Shown one piece after another: positions 1-60,103 of a DNA stretch of 60,103 nucleotides. A model generated the notes under the pieces. It worked only from the letters and a program-made list of their open reading frames with translations, did no database searches and was not told the origin of the DNA. A program made the translations under genes and the position numbers. The stretch is from a virus (Duplodnaviria; Caudoviricetes), in IMG/VR virus record IMGVR_UViG_3300027573_000033, positions 1 through 60,103 of that record; one strand, written 5' to 3'. Positions within the stretch are counted from its first letter, which is position 1; each line of letters starts with the position of its first letter.

Positions 1-127
1 GTGCCGGCGATGGCGTGGAATACCACCAAATTCCCGAACTCACCAGATAAAACATCTTCAGTCGTGTAGGTGCTACTGCGGTCGTCGACCACGCTCGACA
101 GCGTGTAGGACGCAGCGCCGTCCCATA
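1..127. repeat. Exact 127-bp repeat of 59130-59256 (assembly circularisation overlap)
   Basis: Base-by-base identity up to position 127/59256; first mismatch C128 vs T59257. 127 is a common assembler k-mer size. Confidence 0.9.
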
Positions 128-2447
128 CGACAGCACCAACGATTAGGTTCCCGCTTACCACGTTGCCCGGGAGCGTTACCGCGATATTAGGATCGCCGGT
201 AAAGCCTTCTTCGGATATTTCCGATTGCACGAATTCCGGTTGCGTGGCCTCATACAAGCGCGCCTCGACGCCCGCGCCTCCGGTCAATTGCTTGACGCGA
301 TAGCGGACAATGAAGCCTTCGTCGGTGCCGGGATCATCGTAGGTCGGCACGTCGTAGGTGTCGAGCAGGCCCGCGCTAGTGGCGATGACGTACTGTGCGT
401 CCGAAGGTGTCTCCTCGTTGACGCACAGGAAGTTCGGCCCGACGACAGTAGGCCCGGAGGCGCCTTGGGTGGGCGACCCGACGAGCGTCAGAGGGAACGC
501 CCCGACGAGGTCAGGCTCGGGCGAGTCGCTGCCCCCGATGGGCCAGTACGACACAGGGGTGCCCACGGACAGCGGGTTCGCGCCAGCGGCTAACGCTTCT
601 ACTTGTGCTTGCGATAGCGCTTCATTCCATACAGCCCAATGGGCGAGCCGACCGTCCATGTACTCGCTGCCGTCGACCCACCGCGCGAGGTTAACTAGCG
701 CAAGTCCTGATGGAACATTAACCGAATTTGTGCTTGTTCCGCTACTGGCCCATACACCATTCAAAATGGTGCGACGTGTTGTCGCGTTGGTTATGACTAT
801 CGCAACATGGAACCACACGCCCGTGCTTGCAGCATTCGACGTTGCAAAAGCATCCGCCCAAGTACCGCCAGAGCCAACTCCACCGTTAATTATTCCGCTA
901 TCGTTGAGCGCAATAAAATAAGACTCGGTCGGGGCTGTGTCCTCCGTGATTGCGAACAGCGTATCGAACGCACCGCTACCCGGCAGCGCATCCAGCCACA
1001 CCCACCCGGCGATGGTGACGGGATACGCCGTCAGCCCGAGCCCGGTCGACGCGGTCAGGTATTGACTGCTGCCGTTGAAGTCCCTCGACAGTAGTGCCGG
1101 TGAGCGCGTCCACGCCACGCTGCCGTCCGCTTCAGGACGCAGCAATATTCCACCAGAGAGCGGCAGGTCGACGGGCGGGCCGAACGCCCCGGCTGGCGGC
1201 GACGCGATTAGCGTCAGGTCATACGCGCCGACCTCGTCCGGTTCCGGTGATGCAAGACCGGATAGTGGCCAGTACGCGACCGGCGTGCCGACGTTCAGCG
1301 GGTTGTCCCCCGCCGCCAACGCTTCTATCTGTGCCTGCGATAGCGCGCTGTCCCAGATCGCAACATGCGCCGCCTGCCCGTCGGTGTAGTTGTAGTTGTC
1401 GTTGTAAAAGTCAAGTACACCTACAGCGAATACAGTAATATTACCAGGAACGATATTATCAGTTTGTACGCCAGCACTGGCCCACACACCATTAAGGATC
1501 ACGCGACGCGATGAAACACTGGTAGCAATTAACGCAATATGAAACCAAGCACTCGTCCCCACCGTGTTACTGGTAAAGGTACTCTCACCAGACGCTCCCT
1601 GCGTGTAAATACGAAGCGTTCCATTCGTCTGCAATTCCACGTTGTAGAAATGACCATCTACTCCCGATGACAACGCGCAGAGGGTCTGCTGCACCAGCGC
1701 ATCGATACGGAACCACCCACAGATCGTGAACGGCGATGCGCTGACCGGAGCACCACCAGTCTTGACCGCGTATTGACTCGACCCGTTGAAGTCGCGCGAC
1801 GTTTCGACGGCGGGGTTGCTGCCGCCCTGCGGTGGACTACCGCTGAGTGAGAAGTCATAGTTGTTCTTCTCGTCGGGCTCTGGCGATGCGGTGCCCGCCA
1901 GCGGTAAGTAGACGATCAGATCGTTGTTGGCAATCGCAAGCGGGTTGGCTCCGGCCGCGAGCGAATCGTTCTGCGCTTCAGTGAGCGCGATGTCCCACAG
2001 CGCCCAGTGGGCGACCAACCCCTCCATACGCGCCGACAGATTCGCCGTGCTGTCGCCGATGCGCATTTCGGTCGGCTGATTCAACGTGCGCGCCGATCCA
2101 GTGTACGTCCCCGAGTTTGCCCAGTCGCCGTTGAGCACCACGCGCCAGTTCGTACTGCTGGTCGCAATAACAGCGACGTGCGTCCACGCATCTATTGTGA
2201 AAGCGTTGCCTTGGTTCGCCGTCTCCGCCCACGCAGAGCCATTCCAGTGCCGCAGCCGGACATGCTCCGACGCTTGCAGTTCAATAGCCCACTGATCGTT
2301 GTTGGAAATCCACCAGCCACACGCGCTGTTCTGGTCGTTGTTCGCCGCGTTCATCCAGAAGCAGATGGAGAACGGGTAGGCGAGCGTCGGCAGCCCGCTG
2401 GTTTTCTCCAGATGGGCGGCGGTGCCTTCGGCAAACTGACGGCTCAT
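1..2447 (-). CDS. Virion adhesin with three tandem LamG/concanavalin-A-like domains (5' part; continues in frame at 59129-58616 on circularisation, about 986 aa)
   Basis: Not in the ORF track because it has no stop before base 1. Manual translation from ATG 2447 gives MSRQFAEGTAAHLEK..., with three repeats containing W.H[VI]A, R.[VI]L[ND]G.WA and AL.AG.NP...PL.G..SPEPD. The frame runs into the 127-bp overlap with 59130-59256. Confidence 0.85.
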   Translation of the reverse strand, partial: MSRQFAEGTAAHLEKTSGLPTLAYPFSICFWMNAANNDQNSACGWWISNNDQWAIELQASEHVRLRHWNGSAWAETANQGNAFTIDAWTHVAVIATSSTNWRVVLNGDWANSGTYTGSARTLNQPTEMRIGDSTANLSARMEGLVAHWALWDIALTEAQNDSLAAGANPLAIANNDLIVYLPLAGTASPEPDEKNNYDFSLSGSPPQGGSNPAVETSRDFNGSSQYAVKTGGAPVSASPFTICGWFRIDALVQQTLCALSSGVDGHFYNVELQTNGTLRIYTQGASGESTFTSNTVGTSAWFHIALIATSVSSRRVILNGVWASAGVQTDNIVPGNITVFAVGVLDFYNDNYNYTDGQAAHVAIWDSALSQAQIEALAAGDNPLNVGTPVAYWPLSGLASPEPDEVGAYDLTLIASPPAGAFGPPVDLPLSGGILLRPEADGSVAWTRSPALLSRDFNGSSQYLTASTGLGLTAYPVTIAGWVWLDALPGSGAFDTLFAITEDTAPTESYFIALNDSGIINGGVGSGGTWADAFATSNAASTGVWFHVAIVITNATTRRTILNGVWASSGTSTNSVNVPSGLALVNLARWVDGSEYMDGRLAHWAVWNEALSQAQVEALAAGANPLSVGTPVSYWPIGGSDSPEPDLVGAFPLTLVGSPTQGASGPTVVGPNFLCVNEETPSDAQYVIATSAGLLDTYDVPTYDDPGTDEGFIVRYRVKQLTGGAGVEARLYEATQPEFVQSEISEEGFTGDPNIAVTLPGNVVSGNLIVGAVVWDGAASYTLSSVVDDRSSTYTTEDVLSGEFGNLVVFHAIAG

Positions 2448-2491
2448 ACACTACTGCTCTTCGCAGTTCCTCGATCCGCCCTTGCACACGA

Positions 2492-2824
2492 TCACGGTGT
2501 CAGGGTCAGTCCAGATGGTGCGACCGGGGTAGCGGGCCTGCTGAACGCTAAAGGGACCGCATCCACGGACTCCAGCCGCCCCCATGTCGGATCGATCTTG
2601 ACCGCGCGCGCGGTGACGTTGTGCGCGCCGACCGACACGCCGTCCACGTTCCACTCGCAGCGCTTCGGCGTGCCGACCACCGGCAAGTCAGCCGTCCACG
2701 CGCCGCCGTCGAGACGGAACGTGCAGTGCGTGGTCGTTTGGTCTAGCAGGTCGCCGACGACGTTGACCGCATAGGCGGGTAGCGCGAGCAGCGCGAGGAC
2801 GACGAAAACGAACATGCGCAACAT
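2492..2824 (-). CDS. Small Ig/Fn3-like protein with Sec signal peptide
   Basis: MLRMFVFVVLALLALPAYA has an AxA cleavage motif; two Cys; G.H.VTARAV and P.APSGL Fn3-like strands. Confidence 0.65.
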   Translation of the reverse strand: MLRMFVFVVLALLALPAYAVNVVGDLLDQTTTHCTFRLDGGAWTADLPVVGTPKRCEWNVDGVSVGAHNVTARAVKIDPTWGRLESVDAVPLAFSRPATPVAPSGLTLTP

Positions 2825-2827
2825 GGT

Positions 2828-5434
2828 CTAGCTCCTTGTGTGACCGTGGACTTCCATCATGTAGTCGATGTCGGCGTGCACGCCCCACGGCGGCGGCGCG
2901 CCGTCGAAGCCCCAACCGTGATTGCCGCGCGTCAGGTGCAGGCCCTTGTCGCGCCACAGCTTCACGCCGTTGTTGTAGCGCGAGCCGTTGAGCACGGCGT
3001 CGCTGGGCACCACGCCCGACCAGCGCAGCAAGCCTTCTTGCGTGGTGCCGCTGAACATGCTGCCGTGGCCGAAGCCGATGGCGGTGCCGTAGCTCAGCGC
3101 AGCCTCGCCCGAGCAGATCGGCCCGCGTACCGACCGCGCCGGGTGCTTCTGGATGAAGTCGACGTGCTTGATGACGTTCTCGCCCGGCAGGAACAGCAGC
3201 GGCAGGCCGTAGTAGATGTTGCTCCAGGTCATCACGCCGATCATGCCGCGCGGGCCGAACGAGCCATCGCTCAGTGCGATCTTCACGTACCGCGAGTTGT
3301 CGTTGATCTGGTAGGGCGTCTGCAGCGCTACCGCGACGACCTCGGGGCCGAAGGTCACGCTGCCGGTGTTGATCGTTACCGTGCGCTTCTTGATGTTCTT
3401 GGCGCGGATCGACCCGTAGTACAACCACCCGTCCTGGTAGGCGATACCCTCGGGCGCCAGCGTGGCGAACTGCGCGACGATCGCCGCGCCATCGTCAAGC
3501 GACACGACGATCACGCGGTTGTTCCCGGTGTCGGTCACCGCCATGAAGCCTGACGCCTTCTCCACCTCGATGTTGTCGAACGGGCGATTCAGTCCGATGG
3601 CGAACTCCGTCACCACCGGAGGAGTCGCGTGCGACGTCGGGTTGAACTGCAACTTCAGCACGCGGTTGTTGGTCAGGTCAGGCAGGAACACCCGAATGCC
3701 CGCCGCCATGATCGTGCCGTCGCTGTCGGGCCAGCTCGCGTGCGGGTGCAGGTCCTTCTCGGCGGGGATCGTCGGGGCGTTGAGATCGCTGACGAACGCC
3801 CGCGAGTCCCAGCCGATGCCCCACATCCGGCATGCGCCGCGACGCTCGGGCGGTATCGCGTCCCAGTTGCCGACCAGCTCGGGCGCCGCCGGGTTGCCCG
3901 CTACATCGTAGCGGTACGGCGGCGGGTGCGGGTGGCGGAAGCCACACAGCGTGACCACCTTACCGTAGTCGGCGCTGCGGTACTTACCCAGCAGGATTTT
4001 GCCGAAGCGCCAGGTGTCGGTGAAGTACAGGTTGTCGACCGGGCCGTTGAACGGCGGGCTGTTGACGACGGCGGTGCCCCACTCGACGTGCATCAACCCG
4101 GTCAGCGTGCCGCGACCGCGCACGCCGTCGAGCAGCGGCCAGATGGGGACCTTCGCCTCGAAATCGTAGAAGTTGTAGTTCTGCGTGTTGAACGTCGACC
4201 AGATACCCTCGGCGCTCACCACCGGGCGGTGCGGATCGGTCGCGCGGTAGGGGGCGATCTCATCGCACACCAGCATGTCGCGCGAGATGGCGGGCACGCC
4301 GACGATGCTCTGCGTCACCACGTTCGGGTACTCGCGCATCGCCAGCGGCTTCTCGGTCGGCGCGTAGAGCGTCGGCACCCACGCGAACTGGATGTTCCAT
4401 GGACTGCCGGTCGGCTGGTGCATCAGCTCGTAGCTGGCGGTCACCGATGGCATCAGCGCGTGCGGCGGAGCCACCGCGCTCTTGAGGACGAAGACCGCCC
4501 ACCAGCAGCAGTCCCACCCGAAGGCGTCGCCGCCTACCACGTCGGCCTTGTACCAGCCTTCCTCGACCTGCGCCGCGTTGATGCTGAAGTACAGCTCCTT
4601 CTGCGCGGGATCGGTGGTCGCGTTGGCTTGGATCGCCAGCGTGCCGTCGGGTCGCTCCAAGCGCAGCGTCAGCGGCATGGCGGCGCCCCACAGCGGCGCT
4701 CCGCCGCCGCCTGCGAGGTCGCAGGAGAACACCCGCACGCGCAGCGCTCCCGCCGCGTCGGGCTTGACCACGGTGAGGAACTGCGCCCGGTTGTAACGAT
4801 CCGGGCTGGGCATGAACGACGCGACCATGATCAGGCGCGACATGCGCGTCAGCAGGCGCGTCTGCACCACCGGCAGCGTCGGCTCGGGGACGACGACGGG
4901 AACGACCGCGGTGACCTCGTCGGTGTCGCTGACGCCGACCGCGTTAGTCGCCACGACGACGAAGCGCGTGGTGGTGAAGATGTTCTCGGTCCACGGCAAC
5001 GTCACCACGCGGTTGTTGAGCGTGATCGTCGTCGCGTCGGTCACCGTCGCGCTGATACGTGTGGCGCCCCCGCCCGCGGGCAGCGGGTTGGGATCGCAGC
5101 GCAGGTCGGTGATGGTCGGCGCGGGAGGGGCCGCAGCCACATCGACCGACAGCGTCACGCTGGTCGTACCGCCCGGGCCCACCGCGCGCAACACCAACTG
5201 CGTGTCGACCGTCACGGTGAACGGCGGCGTCGGCAACGTGACCGGAGCATCGTTCAAGAACACCGCGTCGGCATACCGGACCGCGGCGTCAACCACCACC
5301 GGCCCACCGCCGTAGGGCAGCGCGCTCGGCGTCACCGTGGCGCTATTGATCTCGGGCGGCGGGTAGACCGACAGCGCCTGCGCGACCGCGAGCGAGGACT
5401 CGATGGCGGCGATGACATCGACCTTGTTGCTCAT
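2828..5434 (-). CDS. Large adhesin-like protein: two N-terminal Ig-like repeats plus an NHL-like beta-propeller (868 aa)
   Basis: Start reassigned to MSNKVDV (ATGA overlap with the upstream ORF). Repeated P..LP.GGG...[IV] Ig-like units; DLTNNRV and DTGNNRV propeller blades. Confidence 0.6.
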   Translation of the reverse strand: MSNKVDVIAAIESSLAVAQALSVYPPPEINSATVTPSALPYGGGPVVVDAAVRYADAVFLNDAPVTLPTPPFTVTVDTQLVLRAVGPGGTTSVTLSVDVAAAPPAPTITDLRCDPNPLPAGGGATRISATVTDATTITLNNRVVTLPWTENIFTTTRFVVVATNAVGVSDTDEVTAVVPVVVPEPTLPVVQTRLLTRMSRLIMVASFMPSPDRYNRAQFLTVVKPDAAGALRVRVFSCDLAGGGGAPLWGAAMPLTLRLERPDGTLAIQANATTDPAQKELYFSINAAQVEEGWYKADVVGGDAFGWDCCWWAVFVLKSAVAPPHALMPSVTASYELMHQPTGSPWNIQFAWVPTLYAPTEKPLAMREYPNVVTQSIVGVPAISRDMLVCDEIAPYRATDPHRPVVSAEGIWSTFNTQNYNFYDFEAKVPIWPLLDGVRGRGTLTGLMHVEWGTAVVNSPPFNGPVDNLYFTDTWRFGKILLGKYRSADYGKVVTLCGFRHPHPPPYRYDVAGNPAAPELVGNWDAIPPERRGACRMWGIGWDSRAFVSDLNAPTIPAEKDLHPHASWPDSDGTIMAAGIRVFLPDLTNNRVLKLQFNPTSHATPPVVTEFAIGLNRPFDNIEVEKASGFMAVTDTGNNRVIVVSLDDGAAIVAQFATLAPEGIAYQDGWLYYGSIRAKNIKKRTVTINTGSVTFGPEVVAVALQTPYQINDNSRYVKIALSDGSFGPRGMIGVMTWSNIYYGLPLLFLPGENVIKHVDFIQKHPARSVRGPICSGEAALSYGTAIGFGHGSMFSGTTQEGLLRWSGVVPSDAVLNGSRYNNGVKLWRDKGLHLTRGNHGWGFDGAPPPWGVHADIDYMMEVHGHTRS

Positions 5435-5565
5435 ACCCAGCCCCGCCACAGCGCGATCACGACCAGCATCACTGTGAAGAGCACCGCCCCCCACATCAGC
5501 ACGCCCGCACCCATGATCTGCTCCTGCGCGTGGAAGTCGTCGTCGTCGTAGTCGAGCTGGGTCAT
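5431..5565 (-). CDS. 44-aa single-TM membrane protein
   Basis: Manual translation MTQLDYDDDDFHAQEQIMGAGVLMWGAVLFTVMLVVIALWRGWV; translationally coupled to both neighbours. Confidence 0.6.
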   Translation of the reverse strand: MTQLDYDDDDFHAQEQIMGAGVLMWGAVLFTVMLVVIALWRGWV

Positions 5566-5771
5566 CACGTCCCTTTCAGCTTACGAATGCGGAGCGCCGC
5601 GTAGTACTTGCTCTCGAACACGACCGACTCGACCTCGCGAGCAGCCTCCTCCAGCGTCTCCCCGCGCACGAGGTCGCGTAGCAACTGAGCGAATATCTCC
5701 AGCGGCACGCCGCCGACGCAGTGACACTGCGCGCACGCCTTCTTCCAAAGCTCATCGACGCGCGAGGACAT
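5565..5771 (-). CDS. Hypothetical protein
   Basis: 68-aa ORF packed in the operon; ETLEEAAREVE...AALRIR helix. Confidence 0.55.
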   Translation of the reverse strand: MSSRVDELWKKACAQCHCVGGVPLEIFAQLLRDLVRGETLEEAAREVESVVFESKYYAALRIRKLKGT

Positions 5772-5772
5772 C

Positions 5773-6045
5773 TCACTTCATCGACGCGAGCACGCCCTGT
5801 AGGAACTCCTTGCCGCTGACCACGACCGTCGCGCCGGGAGCGAGCGCGTCCTGCGCGCCGTCCAACTTGCCAGCGACAGCGATCAGGTTACGACGGGTTT
5901 GCATCCTCCCGATCTGCGCGTTGAGCGCCCGGCGCTTCTCGCGGATGGCGTCGATCTGTGCGCCCAACTTCTGGTTCATCGCCACGCCCTCGGCGATCAT
6001 CTTGTCGAGTTCCGCCGCCTCGGCGACGAGCTTGTCTTCGGCCAT
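5773..6045 (-). CDS. Coiled-coil hypothetical protein
   Basis: 90 aa, AAGGA RBS, heptad-rich helix. Confidence 0.65.
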   Translation of the reverse strand: MAEDKLVAEAAELDKMIAEGVAMNQKLGAQIDAIREKRRALNAQIGRMQTRRNLIAVAGKLDGAQDALAPGATVVVSGKEFLQGVLASMK

Positions 6046-6055
6046 ATCGATTCCT

Positions 6056-6484
6056 TTAGTTCGCGATGCGCGTGGTGTCGGCGTTCGCCGTGAACGTGCC
6101 GTTGGTGGTGCTGACGTTGCCGCCGAAATCGTTGAGGAAGCACAACTCGTCGGCGGTCGACGCGCCCCCGCGCGACTTGTAAGTGACGCTGCCCGCGGCG
6201 GTGATGGTCGAGGACGACCACGTCGACACGCCCCACGTCAAATCCTGACGGTTGTTGCCCGTGTCGATGGCGGGGACCGTCGCGGTGAGGGCCGCGCCGC
6301 CGGTGGCGTAGTTGCCCGTCGCGGCGTGCTCGTTGGTCACGTCGCTGCGCTTGGCCCACGAATCCTTGAACGTCTCGATCGCTGGCACCGCAGTGACGAG
6401 CATCCGCTTGAACGTGTCGGTGTCGACGTCGATGTTGCCCTTGGCAAGATCGTTCCAGAAGCTATTGGGGATGCCGGAAGCCAT
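6056..6484 (-). CDS. Fibre 'bead' subunit (Gp80-like fibre protein)
   Basis: GGAG RBS; G.ID.DTDTFK.MLV...NE....GNY.TGG..L...W...TITA...Y...DEL....DFG pattern typical of small phage fibre subunits. Confidence 0.6.
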   Translation of the reverse strand: MASGIPNSFWNDLAKGNIDVDTDTFKRMLVTAVPAIETFKDSWAKRSDVTNEHAATGNYATGGAALTATVPAIDTGNNRQDLTWGVSTWSSSTITAAGSVTYKSRGGASTADELCFLNDFGGNVSTTNGTFTANADTTRIAN

Positions 6485-6500
6485 CTTCTACTCCTTCGAG

Positions 6501-7205
6501 TTACGATCCCCGAGCCTGGAGGCCCGCCTGGATCTTTTGGTTTGAGGACATCTTCGACGTGTCGAGACCGCCGACGACACGTGATCCGGGCGCCCCAGAC
6601 CCCTGACTGCCAGGGAACAGGTGTGGAGCGGATTTCTTCAGGTTGGCGACCCAGTCCAGTACGGGCATCGGGGTCATCCCGTCCTTGCCGTACACGACCG
6701 AACCGCGCTCGTCGTGAGGGGTGGCCACACCGTTCACCATCTTGAACGCCGCCTTAGCGCGCAGCAGGATGTCGTCGATGGCCGGACCCGTCACGCCCGA
6801 CTTGGCCGCCGCATCACGCACCACGTTGTCGACCAGGAGCACCTCGAGCTGGGAGCGAGCCGTGCCGAGCTCCGTGCTAAGGGTCTTGATCTGCCCCTCG
6901 AACTCGCCGCGCATCGTGGTGACCCGCTCCTCGAGGAGCTTGTCGACCTCGGCGTTCGACTTGCCGGTGAGCTTGCCCTTCGACTCCAAGTCGACCAGGG
7001 CGCGATACTTGTCCGGATCCACGTCCTTGAACCGCTCCAGCTGCTTGGAGAGCGTGATATTGTTCGAGCGGAACTCGTCGAGCTTCTCCTTCGCCACCAC
7101 GCCGTCCACCTGCAGGTAGAACGCGTTATCGGCAGAGTTCAGGGTGTACAGCGGCCGGAGGTTTTCGGTGACCGCATCGAGCTTTTCAACCTTAAACGGA
7201 AGCAT
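6501..7205 (-). CDS. Capsid scaffolding protein
   Basis: Follows the portal; coiled coil; C-terminal APHLF..SQGSGA and KIQAGL motifs. Confidence 0.8.
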   Translation of the reverse strand: MLPFKVEKLDAVTENLRPLYTLNSADNAFYLQVDGVVAKEKLDEFRSNNITLSKQLERFKDVDPDKYRALVDLESKGKLTGKSNAEVDKLLEERVTTMRGEFEGQIKTLSTELGTARSQLEVLLVDNVVRDAAAKSGVTGPAIDDILLRAKAAFKMVNGVATPHDERGSVVYGKDGMTPMPVLDWVANLKKSAPHLFPGSQGSGAPGSRVVGGLDTSKMSSNQKIQAGLQARGS

Positions 7206-7207
7206 TT

Positions 7208-8572
7208 TCAGACTCCTGGTGATTTATTGGACATCGCTTTCGCCTTCTGCGCCGCTATGGCCTCTGTCCGGGCCTTTTCAACCGATGCTATCTCCTCGTC
7301 GTCCTCGCGATCGACGGGGATTATGTCGCCGCGACGCATGTTGAACACCAGCGTCTCGGCGGAGATGCCGCCCTCGAGGTAGGACTTGACCAGGTCGACC
7401 AGGTCGTTCGCCGGCATCCTCGTCTCGAGGAACTCCTTGTTCAGGAGGATCGTGACCTCGTCGGGATCCTCGCCCCTCATCAGGGCGACGTTCCTGTACG
7501 CCTGCGTCAGGCCGGCCTCCGTGGCGCGAACGACCATCGCCAGGGACGCCGTCTCGGACGCGTACCTGAGCCTGACTGTGTCCGCGGCCTCGGAACCGCG
7601 CTTGGAGTTGTCCAGGAGCCTCGCCGAGAGGCTCGCCAGCTGCCCCTGTTTCTCCTGGAGGGCCTTCTCGAGCGACTGGAGCCCCTGACCCGTAAATTCG
7701 AGGTACTGGGCCCTAGCGTTCGAGTCGGGGAGGATCCAGGCTGTCTGACTGCCGACCCGGAGCTCCGATGTGGCCTCCGCTCCCGACACGACCGGCGTCG
7801 GGAGCGCCGTGAAGTGCCGGCCGTGCTCCAGGTCCGCCGATGTGCGATAGTGGGACAGGTTTATGTCCACGATATCGAGCATCGGCGCCTTGTGCATCTC
7901 GAAGCTCACACCGTAGGGCGTTATCGGCGTGAACGGGATCCAGTTCATCGGCCTGCCCTCGATGGTCGGGACCGTCGACGACAGGACGTTCCTCTTATCG
8001 TCGAAGACCGTGACCGAGTACAGCTCGCCGTTCAGGGACAGTTCGCGATACTGGGTGACCGCCACCTTCTCGTAGCGATCCTTGGGGTCCGGCACCAGGA
8101 CGGCCTCCCTCAGCACAACCATCGTCGGCGCCCCGAGCTGGTCCGTCTCCCAGTTAATGATCGACTCGGCGTTGTACGTCGTCAGGTACGGGTCACCGCC
8201 GTCTCTCGGCATGTCGGCCAGCACGCCGACCCTCGCCATCAGGAGGTTCTCGGATAGGGACTTCGCCAGGACCTCGTAGAACTGGATCCCGCTCTCGTCC
8301 TTGTAGTACCCGGACATCGAATCCGGCATCTTCACGATCGGGGATCGCACCATCGCCATGCCGACCAGCGCGGACACCGTCTTGTTAGTGATCGAGAAGA
8401 ACAGCGCCCGGTCCCGGTACGCGTTATACTCGTCCATCGTCTGCTTGGTCAGGGCCGGCAGGTACCTCACGCCCTTCGACTTCACGGCGTCCTGCCCGTC
8501 GTAGGCGTCGCGACACCGCTCCCACTTACTCACAAAATCCGTATAGTTCGGATGCAGGCTATCGATCGGCAT
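7208..8572 (-). CDS. Portal protein (DUF4055-like)
   Basis: 454 aa after terL; G.DAVK..G..YLP, Y.AY..RA.F, INLSHYRTSAD motifs. Confidence 0.85.
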   Translation of the reverse strand: MPIDSLHPNYTDFVSKWERCRDAYDGQDAVKSKGVRYLPALTKQTMDEYNAYRDRALFFSITNKTVSALVGMAMVRSPIVKMPDSMSGYYKDESGIQFYEVLAKSLSENLLMARVGVLADMPRDGGDPYLTTYNAESIINWETDQLGAPTMVVLREAVLVPDPKDRYEKVAVTQYRELSLNGELYSVTVFDDKRNVLSSTVPTIEGRPMNWIPFTPITPYGVSFEMHKAPMLDIVDINLSHYRTSADLEHGRHFTALPTPVVSGAEATSELRVGSQTAWILPDSNARAQYLEFTGQGLQSLEKALQEKQGQLASLSARLLDNSKRGSEAADTVRLRYASETASLAMVVRATEAGLTQAYRNVALMRGEDPDEVTILLNKEFLETRMPANDLVDLVKSYLEGGISAETLVFNMRRGDIIPVDREDDEEIASVEKARTEAIAAQKAKAMSNKSPGV

Positions 8573-8573
8573 G

Positions 8574-9986
8574 TCAGAACCCCACGACCTTCGCCAGCTT
8601 GGCGGAGTGGGTCGCCTTTAGCACGCGGTACCTGATCACGTCCCAGAGGTGGTCCTCCCCGGCCGTGTCGATGTCCTCCTCGTCCTTATCGTCCCGCTCG
8701 AGGTTCGGCACCGTGCGGATGGTGTGATAGCACGTGTTGAACACGTAGTACCCCGGCTGGTCCACGCCCTTCCGGGCGGCGTCCAGGCGCTGTCTCATGA
8801 CCGCGCACCCGAGCACCCGGCTCCCCGGCGACTTATCCGCCTTCGTGAACGTGATCCCCTCCTTCGCCATGTCGTCCGCGATCGACGGGTGGCCCGGCAC
8901 CTTGGAGAATATCGAGTTATCCGCCGGCCCGCTCATCGCCCGGCCGAACAGCCCCTCGTCCACCTCCGTCATCCTGATCCGGCGCGCCTGCTCGCGCGCC
9001 GCCAGCCTGAGCCCCTCGTGCCTCTTGTTCGCCAGGTACAGCTCGGCGCACTGCACGATCGTCCCCCTCGGGAACCATATCGCCCGGCCGTCCCCGGTGA
9101 CGTGCTCCTCGCCGTCGCTCTCCGCGAACCAGCATGCTGCGGCCGGCGCGGACGACCCGTAGTCGTACCCCCTATCGACCTTCCACGTGTGCGGGATCTC
9201 GAACGGCTCGATCACGTGGAACTTCGGCTCCCAGACGTCGCTGAACATGCCGCCGCTGATGAGCCCCCAGTCCCCGTTCAGCATCGCCTCGACCAGGGCG
9301 CCCGACCCCAGGCCCTTGACGCGCTGGGCGTACTCCGGGTCGTTCTGCAGGAGCACCTTGTTATCGTGCAACTTCGCCCCGACGTACTCCCGGAGCATCC
9401 CGCCCTCGTCCTCGGGCGCCCGGAACGTGTTCCCCTGCCCGTGATCCACCCACCCGGACTTGAAGAAGTGATGCCCCACGCCCCCGGGGTTCGCCGTGTA
9501 CAGTATCCGCGGGAACAGCCCCCTCCACTTATCCGGCACCTTCAGGGAGCCGAGCCGGACGCGAGATCGGAGGAACCTGACCATATCCGGGGTGAAGTGC
9601 GTCGCCTCGTCGATGCAGAGGAGCCCGATCTGCGCCCCCTGGTGCTGGTATATGTCGCTCTCGTACTGCGAGTGCGCCAGCTGGATCCTGGAGCCGTTCC
9701 AGAAGTTGAACGAGTTATCGCTCTTGCTGTACGTGACGTCCCCGGAGTCCAGGAGCGAGTGCAGCATCTCGAGGTAGCCGCCCGGCGTATATATGTGATT
9801 CGCCAGGACCTCCTTGAACGTCCTCCGGAACAGGTACGTGATCAGCCCCGGGATCTCCGCGCTGAAAACGATCGAGGCGACGCGCACCAGGTAGCTCTTG
9901 CCCCCGCCCAGCGCTCCGCCGTACAGGATCTCGGTCGCCGGGGTCATCAGGGCCCGCCGCTGCTGCGGGTACAGGCTGAACTCCAA
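8574..9986 (-). CDS. terL: Terminase large subunit
   Basis: Walker A YGGALGGGKS, Walker B LCIDEAT, TANPGG coupling motif, C-terminal nuclease GYDYG...EDHLWD. Confidence 0.95.
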   Translation of the reverse strand: MEFSLYPQQRRALMTPATEILYGGALGGGKSYLVRVASIVFSAEIPGLITYLFRRTFKEVLANHIYTPGGYLEMLHSLLDSGDVTYSKSDNSFNFWNGSRIQLAHSQYESDIYQHQGAQIGLLCIDEATHFTPDMVRFLRSRVRLGSLKVPDKWRGLFPRILYTANPGGVGHHFFKSGWVDHGQGNTFRAPEDEGGMLREYVGAKLHDNKVLLQNDPEYAQRVKGLGSGALVEAMLNGDWGLISGGMFSDVWEPKFHVIEPFEIPHTWKVDRGYDYGSSAPAAACWFAESDGEEHVTGDGRAIWFPRGTIVQCAELYLANKRHEGLRLAAREQARRIRMTEVDEGLFGRAMSGPADNSIFSKVPGHPSIADDMAKEGITFTKADKSPGSRVLGCAVMRQRLDAARKGVDQPGYYVFNTCYHTIRTVPNLERDDKDEEDIDTAGEDHLWDVIRYRVLKATHSAKLAKVVGF

Positions 9987-9993
9987 GTGTGAC

Positions 9994-10674
9994 CTACGTC
10001 GCCGTCACGCCGTCGTTCGTCACCACCCGCCACTTGCCGCCCGCGAACACCAGCAGGAGGGCGTCGGCGCCGTTGAACGCGTAGTTCGTGGCGGCGATAT
10101 TCGCCCCCGTCAGGTTCACCGTCCCGGAGCCGGCCATCACGATCAGCTTCATCTGGCCCTCGACGCCGTCCGTCAGGTACGCCACCTCCGTCGTCGAGCC
10201 CGGCAGGTTCATCACCGTGACCATCGTGTCCAGGCCGATCAGCCTCGGGCTCCCGCCCGTCGGCTGGGTGACGACCACGGTGGCGTGGGTCGACGACAGC
10301 AGCTTGTCGTTATCGTCGTAGCTGTACGCGTCGCTCGTCGACGTGACGGCCGTGTTCGTGTCCGTCTTCGTGTAGGTCGCGTACGACACCCGGGCGTCGG
10401 TGCACGCGTTCAGCTTCGTGATCAGCGCGTCGAGGGACAGCGAGAGCGAGCCGCCGACGTCGAACTGCAGCTCGCCCGTCGCCCCGGACGCCATGCAGGT
10501 GAACGTCACCCCGTTCACGGTGACCGTGTCCCCCGCGATGATCGCCCCGGTGAACACGATCTTGCCGACGGCCAATACACCCATCTTCGTCCGGGTCTCC
10601 GGGCGGCCGTGGATGCCCGCGCGAACCGCCTGCGCGACGTAGGAGAGATGCGAAGACTCGACGTAGCTGCCCAT
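9994..10674 (-). CDS. Putative virion structural protein between terS and terL
   Basis: Gly/Thr-rich beta-strand protein (AGDTVTVNGVTFT, DG.EGQ.K.I). Confidence 0.55.
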   Translation of the reverse strand: MGSYVESSHLSYVAQAVRAGIHGRPETRTKMGVLAVGKIVFTGAIIAGDTVTVNGVTFTCMASGATGELQFDVGGSLSLSLDALITKLNACTDARVSYATYTKTDTNTAVTSTSDAYSYDDNDKLLSSTHATVVVTQPTGGSPRLIGLDTMVTVMNLPGSTTEVAYLTDGVEGQMKLIVMAGSGTVNLTGANIAATNYAFNGADALLLVFAGGKWRVVTNDGVTAT

Positions 10675-10678
10675 GGTT

Positions 10679-11050
10679 TTACCTCTCAGTCGGAACTGCC
10701 GTTATGTCGATGACGTTAGCGAGTCGGGCCCCGCCCGGCTGCGCCATTTCGGGGATGGCCGGCGGATCGGATTCGCCGTCCTCCCTCACCTCCCTGAAGA
10801 GCGAGACCTCGATGGTCCGGCGCTCCCTCAGGTTATCCTTGATCTCTATCGCCTTGAGCTCCGGCTCGACGTACTTGAGGACGGTGGCGTGGGCGCGAAG
10901 GGCGAGCTCGCTGTCCTGAGCGTCCTCCGCCGCGTGGGCGATGCGCGCGATTGATACGATGGGGTGGTACTCGGGGTGCTGGCGACGCAGCATGTCGAGG
11001 AGGCGCTCCCCGTTATGCTTGAACACCCTTTCGATGACCGGCTGTGACAT
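10679..11050 (-). CDS. terS: Terminase small subunit (putative)
   Basis: 123 aa upstream of terL; C-terminal KYVEPELKAIE motif typical of small terminases; has its own promoter. Confidence 0.65.
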   Translation of the reverse strand: MSQPVIERVFKHNGERLLDMLRRQHPEYHPIVSIARIAHAAEDAQDSELALRAHATVLKYVEPELKAIEIKDNLRERRTIEVSLFREVREDGESDPPAIPEMAQPGGARLANVIDITAVPTER

Positions 11051-11059
11051 CGTAAGACG

Positions 11060-11090
11060 ATTATAACACGTTCTTTACTACCTGTGTTAA
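11060..11090 (-). promoter_or_regulatory. Sigma70-like promoter of the packaging operon
   Basis: TGT-TATAAT extended -10 at 11065-11060, TTAACA upstream, ATG 9 nt downstream. Confidence 0.55.
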
Positions 11091-11120
11091 CAACGATCCT
11101 GGATCCATGATTAGGGGCAT

Positions 11121-11192
11121 ACTTCATAAGTTGTTGTTTTATATAGGTATTTATAGCGCACCTAGGGAGTTCAAAAAGTAAGTTCATATATG
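11121..11192 (-). repeat. 72-bp dispersed element, copy A, with IHF-like site
   Basis: Aligns without gaps to 24789-24860 and 36571-36642; ends AAACAACAACTTATGAAGT. Confidence 0.75.
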
Positions 11193-11456
11193 GATACTAG
11201 CTAGGCTGGCCGGAACTGACCTGCCATCAGTAGGAGCGCTCCGGTGCGCATAGTGTGTCATACCCTACTGTTAGTTCTGACAGTTCTTGGGAGGACGTAA
11301 CACGCATCAAGCCCCAAGCACTACGCCCGACGCATTTCGCCCCCTCGGCCGACGGGCCAGGCAGTTGCACACAAAGTCGTCCCCGTCGAAAAAATGCCCC
11401 CGGAACTGGGTCGTATACCACCCAGGATAAGGGCCCCATGCATCGATCGTTTCGTG

Positions 11457-11476
11457 TGAGAATGATTATCATTTCT
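11457..11476. promoter_or_regulatory. Fur box, left
   Basis: TGAGAAT-G-ATTATCA is 13/14 to the 7-1-7 Fur inverted repeat TGATAAT-N-ATTATCA. Confidence 0.7.
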
Positions 11477-11693
11477 AATAGTACATTATTTTAGTCAAGT
11501 ATATGGGTTTATAATAATAGTACATTATTTTAGTCAAGTATTTACGTTTACGTAATAGTACATTATTTTAGTCAAGTATTTATGTTTACATAATAGTACA
11601 TTATTTTAGTCAAGTATTTATGTTTACATAATAGTACATTATTTTAGTCAAGTATTTATGTTTACATAATAGTACATTATTTTAGTCAAGTAT
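11476..11693. repeat. Six tandem 38-39-bp units, each with an IscR/Rrf2-type operator
   Basis: Invariant 27-bp core TAATAGTACATTATTTTAGTCAAGTAT at 11476, 11515, 11553, 11591, 11629 and 11667. Its 25-mer matches ATASYYGACTRWWWYAGTCRRSTAT at 22/25. Confidence 0.85.
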
Positions 11694-11714
11694 ATTGATT
11701 TACTTATTACTAAT

Positions 11715-11734
11715 GAGAATGATAATCATTATCA
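11715..11734. promoter_or_regulatory. Fur box, right
   Basis: GAGAATGATAATCATTATC is 18/19 to GATAATGATAATCATTATC; perfect TGATAAT-C-ATTATCA at 11720-11734. Confidence 0.85.
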
Positions 11735-11746
11735 TCGATCGATAAA

Positions 11747-11777
11747 ATAATAGCTGACTAAATTAGTCAGCTATTAT
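11747..11777. promoter_or_regulatory. Perfect palindrome equal to the IscR type-1 consensus; may double as terminator of the 51-aa ORF
   Basis: ATAGCTGACTAAATTAGTCAGCTAT (11750-11774) matches ATASYYGACTRWWWYAGTCRRSTAT at 25/25; 15-bp arms. Confidence 0.8.
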
Positions 11778-11802
11778 GTAAATGAATTTATGTGATATGG
11801 TA

Positions 11803-11958
11803 TTATGAATACATTATACCATATATGATTCGAGAATCGATGATATTTTCGATTTCGTTTAAGTGTTCTTGTGCGATACTGGCTTGTTCGTGTGTGTCGT
11901 ACTTTTCGATTTCGAGTTGATCGGAATCTGATGTGATGAAAATTAAAAAGTATTTCAT
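11803..11958 (-). CDS. 51-aa acidic protein in the AT-rich island
   Basis: MKYFLIFITSDSDQLEIEKYDTHEQASIAQEHLNEIENIIDSRIIYGIMYS; promoter upstream and hairpin downstream. Confidence 0.6.
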   Translation of the reverse strand: MKYFLIFITSDSDQLEIEKYDTHEQASIAQEHLNEIENIIDSRIIYGIMYS

Positions 11959-11999
11959 GATATGATATGTGTTTTATGTGACAAGATTGTCACATTACG

Positions 12000-12094
12000 A
12001 TTATATCACGAAAATCATAAAATCGTAAATACTTTATAGTTATATCGCATATAACGAAAAAGTATTTTACATTTCCGCGAATTTACGATATTAT
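12000..12094. promoter_or_regulatory. Divergent sigma70 promoters flanking an interrupted palindrome
   Basis: Minus strand TTTACG-N18-TATAAT (12029-12000); plus strand TTTACA-N17-TATTAT (12066-12094); AATACTTT...GTTATAT-CGC-ATATAAC...AAAGTATT at 12028-12066. Confidence 0.55.
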
Positions 12095-12173
12095 CCGAGC
12101 GACAGTTTCGCATTTCTAAAAATATGTAAATATGAATATAGTAATTTTCGCATTTCTAAAAACGTTATTTTTC

Positions 12174-12232
12174 GTTACAATTTGTTACACTTAAAATGTG
12201 TACATTTTTTTAATTTTGCATTATTATATAAT
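12174..12232 (+). promoter_or_regulatory. Promoter of HTH paralogue 1 with a GTTACA-N4-GTTACA direct repeat
   Basis: TGTACA-N17-TATTAT; same upstream layout as 13521-13574. Confidence 0.6.
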
Positions 12233-12384
12233 TGTGAATTAAATAAATAAGCTTAAATAAATGTTTAATTCATAATTGGCAAAGTTGCTCTTTAAAAACT
12301 TGGAACAAATTTTTCCGCCGGAAATTTCCGTGCCAGGAATAGTTTTTTCCGCGGAAAAAAGCGTTCCTAAATAGCGAGGTAAAT

Positions 12385-12729
12385 ATGAATACCGAAAGCA
12401 CCGTTCAGGAACTGGCAGTAAAGGTCGAAGGCATGATCGAAGGTCTGCCGGAGAGCGCAAAGGTACACGAACTGACCGCGAAGTTGAACGAGGTCATCGC
12501 GCACCTGAACAAGATGCCGAAGGCAAGGGATCGTGGGCCGGAGAGCTCGCGGACGATGGTCGAGGAAGACGCCAAGAGGATCTGCCTCGGGGATCTCGCA
12601 ACTCTCAGTCACACGAAGGCCGCCGAGGCGTTGGGACTCAGCTACGGACAGGTTTACTCGGCCCGTAAGGGGTTCACGTTCAAGGCAGTCTACAAGGAGG
12701 CAGTGAAGGCCGGAAAGATCAGGGACTGA
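12385..12729 (+). CDS. HTH DNA-binding protein, paralogue 1
   Basis: GAGG RBS; LSHTKAAEALGLSYGQVYSARKGFTF helix-turn-helix pattern. Confidence 0.75.
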   Translation: MNTESTVQELAVKVEGMIEGLPESAKVHELTAKLNEVIAHLNKMPKARDRGPESSRTMVEEDAKRICLGDLATLSHTKAAEALGLSYGQVYSARKGFTFKAVYKEAVKAGKIRD

Positions 12730-12741
12730 GAGGTCTCGGAG

Positions 12742-12763
12742 GAAACCCCCGCGAGGGGGTTTC
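12742..12763 (+). terminator. Hairpin/terminator with GNRA loop
   Basis: GAAACCCCC-GCGA-GGGGGTTTC. Confidence 0.55.
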
Positions 12764-12798
12764 TCCCCGGACTTCGGGGACAACGCAACGAGGGAACT

Positions 12799-12981
12799 AT
12801 GTACATCGGAAGAGGCACGAAGCGCGCCTACCGGGAGTGGCTGAGGGACATGGTCATGGACTCGGTCGGCAACGAGGAGCGGTCGGTCACGACCGCGGTC
12901 CTGGAGAAGCTCAAGAGGAACACCCGCCCGGCATCGCCGGACCGCGAGGACCTGAGGCCCTGGAGGACGAGCAATGAATGA
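12799..12981 (+). CDS. Hypothetical protein
   Basis: 60 aa, GAGGG RBS, overlaps the next ORF. Confidence 0.55.
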   Translation: MYIGRGTKRAYREWLRDMVMDSVGNEERSVTTAVLEKLKRNTRPASPDREDLRPWRTSNE

Positions 12982-13174
12982 CCATGACAGCTGGCCGAGG
13001 TGCGTGTGCGGACACATCGCGCAGGCGCACAATGTGCGACGCGGCGAGGAGCCGCGGAACTACGGTTGCGATCAGTGTCAGTGTCCCGGATACCGCTACC
13101 CGGATCATACGGACCCCGAGCTGATCGCCAGGCTCGAGGCCCGGAGGAATAGGGCGCTAGGGATCGAGTCATGA
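12974..13174 (+). CDS. Small Cys/His zinc-binding protein
   Basis: CVCGH...H...C..C.C pattern. Confidence 0.65.
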   Translation: MNDHDSWPRCVCGHIAQAHNVRRGEEPRNYGCDQCQCPGYRYPDHTDPELIARLEARRNRALGIES

Positions 13175-13308
13175 TCCACCTACACTGTGGCAAGAGGCTC
13201 GAGTACTGGTACGGGCGACACACCGACGGGCGACTGAAATTCCACGCCTGGCGATGCACGGTATGTCGGAAGATTTTTAAGCAAAAGGTCCGTCTACCAA
13301 AGAAGTAA
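13171..13308 (+). CDS. 45-aa zinc-ribbon protein
   Basis: Manual translation MIHLHCGKRLEYWYGRHTDGRLKFHAWRCTVCRKIFKQKVRLPKK; ATGA overlap. Confidence 0.6.
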   Translation: MIHLHCGKRLEYWYGRHTDGRLKFHAWRCTVCRKIFKQKVRLPKK

Positions 13309-13520
13309 GGACCGTAGGGACCGTGGGGCGAGGGGCCGAAGCCCCTCGCCCGAAGGGCCCTAATTTTCGGAAGACCCATCCGCCAGGGCGGACCGCCCCT
13401 GCGCGCTCGCCGGGGGCCGAGGCCCTTGGGCCGAGGCCCGCCCGCCCGTTGGTCCACGGCCCCGCGCAGGCCGTCCCCCCCTTAATCCCCCCCACGCAGG
13501 CCCGCCCCCGTTGGTTCATC

Positions 13521-13574
13521 GTTACAATGTGTTACACTTTTTTAGTGTACATCCCGACTAGGGGAGTATATAAT
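13521..13574 (+). promoter_or_regulatory. Promoter of HTH paralogue 2
   Basis: GTTACA-N4-GTTACA, then TGTACA-N17-TATAAT (13546-13574). Confidence 0.7.
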
Positions 13575-13623
13575 TAAAAATGTGAGCAGGCAATCCCGCC
13601 TCTCACGAAACGAGGAGTTCAGA

Positions 13624-13944
13624 ATGGACCACACCACGGAAATCGCCGAATCCCCCGCCCTCAAGGCCCTCGACCCCCACGCGAAGCTGCCGGAGGTCGT
13701 GGCGGCCCTGAACGCGGTCATCGCGCGGCTCAACGCCCGCCGCGACCGCGGGCCCGAGTCCACCCGGGTCATGACGGAGGCCGACGCCAGGGCGATCAGC
13801 CTGGGCGAGCAGCGGGCCCTGTCCCACACGAAGGCGGCCGAGGCCCTGGGGCTCTCCTACGGGCAGGTCTACTCGGCCCGCAAGGGGTTCACCTTCAAGG
13901 CCGTGTACAAGGAGGCCGTGAAGGCGGGCCTCACCAAGGAGTAG
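13624..13944 (+). CDS. HTH DNA-binding protein, paralogue 2
   Basis: GAGGAG RBS; 37 C-terminal residues identical to paralogue 1. Confidence 0.75.
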   Translation: MDHTTEIAESPALKALDPHAKLPEVVAALNAVIARLNARRDRGPESTRVMTEADARAISLGEQRALSHTKAAEALGLSYGQVYSARKGFTFKAVYKEAVKAGLTKE

Positions 13945-13951
13945 CCTAGTC

Positions 13952-14001
13952 AGGAGGGCCCGCCTCGAGGCGGGCCCCCCGAGCGAGGCCCCTCCTTTTT
14001 T
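13952..14001 (+). terminator. Rho-independent terminator
   Basis: GGGCCCGCC-TCGA-GGCGGGCCC inside AGGAGGG...CCCTCCT, followed by T6. Confidence 0.6.
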
Positions 14002-14269
14002 CGCCCCCAAGGCCGGCGAGGGCCGCCCCTGCGCGCCCGCCGGGGCGTCGGGGCCTCGGGCGTGGGCCCGCTGTGGCCCGCGGGAGCCCGTTGGCATCGT
14101 AGCCCGACGCCCCACGGCCGACGGGCCGTTGGGCAAGGGCCCGCCGGAGCCCGCGGGGGCCCGTTGGCATCCGCAGGGGAAGACCGGCGGCCGGAGGGCG
14201 AAATTTTTGACACACCGCGCGTCGGCCCCATGCACATCGCAGCGGGCCAGGTTCCGACCTTTCAGTGGA

Positions 14270-14812
14270 TCAACAAAAGTTACGAACACCTTTCCCCAAT
14301 TAGAATAGTTTTTAAAACGATTAACAGTTACGAACACAACTGAATTTACACTGGCTACCTTATATAAGCTACCCTTACGACTAAATAATTTCCCAACTAG
14401 ATATACTAGAATAAAAAGTATATAAACCCCTATATATATTATTTTTATAACAGTGCTCCGTTTAACATCTTTAGTATTTACCCCAATATAGAGTTGTTAC
14501 TAGAATATCTAGTTGATTCTAATATTAATCAAAGGCTACCTTATATAAGCTACCCAATGTTCACCCAAAACGAGCGGAGTATGCTCCCTGAAATAGAGGC
14601 AATCTTCGCTTCGCGTCGTTTTTTGCTACCTTAAGTGCCCAAAGCTGTCTAAAGTCTCTAGTTCAACTTCGCGAGGCAAATCGGCTTTTCTCCAACTAGA
14701 GCTACTAGACACCTTTTGGCACTCAAGGTACACCCTGCGTATCTAATTGAAGTAGCCCCCACACTAACATTTAGGGCATTCTTGAGTCTCTAGTTGACAT
14801 AGTTACGAACAC
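14270..14812. repeat. Second AT-rich non-coding island with direct and inverted repeats (candidate origin)
   Basis: GGCTACCTTATATAAGCTACCC x2 (14353, 14534); CAACTAGA-N4-CTAG-like 16-mers x5 in both orientations; GTTACGAACAC x3. Confidence 0.55.
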
Positions 14813-14861
14813 CTTCGGGCGACGGCCGTCCTACCGCCCCAACGCCCTATGCCCATCGAGC

Positions 14862-14890
14862 AAAAAAAGGGGCGCCTGTAACGGCGCCCC
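14862..14890 (-). terminator. Rho-independent terminator of the leftward early genes
   Basis: GGGGCGCC-N6-GGCGCCCC followed by T7 on the minus strand. Confidence 0.75.
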
Positions 14891-14910
14891 AAGGCCAACA
14901 GCGAGGTGTT

Positions 14911-15360
14911 CTACATGACTACGAGCGAGGCCTCGACGGTCTCATCGCCCCAGTCGGTGTTTCCCGGGTGTCCGATTATTACGGCCCCGTCATCCCTGAC
15001 CCGCACTTCGGCCGGCCCGTGCCCGAGCGTGCCGCAATACTCCCTGATCTCCTGAATCATGCTGGCCAGCGTGGGGCCTCGCATGCCCGGCGGGTGGCCT
15101 GGGGTCCACTCGTGAATGATCGTCTCATGCCCACTGAGCGACGGGTCTAGGTTGACCAGGATCGCGGAGATGGCCTCCCTGCGATCGAGCCCGAACCTCC
15201 TGACGTACGGGTCCGGCTCGGCCGACTCCTCGCCGGCCTCGAAAGCCTCGTTGAGCATGTCCACGAACGAGTCGGCGTCATCGATGCCCTCTACCGGGGC
15301 GGGCTGGGCGATGCTCGGCCCCTCGATGTAGCCCCTCACGATGCTGTACGGTCTTGTCAT
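14911..15360 (-). CDS. Hypothetical early protein
   Basis: 149 aa, GGGAG RBS. Confidence 0.65.
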   Translation of the reverse strand: MTRPYSIVRGYIEGPSIAQPAPVEGIDDADSFVDMLNEAFEAGEESAEPDPYVRRFGLDRREAISAILVNLDPSLSGHETIIHEWTPGHPPGMRGPTLASMIQEIREYCGTLGHGPAEVRVRDDGAVIIGHPGNTDWGDETVEASLVVM

Positions 15361-15518
15361 GTCTGCTCCCTAGTAGTGGAGGTAGACCATGCACGCCCAC
15401 CAGGCGTGCTTGTGCGGGTGTCCCCACCACACCTTGAAGTACGGGTCGGTGGGGTGCCTGTGGTGCTCGAAGCCGAACCACGAGCTGCGATACCTCCGGT
15501 AGATCGATATCGGGTGCA

Positions 15519-15800
15519 TCACGACCGCCAGCTGCGCACGAGTTCGGCGGCGTCCCGCGTGGGGGCGTCGAGCACGGAGCAGTACCCGTAGATGCCGTTG
15601 TCGTAGGCGGCCATGACCACGTCGGCCAGATGGCTGGGGCTATCGATGCGCGTGTTGAGCGTGGGGATGAGCCCCTGGATGTCACGGGTGGTATCATTGA
15701 AGCGGATGCCGTCGGGCGCCGTCTCGGCCACGATAACCTGACCCTCTGCTGCGTACATGCGGCCCGTGTTGAACTGGACCCGACATCTGCGATTCGTCAT
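15519..15800 (-). CDS. Hypothetical early protein
   Basis: Start MTNRRC after GAGG RBS; FNTGR.Y...GQ.I.A motif; directly downstream of a promoter. Confidence 0.7.
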   Translation of the reverse strand: MTNRRCRVQFNTGRMYAAEGQVIVAETAPDGIRFNDTTRDIQGLIPTLNTRIDSPSHLADVVMAAYDNGIYGYCSVLDAPTRDAAELVRSWRS

Positions 15801-15842
15801 TTGTTCCTCGCTGGTTGAGTGCGCGTAATTTCGCACATTCTT

Positions 15843-15882
15843 ATTATATCACACCCGAGCTAGGATGTACACACCCTAATTC
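15843..15882 (-). promoter_or_regulatory. Repeated early promoter-operator
   Basis: GAATTAGGGTG-TGTACA-TCCTAGCTCGGGTGTGA-TATAAT. Confidence 0.8.
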
Positions 15883-15889
15883 TCTGCCA

Positions 15890-16150
15890 TCAGAGCCAGA
15901 TCCTGTCCCGAGGGGCGCCGCACGCCGGGCATGGGGCGAGGTCCGGCCAGTCGTGGGGGACCTGTTTCCTGCAGTCGTGGCAAGTCAGGTTCGGCGGCCT
16001 GGAGTCGTGCATGACGCCCTCGACCAGAGGGTCGAGCGCCCGGCCCTGGTCTGATAGCGGCCAGGGCGAGGGGGCGAGCCGCGCCCTGAGCGCGGCGATG
16101 TCGGCGGCCATGACCCCGAGGAGCTCGATGATTCGCTCGGTCTCTCTCAT
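15890..16150 (-). CDS. Hypothetical protein with C-terminal zinc ribbon
   Basis: Start MRETERII; CHDC...CPACG. Confidence 0.65.
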   Translation of the reverse strand: MRETERIIELLGVMAADIAALRARLAPSPWPLSDQGRALDPLVEGVMHDSRPPNLTCHDCRKQVPHDWPDLAPCPACGAPRDRIWL

Positions 16151-16599
16151 GACGGCCTCACGATCTCTGTGACATAGTACGCCCCGTCCATCCGGGCGTC
16201 GTTCGCCCAGTCGGTGGCGGCGGACTCCGATTCGAACGGGCCGTACAGGCGCGTGCACCACTCGCCCACACGCTGCTCGTACTCCTGACTGACGATCACG
16301 AAGGCCCGCTCGTCGACGATCTCCGGCTCCCTCGGCGCGAGCTTCTGGGTCACACTACCGAGGGTGTGCACGGCGTCCCGCATGACCCGGAGCGCCCGGT
16401 TCTTGGCCACCCTGACGGCGATCGGGAGCATCTCGTACCGGCTCCGGCCCTCCGCGACGGCGGCGGCCGCGTCCATCAGGTCTTGCCGCCCCTGATCGTG
16501 GAGGTGTGGGTGGAACCAGTTGGGGCGCTCGCGGTCGAGCGCGGCTATCAGGTCGTCGTCCTTACACCTGAGGACGTCGTCGCAGGTTACCGGGTTCAT
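16147..16599 (-). CDS. Hypothetical protein
   Basis: Start MNPVTCDD after AGGAGG; ATGA overlaps. Confidence 0.65.
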   Translation of the reverse strand: MNPVTCDDVLRCKDDDLIAALDRERPNWFHPHLHDQGRQDLMDAAAAVAEGRSRYEMLPIAVRVAKNRALRVMRDAVHTLGSVTQKLAPREPEIVDERAFVIVSQEYEQRVGEWCTRLYGPFESESAATDWANDARMDGAYYVTEIVRPS

Positions 16600-17138
16600 A
16601 CTATCCTCCTGATCCTGGTGTGGCCGGGGCCGCCGGGCGGGAGCCGCTTGAGCGTCCCGTCGGGGCGACAGGCTTCGTAGTACGGGCCGACGTCGGCGCC
16701 GTCGATGCGGGCGAGGCCGAAGCCGGCGAAGGGGGACCCGCCGGAGAGGCGGAGGACGGCGGACACCCTGACCATGACGAGGTGGCCGGACCACTCGGCC
16801 TCCGTGACGTGGTCGGCCTCGGGCACGGCGGAGTTGAGCACCGATGAGCGCCCCGACCACGGGCCGTACACGCGACGGGCCGAGCCGTCGGCGATGGTCA
16901 GGTCGAACGGGGCGCCGCCGAAGCCGTGCTGGTCGCTCGGGTTGTGGACGAGCATCTTGACGAGGTCGCCGTACGCGGCGTGGTACAGCGTGCCGCCCCC
17001 GGAGAGCGGGGCGTACCTCCACGTCAGGTCCTCGGTGCGGGGGACGCCGTCGGCGCCCGTGACGCCGAGGGCGAGGACCGGGCCGTTGCCGTAGCCGGCC
17101 CGCCAGTCGACGTCGATGTACCTGAGTCTGGCTTCCAT
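16596..17138 (-). CDS. Conserved phage hypothetical protein
   Basis: AGGAG RBS; GFGG..F.L...DG....V.GPWS motif. Confidence 0.7.
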   Translation of the reverse strand: MEARLRYIDVDWRAGYGNGPVLALGVTGADGVPRTEDLTWRYAPLSGGGTLYHAAYGDLVKMLVHNPSDQHGFGGAPFDLTIADGSARRVYGPWSGRSSVLNSAVPEADHVTEAEWSGHLVMVRVSAVLRLSGGSPFAGFGLARIDGADVGPYYEACRPDGTLKRLPPGGPGHTRIRRIV

Positions 17139-17182
17139 GCGATGGGCTCCTTGCGCTTATGCGCGACGTTGCGCATATAGTA

Positions 17183-17222
17183 ATTATAACACGCCCGAGC
17201 TCGGAAGTACACGCCCTAATTC
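17183..17222 (-). promoter_or_regulatory. Repeated early promoter-operator
   Basis: GAATTAGGGCG-TGTACT-TCCGAGCTCGGGCGTGT-TATAAT. Confidence 0.8.
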
Positions 17223-17232
17223 GCAGCCTCGA

Positions 17233-17682
17233 TCAGTCCAGCACGATCGCCGGCACCGCGATGCGGACCTCGTCGCCCGCCTCGGCGTGCCACGGTCCGC
17301 CGTCGAGGTCGACGGTTATCAGCGTGCGGTCGTCGCCGTCGGTGACCCGTAGCCGCGGCATCACGTCGCAGGCGTCGTCGACGCGCATGCGGATCGATTC
17401 GGTGAACCTGACGCTGCCGTCGCCCAGCTCCCACAGCTCGGCGGGCAGCGGGAATACGAGCGTCTGCCACGCGCCCCCGGCGACGCGCAGGCGCACCCGC
17501 AGCTGTACGGCGCTGGGCAGCCATGCATTGAGCAGTTCCTCTGGTGATGAGCCTAGCAGGTCGCCGATGAGGGCGTCGTCGGGTGCTGGCGTCCACAGAG
17601 GGGGCCGCTTGCCCAGCGCCGGCAGCGCGGCGATGGCGGCGCCGCTGACGATCAGCTTGAGGAACGTTCTACGGGCGGTCAT
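17233..17682 (-). CDS. Protein with twin-arginine (Tat)-like signal and a fibre-bead-like C-terminal domain
   Basis: GGAG RBS; MTARRTFLKLIVSGAAIAALPALG; C-terminus resembles the 40250-40645 product. Confidence 0.6.
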   Translation of the reverse strand: MTARRTFLKLIVSGAAIAALPALGKRPPLWTPAPDDALIGDLLGSSPEELLNAWLPSAVQLRVRLRVAGGAWQTLVFPLPAELWELGDGSVRFTESIRMRVDDACDVMPRLRVTDGDDRTLITVDLDGGPWHAEAGDEVRIAVPAIVLD

Positions 17683-17837
17683 GGCTTCTCCGGCATGTTG
17701 TCGTCTCCGGTCAGCATGTAGTGGCGCCACTTGCGCGCGTCGGCGAGGACCGACTCAAGATCGGCGGGGTCACACGTCGCCCCGTCGTTTCGCATCCCGT
17801 CGATCATCCGCTGAACCGTCTGCTCGTCATCGTTCAT
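17679..17837 (-). CDS. 52-aa hypothetical protein
   Basis: MNDDEQTVQRMIDGMRNDGATCDPADLESVLADARKWRHYM...; ATGA overlap. Confidence 0.55.
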   Translation of the reverse strand: MNDDEQTVQRMIDGMRNDGATCDPADLESVLADARKWRHYMLTGDDNMPEKP

Positions 17838-17839
17838 GC

Positions 17840-18010
17840 TCACGTCCGCTCCTCCCGCTCGCGCAGGAACGCCTCCTCAAACGGCTCTAGCCGGTCGGGC
17901 TCCCACTCCGGTTCCGGCGCCGGCTTCTTGGCGACCGCCATCATCGCCATGACCAGCATGCCGGCGAACGCGCCTACGAGGAAGGCGATAAAGTGTGATA
18001 CGATGACCAT
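17840..18010 (-). CDS. Small membrane protein
   Basis: FIAFLVGAFAGMLVMAMMAVA TM helix. Confidence 0.6.
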   Translation of the reverse strand: MVIVSHFIAFLVGAFAGMLVMAMMAVAKKPAPEPEWEPDRLEPFEEAFLREREERT

Positions 18011-18197
18011 GGGGCTCGCCAAAAAGGTGGGGGCCCCGGACGACGCTGACCGGCTCGAACGAGGGCACGAGCGGGCGTTGGGCGTGGGGGCCCCCGAAGA
18101 GGGTTAGGCCCCCGACCGTACCGGTCCTGGGTCGGGGGTGACTCGAGAGAGCTTCATACGGGCGGAGTGACCCGCCCGAGTGCCGGGCTGTTTCCCT

Positions 18198-18698
18198 TTA
18201 CGACAGGAGGCTGTCCGCGTCGGCGGGGGTGGCCTCGACCTTCGCCTTGGCCCGACGAGCGGGCTTAGGCGCCTGGGGCGTATCACCGTCGGCCGCCGGC
18301 TCCTTCGGGGCGGACTTGCGCGAGCCCGACCGCTTGGCCAGGAAGGCCTCGGCCTCCTCGGCCGTCGCGGTGTTGAGGCCCTCGACCGCCGTGACCACCT
18401 CGTCGGTGCCGTTCGCGTCGTAGTCCGGCACCTGCTTCAGCCACGCCACGGCGGCGTCCTTCTGCTCCTGGGTCGGGACGAACGCCGCGTCGATGTAGCC
18501 GAAGTTCCGGCCCTTGACGATGTCCGCGACCTTGCCGCCGGTCGTGCCGTAGCGCCGGGCGATCTCGCCCTCCTTGTTGCCCGTCTCCTGGAAGCGGATC
18601 ATGTAGACGAGGGCGTGCGGGATCTGGCCCCGTACGATGTTCGCCAGCGTGCGTTCCGCCTTGACTTCGGTGCTTTCCGTGTTCTCGTTCATGCTCAT
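18198..18698 (-). CDS. HTH-containing protein with Ala/Lys/Pro-rich tail
   Basis: AGGAG RBS; EGEIARRYGTTGGKVADIVKGRNF HTH-like motif. Confidence 0.65.
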   Translation of the reverse strand: MSMNENTESTEVKAERTLANIVRGQIPHALVYMIRFQETGNKEGEIARRYGTTGGKVADIVKGRNFGYIDAAFVPTQEQKDAAVAWLKQVPDYDANGTDEVVTAVEGLNTATAEEAEAFLAKRSGSRKSAPKEPAADGDTPQAPKPARRAKAKVEATPADADSLLS

Positions 18699-18745
18699 CT
18701 CCTGGAAGTGTTGCAATCGCGGATTTAATCGGCTCCGCGCATCAC

Positions 18746-18898
18746 CTAGTCCCAGAAGCGGGACGAGAGCCACAGCCCGGCGACCCTACTGCCTCGCCTG
18801 ACCGCAAACTCATAGACCAGGGCCGCTACGACCCAGAGCGGCGGGAATACTAGGCCCGCCACACAGAGGATCGCAACAATCGCGTGCGCCCGTGTCAC
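18746..18898 (-). CDS. 50-aa membrane protein
   Basis: MTRAHAIVAILCVAGLVFPPLWVVAALVYEFAV...; GTGA overlap. Confidence 0.5.
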   Translation of the reverse strand: MTRAHAIVAILCVAGLVFPPLWVVAALVYEFAVRRGSRVAGLWLSSRFWD

Positions 18899-19011
18899 TT
18901 ACTGTCTCTCTTCATGCCCGCGCCGACCCCGACCAAGAAGGCCGCCACAAATATCAGCGCGTGATACACGATTCCGAACGTCCACAGCGCGATCTTGATC
19001 GCCGCTCTCAT
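18895..19011 (-). CDS. 38-aa membrane protein, probably leaderless
   Basis: MRAAIKIALWTFGIVYHALIFVAAFLVGVGAGMKRDSK; ATG 5 nt after the -10 box. Confidence 0.55.
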   Translation of the reverse strand: MRAAIKIALWTFGIVYHALIFVAAFLVGVGAGMKRDSK

Positions 19012-19016
19012 TGTAT

Positions 19017-19045
19017 ATTCTACACCATCCGAGGTAGGATGTAAA
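19017..19045 (-). promoter_or_regulatory. Repeated promoter-operator variant
   Basis: TTTACA-TCCTACCTCGGATGGTG-TAGAAT. Confidence 0.7.
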
Positions 19046-19067
19046 CTGCTTTGATCCTGATCCATGA

Positions 19068-19277
19068 TCAGGGGGCCTCCCGATTCAGCTTCACCTCGGC
19101 GGCGCGTATGCTGTCCAGCGCGCGCTCGATCCGTGACCCGTAGCCGATGATGCCCTCATACCGGAGCCACGCTTCGAAGCACTGAGAGGCGGACATGTGC
19201 CGGACGACCTCTGGGGACAGCTCTGACTCCGCGAGGTTCATCTGGACGTCGCCACTAAGCTTGCTCGTGTCGATCAT
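19068..19277 (-). CDS. Conserved phage hypothetical protein
   Basis: Start MIDTSKL; F.AWL.YEGIIGY motif. Confidence 0.7.
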   Translation of the reverse strand: MIDTSKLSGDVQMNLAESELSPEVVRHMSASQCFEAWLRYEGIIGYGSRIERALDSIRAAEVKLNREAP

Positions 19278-19534
19278 AGCCCGTCCTTCCTGATGCGGGT
19301 GAACTCGACCGAGCCCGTCCCGCGCTTGTACACGCCGAGGAGCAGCCCGTTGCGAGCGCTGTACACCTCGATGACCTCGCCCGCCTTGCAGTCCCAGTGA
19401 CAGAGGGTCAGGGCCCGGTCGTGGGCGCGTCGGGCGTCGGAGTAGTACCGTCTCGGGATGTTGCGCTTCAGCTTCGGATCCCATAGACGGAACGGCCGCT
19501 CCGAGTAGCGGTTCTTCGGGTGGCGGGCCTTCAT
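19274..19534 (-). CDS. Hypothetical basic protein
   Basis: Start MKARHPKNRY after GGAGG; ATGA overlaps. Confidence 0.65.
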   Translation of the reverse strand: MKARHPKNRYSERPFRLWDPKLKRNIPRRYYSDARRAHDRALTLCHWDCKAGEVIEVYSARNGLLLGVYKRGTGSVEFTRIRKDGL

Positions 19535-19662
19535 CGGGCCCTCCGATTGATCCGCTTGGACGCGCTGGCCATGCGGCGACGGGCGAGGCGCTTGTCGCGC
19601 TCGGCCGGGGACGCGGTGCGCGCCCCGGTCTGGGACCGGTTGCGCGGGGTGTGCTTGTTCAT
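19531..19662 (-). CDS. 43-aa arginine-rich peptide
   Basis: GGAGG RBS; MNKHTPRNRSQTGARTASPAERDKRLARRRMASASKRINRRAR. Confidence 0.65.
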   Translation of the reverse strand: MNKHTPRNRSQTGARTASPAERDKRLARRRMASASKRINRRAR

Positions 19663-19708
19663 GTGACCTCCGATAGTTCGGGTCGGCGCGAGATTGCACC
19701 GTATACTG

Positions 19709-19748
19709 ATTATATCACATCCGAGCTCGGGAGTACACACCCAAATTC
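19709..19748 (-). promoter_or_regulatory. Repeated early promoter-operator
   Basis: GAATTTGGGTG-TGTACT-CCCGAGCTCGGATGTGA-TATAAT. Confidence 0.8.
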
Positions 19749-19810
19749 CTGAACCATGACCCGCGCATGTGGCTGTTTAAACAATCGCGCGCGCCCGCGT
19801 GTGCGCGCGT

Positions 19811-19850
19811 ATTATACCGCATCCGAGCTCGGAAGTACACACCCTAATTC
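19811..19850 (-). promoter_or_regulatory. Repeated early promoter-operator
   Basis: GAATTAGGGTG-TGTACT-TCCGAGCTCGGATGCGG-TATAAT. Confidence 0.8.
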
Positions 19851-19870
19851 GCAGCCATGATCGAGGCCAT

Positions 19871-19910
19871 GATTAGGGCTGTTTACAAGTGATAGTCGTC
19901 ATGTTATAAT
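19871..19910 (+). promoter_or_regulatory. Divergent rightward promoter lacking the palindrome
   Basis: GATTAGGGCTG-TTTACA-N17-TATAAT. Confidence 0.75.
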
Positions 19911-19934
19911 AGGAATGTCAGTTGAGGAGGTCAT

Positions 19935-20570
19935 ATGAGACTAGACGTTGGATTGCCCGATGAGGTGTCCGACTCGGAGAGGGTGCGACGGCTCCTGGTC
20001 GGCAGGTTCATGTGTCGCGCCGACGGCGATAACACCATCCAGGTCTCGCCACTGGCCTGGGACTACCTGATCGGCATGGGCCTGCTCGTCGACCCGATCG
20101 GCGGTCGCATGGCGGTGGACCCCGAGTGGGCGTCGTACCGCCGGCTGGATAACTGGGAGTGGCTCATAGCCAGGAACAGGGAACTGTTCTCGGACCGGCT
20201 GGTTGACATGATCAACGACGTGTCGAAGACCGTGGAGGAGTACACCGTCGGCCTGTCGGCGGACGAGTACAGGATCCTCCTGAATTACGGCGGGAGGGAC
20301 GTGTACGATTTTTTTGTGTTCGACCACCGGTTCGGCGCTCCGCCCCGGGGTCGGGAGTATAGGAGCAACCTGCGGAAGCCGTGGCACGAGGGGCCGAGGA
20401 GGGGCCGGCCCGATAACGGCCTGCTCGCCCTTCGCAGGAGGATCGACCGCAGGATGGATCGCGGGGAGGACGTGTCAGACGACCTGGTCGAGCTGCTCCG
20501 GAGGCGGGGCCTGATCGAGCGGGGGCTGGACTGGAGGGATGTTCCGCCCCAGACCGAGACCGATGATTAG
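19935..20570 (+). CDS. Hypothetical protein
   Basis: 211 aa, GAGGAGG RBS, own promoter. Confidence 0.7.
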   Translation: MRLDVGLPDEVSDSERVRRLLVGRFMCRADGDNTIQVSPLAWDYLIGMGLLVDPIGGRMAVDPEWASYRRLDNWEWLIARNRELFSDRLVDMINDVSKTVEEYTVGLSADEYRILLNYGGRDVYDFFVFDHRFGAPPRGREYRSNLRKPWHEGPRRGRPDNGLLALRRRIDRRMDRGEDVSDDLVELLRRRGLIERGLDWRDVPPQTETDD

Positions 20571-20604
20571 GGGCGTGTACTTCCGAGCTCGGATGTAGTA
20601 TAAT
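20565..20604 (+). promoter_or_regulatory. Repeated promoter-operator
   Basis: GATTAGGGGCG-TGTACT-TCCGAGCTCGGATGTAG-TATAAT. Confidence 0.8.
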
Positions 20605-20610
20605 GGTAGA

Positions 20611-20850
20611 GTGATCGATCGACCTAAGGAGAGACTCGTGATCCTGTACCTGACCGGCGCCTACGGGCGAGACTACAACACCCCCGAGGGGGCGAGGGCC
20701 GACTGGCATGCGGGCAAGGATTTCCGCATCACCGGCGGGCCGTACTGCAGCGTGAGGGATAAGGCCCTCCTCTTCGAGAAGGGCTTCGGGGCGATAGTCG
20801 TGCTGAATCGCTCCACCGGCCGGCAGGTGTACGCGGAGACGCTGGCGTGA
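20611..20850 (+). CDS. Conserved phage hypothetical protein
   Basis: AYGRDY......ADW.AGKDF motif. Confidence 0.7.
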   Translation: MIDRPKERLVILYLTGAYGRDYNTPEGARADWHAGKDFRITGGPYCSVRDKALLFEKGFGAIVVLNRSTGRQVYAETLA

Positions 20851-21347
20851 CGGAGCTGCCGCGGATGCTGCAGGCCGACGTGCTGGCCGCGTACCCCGAG
20901 CCGGAGTTCCTCCGGCCGTGGCGGGTGATCGTCACGTGCAAGCTGATGAACCTGTGCACCGCCGACCAGGCGAGGGGCGTGGTCTACAACCTGTTCGGGG
21001 CGTGGGATCACCCCGCTCGACTGGCCTCGGCCGGGGAGGGGCTGGAGGAGCTGCTCCGGCCGCTCGGCATGAAGAGCGTACGGGCCGCCGCCCTGCGCCA
21101 GATGTCCTACGACTTCCAGCGGGGCGTGCCGGCCGAGCGGTGCTTCGGCGTCGGGCAGTACGCCGTCGAGAGCCTGCGGATATTCATCGGCGGGGACCTG
21201 AACTTCGAGCCGGACGACGTCAAGCTCAGGGCCTACGTGCGAGCGGCGAAGGCAGTTAAGAGCGCTGCTCTGCCTACGGAGTGCTGTGGCGGGGATGAGG
21301 ACGACTGCATATGGGGCATAGCCAACTGCCCTAAGGAGAGGTCGTGA
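20847..21347 (+). CDS. MBD4-like HhH-GPD DNA glycosylase
   Basis: PWRVIVTCKLMN, LEELLRPLGM...RA, HhH FGVGQYAVESLRIF and PDDVKL parallel MBD4 PWKLLIATIFLN, SELLKPLGL...RA, HGIGKYGNDSYRIF and PEDHKL (catalytic Asp). Confidence 0.8.
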   Translation: MTELPRMLQADVLAAYPEPEFLRPWRVIVTCKLMNLCTADQARGVVYNLFGAWDHPARLASAGEGLEELLRPLGMKSVRAAALRQMSYDFQRGVPAERCFGVGQYAVESLRIFIGGDLNFEPDDVKLRAYVRAAKAVKSAALPTECCGGDEDDCIWGIANCPKERS

Positions 21348-21733
21348 ACTTCACGATACTGGTCGGTGACGTGGTCACCGTCAGGCCGAATCGAGAGCGG
21401 ACCCGCGGGCTCGTAGGCATCGAGATGATCGTGATCCGGGAGTTCGGGCACGGCATCTTCTGGTGTGAGGGTCCGGATGGTTTCGTGTGGCGCCTTCACA
21501 GCGCCGAGCTGGACCGGGCGCGCCGTCCGTCGGACGAGCGGAGGCGGGCTGAGATAGACGAGCGCCTCCTCGTCGCGGAGAGGCGCCGCCAGGCGGAGCT
21601 CGTCGTGATCGAGAACAACGCCCGGATGTACGCCCGGGTGAGGAGGTACGGTGTCCGACTGACGGCCAAGGGGCTGCCGGACGGGCGTATGAAGTTCGTC
21701 CTACCGCCCAGGATCCGGGCGAAGGGGAGGTGA
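21344..21733 (+). CDS. Hypothetical protein
   Basis: 129 aa, GTGA overlap; SH3/KOW-like N-terminus (VGDVVTV). Confidence 0.6.
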   Translation: MNFTILVGDVVTVRPNRERTRGLVGIEMIVIREFGHGIFWCEGPDGFVWRLHSAELDRARRPSDERRRAEIDERLLVAERRRQAELVVIENNARMYARVRRYGVRLTAKGLPDGRMKFVLPPRIRAKGR

Positions 21734-21734
21734 T

Positions 21735-22004
21735 ATGCTAGATCATAGGCCGAAGTGTCAAGTCGAGGAGTGCATGAGGGAGGCCGCACAGCGTGTGGCG
21801 CTCAAGGTGAAGGCCCTGAACGGCGCTGGGGACATGGTGCTGTTCCTCAAGGTGTACTCGTGCGACAAGCATGCCACGCCGTACACGGCTAAGCGGGTGC
21901 TCGACGACGATCGCACCAGGCGCAGCATACAGGCGACCCTCCTGAGGAGGGGGGTCTCGATGGTATCATGGGAAGAGTCCGAGGCCGGCTGGGCCCGGAT
22001 CTAG
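21735..22004 (+). CDS. Hypothetical zinc-binding protein
   Basis: CQVEEC...CDKH; GGAGG RBS. Confidence 0.6.
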   Translation: MLDHRPKCQVEECMREAAQRVALKVKALNGAGDMVLFLKVYSCDKHATPYTAKRVLDDDRTRRSIQATLLRRGVSMVSWEESEAGWARI

Positions 22005-22013
22005 GGGAGCGCT

Positions 22014-22175
22014 ATGTCGAATATCAAGAAGTACCGGCCGGCCTCGTCACACGATGACGCGTCCAAGTTCCGGCGTCGTATGAAGGCGTACGCTAAGCTC
22101 GAAAAATTGCGGGAGGCCGCGCTTAGGGCCCCAGTCGAGGCGGTGGTCCTGCCCATCAAGGGCCGGAAGCCCTAA
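22014..22175 (+). CDS. 53-aa basic protein
   Basis: GGGAG RBS; MSNIKKYRPASSHDDASKFRRRMKAYAK... Confidence 0.55.
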   Translation: MSNIKKYRPASSHDDASKFRRRMKAYAKLEKLREAALRAPVEAVVLPIKGRKP

Positions 22176-22195
22176 TCAAGGGCCCCTGATCATTC

Positions 22196-22226
22196 TTTAC
22201 ACAAGTAGCAATAACTGTGGTATAAT
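22196..22226 (+). promoter_or_regulatory. Promoter of the replication operon
   Basis: TGG-TATAAT extended -10 at 22221-22226; TTTACA upstream. Confidence 0.55.
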
Positions 22227-22298
22227 AGTACTGTTATCTCCACCGTTCGGGTTTCTCCCGCACGAACCAACAAAATATGCGGTTAATGAGGGGACTGC

Positions 22299-24755
22299 GT
22301 GTTCAATGCAGAGCTTGCGCTGAAATTTTCGCGCATCGGGTTCTTTATCTTCCCGCTGTATAGAAGCACTAGCACGGATAGGCCATGGGTCGAGGCGAAA
22401 GGCTGGAACCGATTTCCCGGGGGACTGCCCTCGGATGGCCGCATAGAGCCCGAAAAGGGCGAGGTCCCGGCCACATCCGACGAAAGCTCCATCCGACAGT
22501 GGGCGAACAGCGCCGTCACGGTCGGATACGGGATCTGCGCGCCGTTTAACCTGATCTTCGACCTTGACGTCAAGCACGGCAAGAACGGGGTCACGGAGTT
22601 TACGGACATAAAGGCGCGATTCGGGGTCCCGAATCCGTCACTGATAGTCAAGACCAAGTCAGGCGGGCTCCACCTGTACTACGCTCGCGAGCCGGACCTG
22701 GTGCCCGCCAAGGTCGGCAAGGCCACAGACCTGCGAATCGATCAGCGGATCCACGCCGGGGTGGACCTGATCGCCAATTCCGGCTACGTCGTAGGTCCCG
22801 CCCATGAGGGCACCAAGGACGATTGGGCCGAGGGGCGATACACGCTGATCAAGGCGAACTTCGACGCCCTGACCGTGTGCCCGACAGAGGTGTACCGGGG
22901 CCAGATTCGCACCACGGCCGCCGATCGAGTGGTGGCCAGATCCACCACGGCCGATGAGCTGATCGTCAACGCCTACCAGAGCGAGGACGATGACCTGATG
23001 GGGCTGATACGGGCGGGTAAGGTGCCCGAGAAGATCCCGGCCGGCAGGAGGGACAGCCTCCTGACGTCCCTGATCGGCGTCCTAAAGGCTAGGCGACTGC
23101 CTAGGGACACGGTCCGCATGGTGTGTGATAAGTTCCTAGAGAACTGCGAGCTGGCCATCGGCGAGACTCGCGAGCAGTTCCTGAAGGCCATAGGTCTGGA
23201 CAGCAAGTTATCGCGGTTTTACTCCGTGCCGGGGGACGTGAACGATCCCCGCGTGGTGGCGAGGGAGCTGGTGGATATCGGCAAGTGCTTCAAGCTAGTG
23301 GATCAGCTGCCCGGGGCCGTGGCGTTCATAGCCATGGCCGATAACGGGTACCTGTCGCCCAGGATCATCTATACGGAGACCAAGGCCCGCCAGGACCTAG
23401 CTCCGTTCGCCAGGCCGATACCGGATTCGGAGAATAAGAGGCCCGTGAATCCGCTGGATCTCGTGATGAGGGACTCCTCCATGCCCCGGGTGCACAGCAC
23501 GGGGTACATCCCTAAGCCGGTCATGGCGTACATAGACCCGGCCGACGGTACCGAGAGGGTCAACCTGTACGTGCCACCACAGATCCCGATAGGGTGCCGT
23601 AACCCGTCCGGCGTGGTGCAGAGGTACGAGGACCTGGTGTACGAGATCTGCGGTGATATGACCGATTACTTCCTCGATTTCATGGCCCACGTAGTGCAAC
23701 GGCCTTGGATCAAGATGGGCCAGGCGCTCCTGATCATATCTCACGCGCACGGGTCCGGCAAGAACACCCTGGTGCAGGTGATGAAGCCCCTGATAGGCCC
23801 CAAGAACTACCTCCCGGTGTCGGGGCTGTCCCCGCTGGTCGAGGACAAATCCGTGGTCATGGACTGTAACGTGTTAGTGGTGTTCAACGAGGTGTCCAGG
23901 CCGGCCAACCGCAATGCCTGGACCGACATGTCCAGGGCGGTGAACAAGCTGAAGACGGCCATATCGGAGTCCTCGGCGCAGATCAACCCGAAGTACGAGC
24001 GACAGCGCACCATAACCACGTACTCCAACTTCGTGATGCTATCCAACGACGATTGCCCCTATGACCTCGATCAGGGGGACCGTCGCATAGCGGTGGTGAA
24101 CAATGACCCGCCGAAGCTGGACCAGGCCAAGTTCGGCCCGGTCGCCGATTTTGCCCATAACGAGAAGAACATGCGACTCACCCCTCGCGAGTACGAGGAC
24201 ATGGTCTTCGAGTTCAACGAGTTCTTCCGGGCCCGAAAGGTCTCACACAATCTCACCACGGCCGACGCGCCGATGGGCGAGGCGAAGCGGGCCATGCTCA
24301 CGTCGATGGCCTCGCCCATCGCCCAGGCCCTGCGAGACTTCAGGATGGTGAAGAGCGCCGGCACCGACGGGCGGTTCATCAGCGAGGACATGATCATCTA
24401 CATCCTCCGCCACCGGTTGGGGTTCAAGGAGTTCGGTAAGGATCGTGGGCGGTACGACATATTCGAGCAGTTTGTGGACAATGGCATCGTGCACAGGCTG
24501 GGGCAAAAAGGAAACCAGAAGAAGGCTCGAGTCATCGTAGGTCTCCCCGCCCTGCGTGACAGGGAGGATTCCCCGCTCATCGGCCCGATCCGGCCGCTCG
24601 ACGGGCCCAGCAAGACCTTCGTCTGGGCCGACCAGGGACTGCTCCTGCACGATATTTCGGACGCCGCCGTCAGGGACGAGCTGTGGACCGCCAGCTCGCG
24701 CCTCCGGGACCCTAACCCGACCGGAAAGTCGGACGTCCTCAGCATAATCAAATGA
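22299..24755 (+). CDS. Bifunctional primase-polymerase fused to an SF3 helicase
   Basis: AEP motifs DLDVK and TKSGGLHLYY; Walker A HGSGKNT; VFNEV; MLSN. Confidence 0.9.
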   Translation: MFNAELALKFSRIGFFIFPLYRSTSTDRPWVEAKGWNRFPGGLPSDGRIEPEKGEVPATSDESSIRQWANSAVTVGYGICAPFNLIFDLDVKHGKNGVTEFTDIKARFGVPNPSLIVKTKSGGLHLYYAREPDLVPAKVGKATDLRIDQRIHAGVDLIANSGYVVGPAHEGTKDDWAEGRYTLIKANFDALTVCPTEVYRGQIRTTAADRVVARSTTADELIVNAYQSEDDDLMGLIRAGKVPEKIPAGRRDSLLTSLIGVLKARRLPRDTVRMVCDKFLENCELAIGETREQFLKAIGLDSKLSRFYSVPGDVNDPRVVARELVDIGKCFKLVDQLPGAVAFIAMADNGYLSPRIIYTETKARQDLAPFARPIPDSENKRPVNPLDLVMRDSSMPRVHSTGYIPKPVMAYIDPADGTERVNLYVPPQIPIGCRNPSGVVQRYEDLVYEICGDMTDYFLDFMAHVVQRPWIKMGQALLIISHAHGSGKNTLVQVMKPLIGPKNYLPVSGLSPLVEDKSVVMDCNVLVVFNEVSRPANRNAWTDMSRAVNKLKTAISESSAQINPKYERQRTITTYSNFVMLSNDDCPYDLDQGDRRIAVVNNDPPKLDQAKFGPVADFAHNEKNMRLTPREYEDMVFEFNEFFRARKVSHNLTTADAPMGEAKRAMLTSMASPIAQALRDFRMVKSAGTDGRFISEDMIIYILRHRLGFKEFGKDRGRYDIFEQFVDNGIVHRLGQKGNQKKARVIVGLPALRDREDSPLIGPIRPLDGPSKTFVWADQGLLLHDISDAAVRDELWTASSRLRDPNPTGKSDVLSIIK

Positions 24756-24788
24756 ATCCAGGTTCTCTCCGTAAGGTTAAGACGCAGC

Positions 24789-24860
24789 TATATACGTTGG
24801 TACTTTCTGATAGCCCTAGGTGTATCCTAATAACCTTTTAAAATCAACAACTTACGAACT
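24789..24860 (+). repeat. 72-bp dispersed element, copy B, with exact IHF consensus
   Basis: AATCAACAACTTA = WATCAANNNNTTR; ungapped similarity to copies A and C. Confidence 0.75.
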
Positions 24861-25274
24861 ATGCGAGATTGCATCTTTTGCGTGTTAGACGGCGTCCTGG
24901 CGGACTCGGCGCATCGCCGGTCCGTGACCAATCCGGCCATGATCGGCCCGGTGGTGAAGGGCGATAGCGTCGTGGAGCCGGTCAAGGAGCTGCTCGCGTG
25001 CATGTACGCGGCGGACTACCTGATCTACATCTACACCCATCGACCGAGGGAGGCCGAGGAGGACACCGTCGAGTGGCTCCACCAGAACGGGGTGCGCTAC
25101 TGGCGACTGCTCACCGTCCCGGAGGTCAGGGGAGTGCCCCAGGCCAAGGTCAAGCTAGACCTGATCGGCAGCCTCGACCTGACTGACCGATTGCGCTTCG
25201 TCATCGACTGTGACGAGGCGTCGATCCGCCTATGGAGGGCCTTTAACATCCCCTGCTTCCGACTGGAGCTGTGA
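24861..25274 (+). CDS. HAD-family (PNKP-phosphatase-like) protein with degenerate active site
   Basis: IFCVLDGVLAD..HR, YTHR and T.EWL..NGV are present, but the first Asp of DxD is replaced. Confidence 0.7.
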   Translation: MRDCIFCVLDGVLADSAHRRSVTNPAMIGPVVKGDSVVEPVKELLACMYAADYLIYIYTHRPREAEEDTVEWLHQNGVRYWRLLTVPEVRGVPQAKVKLDLIGSLDLTDRLRFVIDCDEASIRLWRAFNIPCFRLEL

Positions 25275-27163
25275 TGAGAGAGCTATTCGGCCTAGACGTT
25301 GAGACGGCCGGCACCGTCAAGGAGGTGGCCCAGTTCGCCGGGCTAGAGCCGTGGCGCATGTGGCGAGGTCACGCTCACATAACGGACGTGGGCGTGTGCC
25401 GGCCGGATGGGTCGACATTGGCCCTGTCTCGCAGGAAGATGGGGGACGACCTGTTCGAGCGGTCGGTCAGGGAGGTCCTGAGAGACCTGGCCGGCAAGGT
25501 CGTGTACTGCCAGAACACCGTATTCGATCTGGCCTGGATACTGGGTACCCTCAAGGGAAGTCGTACGGAGCAAATTCCCGGGGAACTTAGAGCCATAAAA
25601 TGGCAGGATACCAAGCTCCTGGCGAAATGGCTGGCCAACGGACAGTACGCCGAGGACACGAGGTTCAGCTACTCTCTCGTGAACCTGGTCAAGACCTTCC
25701 TGCCGAACCACCCGCTAACGGAGGAGTTCGTCCGGATCAAGAGCGGTGATATGCCCGAGGCCGGGCAGGATCCGGAGTACTGGGAGAAGCGAAACCTGTA
25801 TGACGTGATCCTGACTCGCGCACTGGCCGAGTACCTCGAGGACAAGCTCCCGTCCGGCCAGAGGATGGGCTACGGCACAGAGATGAGGAACCTGCTGCCC
25901 GTGGCCAATAGCTGGCTCACCGGCATTCGAGTTAACGTGGGCCGCCTCGAGGAGGTGGAGTTCGACTTCCTGCGAGAGCAGAAGGAGATCATCGATAGGA
26001 TCGGGATCTCACCGTCCGTGATCACCTCGCCCAAGCAGCTAGGTCACCTGCTGTTTAAGGAGATGGGCCTGTCGCCGACCAAGTACACGCCGACCGGCAC
26101 GCCGTCCACGGCGGCCGACGAGCTGAAGATGATCATGTATCGCATGACCCAGGGCGATGACCCTAGGGCCCCCGTCATGAGGGACATCTGCCGGTACAAG
26201 CAGGTCGCCACCCTCATGTCGAAGTACGTGACTGCCGCCAAGGAGGCGCTGCGGCATACCGGTGACGGGTTCATATACGGCTGTCCCATCATATTCGGGA
26301 CCTACACTGGTCGATACACGTACGCGTCTAAGACGCTGGATACGTGGCGAACAGGCATTGCGTTGCACCAGATCCCTCGCAGGGACAAGGCGATCCGGTC
26401 ATTCCTCGCCCCGCCTGACGGTTATAAGGTTTACGAGGCGGATGCTGCGGGCCAGGAGTCTCGTCTCATGGCCATCAGGTCGGGCGACCCTAACATGCTG
26501 AAGGTGTTCTCGGACGGGCTGGACTTTCACGCCGTTACGGGCTCCAACGTGGTGGGCAGGGAGTACGACGAGTTCATGACCCAGTACCGCGCCGGCGACC
26601 ATCGCACCATCGAGGAGCGCCAGTACGGCAAGCTGACTAACCTGTCCTGCAACTATCGCATCGGCGGTAAGGCCCTCTCTAAGAAGGCCTTCGACGACTA
26701 TGACATGTTCATGACGGTGGATCAGGGCATGTTCCTCGTCAACGGGTTCTCTCGCACATACCAGGGCGTGCCCAAGTACTGGCGCGAGGTCATCATCGAG
26801 TCTAAGGCTAAGGGGTACACCGAGGCGTTCGGCGGGCGTAGGTACAAGATCCGACACTGGAACGGCGACCGCTCGTGGGAGTCGGAGTCCTCGGCCATCA
26901 ACCTCCCGATCCAGGGCGGAGGGGCGTCGATGAAGAACATCGCCATCGCCGAGATCCACGAGGCCGACGCCGACTGCCACTTCAGCCTAGACCTGCATGA
27001 CGCGTCATTCGTGTGGGTGCCGGAGGACCGGGCCCAGGAGAAGAAGGAGATCCTGGATCGGACGCTGGCCGAAATCGATTATAGCAAGTATTGGGGCTTC
27101 ACGCCCTCCATCCCGCTACCGTACGATTCCAAGGTCGGTGCCAATTTTGGGGAAGTAAAATAA
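25274..27163 (+). CDS. polA: Family A DNA polymerase with 3'-5' exonuclease
   Basis: ExoI LDVET, ExoII N..FD, ExoIII YD; motif A DAAGQESR, motif B RQYGKLTNLSCNY, motif C LHD. Confidence 0.95.
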   Translation: MRELFGLDVETAGTVKEVAQFAGLEPWRMWRGHAHITDVGVCRPDGSTLALSRRKMGDDLFERSVREVLRDLAGKVVYCQNTVFDLAWILGTLKGSRTEQIPGELRAIKWQDTKLLAKWLANGQYAEDTRFSYSLVNLVKTFLPNHPLTEEFVRIKSGDMPEAGQDPEYWEKRNLYDVILTRALAEYLEDKLPSGQRMGYGTEMRNLLPVANSWLTGIRVNVGRLEEVEFDFLREQKEIIDRIGISPSVITSPKQLGHLLFKEMGLSPTKYTPTGTPSTAADELKMIMYRMTQGDDPRAPVMRDICRYKQVATLMSKYVTAAKEALRHTGDGFIYGCPIIFGTYTGRYTYASKTLDTWRTGIALHQIPRRDKAIRSFLAPPDGYKVYEADAAGQESRLMAIRSGDPNMLKVFSDGLDFHAVTGSNVVGREYDEFMTQYRAGDHRTIEERQYGKLTNLSCNYRIGGKALSKKAFDDYDMFMTVDQGMFLVNGFSRTYQGVPKYWREVIIESKAKGYTEAFGGRRYKIRHWNGDRSWESESSAINLPIQGGGASMKNIAIAEIHEADADCHFSLDLHDASFVWVPEDRAQEKKEILDRTLAEIDYSKYWGFTPSIPLPYDSKVGANFGEVK

Positions 27164-27861
27164 TGGCCAAATCCATCGCGCTAAGTCATAGCCGCCTAAG
27201 CACGTACAACCAGTGCCCTAGGAAGTTTAAGCTCCAGTTCCTGGATAAGGCCTTCCCTCAGGAGGACGCCGACAAGAGCCCGCACCTAGTGCGCGGTAAC
27301 AACGTTCATAAGGCGCTGGAGGGGTACGTGGTTAAGCGCCTGTCCGGGCAGAATGACATACAGCCCTCGTCCCTGAAGGAGGTCGAGACCACCAAGCCGC
27401 TGATCGATCGCCTGTTTCAGGAGTTCGACATGATCATGCCAGAGGCGCAGGTGGCCGTCGATAGCGAGTACAAGAAGGTGGAGTGGTTCGACTCCAACGC
27501 GTACTATCGCGTGATCATGGACATCATCGGCAAGGGAGATAGCACGGCCTTCGTGGGCGACTACAAGACGGGCAAGATCAACGACTACAGCGGATACGGC
27601 GGTCAGCTGCACCTGACCGCGGCCATCACGTTCTGCGTATTCGAGGACGTGCAGGACGTGACGGCGGCCTACCTGTATGTGGATCACCAGAAGGTGAATA
27701 AGATCAAGTTCCACCGGTCCGAGCTGCCGGCCCTGATCCAGCACTTCGACGCGGAGCACGTCAAGGTGAACTCTGACAAGGAGTTCAAGCCGGTGCCCAA
27801 CGACTTCTGCAAGTGGTGCCCAGCCACCAAGGCTCAGTGCCCGTACTCGAGGAAGATCTGA
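27163..27861 (+). CDS. PD-(D/E)XK Cas4/RecB-like exonuclease with a four-Cys (Fe-S) motif
   Basis: S.S......QCPR, RG..VH, DYKTGK, QL, C-terminal CKWCP....C. Confidence 0.9.
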   Translation: MAKSIALSHSRLSTYNQCPRKFKLQFLDKAFPQEDADKSPHLVRGNNVHKALEGYVVKRLSGQNDIQPSSLKEVETTKPLIDRLFQEFDMIMPEAQVAVDSEYKKVEWFDSNAYYRVIMDIIGKGDSTAFVGDYKTGKINDYSGYGGQLHLTAAITFCVFEDVQDVTAAYLYVDHQKVNKIKFHRSELPALIQHFDAEHVKVNSDKEFKPVPNDFCKWCPATKAQCPYSRKI

Positions 27862-27980
27862 TGAAGCATATCTTCACGCTACTGGTGTTCTGGGCCGTGT
27901 GCGTGATCGTGATAGGTCTATCGTTCGGCATGGTGATCGGGCTAGCCTATAAGACCCTCGAGTGGGTGAGGGCATGGTGA
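27861..27980 (+). CDS. 39-aa membrane protein
   Basis: MKHIFTLLVFWAVCVIVIGLSFGMVIGLAYKTLEWVRAW. Confidence 0.55.
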   Translation: MKHIFTLLVFWAVCVIVIGLSFGMVIGLAYKTLEWVRAW

Positions 27981-28294
27981 CCACAGTGCTGAGCGAGGCC
28001 GAGTCCATCATCTACGGTGATCGGGAGCGGACGTACGGTAAGCCGGGCAAGAACCTGGAGGCCATAGCCCTGTTTTGGGCCGCATACCTAGTGAGTAAGC
28101 ACGGGGTCGCAATACGGCTGAGTCCGGAGGACGTGTGCGCCATGATGAGGCTCCTAAAGGAAGCTCGACTAATGAACCAGCCGAATCACAGAGACTCGAT
28201 CGTAGACCTGTGCGGATACGCGGCGCTACAGGATAGGGTATTGAACGGTGACCCCGGAAGGGAAGGTGAAACTGAAAGTCCGAAGGTGGCTTAA
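27974..28294 (+). CDS. DUF6378-like nucleotide-metabolism-associated protein
   Basis: L.EA..II.GDR...YG.P..N...IA..W..YL...DV..MM.LLK.AR......DS.VD..GYA. Confidence 0.8.
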   Translation: MVTTVLSEAESIIYGDRERTYGKPGKNLEAIALFWAAYLVSKHGVAIRLSPEDVCAMMRLLKEARLMNQPNHRDSIVDLCGYAALQDRVLNGDPGREGETESPKVA

Positions 28295-28673
28295 GGATAA
28301 CATGCCCGGGGCGTGGCTATACGCGGCCCCGGGCGGCACCTTCGGTAAGGCCGGAACTCCGGACGACATTGGTCTCTGGAGGGGGAGGTTCTTTGCTGTT
28401 GAGAGCAAGGCGGATCGCGGTTGCACGCTGACCGATTTACAGAGGAAGACCCTGATGAGGATGAAGGGGCAGGGTGCGATAGTAGCGGCGCTTTTCGGAT
28501 TCGAAGAGAAAAAACTTGTGTACATCCGTGATGCGATCATACAAAGTACGCCACATTGGGAGTATGCACATGACACCTCGAGTACCGTTCGCGGAATACG
28601 CCTGGCCGACCCGAGCGGGCGGCTCGCCGTATCAGCACCAGAAGGTGACGACACAGTTCCTGCTGACGAATAA
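28248..28673 (+). CDS. VRR-NUC domain nuclease (Holliday junction resolvase-like)
   Basis: MTPEGKVK, G.PD, F.AVE.K, T.LQ. Confidence 0.85.
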   Translation: MTPEGKVKLKVRRWLKDNMPGAWLYAAPGGTFGKAGTPDDIGLWRGRFFAVESKADRGCTLTDLQRKTLMRMKGQGAIVAALFGFEEKKLVYIRDAIIQSTPHWEYAHDTSSTVRGIRLADPSGRLAVSAPEGDDTVPADE

Positions 28674-29967
28674 GAGGAGTTACTGCTTCAATGACATGGG
28701 GACGGGTAAGACGCTCAGCGCTCTGTGGGCGGCGGACTTCCTCCTCATCAATGATGTCATCAAGAGGGTGCTCATAACCGCTCCGCTATCCACCCTGCGA
28801 GCTACGTGGGGGCGTGAAATAATGTACAACCTACCGCACAGGCGGTGGGCCGTATGTCACGGGTCTAAGTCCCAGAGGATTAGTGTCCTCCGGGGAAATT
28901 CCGAGCTAGTTATCATTAACCATGACGGCCTTAAGATCGTCGAGGACGAAATCGTGAGGTCTGGGTTTCAGCTGTTCATAGTCGACGAGCTGACGGCGTT
29001 CAAGACCCACTCTACCGATCGCACGCGGGCGGCGGAGCGCATCGCCCGATCCATGAAGGGCGTATGGGGCATGACCGGCGTACCGACGCCCAACGGGCCG
29101 ATCGAGGCGTTCGGACAGGCTAAGGTGGTAAACCCGTTTAACCCGTTCCTGCCCAAGTTCTTCGGCCAGTTCCGTGATCGGGTGGTGGAGAAGGTGACGG
29201 ACTTCCTGTACGTGCCCAAGCCCGGAGCCAACGACGAGGTATTCAGGATCCTGCAGCCGGCCATCCGGTATACGCGGGAGCAGTGCATAGACCTGCCCCC
29301 TCGCACCTACGAGGTGCGCGATGTGCCGCTATCGCCGGAGCAGTCTATCGTGTACGAGAAGATGCGCAAGGAGCTCCTCGTACAGTACCAGCACGGCGAG
29401 ATAACCGCGGCTAACGCCGGGGTCAAGGCCCTAAAGCTGCTGCAGATAGCGGCCGGATCCGTCAAGGACGACGAGGGCAAGGTCGTACACCTTAAGTGCG
29501 ATAACAGGCTGAGCGAGTTGTACGACATATGGGAGTCCACCCCGCAGAAGAAGCTGGTGGTGTTCGCCGCGTTCAGGGCCAGCGTAGAGCGCATAGTGCA
29601 GTTCTTCGTGGGGCGCAAGGTCCGGGCCGCCTGCATAATGGGCGGGACGGACGGCAAGGTGCGAGGTCACCTGATCGAGGACTTCCAGAACGGCGACCTC
29701 AGCGTGCTCGTCCTGCAGCCGGCCAGCTCGGCGCACGGCATCACCCTCACCGCCGCCAACATCATCGTGTGGCACAGCCTGGTGCCGAGCAACGAGATCC
29801 ACACGCAGGCCAACGATCGCATCACTCGCATCGGGCAATCACGCAACCAGCTGGTGATATACCTGATAGGGTGCAAGGCGGAGGCACACATCCTCAGCCT
29901 GCTGGAGAATAAAGAGGCCCAATCCAACGACCTGCTGAGCTCCTATTCGGAATTCCTGGCACCCTAA
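28570..29967 (+). CDS. SNF2-like SF2 helicase
   Basis: PYQHQ, DMGTGKT, IVDE, MTG.P, HGITLT, QA.DR..RIGQ. Confidence 0.9.
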   Translation: MTPRVPFAEYAWPTRAGGSPYQHQKVTTQFLLTNKRSYCFNDMGTGKTLSALWAADFLLINDVIKRVLITAPLSTLRATWGREIMYNLPHRRWAVCHGSKSQRISVLRGNSELVIINHDGLKIVEDEIVRSGFQLFIVDELTAFKTHSTDRTRAAERIARSMKGVWGMTGVPTPNGPIEAFGQAKVVNPFNPFLPKFFGQFRDRVVEKVTDFLYVPKPGANDEVFRILQPAIRYTREQCIDLPPRTYEVRDVPLSPEQSIVYEKMRKELLVQYQHGEITAANAGVKALKLLQIAAGSVKDDEGKVVHLKCDNRLSELYDIWESTPQKKLVVFAAFRASVERIVQFFVGRKVRAACIMGGTDGKVRGHLIEDFQNGDLSVLVLQPASSAHGITLTAANIIVWHSLVPSNEIHTQANDRITRIGQSRNQLVIYLIGCKAEAHILSLLENKEAQSNDLLSSYSEFLAP

Positions 29968-29978
29968 TCATAGATCAG

Positions 29979-30018
29979 GATTAAAGGTGTGTACTTCCGG
30001 CGCTAGGTGTGATATAAT
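29979..30018 (+). promoter_or_regulatory. Repeated promoter driving the SSB and modification genes
   Basis: GATTAAAGGTG-TGTACT-TCCGGCGCTAGGTGTGA-TATAAT. Confidence 0.75.
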
Positions 30019-30053
30019 TATAATGTAGCGTCCTAACATAATCAGGAGACCGT

Positions 30054-30440
30054 ATGCCCATAAATATCGCAGCACTGGTGAAGGAGTATCGAGAGGTGCG
30101 AGACGCCCTGGATCAGGAGCGTCACCGCTACCAGGAATTCGAGCGTGGGGCCAAGGATAAGATGGCCCAGCTCAGCATGGCGTTGCGCGAGGTGGCCGAC
30201 GAGATGGGCGTGGATTCGTTCCGCACCGACGAGGGCACGGCGTATCGCGTGGTGAAGGAGTCGTATCGGGTCGGGGTGTGGGAAGATGTCCTCGCCTGGA
30301 TCAAGGAGACCGGCAACTGGCAGTGCCTCGAGAAGAGGATCGGCAAGCTGGCCACGAAGGAAGTTCATCAGGAGACGGGCGAGCTCCCGCCCGGAGTGGA
30401 GTACGACGCGGAGGTTGAGTTCGTCGTGCGCAAATCGTAG
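30054..30440 (+). CDS. Conserved coiled-coil replication/recombination protein
   Basis: G.DS.RT..GT.Y, LEKR, LPPGV motifs; AGGAG RBS. Confidence 0.7.
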   Translation: MPINIAALVKEYREVRDALDQERHRYQEFERGAKDKMAQLSMALREVADEMGVDSFRTDEGTAYRVVKESYRVGVWEDVLAWIKETGNWQCLEKRIGKLATKEVHQETGELPPGVEYDAEVEFVVRKS

Positions 30441-30464
30441 TGTCAACCGTGAGGACCTCACAGT

Positions 30465-31334
30465 ATGAGCAACTTACCCGTAGTACCGGACTACCTGAAG
30501 GCCTTCATGGCCCCGGGCCAGACGCAGTCCTCGGATACGGAGTCGATGGCCTCGGCCTCGATCTCCATCCCGAGGGTCTCGCTCAGGGCCAAGAAGTTTC
30601 GCTGGATCGAGCAGGGCGAGGAGCTATTCGCCGAGCCGGAATCGCACGTCGTGATCCTGGCCGCGGAGCCGGGCAGCGGTCGGTTCGTCAAGACGTACTA
30701 TGACGGACCGTATAACCCGGGCGACTCAAGCCCGCCGACCTGCAGCTCCTCCGACGGCGTCACTCCCGACTCGTGGGTCACCACTCCGCAAAACGGGGTG
30801 TGCGCCACGTGCAAGTGGAACCAGTTCGGCTCGGCTACGAGTCGGACGGGCAAGAAGTCGAAGGCCTGCCGCGACGCCAAGAGACTGTGGCTGGTTAGGG
30901 CGGACGATATTTCTGGCACCGTTTTTGGGATGAACGTGCCCGTCACGTCGCTCAAGAGCCTGTCAGAGCTCGGCCACCAGATCAAGTCCATCAACGCTCC
31001 GCTCTCGGCGGCCGTAGTCAAGCTGACCATGGATGAGGACGAGTCCTACCCCATCATCTCCTTCACGCTGGAGGGCTGGCTCAATGACAAGTGGGGCCCA
31101 GTCGCCATGAAGCGGAACGAGGGGAAGGACTGGCCCGGCGCGCTGAAGGACGGGCCCGCAGGTCCCGCCCTCTCGGCCCCGGCTCGACAGCCCCAGCTGC
31201 CGGTCAACGAGGCGGAGCAGGTCAAGGAGCCGTCGACTCAGGCTAAGGTGGCGCAGACCCCGCAGACCATCGAGGGGCAGTCCACCCCGGCCAAGGGTAA
31301 CAGCGCCGACGACGCCCTCTCCACCTGGGGGTGA
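30465..31334 (+). CDS. Putative single-stranded DNA-binding protein
   Basis: PR.S, Y.G.Y....PPTC.S.DG.TP, C..C..NQFGS, KAC; acidic/aromatic C-terminus DDALSTWG. Confidence 0.65.
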   Translation: MSNLPVVPDYLKAFMAPGQTQSSDTESMASASISIPRVSLRAKKFRWIEQGEELFAEPESHVVILAAEPGSGRFVKTYYDGPYNPGDSSPPTCSSSDGVTPDSWVTTPQNGVCATCKWNQFGSATSRTGKKSKACRDAKRLWLVRADDISGTVFGMNVPVTSLKSLSELGHQIKSINAPLSAAVVKLTMDEDESYPIISFTLEGWLNDKWGPVAMKRNEGKDWPGALKDGPAGPALSAPARQPQLPVNEAEQVKEPSTQAKVAQTPQTIEGQSTPAKGNSADDALSTWG

Positions 31335-31343
31335 TGTCATATA

Positions 31344-31375
31344 GCGGCGGGGCCGTTCGCGGCTCCGTCGCCTTT
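31344..31375 (+). terminator. Hairpin terminator with UUCG loop
   Basis: GCGGCGGGGCCG-TTCG-CGGCTCCGTCGC followed by CTTT. Confidence 0.55.
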
Positions 31376-31386
31376 CAGGAGATTTG

Positions 31387-33042
31387 ATGGACCATCTGAT
31401 CCTGTCGCTGGGCCATAACAGCTCGGCGATACTCGTTCGTGATAACAAGATCGTGGCAGGCTACGAGACCGAGCGCCTGTCCGGCGTCAAGTCGGACTCT
31501 AGCTTCCCTAAGGGGGCCATAGAACTGCTGATCAGCCAGTGCGGGCTCTCCGATCCGGACATATACGTCAGTCACTGGGAGCTGTTCGGCGATGTGAATA
31601 AGATGGCCAAGAAGCACTGGGATTCGGGCTATCTGGTGTCCAGGTTTCCGAAGGCCAGGATCTTCTCGACCAACGAGTACTTCACCCATCACGACGCTCA
31701 CGCGTGGAGCTCGATCACCTTCGCCGGTGACATACCATGCCAGGCCAAGGACCGCACGTTCATGATCGTGTGTGACGGGTTCGGCACGTTCGGCGAGCAC
31801 CTCAGCATCTATAGGTACATCGACGGCATACCCATCCTGATCGAGCGGAAGTACGGGTTCGGCACGTCGTTGGGCCTGCTATATCAGTACACCACCTCGT
31901 ACCTGGGGATGAAGATGAACCAGGACGAGTACAAGCTCCTGGCATTCGAGGCGCACATCGACGCCCTATTCGAGGCTAAAGCCGTATTCGAGAAGTCCCT
32001 GCGCGAGGTCATAGAAGCCACCTCCGACATGTACCTGGCCAGGCTGGGGTCCTACATGACGGAGGAGCGGACCGATCCGATGCTCAGCATCGGCGCGCTG
32101 CCCACCATAGCCAGCAACGTCGGCGACCTGCTGGCTAATACGGTTAAGGCCGTGCAGGCGAGGGACCTTAGCCACACCGAGCGCAGGATAGTCGTGGCGT
32201 ACTTCGTGCAGTCGGTGGTGGAGCGGACCCTGACGGGCCTGCTCAGCACGCTGAACATGGATAACCTGATCCTGTCAGGCGGCGTGTTCTACAACGTCAA
32301 GGTCAACAGCGCCATATCACGCATGGTCAAGGGCCGGATCGCCGTCATGCCGCTGGCCGGAGACCAGGGCGCCGGGCTTGGCGTGTATGCGGCCATGTAC
32401 CCGGAGCTGGAGTGGCCCGGTCACCTGTTCTGGGGCCATAGGCGCCTGAGCGCCGAGCAGTTCGACGGCACGCCGAACCTGAACTACTTCAGCTACGGTC
32501 AGGGGGATCGGGCCTTCGACGCCATAAACACGCAGCTCCACGTAAACGGCATGGTTAACGTCGTGCGAGGGGCGATGGAGTTCGGACCCAGGGCGCTGTG
32601 TCACACATCCACGCTAGCACGGCCGTCGGCCGAGGTGGCGGCATACATCAATCACATCAACGATCGGACGAACGAGATGCCCTTCGCCCCGGTCATGACC
32701 GCCGCCCAGGCCAACGAGAGCCTGATTGGGTGTGATAAGGTGCACAAATCCCTCGAGTATATGATCATAACCAGGGACGTGCACCCGGACCGGGGGGATG
32801 CGCTGGTCGGGGCCTCACACTTCGACAGGGATAGAATGGTGTACACCGCTCGGCCGCAGGTGGCATCTGACGCTAGGATCCTGGACCTGCTAGAGGAGCA
32901 CGGTCCGCTGATCAACACCAGCTTCAACTTCCACGGCAGGCCGATAGTGTTCGACGCGGGGCAGATACTGCACACCCACGCGCTCGAGCAACAGCGGGTC
33001 GATCAGGATCGGCCCATCGCAACCGTAGTCATAGGAGAGTAG
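31387..33042 (+). CDS. NodU/CmcH/TobZ-family O-carbamoyltransferase
   Basis: GHNSSA, ERLSGVK, HHDAHA, DGFG, SLGLLY, EYKL, SGGVFYN, GDQG, EFGPRAL, PFAP, NTSFN.HG.PIV. Confidence 0.95.
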   Translation: MDHLILSLGHNSSAILVRDNKIVAGYETERLSGVKSDSSFPKGAIELLISQCGLSDPDIYVSHWELFGDVNKMAKKHWDSGYLVSRFPKARIFSTNEYFTHHDAHAWSSITFAGDIPCQAKDRTFMIVCDGFGTFGEHLSIYRYIDGIPILIERKYGFGTSLGLLYQYTTSYLGMKMNQDEYKLLAFEAHIDALFEAKAVFEKSLREVIEATSDMYLARLGSYMTEERTDPMLSIGALPTIASNVGDLLANTVKAVQARDLSHTERRIVVAYFVQSVVERTLTGLLSTLNMDNLILSGGVFYNVKVNSAISRMVKGRIAVMPLAGDQGAGLGVYAAMYPELEWPGHLFWGHRRLSAEQFDGTPNLNYFSYGQGDRAFDAINTQLHVNGMVNVVRGAMEFGPRALCHTSTLARPSAEVAAYINHINDRTNEMPFAPVMTAAQANESLIGCDKVHKSLEYMIITRDVHPDRGDALVGASHFDRDRMVYTARPQVASDARILDLLEEHGPLINTSFNFHGRPIVFDAGQILHTHALEQQRVDQDRPIATVVIGE

Positions 33043-33043
33043 A

Positions 33044-33439
33044 GTGAAACATTCGCTGGAGCAGGTCATGCGGTTCAACCACGAGATCCTCGGGATCGAG
33101 CCTCGCATCCTCGGCCCGATGCAGCCGGACGAGGCGGATCACCTGGTCAGGTGCCTGGACGAGGAGACGAGCGAGTTCACGGCGGCCTTCGTCAATCACG
33201 ATTTCATTGGCCAGATCGACTCGATCATGGACCTGATGTACTTCGCCATGGGCGGCCTGTACAAGATGGGCCTGTCCGCCGAGACGGCCGAACAGATCTT
33301 CTCCGCCATCCATGACGCCAACATGACCAAGAAAAAGGGCGTGGTGGCGAGGCGCGACAACGGATCGCCCGACGCCATCAAGCCCGAGGGGTGGCGCTCG
33401 CCAGAGGAGAGGATCGCCGAGATCCTAGACGGGGCGTAA
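33044..33439 (+). CDS. MazG/PRA-PH-like nucleotide pyrophosphohydrolase
   Basis: EE..E, D...D..YF..G, H.ANM.K, KPEGW..P. Confidence 0.85.
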   Translation: MKHSLEQVMRFNHEILGIEPRILGPMQPDEADHLVRCLDEETSEFTAAFVNHDFIGQIDSIMDLMYFAMGGLYKMGLSAETAEQIFSAIHDANMTKKKGVVARRDNGSPDAIKPEGWRSPEERIAEILDGA

Positions 33440-33440
33440 C

Positions 33441-33968
33441 ATGATCGTGCTCGAGGGGCCGGATAACTCCGGAAAGACAACACTGGCCGACGCTCTAAGG
33501 CGCGAATTCGCCTTCGAGAAGTTCACGGCCGGACCAGCCCCGTCAACCCATGACGAGCTCGTGCGATGCCTGCACGATCAGGAGGGTCGCATCTGGCAGC
33601 CATGCATCCACGACCGGGTCACCTGCATCAGCCAGCAGGTGTACTCGGGCCGTGACGCCATGCTCGACGCGTTTTTGCGTCGCATGGCCGGGCCGGCCGT
33701 TATCGTGTACTGCCGCCCGCCGGAGCGGACCCTGATGGATTTCTCCACACACAGGGTGAAGGGTTATGATACTGAGGAGTCGCTGCGCAGGCTCATGGAC
33801 CGGCAGCACGAATACATCGGTCGGTACGACGACCTGATGAGCACGGTCGGCCACGTCAAGTACGACTGGACCGACGAGGGGCTGAACAAGGACGGGTTCA
33901 TCCAGTTCGTTCATTACGCCATGATGGACGAGTCGATCAAACGAAACCTTTACGGGCTACCGGCATGA
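33441..33968 (+). CDS. P-loop dNMP kinase
   Basis: IVLEGPDNSGKTT, DR...S..VY. Confidence 0.85.
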   Translation: MIVLEGPDNSGKTTLADALRREFAFEKFTAGPAPSTHDELVRCLHDQEGRIWQPCIHDRVTCISQQVYSGRDAMLDAFLRRMAGPAVIVYCRPPERTLMDFSTHRVKGYDTEESLRRLMDRQHEYIGRYDDLMSTVGHVKYDWTDEGLNKDGFIQFVHYAMMDESIKRNLYGLPA

Positions 33969-34789
33969 GCAACTCGAACTGTAGGGCCTTCCTCCACATG
34001 TACCGCGAGCTGATGTGCGGATGGAAGGTGTCACCGAGGGGGTCAGAGGTGTTAGAGTGTGAGGACTTCGTGCTTAACCTGCACATGGACGAGTCTGTCC
34101 TCACGTCGTTCTTAGCGCGTAACCTGAATCTCAAGTACGCGAAGTCGGAGTTCATCTGGTACATGCGTGGCGACCCGTACGACACGTACATCGAGCAGTT
34201 CGCGTCCATGTGGCCGAAGATCAAGCAGCCGGCCGGGTTCTACTTCTCGAACTACGGCAAGTACCTCTTCGCCGACGGTCAGGTCAGGTGGGTCATCAAC
34301 GAGCTGACCCGTGATCGGGACTCGAGGCGAGAGTCGATCGTACTGCTGGATCAGGACCACATATTCGCGGATAACCGCGATATGGTGTGCACGTACAGCA
34401 TGAACTTCAGGATCCGTCGCCACCAGCTGAACATGTCAGTGAACATGCGCAGCAATGACGCCATATTCGGCACCACAAACGACGTATTCTCGTTCGCCAT
34501 GGTGTACGAGATCGTGTACGCGTACCTCCGCCTGACGAGATACCCAGACCTGTGTCGCGGCCTGTACTCACACAAGGTCGACAGCCTGCACGTGTATCAG
34601 AGACACTGGGACATGCTCGGCTCCATCCTGCACCACGGCGAGGCCGGCTACAAGCACATCCCCGTCCCGGAGATCCTCTCCCTGTCGGAGGCCGAGGCCA
34701 TGTTACACTATCACAAGACAAAAGGAGAGGGCATTGTATGTCCGCCAGCGTGGGAACTGATGACATGGCTGCATACCGACCAAGCGTAG
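33965..34789 (+). CDS. Thymidylate-synthase homologue, predicted dCMP hydroxymethylase
   Basis: SRR, catalytic D..CT, MRSNDAIFGTTND with Asp at the position of E. coli ThyA Asn177 / T4 gp42 Asp179, and SLHVY. Confidence 0.85.
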   Translation: MSNSNCRAFLHMYRELMCGWKVSPRGSEVLECEDFVLNLHMDESVLTSFLARNLNLKYAKSEFIWYMRGDPYDTYIEQFASMWPKIKQPAGFYFSNYGKYLFADGQVRWVINELTRDRDSRRESIVLLDQDHIFADNRDMVCTYSMNFRIRRHQLNMSVNMRSNDAIFGTTNDVFSFAMVYEIVYAYLRLTRYPDLCRGLYSHKVDSLHVYQRHWDMLGSILHHGEAGYKHIPVPEILSLSEAEAMLHYHKTKGEGIVCPPAWELMTWLHTDQA

Positions 34790-35226
34790 ATGAGTACTTC
34801 CTTGGCATGGCAGAGCTGGCGTCCTACCGAGGGACCTGTGCGCGTCGAAGGGTGGGTTGTATTCTCGTCGACCGAAACAATCGTGTACTCTCGACGGGGT
34901 ATAACGGAGTTGCGTCCGGGCTACCTCATTGTACAGATACGCCTTGTCCGGGGGCCGGCCTACCATCCGGTACGGGTCTACATCTCTGTCAGGCCATTCA
35001 CGCGGAGGCCAACGCCCTGATCAGCTGTCGTGACCCGGAGGACATATACGCCGCGTACTGCACCGCCTCGCCGTGCGTGCAGTGTGTGCGCATGCTGATG
35101 AATACGCCGTGCATCAAGATAGTTTTCGCCGAGGAGTATCCGCACTCGGAGTCAAGGGACCTGTGGACGTTTAACAGGGTTTATGGCCGGGATGACCGGC
35201 AGTGGATTCACATACCTAAGGGATGA
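34765..35226 (+). CDS. dCMP deaminase
   Basis: R.TC.RR.VG, TGYNG, HAEANA, SPCVQC. Confidence 0.92.
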   Translation: MAAYRPSVDEYFLGMAELASYRGTCARRRVGCILVDRNNRVLSTGYNGVASGLPHCTDTPCPGAGLPSGTGLHLCQAIHAEANALISCRDPEDIYAAYCTASPCVQCVRMLMNTPCIKIVFAEEYPHSESRDLWTFNRVYGRDDRQWIHIPKG

Positions 35227-35227
35227 C

Positions 35228-35404
35228 ATGGACGTGACTGACGTTTCCAAGCGCAAGAGGGTCCTCGAAAACCAGATCCTGGCCTCTATCGAGGAGTTCG
35301 AGCGCGATACGCTCACCACCGTGATGAGCGTCGATGTCCAGAGGTTTGAGGTGACCGGCGAGAGGGACCACGTGCTGGTCACGAGCAGGGTGGAGGTGCA
35401 GTGA
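35228..35404 (+). CDS. 58-aa hypothetical protein
   Basis: Packed between the deaminase and the ligase, GTGA overlap. Confidence 0.6.
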   Translation: MDVTDVSKRKRVLENQILASIEEFERDTLTTVMSVDVQRFEVTGERDHVLVTSRVEVQ

Positions 35405-36468
35405 TCACCCTATATCGCAGCAATAAGCTGGGCGTGGGCACGTGGCGCATCTGGGCCGAGGGCAACGTCGTGAAGATGGCTCACTCCACTGTGAGCGGAG
35501 GGGCCGAGGTGTTCCACGAGGAGGTGGTGCCCATAGGCCTGGCCGGCAGGACGCTAGAGCAACAGGTGATATCGAGGGTGCAGTCCCGGATCAACCGACA
35601 GCGTGATCGAGGGTACGTAGATAGTCATGAGATCGCGTCGACCCAGCCGGTGCTCAACACCCTCAACCTGCCACCGCCCATGCTAGCCAAGAAGCTGGAC
35701 GACCTTCGTGTGTGGCCCGGCAAGGTGATCGTGCAGCCCAAGCTGGACGGGTTCAGGTGTCTCGTCACCCGTCGGCCGGATGGGTCGGTCATCTGCTACT
35801 CGCGCCAGGGCAAGGAGCTGGACGCCCTTCGCCACATCGCCACGGCGTTCGAGGGCACCCTGCCGGACGGGATCATCCTCGACGGGGAGATATACAGGCA
35901 TGGCACTCCGCTGCAGACCATCGCATCGCTGGCCAAGAAGGCCCAGCCCGGCACGGAGAAGCTCGTCCTACACGTGTACGACTCGATCAGTCGTGATATG
36001 TTCCCGGATCGGTACGCCGACGCCGCTACGGCCGTGGCCGTGGCGGCGTCCGATCGGGTGGTTGTAGTCCCAAATCAGGTGGCGAAGACCGCCAATGAGG
36101 TGTGGGATTACTTCGAGGATTTTAGGGTGCACGGGTACGAGGGCGCTATGGTGCGGATCCCGTCCTCACCGTACGAGAGCGGGACCAGGTCATCGGGCCT
36201 GCTAAAGGTCAAGGCCAGGGAGGACGCCGAGTTCGAGGTTACCGGCGTGGTGGAGGGGTCGGACGGCCTCGGCGTCCTTGTGTGCAAGATGCCGTCCGGC
36301 CGGACCTTTCGCACCCTCGCCCCGGGCCCGCACGATCAGAAGAGGTTCGTCTTCGTGCATCGGGACCAGTTCATCGGGCGTCGTGTGACGGTGGAGTACG
36401 CCAACCTCACCAATGACGGAATCCCGTTCCACCCCGTCGCCACTCGCTGGCGCCCGCTGACCGAGTAG
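35401..36468 (+). CDS. ATP-dependent DNA ligase
   Basis: QPKLDGFR, SRQGK, LDGEIY, YEGAMVR, LLKVK, OB fold G.P.HP. Confidence 0.93.
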   Translation: MITLYRSNKLGVGTWRIWAEGNVVKMAHSTVSGGAEVFHEEVVPIGLAGRTLEQQVISRVQSRINRQRDRGYVDSHEIASTQPVLNTLNLPPPMLAKKLDDLRVWPGKVIVQPKLDGFRCLVTRRPDGSVICYSRQGKELDALRHIATAFEGTLPDGIILDGEIYRHGTPLQTIASLAKKAQPGTEKLVLHVYDSISRDMFPDRYADAATAVAVAASDRVVVVPNQVAKTANEVWDYFEDFRVHGYEGAMVRIPSSPYESGTRSSGLLKVKAREDAEFEVTGVVEGSDGLGVLVCKMPSGRTFRTLAPGPHDQKRFVFVHRDQFIGRRVTVEYANLTNDGIPFHPVATRWRPLTE

Positions 36469-36483
36469 GGCTGTCAGAACTAG

Positions 36484-36520
36484 CGGGTGGTAGCTACCTA
36501 GCTACCACCCGTGTTATTTT
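36484..36520. terminator. Hairpin between the convergent arms
   Basis: CGGGTGGTAGCTA-CC-TAGCTACCACCCG followed by a T-rich tract. Confidence 0.65.
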
Positions 36521-36570
36521 ACGACAGACCGGTGCGCTCTCCAGCTACTTCAAAATAGCTACTACGTAGT

Positions 36571-36642
36571 TATATACGTTGATAGTTTTACGTAAGCTCA
36601 CGTGTGTTATAATTACGTATATAAAACAACTACTTACGAAGT
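36571..36642 (+). repeat. 72-bp dispersed element, copy C, with IHF-like site
   Basis: TATATACGTTG...TGTGTTATAAT...AAACAACTACTTACGAAGT; ungapped alignment to copies A and B. Confidence 0.75.
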
Positions 36643-36644
36643 AG

Positions 36645-37148
36645 CTATTCGCCCATCATCGCCTTGATGATCGTCAGCGGCCCGGTGTACGCCTTCGGAT
36701 CGTGCTTGTTCCGCCACGCCTCGCCCCAGCTGCGGAAGGCATTGATCTCCGCCGTCGTCCCGCCGACCGCGCCCGCCCAGCGCAGGTCTTGCTTCGTCTT
36801 GTCCTTGTACGGCCCCATCATGTTCGCGAAGTAGGCGGCGTCGACCTCGTCCAGATCGGCCAGCGGCACGTTGCCGTCGTGGTACTCCGCCTGATAGGCG
36901 GCGTCGCCCGTCGTCAGGTTCTCTTCGCGCAGCTGCGTCGCCTCGTTGTCGGGCATGCGGTGCATCCCGATGACGAGGTCGATGAACGCCCTCTGGTCGT
37001 CGGGCATCGCGCCCTGCGTGTGCGTCTGCGTCGTGGCGGCTTCGATGTCGTACTTGGTGACCACCGGACCGGGGATGCGCATAAGCAGTTCGGCGAGCGC
37101 CGCCTTCAGGTCGTCCAGCTTGGCGGCGATAGTTTCGAGTTCGGTCAT
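36645..37148 (-). CDS. Hypothetical protein, last gene of the late arm
   Basis: Start MTELETI after AGGAG; ATGA overlap. Confidence 0.65.
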   Translation of the reverse strand: MTELETIAAKLDDLKAALAELLMRIPGPVVTKYDIEAATTQTHTQGAMPDDQRAFIDLVIGMHRMPDNEATQLREENLTTGDAAYQAEYHDGNVPLADLDEVDAAYFANMMGPYKDKTKQDLRWAGAVGGTTAEINAFRSWGEAWRNKHDPKAYTGPLTIIKAMMGE

Positions 37149-39718
37149 GACCATTCTCCTTCGTAGGCAGGTAACCCAAATGGCGCGAAGCTCAGTTGCA
37201 GCGTCGCGTAGTTCACGATGGAATCCGCCTCTGCGGCGGTCAACGCTAGCGCGTAGGTGAAGAACAGCGGCGTCAGCAGGACATCCCACGTCGCAAGCGT
37301 AGTGCGGCTGCCAGCGGACGTGTCGTGCAGCAGGACACGGACCCTGCCGCCGTAGGGCGCCCGCGCCCGGACATGCACGACGTGGCCGTTACCGGTCAGC
37401 GGGTCGGTGATGGTCGACAGCTGCACGAAGCAATTGCTGCCGGGCACCACGCAGGTGATGTACTCGGCGTCGTTCTCGTTGACCTCGTCTAGGGTGCTAT
37501 ACAGCAGCGTACCTTCACTCGGCGTCCACGCCCCCGTGAGAACGTCGGCCGACGGCCGCGCGTGCTGCAGCGACGTGCCAGCGGTCGTGCCGATTGAAAT
37601 GAGGTCGGTGTCGTAGTCAGTATAGTCCTCGTAGTATCCCTGCGCCCAGAACACCTTGATGCCGTCGTGCCCGATTACCGAGTACGGGCGGATGTTCTTC
37701 TCCGTGCTGCCGCTGGTGATGTCGGCGGTCTTGTTCCACGTCGCACCGTTGTCGGTGGTCTCCCACTGCTGAATCTCGTGATAGCTGCCGACCTTGACGC
37801 TGACGTAGACGCGATTGGTGTCGTTTCCGTCGAAGCTCATCAGGCCGCTGTAGAACGGCTCGTTCACGGGCGCGATGCCGCCGCCCATCGCCACGATCTG
37901 CACCGCAGCGGTCCATGAAGTGCCGTTGAATCGCGTAAACATGCAGCGGTGATCGCTGCTGGTCTCAAACCGCACGAACAGCAGGCGCGGATTCCCGTCG
38001 GGGCCGATACGCACCTGCGTCATCACGCAGTTCGATGAGCCAGAGTCGTAGACCAGCGTGCCGTCGGTCGCCCGCACCGGCATCGACATGACCGTGCCGT
38101 CGGCCTTATGCGGGATAAAAGCGCCGTTCGTTTCCGTGAAGTACAGGTGATAGATGTCAGCGTGCCCGTCCCCCTGCGCCGGGTGCTGTGTGACGTAGCA
38201 GCAATCGACACGGTTCGGCCCGTTCTGCGTCATCGTGGTGTACGGGTTTTTGTTCCCGTATGAGTCGGTGTCGATGAAGCAAAATTCGCTTCCGAATGTC
38301 ACGAAGTCCGTAGTTCGCACCGCGTAGTCGAGCCGGTTGGCGGTCGGCTGGAAGCAAACCCAGTAGTAGTTCCCGATCTTGATGATGTTGGAGTAGTTCG
38401 CCTGTGTCCAGTAGGTGTAGCGAACCGGCCCCCACGTCCCGATGTCATAGGGGTTGATGCTGACCTGCGCCATCGGGCGCGTCGTGCCGTGCTCGGCGTA
38501 GGCGATGGCGATGCGCCCGTCGGGCAGGAATACCATCGCCGGGTTGTTGTGGTCATCGCCCTGGAAGTTATCGCGCACGATGACGCGCTGCGTGTCACCT
38601 GTCGCCGGGGTGTACTTCCACATGACCATGTCGCCGCCGGTGGCGACCTTTGACATGCCGCCGCCGTAGTACACGCCGTTGTGGTAGAGCATCCGCTCTT
38701 CGTTGGGGGCGCCGACCCAGACCGCGTCGGCGCATACCGTTCCTCCTCCGCCCGTGCCCGGACCGCCTTCGCCGAAGTTGACGCCCGCGCTGCCGCTAAT
38801 GGTGAGCGTGCCGCTTCCGACGTAGTTGTTCGTGTGCGACTGGCGGCTGGTTGTCGCCGCGCCGGTGAAGATGAGATAGCCGCTGCCGACGTAGTCCTGC
38901 GATGCGGTTCCGCCAGCCTCCTGCCGCAGGACCGGGCGGTGCTTCTGCGTGCGGAACAGCTGCCACGGATTGACTGACAGGCTTTGTAGGTCAGCGTGGT
39001 CAAGGCGCCCAAACAGCGGCACGACTAGGGCCACGTCGAAGGCGCCAACGCTCGCCGAAGCCGTCGTGCGCACGACGCCGTTCGCGCACATATGCTGGAA
39101 CGTCGTCGCCGCCAGCGTCGCTGGGGCGGCCGTCCCCTCGCCTTCGAACATGCCGTCGACGTAGGCACGGCGCAGGCTGGTGCCGCCGCCGCCGAGGTCG
39201 ATCAGTGAGGAGGACAGCGCGATGGTGTGCCAGCGCATGTCGGACACCGCGACCGCGCCCGTGGTGAGGATGGCCGGATTCGGTGCGGTGTACGTGCCCC
39301 CGCCTGAATCCTGAATGTAGAAGCGCAGGATGTTCGCGCCCGACGAGTCGCCGGCCAGAAACATCAGCGTGTTGCCCGCCGAGCCGGAGTCGGAGCCGAA
39401 GGCGGCGATGGCGTTAGCGTCGATGCTCGACGTGCGCTTGCGGAACACACAGACGAAGCTGAACCACTGGTCGGTGCCGAGCACCAGCGGGCGGCGCATC
39501 TTGGCGTGCACCATCGAAGAGCCGGAGCCCTCCCACGCCGGGAAACCGTCGCCCCCGATGATCCTCGGCCCGCCGGTGAGGACTAGCGGGCCGCCCGCGC
39601 TGACCGCGCCGAGCGATGGCAGCAGCGCGCCGCCGACCTGAGCACCGCCGAATGCCTCTACTAGCTCCGCCCCGGCCTGTACCGATGCGCCGGTCGGAAG
39701 GAGTTTCGTGAACCGCAT
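37145..39718 (-). CDS. Multidomain fibre adhesin: LamG, short rope, BNR-type propeller and C-terminal 'socket' domain
   Basis: LamG WH.I and NPWQLF; two YVGSG.L...G.A repeats; DDHNNP and T.DNGATW Asp-box; RPSAD...W...LDE...DAEYI. Confidence 0.7.
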   Translation of the reverse strand: MRFTKLLPTGASVQAGAELVEAFGGAQVGGALLPSLGAVSAGGPLVLTGGPRIIGGDGFPAWEGSGSSMVHAKMRRPLVLGTDQWFSFVCVFRKRTSSIDANAIAAFGSDSGSAGNTLMFLAGDSSGANILRFYIQDSGGGTYTAPNPAILTTGAVAVSDMRWHTIALSSSLIDLGGGGTSLRRAYVDGMFEGEGTAAPATLAATTFQHMCANGVVRTTASASVGAFDVALVVPLFGRLDHADLQSLSVNPWQLFRTQKHRPVLRQEAGGTASQDYVGSGYLIFTGAATTSRQSHTNNYVGSGTLTISGSAGVNFGEGGPGTGGGGTVCADAVWVGAPNEERMLYHNGVYYGGGMSKVATGGDMVMWKYTPATGDTQRVIVRDNFQGDDHNNPAMVFLPDGRIAIAYAEHGTTRPMAQVSINPYDIGTWGPVRYTYWTQANYSNIIKIGNYYWVCFQPTANRLDYAVRTTDFVTFGSEFCFIDTDSYGNKNPYTTMTQNGPNRVDCCYVTQHPAQGDGHADIYHLYFTETNGAFIPHKADGTVMSMPVRATDGTLVYDSGSSNCVMTQVRIGPDGNPRLLFVRFETSSDHRCMFTRFNGTSWTAAVQIVAMGGGIAPVNEPFYSGLMSFDGNDTNRVYVSVKVGSYHEIQQWETTDNGATWNKTADITSGSTEKNIRPYSVIGHDGIKVFWAQGYYEDYTDYDTDLISIGTTAGTSLQHARPSADVLTGAWTPSEGTLLYSTLDEVNENDAEYITCVVPGSNCFVQLSTITDPLTGNGHVVHVRARAPYGGRVRVLLHDTSAGSRTTLATWDVLLTPLFFTYALALTAAEADSIVNYATLQLSFAPFGLPAYEGEWS

Positions 39719-39721
39719 CGC

Positions 39722-40240
39722 TTACACCGACTGGTTCTGGATGCGCTCGTAGTGCAGGTAGAAGTTCGACCCGGTCGAGTCAAGATTCTGCCCGGTGTCA
39801 TGGGTCACGAACGCGCACCAGAAGGGCGGCAGCACGCCACCATATAGACCCGCCACCGATATGGGCCGAATGAAGTAGTCGACACCTGTCGTCGTCGCCG
39901 GGTAGATCGTCAGCGCGGGCTGCATCATCGCCCACTTCTGGCCGTCATTGACAAGCGTTTGCGAAGCATCGGTGCCGAATGTGTGCGGAAACGTTGGCGT
40001 GCCAGTGACGATCTTGATCGGCGCGGCTACCCATATCTCAATCGCTTTGTTTGCCGTGAGCGCCACCGAGCCGACGCGAAGGCTGCCGGACAGCAGGTGA
40101 TCGAGGTCGAGGTTCGTGGTGTTGTCAACGTACACCGACGAACGCCCGACCAGCCGCGTCGAAGAGGTCGCCAGCGACGCCAGTGTGATGGTCAGCGCAA
40201 CGCTCGACGTTGCCGGATATTTGGTCTTGAAGTCAGCCAT
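39722..40240 (-). CDS. Fibre tip/adaptor subunit (jelly-roll-like)
   Basis: ITLASLA.SS...GR.S..VDNT, YGG.LP..W...V.HDTG; precedes the LamG protein. Confidence 0.55.
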   Translation of the reverse strand: MADFKTKYPATSSVALTITLASLATSSTRLVGRSSVYVDNTTNLDLDHLLSGSLRVGSVALTANKAIEIWVAAPIKIVTGTPTFPHTFGTDASQTLVNDGQKWAMMQPALTIYPATTTGVDYFIRPISVAGLYGGVLPPFWCAFVTHDTGQNLDSTGSNFYLHYERIQNQSV

Positions 40241-40249
40241 GATCGGCTC

Positions 40250-40645
40250 CTAGTCGGCGTTGATAGTCGGCGTCACGCGGATCACGTCGCCGTTGTCCGC
40301 GATGTTGTATGGGCCATTCGTGAAGCGCTCGGCGTAGACCAGCAAGCCGGAACTCGTCTGCGTCATGTAGTAGCCATACACGTTCTGGTTCTGCGATCCG
40401 GCCGACGACGTGAACGCCTGCTGCGCGTAGCTCGCCAAACCGCCGGACACCGACCAGCTTGACCCGGTCAGCGTCACGTTGGCGTAGCCGGTGAAGTTTG
40501 CCTCGGTGTAGTCGCTCGCGGTGTGCGTGTCGACCGGCGTCTGATCGTTGCGGAACAGCCGCAGGACGAGGTTCTGCCCGGCGGTGTGATTGAGCAGCGC
40601 CTTCAGCGCGAGGTCCTCGCCGCCGTTGACCAGTACGAGTGCCAT
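40250..40645 (-). CDS. Fibre 'bead' subunit (Gp80-like) of the second module
   Basis: N.GE..AL, L.LF.ND, YTEA.F.GYA, YGYY, AERF...GD.I.VTP. Confidence 0.6.
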   Translation of the reverse strand: MALVLVNGGEDLALKALLNHTAGQNLVLRLFRNDQTPVDTHTASDYTEANFTGYANVTLTGSSWSVSGGLASYAQQAFTSSAGSQNQNVYGYYMTQTSSGLLVYAERFTNGPYNIADNGDVIRVTPTINAD

Positions 40646-40654
40646 GCCGCGCTC

Positions 40655-40777
40655 CTACTTGATGAGAAAGGCGAAGCCAGCGACGGCCCAGCCGATGGAC
40701 GTGACGATGAGCGCGATACTTGCCTCGCGCGGATGGGCGGCGACCTGCGCCGCGAGTTTGTCGAGGAACTTCTTCAT
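40655..40777 (-). CDS. 40-aa membrane protein
   Basis: MKKFLDKLAAQVAAHPREASIALIVTSIGWAVAGFAFLIK; GGAGG RBS. Confidence 0.55.
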   Translation of the reverse strand: MKKFLDKLAAQVAAHPREASIALIVTSIGWAVAGFAFLIK

Positions 40778-41262
40778 TTCGTGACCTCCCGTACCCAGTC
40801 CTGAAGCTGCTTCAGCTGCTCGGTGTTGATCGTGGCGACGGAGTGGACGGCGAAGGCGGCTTCAAGGACTGCGCGGAGGGCACTTCGAGTGGAGCTCGCA
40901 TCAGATCGGCAGGCGGCGAGGGCAATCTCGCCGTCACTGCCCACTTTTGGAGTGTTCCGCACCCGCTCAGAATCAAGATAAGCAGTCCAGCCGTCACTAG
41001 CCTCACGTATCCAGTTCGCACGATCCGCCTCCGCTTGCTTGCGCACCCGCGCGAGTTCGGCGGTCGCCTTGCTCGCTTGCTCCTCGGCTCGCTTCGCCCG
41101 CGCGTCGCCGTCCTCTTTGATCTGCAGCTGTTGGGCGTTGCACTCAGCGGCGACCTCGATCCAGCCCTGCACCTCGGCCGTGCCCATCTTCAGGCCCGCC
41201 CAGAAGCCGCCGCCCGCAGCGACTGCCGCGATGACCCCGGCGACGATCAGCTGGATCATCAT
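40774..41262 (-). CDS. i-spanin (Rz-like)
   Basis: N-terminal TM followed by coiled coil; C-terminal C...N..QL..LQDW. Confidence 0.75.
   Translation of the reverse strand: MMIQLIVAGVIAAVAAGGGFWAGLKMGTAEVQGWIEVAAECNAQQLQIKEDGDARAKRAEEQASKATAELARVRKQAEADRANWIREASDGWTAYLDSERVRNTPKVGSDGEIALAACRSDASSTRSALRAVLEAAFAVHSVATINTEQLKQLQDWVREVTK
40812..41021 (-). CDS. Embedded o-spanin (Rz1-like lipoprotein)
   Basis: Lipobox LILSG-C and Pro-rich P.PPADLM.AP, in an alternative frame inside the i-spanin. Confidence 0.75.
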   Translation of the reverse strand: MRTGYVRLVTAGLLILILSGCGTLQKWAVTARLPSPPADLMRAPLEVPSAQSLKPPSPSTPSPRSTPSS

Positions 41263-41603
41263 GCCTTGCTGCTCTCGGAGCGGCCCATGCTGTTCTCGCG
41301 TCGCCGCGTCGCCGCCATGTACCCGGCGAGCGAACCGATCAGCACGCCGAACGCGCCGAAGATCAACCCAGCCGCCTGTCCGATGGGCAACGGATCGAAG
41401 CGGCATGGCACGATGCTGGTCAGCGCCTCCGGCCCCTTGGTCAGCGTAGTCTGCGGCTGGCAAGTGCTGTAGTCGTAGACACTCATTCCCATGATGAAAA
41501 TGAGTGACGCGATGGCCGCGACGGCCATCAGCCCGATCACGACATAGGCGATGTCAGGCACTCCTTCGCTGTCGCTCACCGCCTGCCGGAAGAAGCTCAT
41601 CAC
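41259..41603 (-). CDS. Two-TM membrane protein (holin-like)
   Basis: Two hydrophobic helices, charged C-terminus, between endolysin and spanins. Confidence 0.6.
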   Translation of the reverse strand: MMSFFRQAVSDSEGVPDIAYVVIGLMAVAAIASLIFIMGMSVYDYSTCQPQTTLTKGPEALTSIVPCRFDPLPIGQAAGLIFGAFGVLIGSLAGYMAATRRRENSMGRSESSKA

Positions 41604-42109
41604 GCGACCTCCAGTGCGTCAGCGACCGCTGCGTTGATCTGCTCTGTGGAGTACGGCTGCTGCCCATTCTCATGGCGCACAATCGCGGCCACCAGGCGAC
41701 CGAGCATCGCCGGGTCGGTGACGACGTTGATCGTCTCCGTCGGTGATACGCCGACCTCACGCGCGACCGCATTAACGTAGGCCCGCGTATCGTTCTCCGA
41801 CGTTGGCGCCCAGCGGCCGATGATCTCCTCAACGCAGTCGAGCCCGTACTTCAGCCGGTAGGTGATGAGCAGCTTCGCCAGCGCCCGCAGGCCGTAGTGC
41901 GCCGACGAGAAGATCACAAAGTCCACTGGATCGCGCCCGACCTCGCCCTTCCACGGCACCGGGCCGCCACGGATGTTCCCGCCGTTGTTATTCCTCAGTC
42001 CGCGCGGCAGCCGCGCTTGATCGAAGGTCGTCGTCGCGCCCGCCCCGCCGAAGCTGGGCGGCTCCGGCGCGGGCTTCTTACCAAACAGCGCTTTGAACCA
42101 GTCGATCAT
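41600..42109 (-). CDS. Endolysin (PM2 P5-like lysozyme/lytic transglycosylase fold)
   Basis: Start MIDWFK; PRGLRNNN.GNIR, F.....G.RA, II.RWAP..ENDT.AY, HENG. Confidence 0.85.
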   Translation of the reverse strand: MIDWFKALFGKKPAPEPPSFGGAGATTTFDQARLPRGLRNNNGGNIRGGPVPWKGEVGRDPVDFVIFSSAHYGLRALAKLLITYRLKYGLDCVEEIIGRWAPTSENDTRAYVNAVAREVGVSPTETINVVTDPAMLGRLVAAIVRHENGQQPYSTEQINAAVADALEVA

Positions 42110-42285
42110 CCGCGCAGCCGGTAGCCGGTCAGCCCGAACAGTTGCAGAACCAGTATCAGCAGGATGACGACGAACACGACCGACAGGATCGTCTTGCCAG
42201 GTGGCGGCATCGGCACGAAGGTCGTGACCAGATACCAGACCAGACCCAGTACGGCAACAGCGATGACGAATTCGAGCAATCCCAT
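42106..42285 (-). CDS. 59-aa two-TM protein (holin candidate)
   Basis: AGGAGG RBS; MGLLEFVIAVAVLGLVWYLVTTFVPMPPPGKTILSVVFVVILLILVLQLFG... Confidence 0.65.
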   Translation of the reverse strand: MGLLEFVIAVAVLGLVWYLVTTFVPMPPPGKTILSVVFVVILLILVLQLFGLTGYRLRG

Positions 42286-42288
42286 GAT

Positions 42289-42582
42289 CTACCTCCTGTG
42301 GTTCAAAACAGCCTCGCGGTGCAACGCTTCGATCCGCGCCAGCGACTCGCGAATCTCGACCCGGTCGCGGATGTAGACATCCATCCGCACGTACTCTATT
42401 GGCATCCGCTCGCGCACCAGCGCGATAGCCGCGTCCTGTATGGCAGCGTGCGCCTGCATGTCCTTGATGTCCTGCCGCACGTCGTAGACGATCAGCCCAA
42501 CCGTACCCACGACCAGCGACAGTAGCAGGTCGAACGCGATGCGAATCAGCGCGGTGTTGGATGGGGGCTCGTCGGAGGCCAC
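42289..42582 (-). CDS. Single-TM coiled-coil protein of the lysis region
   Basis: TM LLLSLVVGTVGLIVY; P.EYV...Y..D...I...L.RIE. Confidence 0.6.
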   Translation of the reverse strand: MASDEPPSNTALIRIAFDLLLSLVVGTVGLIVYDVRQDIKDMQAHAAIQDAAIALVRERMPIEYVRMDVYIRDRVEIRESLARIEALHREAVLNHRR

Positions 42583-42584
42583 GT

Positions 42585-42995
42585 CTATCGCCCGTTGTTG
42601 AGGCGCTTGATCGCCTCGGAAAGCTGGTACTCCATGACCGACAGCCGGACCGAGTTGACGCGAATCTGGTCACTGTCCTTGGCGTCCGCCGCGATGTGCG
42701 CTGCCAGCACGTAGGCCACCAACGTGAACAGCGCGCCGACCAGCAGCCCCGCGCCCCACATAGCTCCCTTCGCCCCGGCCACGCGTCGGTCGTCATTAGC
42801 GCGATGCAAGTCCACGTCGCGGTCGATGCGGCTCACCGCGTCGGCCAGCTCGCGCAGCGCGTGCATCTGGTCGTCCAAGTGGCCCGACATCTTGCGCATG
42901 ACCAGCAGCATCGCCTTGAGCAAGGGGTCGTCCGCTCGTTCGATCAGTTCGTCGAGCTGATCGTTGTGGTGCGTTTCGTCGCGCACGGGCGTCAC
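42585..42995 (-). CDS. Coiled-coil plus single-TM protein of the lysis region
   Basis: GAMWGAGLLVGALFTLVAYVLA TM; GGAGG RBS. Confidence 0.6.
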   Translation of the reverse strand: MTPVRDETHHNDQLDELIERADDPLLKAMLLVMRKMSGHLDDQMHALRELADAVSRIDRDVDLHRANDDRRVAGAKGAMWGAGLLVGALFTLVAYVLAAHIAADAKDSDQIRVNSVRLSVMEYQLSEAIKRLNNGR

Positions 42996-43813
42996 ACCTC
43001 CTCCAGTACCACGCGCTTCTTGTGGACGCTGATCCCGTACAGTGTGGGGTCAAGGTCGGCAAACACGCAATTTAACGAATAATCGCGCTCCCTGCGCCCG
43101 GTCAGGGACGGAAACGCCGATACGACCATGTCGCGATCGCGCCCGCACACGCCCTCCAGGTCGACCCACGTCTGCCGTTCGGCCTCGGACATGAACGTGA
43201 AGTCGAGCATCAGCCGGCGCCACTTGCCGCCCGCCGCGGTGCGCAGGCTGCCACCCCGGCTGCGACTCTGCTCGGCGTCGTCGACCCACGTTAGCCCCAT
43301 GTCAACGTCCATATTGGTCGTGACCTCGAAGTACCTGCCCAGCCAGATGCGCGACGCCTGCCAGTAGGCGTCGGCCGGCGTGCCGCCTGTGGTGATCCTG
43401 AAGCTCTTCGCCGTCGTCGCCTCAGTGAAGAACAGCACGTATGGCGCGTCGGCGATGAGCGGATCGACGCCCGTCACGTTGCCCCAATCGTGTGAACCGG
43501 CCGGCGTGCTCGATACGGTGAGCGCCGTCGAGTCGTAGACCTGCGTCGTCCAGTCGTTGCCGGAGAACAGCTGCAGGCGGACCGTACCGCCGCGGAAGTT
43601 GTGGCGGAACACCGCGAACACGTTGCACTTGCGCACGACGTTGTTCCAGTTGCCCTGGATGGTCTGCGCGGCGGTCGACGTGGAGCGCCAGAACATCCCG
43701 CGCGGCGTGATCTGCGCGTTCTCGATCTCCATCGTCGTCGATGCCTCCGACGTGACGGTGAGGTTCACCGCTTCGTCGAACCAGTTCCTCGGCACGATGC
43801 GCAGGTTGGCCAT
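42992..43813 (-). CDS. Distal tail protein
   Basis: Second gene after the tape measure; WRS, HN, R.WLG.YF, D.....RSRGGSL. Confidence 0.65.
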   Translation of the reverse strand: MANLRIVPRNWFDEAVNLTVTSEASTTMEIENAQITPRGMFWRSTSTAAQTIQGNWNNVVRKCNVFAVFRHNFRGGTVRLQLFSGNDWTTQVYDSTALTVSSTPAGSHDWGNVTGVDPLIADAPYVLFFTEATTAKSFRITTGGTPADAYWQASRIWLGRYFEVTTNMDVDMGLTWVDDAEQSRSRGGSLRTAAGGKWRRLMLDFTFMSEAERQTWVDLEGVCGRDRDMVVSAFPSLTGRRERDYSLNCVFADLDPTLYGISVHKKRVVLEEV

Positions 43814-45754
43814 TTAGGTCGGCGCCTCCATCTCCGCCCACGACACGTCGACAGAAAACGCCGGATGGATCGGCACCCGCTTGCGGATCAGCGTCAGCGT
43901 CATCCGCGACTCGGACAGCGCCACGTCGATGCCGATGACCTGCGCGGTGACGTTGATGAGCCCCAGCACGCCGATGTCTAGCCCGACCACGTCGCCCAGT
44001 TCCAGCAGGTAGTAACCGAGGTGCGTCTGCAGCGTGATGATCTCGTTGTGCGGTGACCACTTGCTCCGCGCACGGGCCAGCCAGAAACCCGCCGCCTGCC
44101 CGCCTCTCAGCAGCGTGTCGACCTGATCGCTCTCGGTGATCGTCTTGTGATACCGACTCGGCGCCGTGGTGTAGGACGTGCCGCTCTCGGCCGTCCCCAC
44201 CGCGACGCGCCCCGGCGACGAGGCGTAGGCGATGTACCAAGCCTCTACCGCATCGGCGAAGTCCGACTGCTGCGGCGTCCAGTTCTTGTCGTAGAGGCAG
44301 CTGAAGCGCGAGTACTTCGGCGGCTGGCGGTCGAGCGTGACTGACCGGCGCGCCACGTCGTCGTCACTGATGGCGTAGGTCGGCGTGTCGAAGTCGGTGC
44401 TTCCGTTAGGCAGCACGCGCCCGTACTGGAAGAAGCCGGTGCGGGTATTAGACCAGAAGCCGTGAATGCAGCTGACCAGCTCATCGCACAGGTCCATCGC
44501 GTTGGTCGGCTCGCTGATGACCAGACCGACGGCCGGATCGCCGCCGTCGAGCGGCTCGCTCTCGGCCGACAGGTTTTGCGCGGATGGGTGCGCGACGAAG
44601 GAGCCCGGAGGAAACGCCGCTTCGACGTTGACGAAGTGTTCTAGGACCGACGTGAAGTAGTGACGGGTCAGCGGCTGGGTGTGACCCGCCGACGGCGGCC
44701 ATGTGTAGTCGGCCGTGACCACACCCGCCGCCGGGTGCGCGAGGTCGATGCTGCCGTCGTCGTACGGTCGGAAGTTGCACCGGCGGAGTTCCAATATGCC
44801 GCTGTAGGTGCCATTGATGATGTCGATGGGCGAGCCAGTGCGTGTGGTCGACAGCTGGAAATATCCTCCGCCCTCGACTTGCACCGCATTACGCACCCAG
44901 TAGTAGGCGTTGGGAACCAGCGGTGGATTGCAAAATGGGTCGACGCCCGACGCCGTGCGCACCAAGTAGACGACATCCTCAGTGAGGAACGACATCGTCG
45001 TATCGCAGAGGAAGTTATCGGTGTCGGAACTTATAACCGTCCCACCACTGCCTCCCTCACCGGCGGGAAACATAGCGAGCGTCGTCCCAGAGGTACCCTG
45101 CGACCTACCAACCACCAGACCCGCGTCATAGACCTGCACATCAGCCCCGACCAGGTCGCTGCCGATGTAGTAGCGCAGGTTCGCCCGGTCCGATAGGACC
45201 GCTTCGACGCGCTCCGGCCCGCCGAGGATCAGAGGACGCCGGGCGCCCGCCGCCGCCTCGCTGCCACCGATGGCCGCACCAGACACGCGCTTGTCGAGCA
45301 GCGCGCCGTTGTCGCGCAGGGTGATGGTCAGCCGTGTCTCGCTGGCGCGGATCGCGTCCAGCGTGGCGACGAAGATCGTGCGGAAGTCGGCCCGCGCCCA
45401 CCCCACCGCGCCGAGCAGGAATGTCGCCTGATGCCCGTCGATGATGCGGTCGAGCAGGAAGTCGAGCCCGCCGTCGGAGTTGTCCAGCTCCAGCGAGCCG
45501 ACGGTGAAGCGCGCCCGCCCGCCGAGGGACGCGCGGTCGATGGCGCGACTGTAGCCGGGCGCCGCCACGATAGCGTCGCGGTAAGCGGTGCTGCCGGGTG
45601 ACTCCGCACTGCCGGTCGCGTATGGCGCGTCGGAAAAGTACATCGTGCCGATCTGTGGCGCGCCGGACACGTCGTAGGCGTACTGCAGCTCGGCGAGGAG
45701 GACGGACTGCCGTGCGCCGTTTTTCAGCCAGAGGAGGTACTCAGCGTCGGTCAT
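43814..45754 (-). CDS. Tail hub/baseplate protein
   Basis: Directly after the tape measure; G.LELDN.DG.LD, RPL..G, LELGDVV; C-terminal extension VDVSWAEMEAPT. Confidence 0.7.
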   Translation of the reverse strand: MTDAEYLLWLKNGARQSVLLAELQYAYDVSGAPQIGTMYFSDAPYATGSAESPGSTAYRDAIVAAPGYSRAIDRASLGGRARFTVGSLELDNSDGGLDFLLDRIIDGHQATFLLGAVGWARADFRTIFVATLDAIRASETRLTITLRDNGALLDKRVSGAAIGGSEAAAGARRPLILGGPERVEAVLSDRANLRYYIGSDLVGADVQVYDAGLVVGRSQGTSGTTLAMFPAGEGGSGGTVISSDTDNFLCDTTMSFLTEDVVYLVRTASGVDPFCNPPLVPNAYYWVRNAVQVEGGGYFQLSTTRTGSPIDIINGTYSGILELRRCNFRPYDDGSIDLAHPAAGVVTADYTWPPSAGHTQPLTRHYFTSVLEHFVNVEAAFPPGSFVAHPSAQNLSAESEPLDGGDPAVGLVISEPTNAMDLCDELVSCIHGFWSNTRTGFFQYGRVLPNGSTDFDTPTYAISDDDVARRSVTLDRQPPKYSRFSCLYDKNWTPQQSDFADAVEAWYIAYASSPGRVAVGTAESGTSYTTAPSRYHKTITESDQVDTLLRGGQAAGFWLARARSKWSPHNEIITLQTHLGYYLLELGDVVGLDIGVLGLINVTAQVIGIDVALSESRMTLTLIRKRVPIHPAFSVDVSWAEMEAPT

Positions 45755-48700
45755 TTGCGTGGCGCCGCCGCGGCAGCTGTGGTTTCGAGGGCTTGCACTA
45801 TAGTCTCTGGAGAATCACGTGTACCCTTGGCGATGGCACGCAATAGGGCGGCCACCTCGTCGTGCATATTCTGGATGTCCTGCTGTGATGCGATCGGCGA
45901 TTCGCGTGGCATGGCCGCGGCGATCACGGCGTCGTTGGAGTTCGGCTCCGGCCCGCCGGTCTGGGCCGGTGCGGCTAGCGCGGTCAGCGCGCTGACCACC
46001 GACTGCCATATGCGGTTATAGTCGCTAGTGCTGGCGAACATATCACGAGCCACCTTCAGGTAAGCGTCAGCCGCCCCCTGCAGGTCGCGCAGCGCGTCGA
46101 TGTCCCCGCCCTGCGCCCTCCCAAGCAGGTCGAGATAGTCCTTCTGCGCCGCGGCGAGCTTGGCCGACGGCGATAGCGGCGAGATGTCGTCACGCAGCGC
46201 AATGTCCTTGAGGTACTGTCTCAGGGATTCTTTGATCCGCTCAAGCTCGGTCAGCGTATTTTCTACGCCGCCGGAGATGCCCTCTAGGATCTCCTTCCAG
46301 CGATCGTCGAAGGTCTTGAGGATGGCGTCCATGACCGGCTGGTTGCCCGCGAACCTCTTAAGCATGTCATCGCGCCACTTCTCCAGCTCGAACCGCTGCT
46401 CGGCCAGGGCAGGACCGTACTGAGCCGATAGCAGGATGAACTTCGCCAGGTCCCCGGCCGACTTAGTGCTCAGATCCTTCAGCTTATCGATCAGCTCCAT
46501 CAGGCCCTGGTACTCGCCGCTACCGGCCTGCACCGTGCTCAGCTGAGAGGTGAACCAGTCGATCTGCTGAGCGATCATAGTCAGTTTCAACGACAGCTGA
46601 TCGCCCATCGTGCCGCTCATCTGCCCGACCGTATCGTCTATCATAGAGGTGACGCGATCGAACTCCGAGCGCATCGTCTTTCCGATACTGCCCAGGTCGA
46701 CGACGTTGGACAGCGCGTCCGACACCTCGTCTATGGACTCGGCGGCGTCCTGAGCGGTGCCGTTGACCCGGACGAACACGCCGGCCAGCCGCATGAGGGC
46801 CACGTACATATCCCTCTCGGCCGGAATGGTCAGGTTGAGCCCGTTTAAGATTTCCAGGAACCCTGCGTGAGTCTCCGGCACGGCCAGGCCCAGGTCATCG
46901 AAGCCGCTATTCAGGGCCTCTAGGTCCGCCGCGCCGCGCTGGGCGTTCGTGTAGAAGTTATCCAGCAGGAACCCGATCGAGTCGAGGGCCGCGCCCATGC
47001 CGCCGAAGCCCTCGGCCAGGGCGCTCAATACGACCGGATCCACCTCGTTTAGGGCGTACCCGAAGTACTCGAAGGCCTCCGTAGTGGCCGTGATATACTC
47101 GGTCGCCTGCTGTGCGGTGCCGTTCAGGGTGACGAAGGCCGGGGCCAGAGATGTCATCACCTCGTACGTGGCTCGCCCGGCTTCGGTGGTCAGGTTCAGG
47201 CCGCCGAGTAACGCCATGAACTCGGTGTGGGTCTTGGGCACCTCCATGCTTATCCCGGCGAACCCATCGGTCAGCTGCGCCTGGACCGTCGCCAGCTTAT
47301 CGGCGTCCGTCGTGAAGTTCTGTCCGATAAAGGCGAAGCGCTCGGCCATGGCCTGGGCGCCGCCGAACACGTCCACGAACGCCTCCAACTGGGACGCGTC
47401 TAGCGCCTCAAGCTGGGGCTGCAGGCTGATCACGCTCTTGACCGCCGTCTGGAGGGCCGCCCCCATATCCAGCATCTTGGTGATGTCGGCCTCGGTGGCC
47501 TCGGAGACCTTCACGCTGTCGAACAGCGTCGACAGGTACGTGGGCAGGTCCGAGCCCTGGATGGCGGCGAACAGCATTCGCTTAGTCTCGAGGGCGATCC
47601 TGGCGGTGTACTCCGCAGGATCTCTGCCCACGTCGATGTCGGCGGCGTTATACACGACCCTATCGCCGACCATCGCCTGAGCGCTGAGCAGAGTTCCGGC
47701 GTCGCCCTTCGGGTCCACGGCGCCGCCGATGGAGAACTGAGCCGTACCGGCCTTGATGCCCAGGCCGCGAGCCGCCTGGATGTATCCGGTGGCGATACTG
47801 TCTGACACCTTCTGATACTCCGCGTCGGCCGTGCTTAGCGTGAATAGCCGGCCCATATCGCCCTTGTCCACCTGCCCCGTCTTGACATCGGCCCTCGATG
47901 ACGCGGACCCCTCGGTCTTCACACCGCCGCCGGACTTAAAAAGAGACCCTACTAGGGAGCCCAAGGCCGATCCGATCATGGCTCCGATAGGACCCCAGAT
48001 AGACCCAATAGCCCCGCCTATTGTGCCGCCGACCTGCGCGCCGGTCTTGCGCCTCTCGCTTACGAAGGACGATACTAGCGATCCTATGGCGAACCCAGTA
48101 CCGGCACCGGCCGCGGCCTGTCCGAGCTGATCCCCGGTGGAAAAGAACGGCAATCCGCCCTCGGGCGACTGAACCCCACCGCCCCACTGGTTGTTAGACA
48201 GACTAAACCCGGCCCCGAACGGGTTGCTGAACCCGCCAACCATCTTCGACAGTCCGCCGAACAGCCCGGCGCCGCCCCCAACACCGCCACCGCCGCCGGC
48301 GAAGGCCGAGCCGGACCCGCCGAAGATGCCGCCGATAATGGCTTTGATGGCCGGCTGCATGATGTTCGTCTTGAACATGTTCAGCAGCACGTCTCGGAAG
48401 TTCTTGGCGAAACTCTTGCCGTCCTCGAACCCCCTCATCAGGGCGTCGGATATGGTGTCGGAGATGGAGTCGCCCATCTTCTCGAATTCGGTGGCCGTCT
48501 TCTTTAGCCCGTCGCCCGTCGCCTTAGACAGGTTATCCGCCCACTGCAATTCGATGTTACTCGTATTCAGTGCACGAAGATCCTTCTTGTTCTGGATAAG
48601 TTCCTTAAGCTTCTCTGATTCCTCTGTACACGCCAGGGCGCTCTGCTTTGTAGCCAGCGTAGCCTCAAGAGTGGCGATCTCTGCGTCGATACGGGCGTTC

Positions 48701-50625
48701 TCCAGGATCTTGAGATTGATGGCCGTCTGTCCGATGGCCTCATTCTCCTCCTTCTGCTTCCTGACGGCCTCCGCGCTCGTTTCAATCTTCTTGTCAAGAG
48801 ACTTGATCTCGTCCTCATAGGCCTTCTGGAGATACGTCTCCAGCTCCGCCGCCACACGATTAGCATTGTTGAGGTATATCTGTGTTTCGAGGAGCGCAAA
48901 CATCTTCTTGCGCATATCCTCCCTGGCGATGGTGGATACGGCCATAGAGGCCGCGTACAGGTCTTCGACCATCCTATTCTCGGTCACCTGCACGCCCTGC
49001 TTTTTCAGGACCTCCATCAGCTTGACGGCGTCCGCGTACTGAGCCTTCTGAGCGCGATTAAAGTCGTCGTACGCCTTGGCGGCGGCCTTAGCGGATGTCT
49101 CGGCCTCCTTGTTAGCCTGCGCGGCGACCGTGCCGTACTCCTTGTTCAGCGAGATCAGGGCCGTAAGGATCTGTGTCTTACGAGCCATCGTGATATCGCG
49201 ATCAGACAGCTCGGCCTTGAGCTCGGACTTGGTGATGTCCAGATCACGGAGCCGCTCGGTGGCCGTTATCTCCTTGGTCTTGATGGAGACGTTGCGCTCT
49301 GAGTCCTGGTACGCTTGCACCGCCGCGTTATGCGCCTTGTTGGAGGCGTCTATGGCCATATTCTCGGCGGCCATGCGAGCGAGGATCTTATCCCTGGCAT
49401 CGTCATTAGACACGCCGTACTTGACGCTAGCGCTGGTCAGCTTCTCCTGACCGGCCGCCCAATCGGCGAACGTCATCTCGCCCCTAAACACCTTAACCAG
49501 CGCGAATAGCTGCTTGATGGCGAGTAGCGGCCCCTCGAATACGAACATAAAGGCGTCTTTGACCGGCCTAAGGGCGTCCACAAGGAAGTTGAACGCCGAC
49601 ACCAGGGCGCCGACCATCGTCACTAGGGCGGAAAGCACCTCGTATAGGGCCGTAAAGAACGACTCTATGTCCTCGGCCGTTAGGTTCTTGAGGAACTCCT
49701 CGACGTACCCGAACAGCCTCGACAGTATGGTGCTAAGCTGGACGGCCACCCCGCTCTGATTGCTCATGATCTCCGTCATGGTGCGAATCAGGCTCGACGC
49801 CGCCTCGATCGCCCCGGACTCGGACAGTACGATCAGGAACTTGTCGAACGTGTTGATGAGCTTGTTCCACTCCGCTCGCAGGTTCGTGGACGCCACCACG
49901 GCCGCGTCATGGAACCGCTCGCCGATGATCTTGGAGAACTTCGGCAGGAAGTCCTCGGTCAGCAGCTTTCCGGCCCGGATCATCTTCTCCAGGCCGTCGA
50001 CCGTCGTGCCCATGGCCTCGGCGGCCATCTGCATGGTGCCCGGGAACCGCTCGGCGAGCTGCTTGCGCAGCTCCTCCATAGACACCCGGCCCTTGCTCAC
50101 CATCTGCTGGAGGGCGAAGAACACCAGCGTGAGATCCTGTGTGCTGAGGTGCATCGCCACGCCGGCCTTCGTAATGGACTCAAAAATATCGCGAATTCCC
50201 TGACCCTGCAGGGTGGTGCCCATCGCCGCGGCGGACAGCTTGGCGTACGAGTTGGTGAGGGCCTCGATGTTGGCGCCCCACTTATTGGCGATACTGAACA
50301 GGTAGTCCAGCTCCTCGCGAGCCTGGCGCACGCTGCCGGTGACCACAGACATCGTGGACACGAATCCCTGAACACGATCGGTGATATTGAAGACGGTCTT
50401 ACCGGCCTCGATTATCGCCGTCAGGGAGATGACCGTCTTTAGCATGCTCCCAATGCCCTCGTGGGAGGATGCCATCTTCTTCAGTGACTCGGTGATCGAG
50501 TCTACGGACTTGGAGGCCTTGTCGCCGGCATGGGTGATACCCTCCAGATTCTCGATAACGACTCGAGATCCAGAAGCGGCCTCCTTACCGTCTACTACTA
50601 CTCGGAGTTTCGCCTCTTGAGTCAC
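45751..50625 (-). CDS. Tail tape measure protein
   Basis: 1624 aa; tape-measure N-terminal motif AL.QM.SKG.VSMEELR.QLAER.PG; helical and Gly-rich segments. Confidence 0.92.
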   Translation of the reverse strand: MTQEAKLRVVVDGKEAASGSRVVIENLEGITHAGDKASKSVDSITESLKKMASSHEGIGSMLKTVISLTAIIEAGKTVFNITDRVQGFVSTMSVVTGSVRQAREELDYLFSIANKWGANIEALTNSYAKLSAAAMGTTLQGQGIRDIFESITKAGVAMHLSTQDLTLVFFALQQMVSKGRVSMEELRKQLAERFPGTMQMAAEAMGTTVDGLEKMIRAGKLLTEDFLPKFSKIIGERFHDAAVVASTNLRAEWNKLINTFDKFLIVLSESGAIEAASSLIRTMTEIMSNQSGVAVQLSTILSRLFGYVEEFLKNLTAEDIESFFTALYEVLSALVTMVGALVSAFNFLVDALRPVKDAFMFVFEGPLLAIKQLFALVKVFRGEMTFADWAAGQEKLTSASVKYGVSNDDARDKILARMAAENMAIDASNKAHNAAVQAYQDSERNVSIKTKEITATERLRDLDITKSELKAELSDRDITMARKTQILTALISLNKEYGTVAAQANKEAETSAKAAAKAYDDFNRAQKAQYADAVKLMEVLKKQGVQVTENRMVEDLYAASMAVSTIAREDMRKKMFALLETQIYLNNANRVAAELETYLQKAYEDEIKSLDKKIETSAEAVRKQKEENEAIGQTAINLKILENARIDAEIATLEATLATKQSALACTEESEKLKELIQNKKDLRALNTSNIELQWADNLSKATGDGLKKTATEFEKMGDSISDTISDALMRGFEDGKSFAKNFRDVLLNMFKTNIMQPAIKAIIGGIFGGSGSAFAGGGGGVGGGAGLFGGLSKMVGGFSNPFGAGFSLSNNQWGGGVQSPEGGLPFFSTGDQLGQAAAGAGTGFAIGSLVSSFVSERRKTGAQVGGTIGGAIGSIWGPIGAMIGSALGSLVGSLFKSGGGVKTEGSASSRADVKTGQVDKGDMGRLFTLSTADAEYQKVSDSIATGYIQAARGLGIKAGTAQFSIGGAVDPKGDAGTLLSAQAMVGDRVVYNAADIDVGRDPAEYTARIALETKRMLFAAIQGSDLPTYLSTLFDSVKVSEATEADITKMLDMGAALQTAVKSVISLQPQLEALDASQLEAFVDVFGGAQAMAERFAFIGQNFTTDADKLATVQAQLTDGFAGISMEVPKTHTEFMALLGGLNLTTEAGRATYEVMTSLAPAFVTLNGTAQQATEYITATTEAFEYFGYALNEVDPVVLSALAEGFGGMGAALDSIGFLLDNFYTNAQRGAADLEALNSGFDDLGLAVPETHAGFLEILNGLNLTIPAERDMYVALMRLAGVFVRVNGTAQDAAESIDEVSDALSNVVDLGSIGKTMRSEFDRVTSMIDDTVGQMSGTMGDQLSLKLTMIAQQIDWFTSQLSTVQAGSGEYQGLMELIDKLKDLSTKSAGDLAKFILLSAQYGPALAEQRFELEKWRDDMLKRFAGNQPVMDAILKTFDDRWKEILEGISGGVENTLTELERIKESLRQYLKDIALRDDISPLSPSAKLAAAQKDYLDLLGRAQGGDIDALRDLQGAADAYLKVARDMFASTSDYNRIWQSVVSALTALAAPAQTGGPEPNSNDAVIAAAMPRESPIASQQDIQNMHDEVAALLRAIAKGTRDSPETIVQALETTAAAAAPRK

Positions 50626-50971
50626 TTGCGACCGACCCCCTCTTACCCCTACCGTTGTGAACTAGCAAGAATGCCGAGTCCATTAAAACGATGTATGCCA
50701 CGAATTTTTCGTCATCGTCCTCCGGCGTGCCGAACTTATCCATATACGCCACGATATCCGTCATAGATATCGGGTTTATCGCCATCCCAACCTGGCGCCT
50801 AGTGGACAGCGTCAGGAACGTTCGGTAATACGCCCACAAATGAGCGGGCACATCGGGCTTAGACTTGAGCGCCTCTGGCTCTATCTTCGTCTGAGCCCAC
50901 ACATCGTCTAGAAAGTCCTCCCGAGGCGCCCACTCCGCATGCCACTTGACGCACTCCGTCAGGATTTTCCC
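50585..50971 (-). CDS. Tail assembly chaperone, frameshifted extension (gpGT-like)
   Basis: -1 frame GKILTECVKW... entered at GGGAAAA; F..LST.R..GM...PI....I.AY motif. Confidence 0.75.
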   Translation of the reverse strand, partial: GKILTECVKWHAEWAPREDFLDDVWAQTKIEPEALKSKPDVPAHLWAYYRTFLTLSTRRQVGMAINPISMTDIVAYMDKFGTPEDDDEKFVAYIVLMDSAFLLVHNGRGKRGSVASDSRGETPSSSRR

Positions 50972-51345
50972 TCTTCTTCCATCTCCTCGGCCCGGAAATT
51001 CTCCAGGTCTAGCGCGAACTCCTGCAAGAACTCGCGCAAATCGTCGTTGTTCTTGAGGGCCATCTCCGCCATCTCCGGCGAAAATGGGACCTCCTCCTTG
51101 TTGGAGTTGATGACGTCCTTCCAGTCCAGAAGGAGTCCGCCGGCCATCGCCTCGCATAGGATGTCACGAGAGATGGACGGATCCAGAGTTCCCTTCTCGA
51201 TCTTACGACGATGCGGAGCCTGAAGCCGGTTCAAGATGCGCTGAAACCTGATGGACCCGGTGTGGGCCACCTTGAACTGGCTATCTCCGAACTTCGTCCA
51301 AACTCCCTTATCTTGATTACTCTTATTCCGATCGACTACGATCAT
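50959..51345 (-). CDS. Tail assembly chaperone (gpG-like)
   Basis: Between the tail tube and tape measure genes; ends EEEGKS over the slippery site G-GGA-AAA (50971-50965). Confidence 0.8.
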   Translation of the reverse strand: MIVVDRNKSNQDKGVWTKFGDSQFKVAHTGSIRFQRILNRLQAPHRRKIEKGTLDPSISRDILCEAMAGGLLLDWKDVINSNKEEVPFSPEMAEMALKNNDDLREFLQEFALDLENFRAEEMEEEGKS

Positions 51346-51365
51346 CTTAACGCCTCCGCAGGGTT

Positions 51366-51400
51366 AAAAAACCTCCCCGGTCGTCGCTGACCCGGGGAGG
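51366..51400 (-). terminator. Rho-independent terminator after the tail tube gene
   Basis: CCTCCCCGG...CCGGGGAGG followed by T6. Confidence 0.75.
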
Positions 51401-51410
51401 GCCAGGAGAA

Positions 51411-52367
51411 TTACGGGCCGACTGGCGTCGCGTCGCGCGTGACCTGGAAGATCGAGGTGGTCACCGAATCGTACACGCCCTTCCACGTGGCCGAGAACAT
51501 CAGGTCCTGATCGAGGCCGCCGGCCACGACATTGCCGGACTCGAACTTCGCCTTAGGGACGATGATCTCGTACGTGTTATTCTGCACGTCACGCACCTTG
51601 AGGAGCAGTGCGAACGACGTCGCCGCGATGAACTTGTCGAGGAGGGTCTTATCCTGGAAGTACGCCTCGATCGAGCCGCCCAGGTCGATGCGACCCAGGG
51701 CGATGCCGACCGCCCCGAGGTTGGCGATAGCGCGCTGGGACCTCAGCGAGTTGTTGTACGACAGTGACAGCTTGCTGAAGAGCTGGGTCGACGTGATGCC
51801 GTCCTCCTTGATCTCGATGATGTTCGAGACCGCGTTCATCGGCGTATTCGTCGTCACAGCTGGGAACGTCGCGCCGGCGATCTGCGATGCCGACGTAGAG
51901 GCGTTGAGCCCGAGGACCCCGAACTTGCCGGTAACGATCTGGCCAGTCTCGAAATTCAGGTCCATCGAGCCCATGCGACAGCCCTTGAAGGTCAGGTACA
52001 CGGCCGCCGTCGTATCCTGGAAGTGCTTCTGGAACGTGAAAGACCTGAGGGTCGTACCGTTCTCCAGCGTAGCCACGCCAGACACAGGCGCGCCCCACGT
52101 ACCGCAGAGCACGGCCTCGATCAGGTCGTCAAACGCGTCGTAACAGAACTCCCAGTTGATGTCGCCGGCCACCTCACCGGAGACCTGGACAAGGTCGGCC
52201 GTAACGCGATCCTCGCGGATTTCGTTACTGGTGATGTTGCTGATGTTGTAGTTCAGCGACTCGCCGGTGTACCGGATACCCTTGAGGGCCGGCGTGGCCG
52301 GCGTGGTCCCGAGGACGGATTCGGCGACGTACCGGAGCGCCGTGCGATTTGAGGTACCGATAGTCAT
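51411..52367 (-). CDS. Major tail tube protein
   Basis: Y.AE...GTTP.TP....R.TGESL, S.EIR.DR, GD.N.E motifs. Confidence 0.85.
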   Translation of the reverse strand: MTIGTSNRTALRYVAESVLGTTPATPALKGIRYTGESLNYNISNITSNEIREDRVTADLVQVSGEVAGDINWEFCYDAFDDLIEAVLCGTWGAPVSGVATLENGTTLRSFTFQKHFQDTTAAVYLTFKGCRMGSMDLNFETGQIVTGKFGVLGLNASTSASQIAGATFPAVTTNTPMNAVSNIIEIKEDGITSTQLFSKLSLSYNNSLRSQRAIANLGAVGIALGRIDLGGSIEAYFQDKTLLDKFIAATSFALLLKVRDVQNNTYEIIVPKAKFESGNVVAGGLDQDLMFSATWKGVYDSVTTSIFQVTRDATPVGP

Positions 52368-52370
52368 GGC

Positions 52371-52760
52371 TTAAAACTCCTCGCGATAAAACGGACAATC
52401 TACGTTCACCTGGTACCACCCATCGGTGACCCCTACCCGCATCATCTCGGGGACGTAGAACTGGATGTTACCTAAGCGCCTATTTCGAAAAAGCGGAGTG
52501 ATCAGATCGGCCAACTCCGTCGCCCGACCCCACCCTAAACCGCTCCTGGTAAAGATTTGAACACAAAAAAGGCCATTATACCTGAATAGCGGGTCCGCAC
52601 CCATCGACGCCTGCCTCCCCGAGGCAGGTAAAACGGTGATACGAACCCACTCCGTCAGACTTTGAGGTTCGAAATCCACGTTATCGCGAGCGACCTGCGT
52701 ATAGGTCCAGTTAGTCACAAACTCTGACTCTATGCTGACCTGGGCGGCTTGGTAGCTCAC
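52371..52760 (-). CDS. Tail terminator protein
   Basis: Position; WVR, G...QIF...G.G, WYQVNV..PF. Confidence 0.75.
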   Translation of the reverse strand: MSYQAAQVSIESEFVTNWTYTQVARDNVDFEPQSLTEWVRITVLPASGRQASMGADPLFRYNGLFCVQIFTRSGLGWGRATELADLITPLFRNRRLGNIQFYVPEMMRVGVTDGWYQVNVDCPFYREEF

Positions 52761-53131
52761 GTATTACGTAAAGATTCCAGTGTTAGTTTGACCATGTACG
52801 CCGCCGGGTTCTTGGGGCTGCCATTCTCGACCACATCGGCGTACGGGATAGCGTTGGTGATGTAGACGGTCGGATACCTGGGCAACTTACCGAGAGTTTT
52901 CGGGATGCTCGGGGGGCCGATCGGCACCAGCGCGGAGCCGGTTGTCGTCGTAGACAGGTCCTCTGACCCCTCTCGAATGCGCCAGGAAGCCCTCAAGTTA
53001 CCGGTAAAATATGGGGTTCTGTGGATCACGCCAGCAAAGATCTCTATGGCCACCTCTTCGGTGACCTTCTTGACGGAGTCGTGCAACGTCGGCACAAACT
53101 CCATCGGGCTGACGACCCACTGTGAGGGCAC
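52757..53131 (-). CDS. HK97 gp10-like tail completion protein
   Basis: TP..TG.LRASW, YITN..PYA...E.GS. Confidence 0.75.
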   Translation of the reverse strand: MPSQWVVSPMEFVPTLHDSVKKVTEEVAIEIFAGVIHRTPYFTGNLRASWRIREGSEDLSTTTTGSALVPIGPPSIPKTLGKLPRYPTVYITNAIPYADVVENGSPKNPAAYMVKLTLESLRNT

Positions 53132-53132
53132 C

Positions 53133-53492
53133 CTATCTCCTCAACTGAAGGGTTCTAACGCCGACATGGTTACCCACGTACGTTGGAGTGATCTTGACCA
53201 GATTATACGATACGCCGTTAAACTCCACCGAATCGCTAAGGTCGATCGGAACGGATACGGAAAAGTCTATCAGCTTTACGTCGTCTGACCTGACCAGGTC
53301 GCCGTCCACCTCATCGCTCTCCCACCGATCGACGGAGGCCTTGAGATACTTTGTGACCTCAGTGGGCTCGGCCTTACCGGTGGAGTTGTTAAAAACCGTA
53401 GACGTGGATTTCAGGGTGATGGTGATGACGAGATCGCCAAGCGAGCTCTGAGCCCGGTCTATGGCGTGCAAGACGGTGCTCGAGAGGCTCAT
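53133..53492 (-). CDS. Head closure/stopper protein
   Basis: Position; VDG..V...D.K, LQLR terminus. Confidence 0.7.
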   Translation of the reverse strand: MSLSSTVLHAIDRAQSSLGDLVITITLKSTSTVFNNSTGKAEPTEVTKYLKASVDRWESDEVDGDLVRSDDVKLIDFSVSVPIDLSDSVEFNGVSYNLVKITPTYVGNHVGVRTLQLRR

Positions 53493-54001
53493 GTCCTCAC
53501 CAGTTTGGCCACCTTAACGGACCTACCGCCGGCCGCCCCCTCGTACGTACCCCAATGGGACAGTAGGGATAGGACGGTCCTGGGCACGGCGTACTTAGCC
53601 GCTAACTCGTCAAAGTCGACTCGAATCGAGCCAACCCTAACCGTATCGAGATCGGAGATGACGCCGGTGTATTCGCCATCTTTCAGTATCTGGAGAGCCA
53701 ACTCGCACTGCGCCTGCTTGATTGGCAGGGGGATCGTAGTGTCGGTTACCTCTCGACCGTCGACGTCCTCGACGTACTTTCTCGGCCACCTCAAGGACTG
53801 GGTGTCAGAGGCCACCACGCCGATCCACGAAAAATCGGAATCGAGGACTATGGCTGCCGTAACAAGGGAGGCCTCCCTGAACAGGGTTTGAGCCTGAAGC
53901 CACTTCTCCGACCCTAGGCGGGACGAGAAGAAGGAGTCGGCAAACGCCAAATCACAGTAGCTATTGGCGTTTGCCGCTCCGGCGGTGGCGACCAGGGCCA
54001 A
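53489..54001 (-). CDS. Head-tail adaptor protein
   Basis: ANSY.....AD..F, Q.L.WPR, IP..IK.AQCELA, VG.I.V. Confidence 0.8.
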   Translation of the reverse strand: MALVATAGAANANSYCDLAFADSFFSSRLGSEKWLQAQTLFREASLVTAAIVLDSDFSWIGVVASDTQSLRWPRKYVEDVDGREVTDTTIPLPIKQAQCELALQILKDGEYTGVISDLDTVRVGSIRVDFDELAAKYAVPRTVLSLLSHWGTYEGAAGGRSVKVAKLVRT

Positions 54002-54244
54002 TTACTTCTTCCCCACGCCCAGAGACTCTTCGGCGGCCGAGGATTTGGCCCTGGCCGCCAGGTCGAGCTCGTACTTCTCGAGGTCCATGATCTTGCAGGC
54101 GTAGAACCCGCAAAGGATCGGCGTCAAAACCTTCGCCTCATCGTCATCGTTGATGACCATGACCCCGTCGACGAACTTGTATCGATCGGCGATGATCTGA
54201 TTTCGCCCCTCGCGCTTGCCCGTGCAGATGAACACTTTTGCCAT
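54002..54244 (-). CDS. Small protein after the capsid gene
   Basis: Start MAKVFIC after AGGAG; Y.FVDG motif. Confidence 0.65.
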   Translation of the reverse strand: MAKVFICTGKREGRNQIIADRYKFVDGVMVINDDDEAKVLTPILCGFYACKIMDLEKYELDLAARAKSSAAEESLGVGKK

Positions 54245-54313
54245 CTCTACTCTCCTGGTCAGGTTGAGACGCGGGAGCCTTCTTCGGGCCCCCGCCACAG
54301 GCCGGTCGCCCGG

Positions 54314-55219
54314 CTAGTTCGTGGTCTCGGTGATCGCCGCCAGGCCAAGGTTCGAGAACAGGGCCATCCCGCAGTACATCTTGACGCGGGTGATCGTCTC
54401 GTCCTTCGTCTCCGACGTCCCGACCTCCTCCACACGGACGCCGGCGGCGCCTCGAGCGGTCAGGCCGGAGATCCCGTAACGACCGGAACCGTCGTCGAAC
54501 GAGCCGCCGAAGATCGTCGTCTCGTTCACGCCGCCACCGCCGTTGATCGGGATCCAGTCGTTCGTGAACAGCGGAACGCCGCGATACGTCGGGACCGTAC
54601 GACCTGACGGCAGGGTCACGACCTCGCCAATTCCGGCTCCGCCGAGGGCTCGCAGTTGCGAGTAGTACGAGCGGATCGAGCGGGCCGGCATCATGAAGTA
54701 GTCGACCTGGCCGTCCTTGTCCTTGACCTTATCGATCAGTTCGTCGAGGTGGGAGAAGTCCCACGTACCGGCGTTGCGATCGATCTTTTGTGACGCGGGC
54801 AGGAGCGACAGCAGGCCGGCGAACGAGTCGTTCAGGCCGTCACCGCTGATCATCGTCTCCTGGTACTTGCGCCCCAAGCTCTTGGCCTTCGAAGCGACCT
54901 GGGTCGCCTTCTGGTCGGTGTAGTCCGACCGAGTCGCCTGGATGAGACCGTTGACTTCGGCGTCGCCGATGAGGGTCGTCAGGCTCGACGTGACCTTGGT
55001 GAACGTCGCCGCGGCCTTGGCGGTGATGGTGCCACCCACGCCAAGGAACTGGACATCGCCGAGCACGTTCTCGCGATTATATGCGAGCGCGTTGCCCTCG
55101 ATCTCCATGAAGGGGAGAAACTCGAAAATCGCGTTGGTCGTGACGATGTTCTCGATCACGCCCGCCAGGAGCATGTCCTGGGTGAGTTTGGCCGATTCGG
55201 CCAGGGTGACTGATGCCAT
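54314..55219 (-). CDS. Major capsid protein (YuA/M6-like)
   Basis: MASVTLAESAKL.QD.L.AGVIENI...LPF..IEGN.LAYNRENVLGDV. Confidence 0.92.
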   Translation of the reverse strand: MASVTLAESAKLTQDMLLAGVIENIVTTNAIFEFLPFMEIEGNALAYNRENVLGDVQFLGVGGTITAKAAATFTKVTSSLTTLIGDAEVNGLIQATRSDYTDQKATQVASKAKSLGRKYQETMISGDGLNDSFAGLLSLLPASQKIDRNAGTWDFSHLDELIDKVKDKDGQVDYFMMPARSIRSYYSQLRALGGAGIGEVVTLPSGRTVPTYRGVPLFTNDWIPINGGGGVNETTIFGGSFDDGSGRYGISGLTARGAAGVRVEEVGTSETKDETITRVKMYCGMALFSNLGLAAITETTN

Positions 55220-55343
55220 TGAGGCCTCCAGAGATGGTTGAGTGATACCGGCCGAAGCGGACCCCGCTCCTTCACTCCATCACCGATGGAGGAGAGTGCC
55301 GCTCTAAGGAAACCCCGTACCCTTAGAGTTACACTCTTAGCTG

Positions 55344-55372
55344 ATTATACCACACTTATCTTCACATGTAAA
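55344..55372 (-). promoter_or_regulatory. Sigma70 promoter of the capsid/tail operon
   Basis: TTTACA-N17-TATAAT with TG extension. Confidence 0.75.
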
Positions 55373-55417
55373 CAAGAATGTTCATAGTCCCCCATGGAAT
55401 AATCACGATCCCTGGGG

Positions 55418-55711
55418 CTATCGCTCCGATACGTTCAACTGGATGGTCCTATCCTCCTGTCGACCGCCGGCCGATGTGATGTGACAGGTAACCAGGTAGG
55501 TCTTACCGGCCTCACCTCCAGAGATCCACACTGTGGCCTTCTTTAGGGTGGCCGAACTGGTTGCCACAGTTAGCCCAGCAGTGGCCTGAAACGTGGCCGA
55601 AGATATGTCGTCCACCCCAAGCCAGGCCGTCCAGTCAAATGTGTAGTCTAGGATCGCGTTAGGGTCCTTGTCAATGGCCGGAAACGGCCCTTCGCCAACT
55701 ACGAAGCCCAT
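55418..55711 (-). CDS. Fibre-virion adaptor (Gp77-like Ig fold)
   Basis: KDP.A.LDY.FDW..WL..D.I, ATVWISGG..G.TY.VTC.ITS..GR..DRTI. Confidence 0.7.
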   Translation of the reverse strand: MGFVVGEGPFPAIDKDPNAILDYTFDWTAWLGVDDISSATFQATAGLTVATSSATLKKATVWISGGEAGKTYLVTCHITSAGGRQEDRTIQLNVSER

Positions 55712-57372
55712 GGTTCCTCCGAAGTATCAATCTCACGATCCTCTATGTCAAGGACCAGCTCTCTAATTTCGCCATCCAGCGCGAGCGATCTGTCATCAGC
55801 TGTCAGGGTCAGGGTCCTATTCGGATCAGGTATAGACCCGTATGCCACGACCGAACCGGCCAGGGCCTGCGCTATGACCTCGGCGATAAACCCGGCGGCC
55901 TGACTAGCGGCCGATACGGCTCCTGATATGAACGATGCTGCGACCTCGGATGTGACCCCGATCGAGGATCCGTGACCTTCGGTCGACCCAGACACCGGCA
56001 CGGATGCGACCGTTACGACCTGACCACTAGCCACCGCTCCGCTACCGCCCTCGGCCGCGCCCGCGATGACCGATGCGGAGACGGACTGCACCTGTCCGGA
56101 TACCTGGCTATCGGCGATCGGTCCGCCGGCTATGGCCGAAATGGCGGCCGAGGTCATCGCCCCGTTCACTTGCGAAGAGGCCGTTGCGGATCCGGCAACC
56201 AGCGCAACTGTGGTGACGATGACCTGGCCATTGGCTGTAGCGCCCGAAGTGCCCTCCGCCGTCCCGGGCAACGCAGTTATCGTCGCGGTCTGCGTAGCTG
56301 CTGTCGTCTGGGCATCGGCGCTCGGCGCACCCGCCACCGCAGAGGCCGTAGCGGTGACCGTGGCCCCGTCAGCAGTGCCCGCCGACTCGCCCGTAGCGGT
56401 CCCCGCCACTGCGGTGATCGTCGCGGTGACCGTGGCAGCCGTCGTCTGCGAATCAGCCGTGACGCTGCCCACGATGGGCGAGATCGTCGCAGTGACCGTC
56501 GCACCCGTCGCTTCTACCGAGGGCGCTCCACTGACCGCGCTGATCGTCGCGGTGTTGGTGACGCCCGTCGCTTGCGCATCTGCCGTCGGCGATCCGGCGA
56601 CCGCGCTGATCGTGGCAGTGACCGTCGCGCTCGGCGCATCTCCGCCCGAGGAGCCCGTCGCCTGACCTTCGATGGCGCTGATCGTGGCGGTGACCGTCGC
56701 CGCTGCCGCTTGCGAGTCCGCCGTCGCGCTACCGGTGACCGCGCTGATGGTTGCGGTGACCGTAGCCGCTACGTTCTGTCCGTCGCCCGTCGCGCTGCCG
56801 GCGACTGCAGAGGAGGTGACGCTGCTGGTGACGCCCGTTGCCTGCGCGTCAGCGGTCGGGCTCCCCGAGATCGCGCTAATCGTCACCGTCTCCGTGGCGC
56901 CCGGCGCATCGTTGCCCGCCGTAGCGGAGCCAGCGATAGCCGAGATGGTGGCGCTGTTGGTGACGGCGACGGTTTGCGCATCTGCCGTGGGACTACCTAC
57001 TACAGCACTGATCGTAGCGGTGACTGTTGCGGCGGTGTTCTGTCCGTCCCCGGTGGCGCTGCCCGCGATGGCGCTCGCGGTCGCGGTATTGGTGACGCCC
57101 GTCGCGCTGACATCCGCCGCGCCAGTGACCGCGTTCGCAGTAGCGGTGACCGTCGCCGCCGTGTTCTGCGAGGACGCGGTAGCGCTGCCGACGACCGCGC
57201 TCGCCGTGACGCTGACCGTCGCGCCCGGCGCCGTGGCATCGCCCGATGCCCCCTCGGGAACCTCCAGCTCAATCCACGAGACCTCCGCCCGGTACGCGAC
57301 CTTGCCCGGCAGCCACAGCTGCGAGCGCGGCGCGTAGTGCCGGCGGAATGGCGGGCGAAAGACGTGCGACAT
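55699..57372 (-). CDS. Fibre 'rope' protein with about 21 repeats of ~22 aa
   Basis: Repeated (D)AQ..AATVTATISAVAGS.TA; N-terminal RAEVSWIELEVP; C-terminal 9-aa R.L.L..[DE] repeats. Confidence 0.7.
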   Translation of the reverse strand: MSHVFRPPFRRHYAPRSQLWLPGKVAYRAEVSWIELEVPEGASGDATAPGATVSVTASAVVGSATASSQNTAATVTATANAVTGAADVSATGVTNTATASAIAGSATGDGQNTAATVTATISAVVGSPTADAQTVAVTNSATISAIAGSATAGNDAPGATETVTISAISGSPTADAQATGVTSSVTSSAVAGSATGDGQNVAATVTATISAVTGSATADSQAAAATVTATISAIEGQATGSSGGDAPSATVTATISAVAGSPTADAQATGVTNTATISAVSGAPSVEATGATVTATISPIVGSVTADSQTTAATVTATITAVAGTATGESAGTADGATVTATASAVAGAPSADAQTTAATQTATITALPGTAEGTSGATANGQVIVTTVALVAGSATASSQVNGAMTSAAISAIAGGPIADSQVSGQVQSVSASVIAGAAEGGSGAVASGQVVTVASVPVSGSTEGHGSSIGVTSEVAASFISGAVSAASQAAGFIAEVIAQALAGSVVAYGSIPDPNRTLTLTADDRSLALDGEIRELVLDIEDREIDTSEEPWAS

Positions 57373-57378
57373 GCTAGG

Positions 57379-57867
57379 TCAGGCCAGTTCCTCAAACCAG
57401 ATGCAGCCCGAGCCGGTCAGCGCGTCGACCGGACCGGCGTTAGTCATGCCGATGGTCCAGTACTCGCCGGGCAGGATGATCGGGCGCATCTCCGGCGTGT
57501 AGATGACCTCCAGCGGGATGCGGACGTTCCAGCCGCGCTGTCCCATGTTCTGCAACGTGCCGGTGCCCGTGGCGAGGCGCGTGGTGTTGTTCGCCTCGAC
57601 CACCGCGCCCGCCGCGACATCGTTGCGCCCCTTGGCATAGATGGTCGGCGTCGACCCGCCCGAGCCAGAGGTCACAGTGCTGAACCCGCGTACCTCCTCC
57701 AGTCGCAGAATCTCCTCGGCGGCGTCGCCAACGTCTGAGATTTGGAACAGCACAAAGCCGTGGATGGCGACGGGCTTGCCGCTAGCCGCGAGCACCTCGA
57801 AAAAGTCGAGCGCGGTCGTCGCCGCCCACGTCACGCTGTTGAACTGTGCTTGGTACATGCGCATCAC
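57379..57867 (-). CDS. Fibre tip subunit
   Basis: 162-aa beta protein (D.FE, Q.SDVGDAAEE.LR, YTPE.RP, final W.EEL) directly upstream of the rope gene. Confidence 0.55.
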   Translation of the reverse strand: MMRMYQAQFNSVTWAATTALDFFEVLAASGKPVAIHGFVLFQISDVGDAAEEILRLEEVRGFSTVTSGSGGSTPTIYAKGRNDVAAGAVVEANNTTRLATGTGTLQNMGQRGWNVRIPLEVIYTPEMRPIILPGEYWTIGMTNAGPVDALTGSGCIWFEELA

Positions 57868-57868
57868 G

Positions 57869-58612
57869 TCACCTCACAAGGAGCGCCGTCGGGAGGCCCC
57901 GAGGCGGCGTAAAGAGAATCGACTTTGGCGGATCGGTCCACGTCAGCACGACGAGACCACGCGCGCCGGTCCCGCCCGCGCGATTGGTCGAGCTATTGGT
58001 GCGTCCGCCCGAACCGCCGCCACCGCCCGTCGTGCCGCTGCTGGTGCCGACCGCGCCCGCGCCGCCCGCAGTGCCCGTACCGCCGTCGCTGCCGTAGCTC
58101 GCGCGCCCGGTGCCCTCTGTAGCAGTGGTCGTATCGCCGCCCGTGCCGCCCGATCCCGCGCCACCACCGCCACCGCCGGATGATCCCGTTGGGCCAGCAC
58201 CCGCGCCGCCGTTGCCGCCCCGGTAGGTGGTGTCGCCAATCGACGTTCCCGCCGTGCCGTTACCGCCCGCGTAGGCCCCGGTGGACGCGCTACCGACGCC
58301 GCCCGGTCCGCCCTCGGCGTAGACCGTGCCTGCCGCGCTGAACCATGATGGGTTGCCGGTGCCGCCGGTGCCGCCCGCCGCGATCCCTGCCGTGCCGCCG
58401 GTGCCGACCGTGACCGTATACGGATTGCCTGCCGGTGAAACTGCGACGACCTTGATCGCGTATGCGCCGCCCGCGCCGCCGCCGCCTTGCGATGCGGTGT
58501 TGCTGCCGACGCCGCCACCACCGCCACCGCCGCCGACGCACTCGACCGTGACCGATGACACGCCCGCCGGGCAGTCCCACGTCGAAGTCGCGGTGAAGGT
58601 TTGCGTGCCCAT
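57869..58612 (-). CDS. Glycine-rich-domain fibre protein
   Basis: TFTA...W.CPAGV.SV.VEC.GGGGGG...Y.VTVG.GG...G.GA.G.VV.TW. Confidence 0.75.
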   Translation of the reverse strand: MGTQTFTATSTWDCPAGVSSVTVECVGGGGGGGGVGSNTASQGGGGAGGAYAIKVVAVSPAGNPYTVTVGTGGTAGIAAGGTGGTGNPSWFSAAGTVYAEGGPGGVGSASTGAYAGGNGTAGTSIGDTTYRGGNGGAGAGPTGSSGGGGGGAGSGGTGGDTTTATEGTGRASYGSDGGTGTAGGAGAVGTSSGTTGGGGGSGGRTNSSTNRAGGTGARGLVVLTWTDPPKSILFTPPRGLPTALLVR

Positions 58613-58615
58613 CGC

Positions 58616-60103
58616 TTACACCGAGTACACGCCGACGCGCACCGCGCTACGGTCGGTGATGTTTGCCACGTCGGCGGAATCAACCGCCCACTCATACGTC
58701 CCGGCGGTGAAGCGTTGCACGGGATCGGCCGACCGCAATACTTCCGCCTTAAAAGTAGCGATTGCGGTTAGCGTTTCTGTAAAGCCCGTGATAGTGAACG
58801 TCGCGGCGATAGGCCCGGCCGCCCCCTGTATACGGTCCTCCGTCGCCTGCATGTCAAGCGACGGCCCGGCGTTTTCGCGGATCGTGTAGCCAGTGCCGGC
58901 GGCCTTCGCCACCTGATAATTCGGGTCGCCTGTCACACCGAATATATATTGCCCGCTTGTTGCCGTCGTAACGTTCCCGCTAGTTACTGCGTCCGTGCCG
59001 CCGCCCGGATTTGCTTGCACCTGTGCCGCGTATTGATCACGCTCGCCCGCCCCGCTTACCTCGTGCACGATCATGCTTTTACGACTCGCGTTACCGCTTA
59101 ACGTAACCGTCACTGTGCACGAACCAGACGTGCCGGCGATGGCGTGGAATACCACCAAATTCCCGAACTCACCAGATAAAACATCTTCAGTCGTGTAGGT
59201 GCTACTGCGGTCGTCGACCACGCTCGACAGCGTGTAGGACGCAGCGCCGTCCCATATGACAGCACCAACGATTAGGTTCCCGCTTACCACGTTGCCCGGG
59301 AGCGTTACCGCGATATTAGGATCGCCGGTAAAGGCTTCTTCGGATATTTCCGATTGCACGAATTCCGGTTGCGTGGCCTCATACATCCTCGCCTCAACGC
59401 CCGCGCCTCCGGTCAGTTGCTTGACGCGATAGCGGACGATGAAGCCTTCATCGGTGCCCGGGTCGTCGTACGTCGGCACGTCGTAGGTGTCGAGCAGACC
59501 CGCTGCCGAAGCAGAGACGTAATCGCTATCACTGGCGATTTCCTCGTCTACGCATTCAAAATTAGGCCCCGGTACAGTCGGCCCGCTCGCGCCTTGCGAC
59601 GGCGATGCAATCAACGTCAGGTCGAACGTCCCCGCAACATCTGGCTCCGGAGAATCGTTGCCACCTAGCGGAACGTACATGGTGGGGATGCTGATGCTAT
59701 AAGGGCTCGCCCCCTCCGCTAGAGCCTCCACGTTGGCCTGCGACAGAGCGACGCCGTCCCACACTGCGAAGCGCGCTGCCATCCCGTTGAGTGAGATGTA
59801 GTCATTCGCATTAAACCGCAATGCCCCGATGGTAAGCAGGTCCAGCCCCGTCGGTCGGGTGTATGGCGCCTCAGTGCTGTTCGCCCAATCACCATCCAGC
59901 ACGACGCGGTGCCGGTAGGTGCCCGCGTCATTACGACAGATGTGCGCGACGTGAAACCATGTGTCCACGGGTGCAGTATTCGTCGTTATAGATGAATCAA
60001 AATTTGGCGTCTGTGTTGCCCGGATCGCGTCGGTCGTATGCCGACGAATCTCCCAATACTGATCTGCATCTGCGTCGCCTAATGACCACAGACACATCGC
60101 CCC
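58616..60103 (-). CDS. 3' part of the LamG adhesin; 59257-60103 is a second allele with a different LamG domain, truncated by the window end
   Basis: Collinear with 1-~970: identical for 127 bp, near-identical to ~370, then a divergent LamG that retains WFHVA, RVVLDG.WA, ALSQA.VEALA.G and SPEPD. Confidence 0.8.
   Translation of the reverse strand, partial: GAMCLWSLGDADADQYWEIRRHTTDAIRATQTPNFDSSITTNTAPVDTWFHVAHICRNDAGTYRHRVVLDGDWANSTEAPYTRPTGLDLLTIGALRFNANDYISLNGMAARFAVWDGVALSQANVEALAEGASPYSISIPTMYVPLGGNDSPEPDVAGTFDLTLIASPSQGASGPTVPGPNFECVDEEIASDSDYVSASAAGLLDTYDVPTYDDPGTDEGFIVRYRVKQLTGGAGVEARMYEATQPEFVQSEISEEAFTGDPNIAVTLPGNVVSGNLIVGAVIWDGAASYTLSSVVDDRSSTYTTEDVLSGEFGNLVVFHAIAGTSGSCTVTVTLSGNASRKSMIVHEVSGAGERDQYAAQVQANPGGGTDAVTSGNVTTATSGQYIFGVTGDPNYQVAKAAGTGYTIRENAGPSLDMQATEDRIQGAAGPIAATFTITGFTETLTAIATFKAEVLRSADPVQRFTAGTYEWAVDSADVANITDRSAVRVGVYSV

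What the first reader, a model, noticed from the sequence alone, without database searches (positions are those of the whole stretch)
11441..11777. Array of seven IscR operators with two Fur boxes: candidate DNA decoy or sensor for host iron and Fe-S regulators
Seen: in a GC-rich genome, a non-coding AT island reads CATCGATCG, Fur box (11457-11471), six copies of ATAGTACATTATTTTAGTCAAGTAT at a 38-39 bp period, Fur box (11715-11733), CATCGATCG, then the perfect palindrome ATAGCTGACTAAATTAGTCAGCTAT (11750-11774). Established: the IscR type-1 consensus is ATASYYGACTRWWWYAGTCRRSTAT (palindrome 25/25, repeats 22/25). The Fur consensus is GATAATGATAATCATTATC (right box 18/19). Holo-IscR represses Fe-S assembly genes and Fe-Fur represses iron uptake. 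No iron gene lies next to the array. Inference: as the genome replicates, these sites titrate IscR and Fur and derepress host Fe-S assembly and iron import without any phage protein. This would serve the four-Cys exonuclease, the iron-binding carbamoyltransferase and host dNTP supply. Alternatively the array gates neighbouring phage promoters by iron status. I know of no described phage system like this, but could not search.
Basis: partly seen in the sequence, partly recalled or inferred. Interest (0 to 1): 0.92.

Follow-up and report, generated by a model that had tools for sequence, protein, structure and literature searches.

The report
Phage array of iron-regulator binding sites
A virus of bacteria carries, in its main control region, a row of near-perfect docking sites for the host's two iron-sensing gene regulators, and related viruses carry similar rows, which suggests that these viruses read or manipulate the iron status of the cell they infect.

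Summary
Six exact 25-bp repeats (11478-11693, period 39/38 bp), a 25/25 IscR type-1 palindrome (11750-11774) and an 18/19 Fur box (11715-11733) lie in a 20-30% GC divergent intergenic island of a 62% GC, Xp15-like, apparently virulent siphophage. None of 9000 composition-matched simulations reached these matches. The left 'Fur box' is weak (15/19), and the CATCGATCG pair is not significant alone.

The phage encodes no Rrf2 or Fur protein. The array is one case of a clade-wide module. I examined 44 loci that carry the same small HTH gene beside the island. Fur boxes occur in 16 (54 sites, against 0 for the reversed pattern), IscR-like sites in 4 (15 against 0) and tandem CRP cores in 1. They often form tandem arrays, including a 54-bp Fur+IscR unit repeated 3-4 times.

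In bacterial genomes, 41 of 80 perfect consensus sites lie just upstream of an iscR-like gene.

My best reading (0.42) is a cis-acting iron and Fe-S sensor on the flanking phage promoters. Phage-protein iterons are less likely (0.12). No binding or expression data exist, the host is unknown, and the phage probably hypermodifies cytosine.

The parts
10679..11050 (-). First conserved gene of the leftward packaging/structural operon (homologue of Xp15 gp03). TerL is 8574-9986 and portal is 7208-8572.
   Evidence: The GC1/2/3 pattern is coding. tblastx matches Xp15 1708-1941 and L044 3543-3800. TerL and portal were found by PHROGs.
11389..11440 (-). Clade-conserved GC-rich element directly left of the array. 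It begins GGGGCCC on the - strand and forms a hairpin followed by a U6 run (terminator- or attenuator-like).
   Evidence: Fold of 11370-11480 on the - strand. The element is conserved in 13 rows. In Effie, HHU4, L151 and L152 it is preceded by TTTAC(T/A)-17 nt-TATAAT-7 nt. No Rfam family matches.
11441..11449 (+). CATCGATCG, left copy (contains GATC and the ATCGAT and CGATCG palindromes).
   Evidence: There are two copies in the window, which is not significant alone (1.37 expected).
11458..11476 (-). Left, weak Fur-like box AGAAATGATAATCATTCTC (15/19).
   Evidence: 4 mismatches, chance-level alone. It is a 17-nt 94% copy of the right box and one arm of a 27-nt inverted repeat with 224 nt between the arms (D4, I4).
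11478..11693 (+). Six exact 25-bp IscR type-1-like repeats (22/25). The right half-site is perfect and the left half is degenerate. Each is preceded by TTTACATA.
   Evidence: k-mer depth of contigs in two other samples is about 2-5 times that of the flanks.
11699..11726 (+). Candidate rightward sigma-70 promoter TTTACT-16 nt-GATAAT (9/12). Its -10 lies inside the right Fur box.
   Evidence: Promoter-like hits in the region are at chance level overall (8 found, 6.2 +/- 2.5 expected), so this is only a candidate.
11715..11733 (+). Right, strong Fur box GAGAATGATAATCATTATC (18/19).
11733..11741 (+). CATCGATCG, right copy.
11747..11777 (.). Perfect 15-1-15 palindrome. Its core 11750-11774 matches the IscR type-1 consensus 25/25. 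With its flank it is an inverted copy of the repeat unit.
   Evidence: 0 mismatches. (I11 is 100% complementary; I1-I3 are 79% to the repeat units).
11803..11958 (-). AT-rich 51-codon ORF (MKYF...), uncertain gene with no clear ribosome-binding site. Promoter-like sites lie at 12029-12000 and 11984-11957 (-).
   Evidence: No PHROG match.
12385..12729 (+). Small HTH protein (114 aa) divergent from the packaging operon. A paralogue lies at 13582-13944. It is the marker gene of the clade that carries the arrays.
   Evidence: Only weak HTH_23, HTH_28 and Sigma70_r4_2 hits. The model has pLDDT 85 and no significant PDB fold match; the weak top matches are ECF sigma region 4 and LuxR-type HTH.

Best explanation
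The array is a cluster of high-affinity operators for two host regulators that report iron status. These are holo-IscR (six half-perfect sites and one perfect type-1 site) and Fe-Fur (one strong and one weak box). It sits in the AT-rich divergent control region between the late packaging operon and a rightward operon that starts with a small HTH protein. I read it as a cis-acting sensor. Occupancy by Fur and IscR sets the activity of the phage promoters that flank the array. A rightward promoter has its -10 under the right Fur box, with the perfect IscR palindrome about 17-41 nt downstream of its start. The leftward leader begins at GGGGCCC next to the left box. Phage transcription would thus be coupled to the iron and Fe-S state of the host. 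Control could act by occlusion or roadblock. Alternatively, the bound regulators could keep the very AT-rich DNA free of silencing nucleoid proteins. The sign of the response is not known. Shown: the sequence matches, their significance, the absence of phage Rrf2/Fur genes, and the recurrence in relatives and in unrelated phages. Inferred: binding by the host proteins, the promoters, and the effect on transcription.
For: (1) The matches are far beyond chance.
(2) The window has no Rrf2 or FUR gene in six frames.
(3) In bacteria the same perfect consensus marks iscR. 41 of 80 examined sites lie within 400 nt upstream of an ORF that starts like IscR (MKLTSKGRYAVTAMLD...), and 33 of these 41 lie 30-59 nt upstream. 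Natural operators share the phage half-site TTTTAGTCAAGTAT.
(4) Clade recurrence. I examined 44 loci (42 HTH-gene loci, the window and L044; 366,441 bp). Fur boxes at <=3 mismatches occur in 16 (54 sites). IscR-like sites at <=3 mismatches occur in 4 (15 sites). Reversed-pattern controls give 0 in all cases. All 4 IscR loci also have Fur boxes.
(5) L125 and L126 repeat a 54-bp unit of one Fur site plus one IscR-like site 3.2 and 4.2 times. L128 repeats a Fur box 5.4 times. L044 has >=7 Fur clusters, two of them 19/19.
(6) Position. In 6 of 6 leader-bearing loci with Fur boxes (window, L123, L125, L126, L128, L129), the boxes abut the conserved leader. Effie, HHU4, L151 and L152 have a consensus sigma-70 promoter at exactly that place.
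(7) In unrelated phages, perfect IscR sites sit next to promoters. All 8 sites of a 167-kb phage lie 22-34 nt upstream of a TATAAT-like hexamer, read by eye. 0 of 10 such records encode Rrf2 or the HTH family.
(8) The consensus gives 17 stretches in 2.9 million viral contigs, against 0 for its reversal.
(9) In two other samples the contigs show no differences over 11410-11543 and 11664-12204, while 11279-11350 has diverged.
Against: Six to seven sites are more than a promoter normally needs. The units are identical, which points to recent amplification and to selection on copy number. Promoter-like hits in the island are at chance level (8 against 6.2 +/- 2.5). I found no convincing leftward sigma-70 promoter at the left Fur box. 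The six repeats have a degenerate left half-site, so affinity for an IscR dimer is uncertain. The phage carries the gene set of the 5-carbamoyloxymethylcytosine pathway, and modified C in GACT/AGTC and ATC could hinder binding. The host is unknown; the closest named phage is Xanthomonas phage Xp15. Xp15 itself and Acinetobacter phages Effie and HHU4 lack such arrays. There are no binding or expression data.
Confidence: 0.42

Rival explanations
1. DNA sponge. As the genome replicates, the arrays sequester Fur and IscR and derepress host iron uptake and Fe-S assembly. In relatives the arrays would sequester CRP or other regulators. Any effect on phage promoters is secondary.
For: Consensus-grade sites are amplified in tandem, with copy number differing between near-identical contigs (L125 3.2 copies, L126 4.2). 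Fur and IscR sites are co-amplified as one unit. Array periods of 18, 27, 29, 35, 38, 44 and 54 bp show no common helical phase, as expected for independent sites. The phage sites are closer to consensus (88-100%) than the footprinted P. aeruginosa iscR sites (68% and 76%; passages of PMC3899308 and PMC6599224). No integrase was found, and the phage has its own replication genes, so high copy number is likely. Synthetic decoy arrays do titrate regulators (search listings and abstracts of PMC7826281 and PMC3322331). The Fur titration assay works on the same principle (recalled).
Against: The arrays always sit at one place, next to the leader and promoters. A pure sponge could sit anywhere. This window has only one strong Fur box. 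Titrating an activator such as CRP has no obvious benefit. Cytosine modification may lower affinity. There are no host transcriptome data.
Confidence: 0.27
2. Binding sites of a phage protein. The direct repeats plus one inverted repeat would be iterons and an operator of a replication origin, or sites for the neighbouring HTH protein or a terminase subunit. They would resemble IscR and Fur sites only by convergence.
For: Six direct repeats plus one palindrome built from the same half-site, in an AT-rich island, is the layout of iteron origins (recalled). A small HTH gene lies beside the island in every relative. The cumulative GC-skew minimum (8-20 kb) includes the island. The terminase genes are 1.5 kb away.
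Against: A 25/25 match to IscR together with an 18/19 match to Fur was reached in 0 of 9000 simulations. The HTH recognition segment is nearly invariant across 44 proteins although array units differ completely (Fur, Fur+IscR, CRP, unknown). This invariance is partly due to how the loci were found. The HTH family is absent from 10 unrelated phage records that carry perfect IscR sites. The primase-helicase is 10 kb away. 38 bp is 3.6 helical turns. No ParB was found. The skew minimum is broad and follows gene orientation.
Confidence: 0.12
3. Protein landing pad with a physical role. Abundant host DNA-binding proteins would load on the first DNA to enter the cell, or at a packaging site, to help DNA entry, end protection or terminase assembly. 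Which regulator is used would not matter.
For: Array units are very diverse among relatives, including sites of different global regulators. The location is near the head of the packaging operon. In Xp15 the island lies 0.8-1.7 kb from the start of the record.
Against: Genome ends are unknown. Many contig ends near the HTH gene coincide with tandem arrays, which break assemblies. Only contigs, not raw reads, were available for end mapping. All 4 IscR loci also carry Fur boxes, so two iron-related regulators are used together, which argues for a signal rather than mere bulk.
Confidence: 0.08

Closest known systems
Tandem IscR type-1 operators of iscR promoters (E. coli; P. aeruginosa sites A and B)
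   Same: Same 25-bp dyad consensus, with adjacent multiple sites upstream of and over a promoter (passages of PMC6599224 and PMC3899308). Perfect consensus sites in 41 of 80 bacterial loci precede an iscR-like gene.
   Different: Here there are seven sites, six of them exact copies with only one good half-site. No isc, suf or other Fe-S gene is nearby, and the sites lie in a phage that has no Rrf2 gene.
Fur boxes of iron-repressed promoters, including the Fur-controlled stx1 promoter of Shiga-toxin prophages (recalled) and the Fur titration assay (recalled)
   Same: The 19-bp consensus is matched 18/19. A -10-like hexamer lies inside the box. Multicopy Fur boxes are known to titrate Fur.
   Different: No iron-uptake or toxin gene is controlled. 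In relatives the boxes are amplified into tandem arrays of up to 5.4 units or 7 clusters.
Host-regulator boxes in phage control regions (LexA boxes; NtcA and PhoB boxes of cyanophages; all recalled)
   Same: A phage without the regulator carries the host regulator's operator and so reads host physiology.
   Different: Those cases have single sites at single promoters. Here there are tandem arrays, several regulators, and a hypervariable module at a fixed place in a clade.
Iteron origins with an inverted-repeat operator (pPS10, F, R6K type; recalled)
   Same: Direct repeats plus one palindrome made of the same half-site, in AT-rich DNA.
   Different: No adjacent initiator gene. The period is 38 bp rather than about 22 bp. 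The sequence equals host regulator consensus sites.
Synthetic transcription-factor decoy arrays (PMC7826281, PMC3322331, PMC8599769; search listings and abstracts only)
   Same: Tandem consensus sites that can sequester a regulator.
   Different: Those are engineered or theoretical. My searches found no natural phage example.
Upstream Fur sites of E. coli ftnA that relieve H-NS silencing (recalled)
   Same: Several Fur sites upstream of a promoter in AT-rich DNA that act positively.
   Different: That is a host gene with single copies of different sites. A silencing role is untested here.

Membership tests
IscR type-1 operator | 25-bp dyad ATASYYGACTRWWWYAGTCRRSTAT | tested here: met
   The palindrome is 25/25 and the six repeats are 22/25. 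0 of 9000 simulations reach <=3 mismatches.
IscR type-1 operator | Both half-sites present (a dimer site) | tested here: inconclusive
   Met for the palindrome. The six repeats keep a perfect right half but lose G7, C9 and Y6 of the left half. Relatives show the same asymmetry, with TACT in place of GACT.
IscR type-1 operator | Lies at the promoter of a gene of the IscR regulon | tested here: not met
   Neighbouring genes are phage packaging genes and a small HTH protein. There is no Fe-S gene.
IscR type-1 operator | Bound by [2Fe-2S]-IscR of the host | not testable with these tools
   Needs EMSA, footprinting or ChIP. The host is not identified.
Fur box | 19-bp consensus GATAATGATAATCATTATC | tested here: met
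   The right box is 18/19. The left box is 15/19, which is chance-level alone.
Fur box | Overlaps the core promoter it represses | tested here: inconclusive
   A TTTACT-16-GATAAT candidate overlaps the right box, but such hits are at chance level in this AT-rich DNA. In relatives, Fur boxes replace a consensus promoter next to the leader.
Iteron replication origin | Direct repeats next to the gene of the initiator that binds them, phased by whole helical turns | tested here: not met
   The primase-helicase is at 22299-24755. The adjacent HTH family is nearly invariant in its recognition segment while array units differ. The period is 38 bp.
Partition (centromere-like) site | A ParB or other centromere-binding protein gene in the genome | tested here: not met
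   No ParB_N and no tyrosine integrase. ParA was not searched.
cos/pac packaging site | Genome termini or terminase cleavage at or next to the repeats | not tested
   Only contigs, not raw reads, were available. The record has no terminal repeats.
Natural transcription-factor decoy (sponge) | Sites change the free regulator level and the host regulon without acting on a neighbouring promoter | not testable with these tools
   Needs titration reporters and host RNA-seq.

The most novel reading that the evidence does not exclude
A clade of virulent Xp15-like siphophages carries a hypervariable cassette of tandem, consensus-grade operators for host global regulators. The regulators are Fur, IscR and CRP, and probably others behind the unidentified arrays. 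The cassette would act as a protein-free DNA sponge. As genomes replicate it would drain these regulators and rewire host iron, Fe-S and carbon regulons. Array type and copy number would evolve quickly to fit each host.
Probability: 0.27. Interest if true: 0.93.

Novelty: new variant of a known kind. Interest (0 to 1): 0.8.

Why it matters
Phages are known to read host state through single operator sites and to neutralise host DNA-binding proteins with proteins that mimic DNA. A fixed, fast-evolving slot in a phage control region that collects tandem consensus operators for host global regulators would be a new regulatory device, whether it senses or sequesters. Here the regulators are Fur and IscR; in relatives they are Fur alone or CRP. 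The device would tie lytic development in groundwater and sediment phages to iron and Fe-S status. It would also give a sequence-only handle on host physiology and perhaps on host identity. If the sponge reading holds, it would be the first natural DNA decoy used by a virus against bacterial regulators. The idea can be tested directly with standard titration reporters and footprints.

Tried and rejected
- Megablast and blastn of the island and its flanks against the phage collection gave nothing. The same was true for a segment of the 167-kb phage.
- Rfam and tRNA scans of the island found nothing.
- The exact 25-mer repeat is absent from viral contigs (the window's own record may be left out of that scan).
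- TerL relatives at <=50% identity (L009-L014, L039-L043, L045-L118) show no AT island and no Fur or IscR sites. The module is therefore confined to the closer clade.
- The Xp15 island has the same layout, with 27-nt inverted arms 225 nt apart against 224 nt here. Its best Fur match has 6 mismatches and its best IscR match has 7, which is chance level.
- A GGAAC...TTTTCC motif near the HTH start, considered as the HTH protein's own operator, is not clade-wide: 9 of 43 loci, with 12 hits against 8 control hits.
- GC skew is inconclusive for an origin.
- The HTH fold search gave no match at E <= 0.001.
- The idea of a MITE-like insertion (9-bp direct repeats plus inverted arms) was dropped. The arms are not terminal, and Xp15 shares the spacing.
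- A synthetic-construct origin was considered because of the ClaI and PvuI sites. It was dropped because the stretch occurs in 21 DNA runs listed under 21 different study codes.
- Laying contigs: the two RNA-library runs covered only 12299-12528 and 12808-13000. They gave no cover of the array or leader, which says nothing about expression.
- The tandem half-site scan gave 4 stretches. One is a porin coding repeat, one is an 11-bp simple repeat in a giant-virus bin, and two (L284 and L286, the same phage) have three direct IscR-like repeats.
- Supplements of papers were closed and were not consulted. Supplementary Table 1 of PMC4506495 (Fur boxes) might refine the consensus.
- The host was not identified.
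Full report
**What the window is.** The 60103-bp window is a whole IMG/VR virus record that CheckV rates as complete. Its GC content is 62%. The closest named phage is Xanthomonas phage Xp15, genus Alachuavirus. The portal is 52% identical at the protein level and TerL is about 66% identical by tblastx. The phage has its own replication genes: a PrimPol-helicase, a family A polymerase, a PD-(D/E)XK nuclease, an SNF2 helicase and a ligase. I found no tyrosine integrase and no ParB, so it looks virulent. The host is not known.

**The observation.** Third-position GC analysis shows that 11051-12384 is a divergent intergenic island. The packaging and structural operon runs to the left: the gp03-like gene at 10679-11050, TerL at 8574-9986 and the portal at 7208-8572. 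A small operon runs to the right and begins with a 114-aa HTH protein at 12385-12729. The island has 20-33% GC.

Inside it are six exact copies of a 25-mer at 11478-11693, spaced 39, 38, 38, 38 and 38 bp. Each is 22/25 to the IscR type-1 consensus. A perfect palindrome at 11750-11774 is 25/25 (7 matches, none in 100 shuffles). I checked the consensus in passages of PMC3899308 and PMC6599224.

The right Fur box (11715-11733) is 18/19. I checked the Fur consensus in a passage of PMC4506495. AT-rich DNA favours AT-rich motifs, so I simulated 9000 sequences of 1334 bp from three island-like backgrounds. None reached Fur <=1 mismatch or IscR <=3 mismatches.

Two details of the finding are weaker. 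The left box (11458-11476) is 15/19, a level reached by chance in 2.4-4.0% of the simulations. It matters only as a 94% copy of the right box. The CATCGATCG pair is not significant alone. Contigs of 21 DNA runs from groundwater, freshwater sediment, sediment and soil hold the stretch, so it is a real, widespread phage.

**Is it a phage protein's site or a host protein's site?** The window has no Rrf2 or FUR domain in any frame.

I examined 80 sites. Of these, 41 lie within 400 nt upstream of an ORF that begins like IscR, and 33 of the 41 lie 30-59 nt upstream. I did not examine what lies beside the other 39. Natural operators such as ATACCCGACTATTTTAGTCAAGTAT share the right half of the phage repeat letter for letter.

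The same consensus occurs in 17 stretches of 2.9 million viral contigs, and its reversal in none. Those phages are unrelated to this one in the stretches compared. None of the 10 records tested encodes Rrf2 or the HTH family. Many of these sites sit just upstream of strong early-type promoters (GTGTACA-16/17 nt-TATAAT). By eye, this holds for all 8 sites of a 167-kb phage. A binder common to many hosts, namely IscR, explains this best.

**The clade.** The small HTH gene beside the island is conserved in Xp15 (gp02) and in the metagenome relative L044. It served to fetch 42 further loci from viral contigs. Around this gene the DNA is full of tandem arrays whose units differ completely from phage to phage.

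I counted sites over 44 loci (366,441 bp; near-identical pairs such as L125/L126 and L128/L129 were not removed), each with a reversed-pattern control:
- Fur boxes at <=3 mismatches: 54 sites in 16 loci, control 0.
- IscR-like sites at <=3 mismatches: 15 sites in 4 loci (window, L123, L125, L126), control 0.
- Exact CRP cores (TGTGA-N6-TCACA, a recalled motif): 5 tandem sites in 1 locus (L149), control 0.

All 4 IscR loci also have Fur boxes. Some examples:
- L126 repeats a 54-bp unit 4.2 times. The unit holds a Fur dimer site (GATAATGATTATCA) and an IscR-like site (ATTCTCTACTATTTTAGTCAACTAT). L125 has 3.2 copies.
- L128 repeats a Fur box 5.4 times at 35 bp.
- L044 has at least 7 Fur clusters, two of them 19/19, interspersed with promoters of small AT-rich ORFs.
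- L123 has three Fur boxes, then IscR-like repeats, then another Fur box and a site with 1 mismatch.

The cultured members examined, Xp15, Effie and HHU4, lack arrays. Twenty-eight of the 44 loci have neither Fur nor IscR sites at these thresholds. Many of them have arrays of unknown units. An apparently separate phage (L284/L286) has three direct IscR-like repeats with the same asymmetry.

**The HTH protein is a poor candidate for the binder.** Its recognition segment LSYGQ(V/I)YSAR.G.TF is almost invariant across 44 proteins, whatever the array type. Part of this invariance comes from the search patterns. It has no PHROG and only weak HTH or sigma-70 region 4 Pfam hits. A confident model (pLDDT 85) has no significant PDB fold match. 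The weak top matches are ECF sigma region 4 and LuxR-type HTH domains.

**Where the arrays sit.** Directly left of the array lies a clade-conserved GC-rich element. Read on the strand of the late operon, it starts with GGGGCCC and folds into a hairpin followed by a U-run (11440 down to 11389). In Effie, HHU4, L151 and L152 a consensus promoter, TTTAC(T/A)-17 nt-TATAAT, ends 7 nt before GGGGCCC. The element is therefore the start of a leftward transcript with an early terminator or attenuator. In the Fur-positive members with this element (window, L123, L125, L126, L128, L129; 6 of 6), Fur boxes occupy that promoter position.

On the other side, the scan finds TTTACT-16 nt-GATAAT at 11699-11726, with its -10 inside the strong Fur box. 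The perfect palindrome then lies about 17-41 nt after the predicted start. These promoter calls are weak evidence, since the region has 8 promoter-like hits against 6.2 +/- 2.5 expected.

**Mechanism.** I commit to a cis-acting sensor at 0.42. Fe-Fur and holo-IscR would occupy the cassette and set the output of the two divergent promoters. They could do so by occlusion and roadblock, or by keeping this extremely AT-rich DNA free of silencing nucleoid proteins. The sign of the response is open.

The sponge reading (0.27) explains several features better. These are the amplification, the identical units, the copy-number difference between L125 and L126, the absence of a common helical phase (periods from 18 to 54 bp) and the consensus-grade sites. 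It explains the fixed position less well. Both could be true together.

Phage-protein iterons or an origin (0.12) would need an improbable coincidence with two host consensus motifs. They also lack an adjacent initiator gene. A physical landing-pad role (0.08) cannot be tested without mapped termini.

**A caveat for every host-protein reading.** The phage carries a carbamoyltransferase (31384-33042), a thymidylate-synthase homologue (33965-34789), a MazG-like pyrophosphohydrolase and a small kinase. This gene set was linked to 5-carbamoyloxymethylcytosine in DNA (passages of PMC8670742). If the phage's cytosines are modified, the few C and G positions of the sites (GACT/AGTC, ATC) carry bulky groups. 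This could also explain why DNA that host proteins must read is kept so poor in C.

**Variation.** In two other samples the contigs are identical over 11410-11543 and 11664-12204. One of them differs at 15 positions, plus indels, within 11279-11350. The k-mer depth of the array pieces is about 2-5 times that of the flanks, as expected for a multi-copy array.

**Literature.** Five full-text searches found no description of natural phage arrays of host-regulator operators or of phage DNA decoys. Synthetic decoy arrays appear in the search listings and abstracts (PMC7826281, PMC3322331, PMC8599769). The library lacks most subscription journals, and supplements were closed, so absence from print is not proven.

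**Verdict.** The operator identity is well supported by sequence statistics and comparison. The function, sensor or sponge, is open and directly testable.

Noticed in passing
window 30054-34789: The gene set comprises a carbamoyltransferase (31384-33042), a MazG-like pyrophosphohydrolase (33044-33439), a small P-loop kinase (33441-33968) and a thymidylate-synthase homologue (33965-34789). It matches the set reported for 5-carbamoyloxymethylcytosine DNA modification (PMC8670742), so the phage probably hypermodifies cytosine.
   Followed up: partly
window 11389-11440 (- strand); Effie L281 about 4235-4300; HHU4 L282 about 1445-1510; L151, L152: A clade-conserved element GGGGCCC...CCAGTTYCGGGG(A/C)ATTTTT forms a hairpin plus U-run. 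In four relatives a consensus sigma-70 promoter ends 7 nt before it. It looks like a promoter-proximal terminator or attenuator at the head of the late operon. No Rfam family matches.
   Followed up: partly
window 12385-12729 and 13582-13944; 42 loci L119-L160: A new small protein family with an N-terminal coiled coil, the motif RDRGPxSxRxMTxxDA, and a C-terminal HTH with LGLSYGQVYSARKGFTF. It is always beside the array region and has two paralogues here and in L044. It has no Pfam or PHROG family and only weak likeness to sigma region 4 and LuxR-type HTH domains.
   Followed up: partly
L149:95-239; L134:1-118; L131:4108-4208; L124:5449-5629; L140:9882-10502: Relatives carry other tandem arrays. 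Examples are five perfect CRP cores (TGTGAAATTTTTCACA, 29-bp period), five copies of the palindrome ATCCTAATATTAGGAT, 19-bp and 16-bp units of unknown meaning, and three different arrays side by side in L140.
   Followed up: partly
G004 (167-kb phage): L035:420, L036:732-9182: Eight IscR type-1-like palindromes (0-3 mismatches) each sit just upstream of a GTGTAC(A/G)...GGAAATT...TATAAT promoter. This looks like a promoter class with an IscR-like upstream element, in a phage with no Rrf2 gene.
   Followed up: partly
L284:3239-3287 and L286:2042-2096: Another phage contig pair (56% GC) has three direct repeats ATACCCCTACTTTTTAGTCAAGTAT. The IscR right half is perfect and the left half is shifted (TACT).
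   Followed up: no
window 3-2447 (-) and 58616-60103 (-): One ORF runs off the left end without a stop and another is open at the right end on the same strand. The record may be a circle or a permuted genome cut inside one very large gene.
   Followed up: no
window 11279-11350: Hot spot of variation between samples: 15 substitutions and several indels in run X16, while the array flanks are identical.
   Followed up: no
window 27091-27861: The PD-(D/E)XK nuclease has Cys42 and a C-terminal CxxCx6C, the four-cysteine pattern of Fe-S nucleases of the Cas4/AddB type (pattern recalled).
   Followed up: partly
L044:760-1030 and 2747-2762: At least ten copies of TTACCGACTTGACATAA, partly in tandem at 36- and 22-bp periods between Fur boxes. 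The motif shares the core ACTTGAC with this window's repeat read on the - strand, but has more than 6 mismatches to the IscR consensus.
   Followed up: partly

Follow-up and report, generated by a model that had tools for sequence, protein, structure and literature searches.

A phage genome of 60,103 nucleotides (Caudoviricetes; IMG/VR record IMGVR_UViG_3300027573_000033, analyzed over its whole length as the window) encodes a stand-alone DNA glycosylase whose sequence, profile matches and fold all place it in the MBD4 branch of the HhH-GPD enzymes. The same genome carries a set of genes for cytosine modification, and the best reading of the enzyme's role, which we put somewhat above even, is the repair of deaminated modified cytosine in phage DNA. 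Below, we describe the glycosylase, its genomic surroundings and its relatives in other phages, and weigh what it may do during infection.

A phage glycosylase of the MBD4 branch

The glycosylase ORF (Table 1) is a real gene, opening with a GTG codon and showing a GC3 of 0.90 in a genome of 62% GC. An in-frame alternative ATG, which would give a 160-aa form, lies at 20865, and both candidate starts (GTG 20847 and ATG 20865) are preceded by GGAG 7–9 nt upstream. The glycosylase core spans residues 5–140 approximately, followed by a Cys-rich tail at residues 145–166.

A phmmer search of all PDB chains returned 15 distinct matching sequences, all 15 of them MBD4 glycosylase domains, with 4ew4_A as the best match (E 3.3e-6, query residues 20–130). 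A profile of 60 relatives matches MBD4 over its full length at E 8.2e-38, as against 1.8e-13 for Mig.Mth (1kea), 3.2e-13 for EndoIII and 4.7e-10 for MutY. General models respond weakly to the glycosylase: the Pfam HhH-GPD model gives E 0.15 (under the cut-off), NCBIfam nth gives 0.023, and PHROGs yields no match. Because these scores are weak, the likeness to MBD4 is a specific one and not a generic HhH signal. The AF2 model of the protein (pLDDT 91.4) leads to the same family, as Foldseek ranks 1–16 are all MBD4 (target TM 0.79–0.82, with around 21–23% identity in the structural matches), followed by EndoIII at 0.40. The motif-level similarity to MBD4 claimed in the original prediction, which was made from the letters and translations alone, is thereby borne out by the PDB search, the profile and the fold, and the structural comparison it had proposed gives MBD4, and no other HhH family, as the best match. 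Its pairing of PDDVKL with the PEDHKL motif around the catalytic Asp is directly visible in the phmmer alignment, where the query 'epddvklray' lies against 'hpedhklnky' of MBD4. Likewise, its observation that an EndoIII-type cluster is absent stands, since the glycosylase sequence holds no C-X6-C-X2-C-X5-C iron–sulfur loop, a feature of EndoIII, MutY and Mig, and has only a CC-X6-C-X6-C arrangement in its tail.

This tail, which the original prediction did not mention, places four Cys (C145, C146, C153 and C160) in the last 22 residues. It is not conserved among relatives and is modeled at low confidence (pLDDT 55–68), and in a few relatives the protein ends otherwise, in CxxC...CxxC tails; we rejected an Fe–S loop or a conserved zinc site here because the tail is not conserved. 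A methyl-CpG-binding domain is absent from the 166-aa protein, for which Pfam gives the weak HhH-GPD match alone. Relatives are mostly 120–190 aa in size. Longer forms of 254–266 aa were considered as fusions to a TS-like (thymidylate-synthase-like) domain and rejected as such, the extra part having no Pfam family and weak fold matches only.

Residue roles were assigned by mapping the alignments onto the MBD4 structures described in PMC3458566 and PMC3479182. Asp124 corresponds to the catalytic Asp534/560 (mouse/human) and is the same in all 60 relatives. Tyr105 ('GVGQYAVES' against 'GIGKYGNDS') corresponds to Tyr514/540 of the HhH hairpin and is conserved in at least 90% of relatives. In MBD4, this Tyr takes the place of the Lys found in bifunctional enzymes such as hOGG1 (Lys249; PMC3458566), and the Y514F substitution removes nearly all activity (PMC3458566, PMC3479182). 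The catalytic HhH Lys of the EndoIII/OGG1 lyases is missing from the phage protein as well, with Tyr105 at its position. Gln9 corresponds to Gln423/449, in a column where Gln makes up at least 90% and that the profile alignment places on 'LVQE' of MBD4; with 8 inserted residues between it and the core, Gln9 is matched by alignment alone. The Gln of MBD4 forms hydrogen bonds to N3 and O2 of the flipped pyrimidine, and Q449A is inactive (PMC3458566, PMC3479182). Lys126 matches Lys536/562, which stacks on the flipped base in MBD4, Asn35 matches Asn441/467, and Leu73-Gly74 match Leu480-Gly in the loop that reads the orphan guanine, next to which the wedge Leu is replaced by Met75. Gly445/471 is Ala39 in the query. 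[quoted passage not shown] Of the 140 family members that have the motif, 62 carry R at the finger position, 23 carry K, 20 carry L and 18 carry Q. Judged from the alignments, the catalytic residues of MBD4 and those that read a thymine- or uracil-type base are retained, the Arg finger excepted.

Gene block and cytosine-modification genes

The glycosylase gene lies in a block of ORFs behind a promoter-like site that matches the sigma-70 consensus at 11 of 12 positions, which is a consensus match only; the 3 kb searched contain three such sites, where shuffled sequence would give 0.7. Its start and its stop each overlap an ORF without an assigned family, and replication genes follow. The phage PolA is 48% identical to the polymerase of phage Xp15, and the HAD phosphatase is possibly a 3′-end healing enzyme.

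Table 1. Features around the glycosylase gene and elsewhere in the 60,103-nt window
Feature	Position	Strand	Description
Promoter-like site	19882..19910	+	TTTACA, 17 nt, TATAAT, with TG; sigma-70-like; ahead of glycosylase block
First ORF of block	19935..20570	+	211 aa; no Pfam, PHROG or PADLOC match
79-aa ORF	20611..20850	+	No family; stop overlaps glycosylase start (GTGA)
Glycosylase ORF	20847..21347	+	166 aa; stand-alone MBD4-type HhH-GPD DNA glycosylase
129-aa ORF	21344..21733	+	GTG start overlaps glycosylase stop (GTGA); no family
89-aa ORF	21735..22004	+	No family
Second promoter-like site	22198..22226		Ahead of primase-polymerase ORF
Primase-polymerase with DUF5906 ATPase	22299..24755	+	Prim-Pol 2.8e-11, DUF5906 8.6e-13
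HAD phosphatase, polynucleotide kinase-phosphatase type	24861..25274	+	HAD_PNKP 5.2e-7; phrog_415 polynucleotide kinase 1.6e-16
Family A DNA polymerase (PolA)	25271..27163	+	DNA_pol_A 4.5e-45
Carbamoyltransferase, NodU/TobZ type	31384..33042	+	Carbam_trans_C 3.5e-23, Carbam_trans_N 1.6e-19
MazG-like nucleotide pyrophosphohydrolase	33044..33439	+	PRA-PH 5.5e-9
P-loop nucleotide kinase	33441..33968	+	Weak AAA_33, AAA_18; dTMP kinase 5e-4
Thymidylate-synthase homologue, Asp-type (cytosine type)	33965..34789	+	Asp at pyrimidine-specificity position
dCMP/cytidine deaminase family gene	34765..35226	+	PF00383 1.1e-18 at 34786-35130; overlaps end of TS homologue
ATP-dependent DNA ligase	35401..36468	+	DNA_ligase_A_M 6.2e-20, OB domain 1.3e-8

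Downstream lie the genes that point to a modified genome. The thymidylate-synthase (TS) homologue finds CMP hydroxymethylase (2e-15), T4 dCMP hydroxymethylase (6e-13) and TS (7e-7) in the PDB, and its 'TTND' motif aligns with 'FRND' of the T4 enzyme (D179), at a place where a true ThyA has 'PFN'. The carbamoyltransferase is 44% identical to gp39 of Xp15, and the start of the deaminase gene (ATG 34765) was assigned by eye. Phage enzymes of these two kinds, a carbamoyltransferase and a TS homologue, have been described as making 5-carbamoyloxymethylcytosine (PMC8670742). By sequence, the gene set of this phage (Asp-type TS, carbamoyltransferase, MazG-like enzyme, kinase and deaminase) matches that published route, and its DNA seems to be built with carbamoylated cytosine. 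A cytosine-modification pathway alongside the glycosylase, as first proposed, is thus supported by the Asp-type TS homologue and the carbamoyltransferase in the same genome. The further proposal that the phage finishes the repair with its own enzymes holds in part: PolA and ligase are present, while neither an AP endonuclease of the Xth or Nfo families nor a UDG was found in this 60-kb genome, which leaves the phage with less than the whole pathway. PADLOC gave no match for this phage, and tRNA genes are absent.

Relatives in other phages

Relatives of the glycosylase were found in viral contigs with consensus-like alignments; a locus search of such contigs with the single protein returned nothing, and one with a six-sequence alignment returned one locus. 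A word-indexed protein search gave the query itself and one 88%-identical fragment only, and megablast of the 5 kb around the gene found no match among GenBank phages. Two narrow peptide patterns of the family, which the query protein itself does not match, hit 105 and 54 relatives in viral contigs and none in 185,579 prokaryote genomes. Partial HhH matches in Aeropyrum virus APSV1 and in four faecal phage contigs (46–69% query cover) were excluded from the family. Our literature search retrieved no paper on a phage MBD4-type glycosylase, although one may be listed in the supplementary gene tables that accompany the papers on Xp12, AXL_1 and MetaGPA.

Among cultured phages, the family is present under various names, as a 'hypothetical protein' in Xp12 (QNN97216.1), an 'ENDO3c domain-containing protein' in AXL_1 and an 'endonuclease III' in the Janthinobacterium phage Donnerlittchen. 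All cytosines of phage Xp12 are 5-methylcytosine (5mC). Its glycosylase gene overlaps a pyrophosphohydrolase gene, which in turn precedes the TS homologue (a dCMP methylase), and this gene order recurs in AXL_1 and Donnerlittchen. The Xp12 TS homologue produces 5mdCMP (preprint 10.1101/2024.12.05.627091).

Co-occurrence with an Asp-type TS gene had been proposed as a check, and it proved positive in several separate lineages, including the Xp12-like phages, cyanophage S-TIM54 and the IMG/VR records G049, G075 and G013. All four GenBank carriers that were typed (Xp12, AXL_1, Donnerlittchen and S-TIM54) have an Asp-type TS. G049, G075 and G013 combine the glycosylase and the Asp-type TS with a carbamoyltransferase 40–44% identical to that of the query phage. 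Twelve IMG/VR carriers have a completeness of at least 90% (carriers alone were scored), and nine of these hold a TS-fold gene of the Asp type or a divergent form of it; in three of the nine the type was read from the sequence, and in six it was deduced from the same weak-hit signature. The remaining three of the 12 (G060, G061 and G067) show an ordinary Asn-type ThyA alone, and G019 (79% complete) shows no TS, C5-methyltransferase or glucosyltransferase match. A C5-methyltransferase lies ~1 kb from the glycosylase gene in G001; as a general partner this enzyme was rejected, since it was found in 0 of 49 IMG/VR carriers and G001 and S-TIM54 alone have one.

Of the cultured relatives tested, Xp15 and Effie are the two nearest; they share the Asp-type TS and the carbamoyltransferase, and a profile search found no glycosylase in either. 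Furthermore, 19 GenBank phage records carry a carbamoyltransferase homologue, and none of them is among the matches of five tblastn glycosylase queries, which makes the glycosylase an optional accessory. A PF00383 deaminase occurs in 12 of 14 carriers examined; it was rejected as a predictor of the glycosylase, because the 14 deaminase-positive genomes among the 16 examined include the glycosylase-less Xp15 and Effie. Among 144 neighbor genes of the relatives are four DNA polymerase B genes and three for ribonucleotide reductase.

Proposed role and relation to known systems

MBD4 excises T, U and 5-hydroxymethyl-U (5hmU) opposite G, which are the deamination products of 5mC, C and 5-hydroxymethylcytosine (5hmC), respectively. 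In phages with 5-substituted cytosine, deamination yields thymine-like bases, so that uracil-DNA glycosylase no longer protects the genome. From the retained residues and the genomic setting, we infer the substrate range, biological role and downstream steps of the phage enzyme as follows. The protein would be a monofunctional MBD4-type glycosylase, without lyase activity, Fe–S cluster or methyl-CpG-binding domain, that searches double-stranded phage DNA for a uracil-type base facing guanine and turns this base out of the helix. The candidates are T, U and 5-hydroxymethyl-U, probably together with 5-carbamoyloxymethyl-U, the deamination product of the modified cytosine of this phage. The base would be read by Gln9, Tyr105 and a main-chain amide, and its glycosidic bond cut by Asp124. 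As the phage has no AP endonuclease, that of the host would be needed to cut the abasic site, after which filling and closing the gap could plausibly fall to PolA and ligase of the phage. The location of the gene, after a strong host-type promoter and before the replication genes, would fit a repair of the injected DNA ahead of its replication.

The original prediction of deamination repair is supported in part, by the MBD4 assignment, the retained residues and the modification genes, and is weakened by the Leu at the Arg-finger position, by Xp15 and Effie, which lack the gene, and by the carriers with ThyA only. A related role, which we regard as unlikely, shares this chemistry and differs in the source of the damage alone: the enzyme may be a safeguard against enzymatic deamination, with G:U- or G:T-type mismatches arising from the phage deaminase, acting on ssDNA replication intermediates, or from a host deaminase. 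The deaminase gene directly follows the TS homologue in this phage as in the Xp12-like phages, where it lies two genes past the glycosylase, and the frequency of PF00383 genes among carriers agrees with such a role. In vitro, a TS-linked deaminase acts on 5mC and 5hmC in ssDNA, but its activity on intact dsDNA is minimal (10.1101/2024.12.05.627091). Moreover, dCMP deaminases are common in phages, and Xp15 and Effie have the deaminase but not the glycosylase, so that the one gene does not predict the other. It is improbable, in our estimate, that the enzyme instead proofreads the modification pathway by removing T- or 5-hydroxymethyl-U-type nucleotides that the polymerase misinserts opposite G, with the deaminase feeding the pool. 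The TS homologue, kinase and deaminase would together yield 5-substituted dUTP analogs, and the gene is near replication genes both here and in relatives (the polymerase B and ribonucleotide reductase neighbors above), yet such an enzyme could do without strand choice only if the G strand were always right, as it is with deamination damage. Because the same condition applies to both, sequence does not separate this role from deamination repair.

Other readings place the enzyme outside repair. It could attack host or competitor phage DNA, excising bases so that abasic sites block replication, while its own modified DNA is spared. The block of small, family-less ORFs after a strong host-type promoter resembles many early host-takeover genes, HhH-fold glycosylases have been repeatedly recruited in host–phage conflict (bioRxiv 10.1101/2025.10.29.685425), and the change at the Arg finger could signal an altered target. 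Yet a Leu finger is common in the family, Xp12 included, the hydrogen-bonding residues of MBD4 specific for thymine and uracil are kept, any target DNA holds few T- or U-type bases opposite G, and PADLOC finds no match; we thus give an offensive role little credence. A catalytically silent DNA-binding protein would be compatible with the lost Arg finger and the Pfam HhH-GPD score under the cut-off, but the conserved Asp (D124 in every relative of the 60), Tyr, Gln and Lys and the confident model make it very hard to believe. Repair of deaminated modified cytosine is therefore the role we prefer.

More tentatively, and with greater doubt than for the repair role itself, we suggest that MBD4-type glycosylases outside eukaryotes are a viral and not a cellular family, one that arose or spread as the repair partner of genomes with C5-substituted cytosine, that the present member excises 5-carbamoyloxymethyl-uracil opposite G, and that the eukaryotic MBD4 domain came from such a viral gene. 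We know of no glycosylase for 5-carbamoyloxymethyl-uracil opposite G. The abundance of the family in viral contigs, together with the two patterns that matched none of 185,579 prokaryote genomes, is relevant to the origin of the eukaryotic domain. As to the repair role, a dedicated phage enzyme for the deamination damage of 5-substituted cytosine would be a missing piece of hypermodified-genome stability, and the Xp12 homologue, a 'hypothetical protein' next to 5mC genes, makes this role directly testable in culture. An enzyme for bulky 5-substituted uracils opposite G could also serve as a reagent.

Several known systems resemble the phage glycosylase in fold, task or setting. With the glycosylase domain of mammalian MBD4/MED1 (1ngn, 4evv, 4ew0, 4e9e-h, 4dk9 and 6vjw) it shares the fold (target TM about 0.8), the catalytic Asp, the hairpin Tyr, the pocket Gln and Lys and the Leu-Gly of the orphan-G loop, and both are without Fe–S cluster and lyase Lys. 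It differs in being phage-encoded and stand-alone at 166 aa, without methyl-CpG-binding domain and linker, in having Leu36 for the Arg finger, Ala39 for Gly445/471 and Met75 for the wedge Leu, and in the 8-residue insertion after the Gln and the four-Cys tail. The Xp12-like glycosylases are of the same family (the profile of alignment A1 matches the AXL_1 protein at E 5e-46), also have Leu at the Arg-finger position and come from phages with an Asp-type TS homologue, but they are only 34% identical to the query protein. In these phages, one gene separates the glycosylase from the TS homologue and the modified base is 5mC, not a carbamoylated base, whereas here the distance is 12.6 kb and the glycosylase heads the replication module. 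The task of removing T opposite G after deamination of 5mC is shared with Vsr, an unrelated endonuclease, and with the Mig/EndoIII-like thymine glycosylases (Mig.Mth, 1kea). Mig is an HhH-GPD enzyme too, but Mig and EndoIII have the 4Fe–4S loop that the phage protein lacks, and Mig remains far from it by profile (1.8e-13) and by fold (target TM 0.41). The PolA–UDG fusions described for modified-thymine phages (PMC13697223) likewise combine a replaced base with an own base-excision enzyme beside replication genes; these belong to the UDG superfamily, are fused to the polymerase and serve T-modified rather than C-modified genomes. Finally, the anti-phage proteins Dag (HhH superfamily) and Brig1 (UDG family) illustrate the conflict between phage and host over modified DNA (10.1101/2025.10.29.685425). 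As described there, they are encoded by the host and act by destroying modified phage DNA, whereas the present glycosylase is a phage gene with the thymine- and uracil-reading residues of MBD4 and no PADLOC match.

The MBD4-type glycosylase and its family

The likeness of the window glycosylase to MBD4 is specific. A phmmer search against all PDB chains matched 15 distinct sequences, all 15 of them MBD4 glycosylase domains (best E 3.3e-6, residues 20-130), and aligned PDDVKL of the query with PEDHKL of MBD4; generic models were weak (Pfam HhH-GPD, E 0.15; NCBIfam nth, E 0.023), and PHROGs gave no match to the query. Searched exhaustively, 1.84 billion representatives yielded 766 relatives at E <= 0.001 and 113 at E <= 1e-10, mostly 120-190 aa long. 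The query was aligned with 59 sequences taken from the 150 relatives listed, and 53 of these 60 pass Pfam HhH-GPD at E <= 0.01. The resulting profile matched MBD4 at 8.2e-38 across the full length, against 1.8e-13 for Mig.Mth, 3.2e-13 for EndoIII and 4.7e-10 for MutY. An AF2 model from the same alignment (pLDDT 91.4, weak at residues 145-166 only) had MBD4 entries at its first 16 Foldseek ranks (target TM 0.79-0.82), with EndoIII next at 0.40. The query sequence contains no Fe-S loop. Both the MBD4 similarity and the absence of an EndoIII-type Fe-S cluster claimed in the original prediction are thereby upheld, and membership in the MBD4-type family is close to certain.

When 185,579 prokaryote species genomes were scanned with two family patterns, the 2 and 12 pattern matches included no relative; in 2.9 million viral contigs, nearly identical patterns picked up 54 and 105. 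This shows that the mainstream of the family is strongly enriched in viruses; it does not imply absence from cells, since both patterns have a narrow reach and do not match the query. Full-text literature searches turned up no account of an MBD4-type glycosylase from a phage, and none is mentioned in the main text of the MetaGPA paper or in passages of the main texts of the Xp12 genome paper (PMC7653180) and a deaminase preprint (10.1101/2024.12.05.627091).

The window protein ends in a tail with four Cys (CC-X6-C-X6-C), modelled at low confidence, that is unshared by relatives and unique to the lineage of this phage; a few family members (P0042, P0115 and P0120) have zinc-ribbon-like CxxC...CxxC tails of different form. 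The 21 loci of the largest IMG/VR cluster have an ORF of 254-266 aa (L044 9965-10765, L066 9968-10744, L051 9968-10732), with a C-terminal extension of ~125 aa that matches no Pfam family; Atlas places this form alongside a cluster of 67 HhH-GPD proteins found only in viruses.

The replication and modification module

The window record (60,103 bp, GC 62%) is 100% complete by CheckV. At both ends the glycosylase gene overlaps a neighbouring ORF through GTGA: a 79-aa ORF terminates over its GTG start, and a 129-aa ORF begins, also with GTG, over its stop. The genes downstream, on the same strand, are listed in order in the table.

Features of the window around the glycosylase gene and, in order, the genes downstream of it
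Feature	Coordinates	Strand	Remarks
Strong sigma-70-like promoter match	19882-19910		Ahead of small-ORF block; 11/12 with TG; consensus match only
Block of six small ORFs	19935-22175		Includes glycosylase
Glycosylase ORF	20847-21347	+	166 aa, GC3 0.90
Alternative glycosylase start	20865		In-frame ATG
Four-Cys tail	21279-21344		Residues 145-166
Second promoter-like match	22198-22226		5' of primase gene; consensus match only
Primase-polymerase		+
PNKP-type HAD phosphatase	24861-25274	+	Stand-alone, between primase and PolA
PolA		+
PD-(D/E)XK nuclease		+
SNF2 helicase		+
Two conserved unknown ORFs	30054-30440, 30465-31334	+	Directly 5' of carbamoyltransferase
Carbamoyltransferase		+
MazG-like hydrolase		+
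Kinase		+
TS homologue		+
dCMP/cytidine deaminase family	34765-35226	+	Overlaps 3' end of Asp-type TS homologue by ~25 nt
ATP-dependent ligase		+

In the PDB, the thymidylate synthase (TS) homologue matches CMP hydroxymethylase (2e-15) and dCMP hydroxymethylase (6e-13) better than TS (7e-7), and it carries Asp at the position of D179 in T4 dCMP hydroxymethylase, which is Asn in ThyA. Together with the carbamoyltransferase, MazG-like hydrolase, kinase and deaminase, it bears out the claim that the glycosylase keeps company with a cytosine-modification pathway. PMC8670742 describes a phage carbamoyltransferase that occurs together with a TS homologue and turns 5hmC into 5-carbamoyloxymethylcytosine; given this enzyme result and the same gene pairing here, the DNA of the window phage very probably contains 5-carbamoyloxymethylcytosine. 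The two conserved ORFs 5' of the carbamoyltransferase gene are common to the IMG/VR carrier G049, and Xp15 has same-sized genes at those positions (gp40, gp41); they may be part of the modification pathway. One matches only unknown-function PHROGs and the other a 'minor head protein' PHROG, a label that seems out of place within a replication/modification module. The TS-deaminase gene pairing is also seen in Xp15 and Xp12. The phosphatase is without an attached kinase domain and could heal 3'-phosphate ends; searches of the window genome for AP endonucleases (Xth-type, Nfo-type) and UDG found none.

Carriers of the gene in GenBank and IMG/VR

The nearest cultured phages, Xanthomonas phage Xp15 and Acinetobacter phages Effie, HHU4 and MD-2021a, share the replication and modification gene order (polymerase 44-48% and carbamoyltransferase 41-44% identical). 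In Xp15 and Effie the TS homologues are of the Asp type, but a profile search found no MBD4-type gene, so the glycosylase is non-obligatory for the pathway. By five tblastn queries, only nine distinct phages among 50,697 GenBank phage records have full-length members: eight that are Xp12-like (Xp12, YB23, DoCa6, FMYAK-P1, Ep029, MET13-T1, AXL_1 and Donnerlittchen) and cyanophage S-TIM54, which also has a C5-methyltransferase gene. Xp12 is the classic phage with 5mC in place of all cytosine, and its TS homologue produces 5mdCMP, as reported in part of 10.1101/2024.12.05.627091. The glycosylase gene of Xp12, AXL_1 and Donnerlittchen is followed by those for the pyrophosphohydrolase, TS homologue, deaminase and DHFR, in that order, and it overlaps the pyrophosphohydrolase gene in Xp12 and AXL_1. 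GenBank annotates the Xp12 gene (L015 4893-5375, QNN97216.1) merely as 'hypothetical protein', and likewise those of DoCa6, FMYAK-P1, MET13-T1 and YB23.

IMG/VR carriers came from two pattern scans (54 loci; then 105 relatives, 80 kept), of which 49 records of the first set (five left out) and 40 of the second (shorter contigs and four repeats left out) were scored; they are mainly large-phage fragments, 4-36% complete, and absence from a fragment says little. PF00303 (TS) matched 14/49 and 24/40 records, and motif typing gave three groups: ordinary Asn-type ThyA within a large-phage group; clear Asp-type (G013, G027, G049, G053, G069, G075, G076); and a conserved divergent TS-fold ORF of ~260 aa with 'RSCDYIRHFRDD', whose second Asp aligns with the specificity site (best PDB match TS, E 9e-4). 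The last was confirmed by sequence in G017, G073, G074, G077, G081 and G088, and inferred from the same 17-19-bit signature in G064, G066, G068, G072, G080, G082, G084 and G085. This divergent ORF (L200 1078-1863 in G077; also L090, L192, L193, L194, L201) recurs in many large carrier phages at 17-19 Pfam bits with its catalytic Cys context and 'RSCDYIRHFRDD' kept, and these genomes also have ordinary ThyA elsewhere. Co-occurrence with Asp-type TS, a check proposed with the original prediction, holds in all four typed GenBank carriers (Xp12, AXL_1, Donnerlittchen, S-TIM54) and, counting the divergent Asp-type and among carriers only, in 9 of the 12 IMG/VR carriers at least 90% complete (G000, G049, G066, G068, G075, G080, G082, G084, G085); it fails in the other three, which have ThyA alone (G060, G061, G067).

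Carbamoyltransferase C-domain genes occur in 10/90 carriers; for scale, a homologue was found in 19 of 50,697 GenBank records, a count differing in collection and method. The enzymes of G013, G049 and G075 are 40-44% identical to that of the window, and each has an Asp-type TS gene 0.7-1.1 kb away; G049 has the whole module order in common with the window. A 74-kb carrier fragment (G070, L150) has three separate carbamoyltransferase genes within 16 kb (contig 7007-22940). One carrier (G001) has a C5-methyltransferase gene ~1 kb from the glycosylase gene; none was found in the 49 other scored records. A T4-type DNA alpha-glucosyltransferase homologue lies ~2 kb from the glycosylase in one lineage of ten contigs, accounting for all 8/49 scored records with such a gene (G032-G037, G039, G050). 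In that lineage, it is found at L059 12355-13575, an Asn-type ThyA lies ~2 kb on the other side of the glycosylase, and no dCMP hydroxymethylase was detected on record G050 (70% complete). Another record, G019 (79% complete), has none of the scored TS, carbamoyltransferase, C5-methyltransferase and glucosyltransferase genes.

Substrate, role and comparison with MBD4

Residue roles were taken from parts of PMC3458566 and PMC3479182 and mapped via the phmmer, family and profile alignments. D124 corresponds to the catalytic Asp534/560 and is invariant (60/60 relatives). Y105 corresponds to Tyr514/540, which hydrogen-bonds to O2 and occupies the position of the OGG1 lyase Lys, and Q9 to Gln423/449, an essential residue of MBD4. 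K126 (Lys536/562) and N35 (Asn441/467) are kept, as is L73-G74, the counterpart of Leu480-Gly in the loop that reads the orphan guanine through its main chain (PMC3458566, PMC3479182).

Retention of the hydrogen-bonding residues points to a predicted substrate of the thymine or uracil type lying opposite G. Cytosine-modifying genes accompany the gene in eight or more dissimilar lineages, and in Xp12 they are its close neighbours, so we lean, on balance, towards a role in the repair of deaminated modified cytosine, which uracil-DNA glycosylase is not known to remove. Other readings are live. The enzyme could counter damage made by a deaminase; deaminases linked to such TS genes have a reported preference for 5mC and 5hmC (part of 10.1101/2024.12.05.627091). 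It could control misincorporation, and among 144 neighbour proteins at 11 loci a Pfam tally picked out genes of replication and nucleotide metabolism (DNA polymerase B 4, ribonucleotide reductase 3, ThyA 1, ThyX 1, ligase 1). An offensive role is likewise live. Weighing against the proposed repair role are the missing Arg finger and the absence of the gene from sister phages, and the counts were taken among carriers only.

Compared with MBD4, the window glycosylase has an 8-residue insertion after Q9, Ala39 for Gly445/471, Met75 for the wedge Leu482/508 and Leu36 for the Arg finger (Arg442/468), by the same alignments. Of the 140 family members that contain the motif, 62 have R at the finger position, 23 K, 20 L and 18 Q; Leu, also found there in Xp12, AXL_1 and S-TIM54, is a common family variant at the position of the MBD4 Arg finger.
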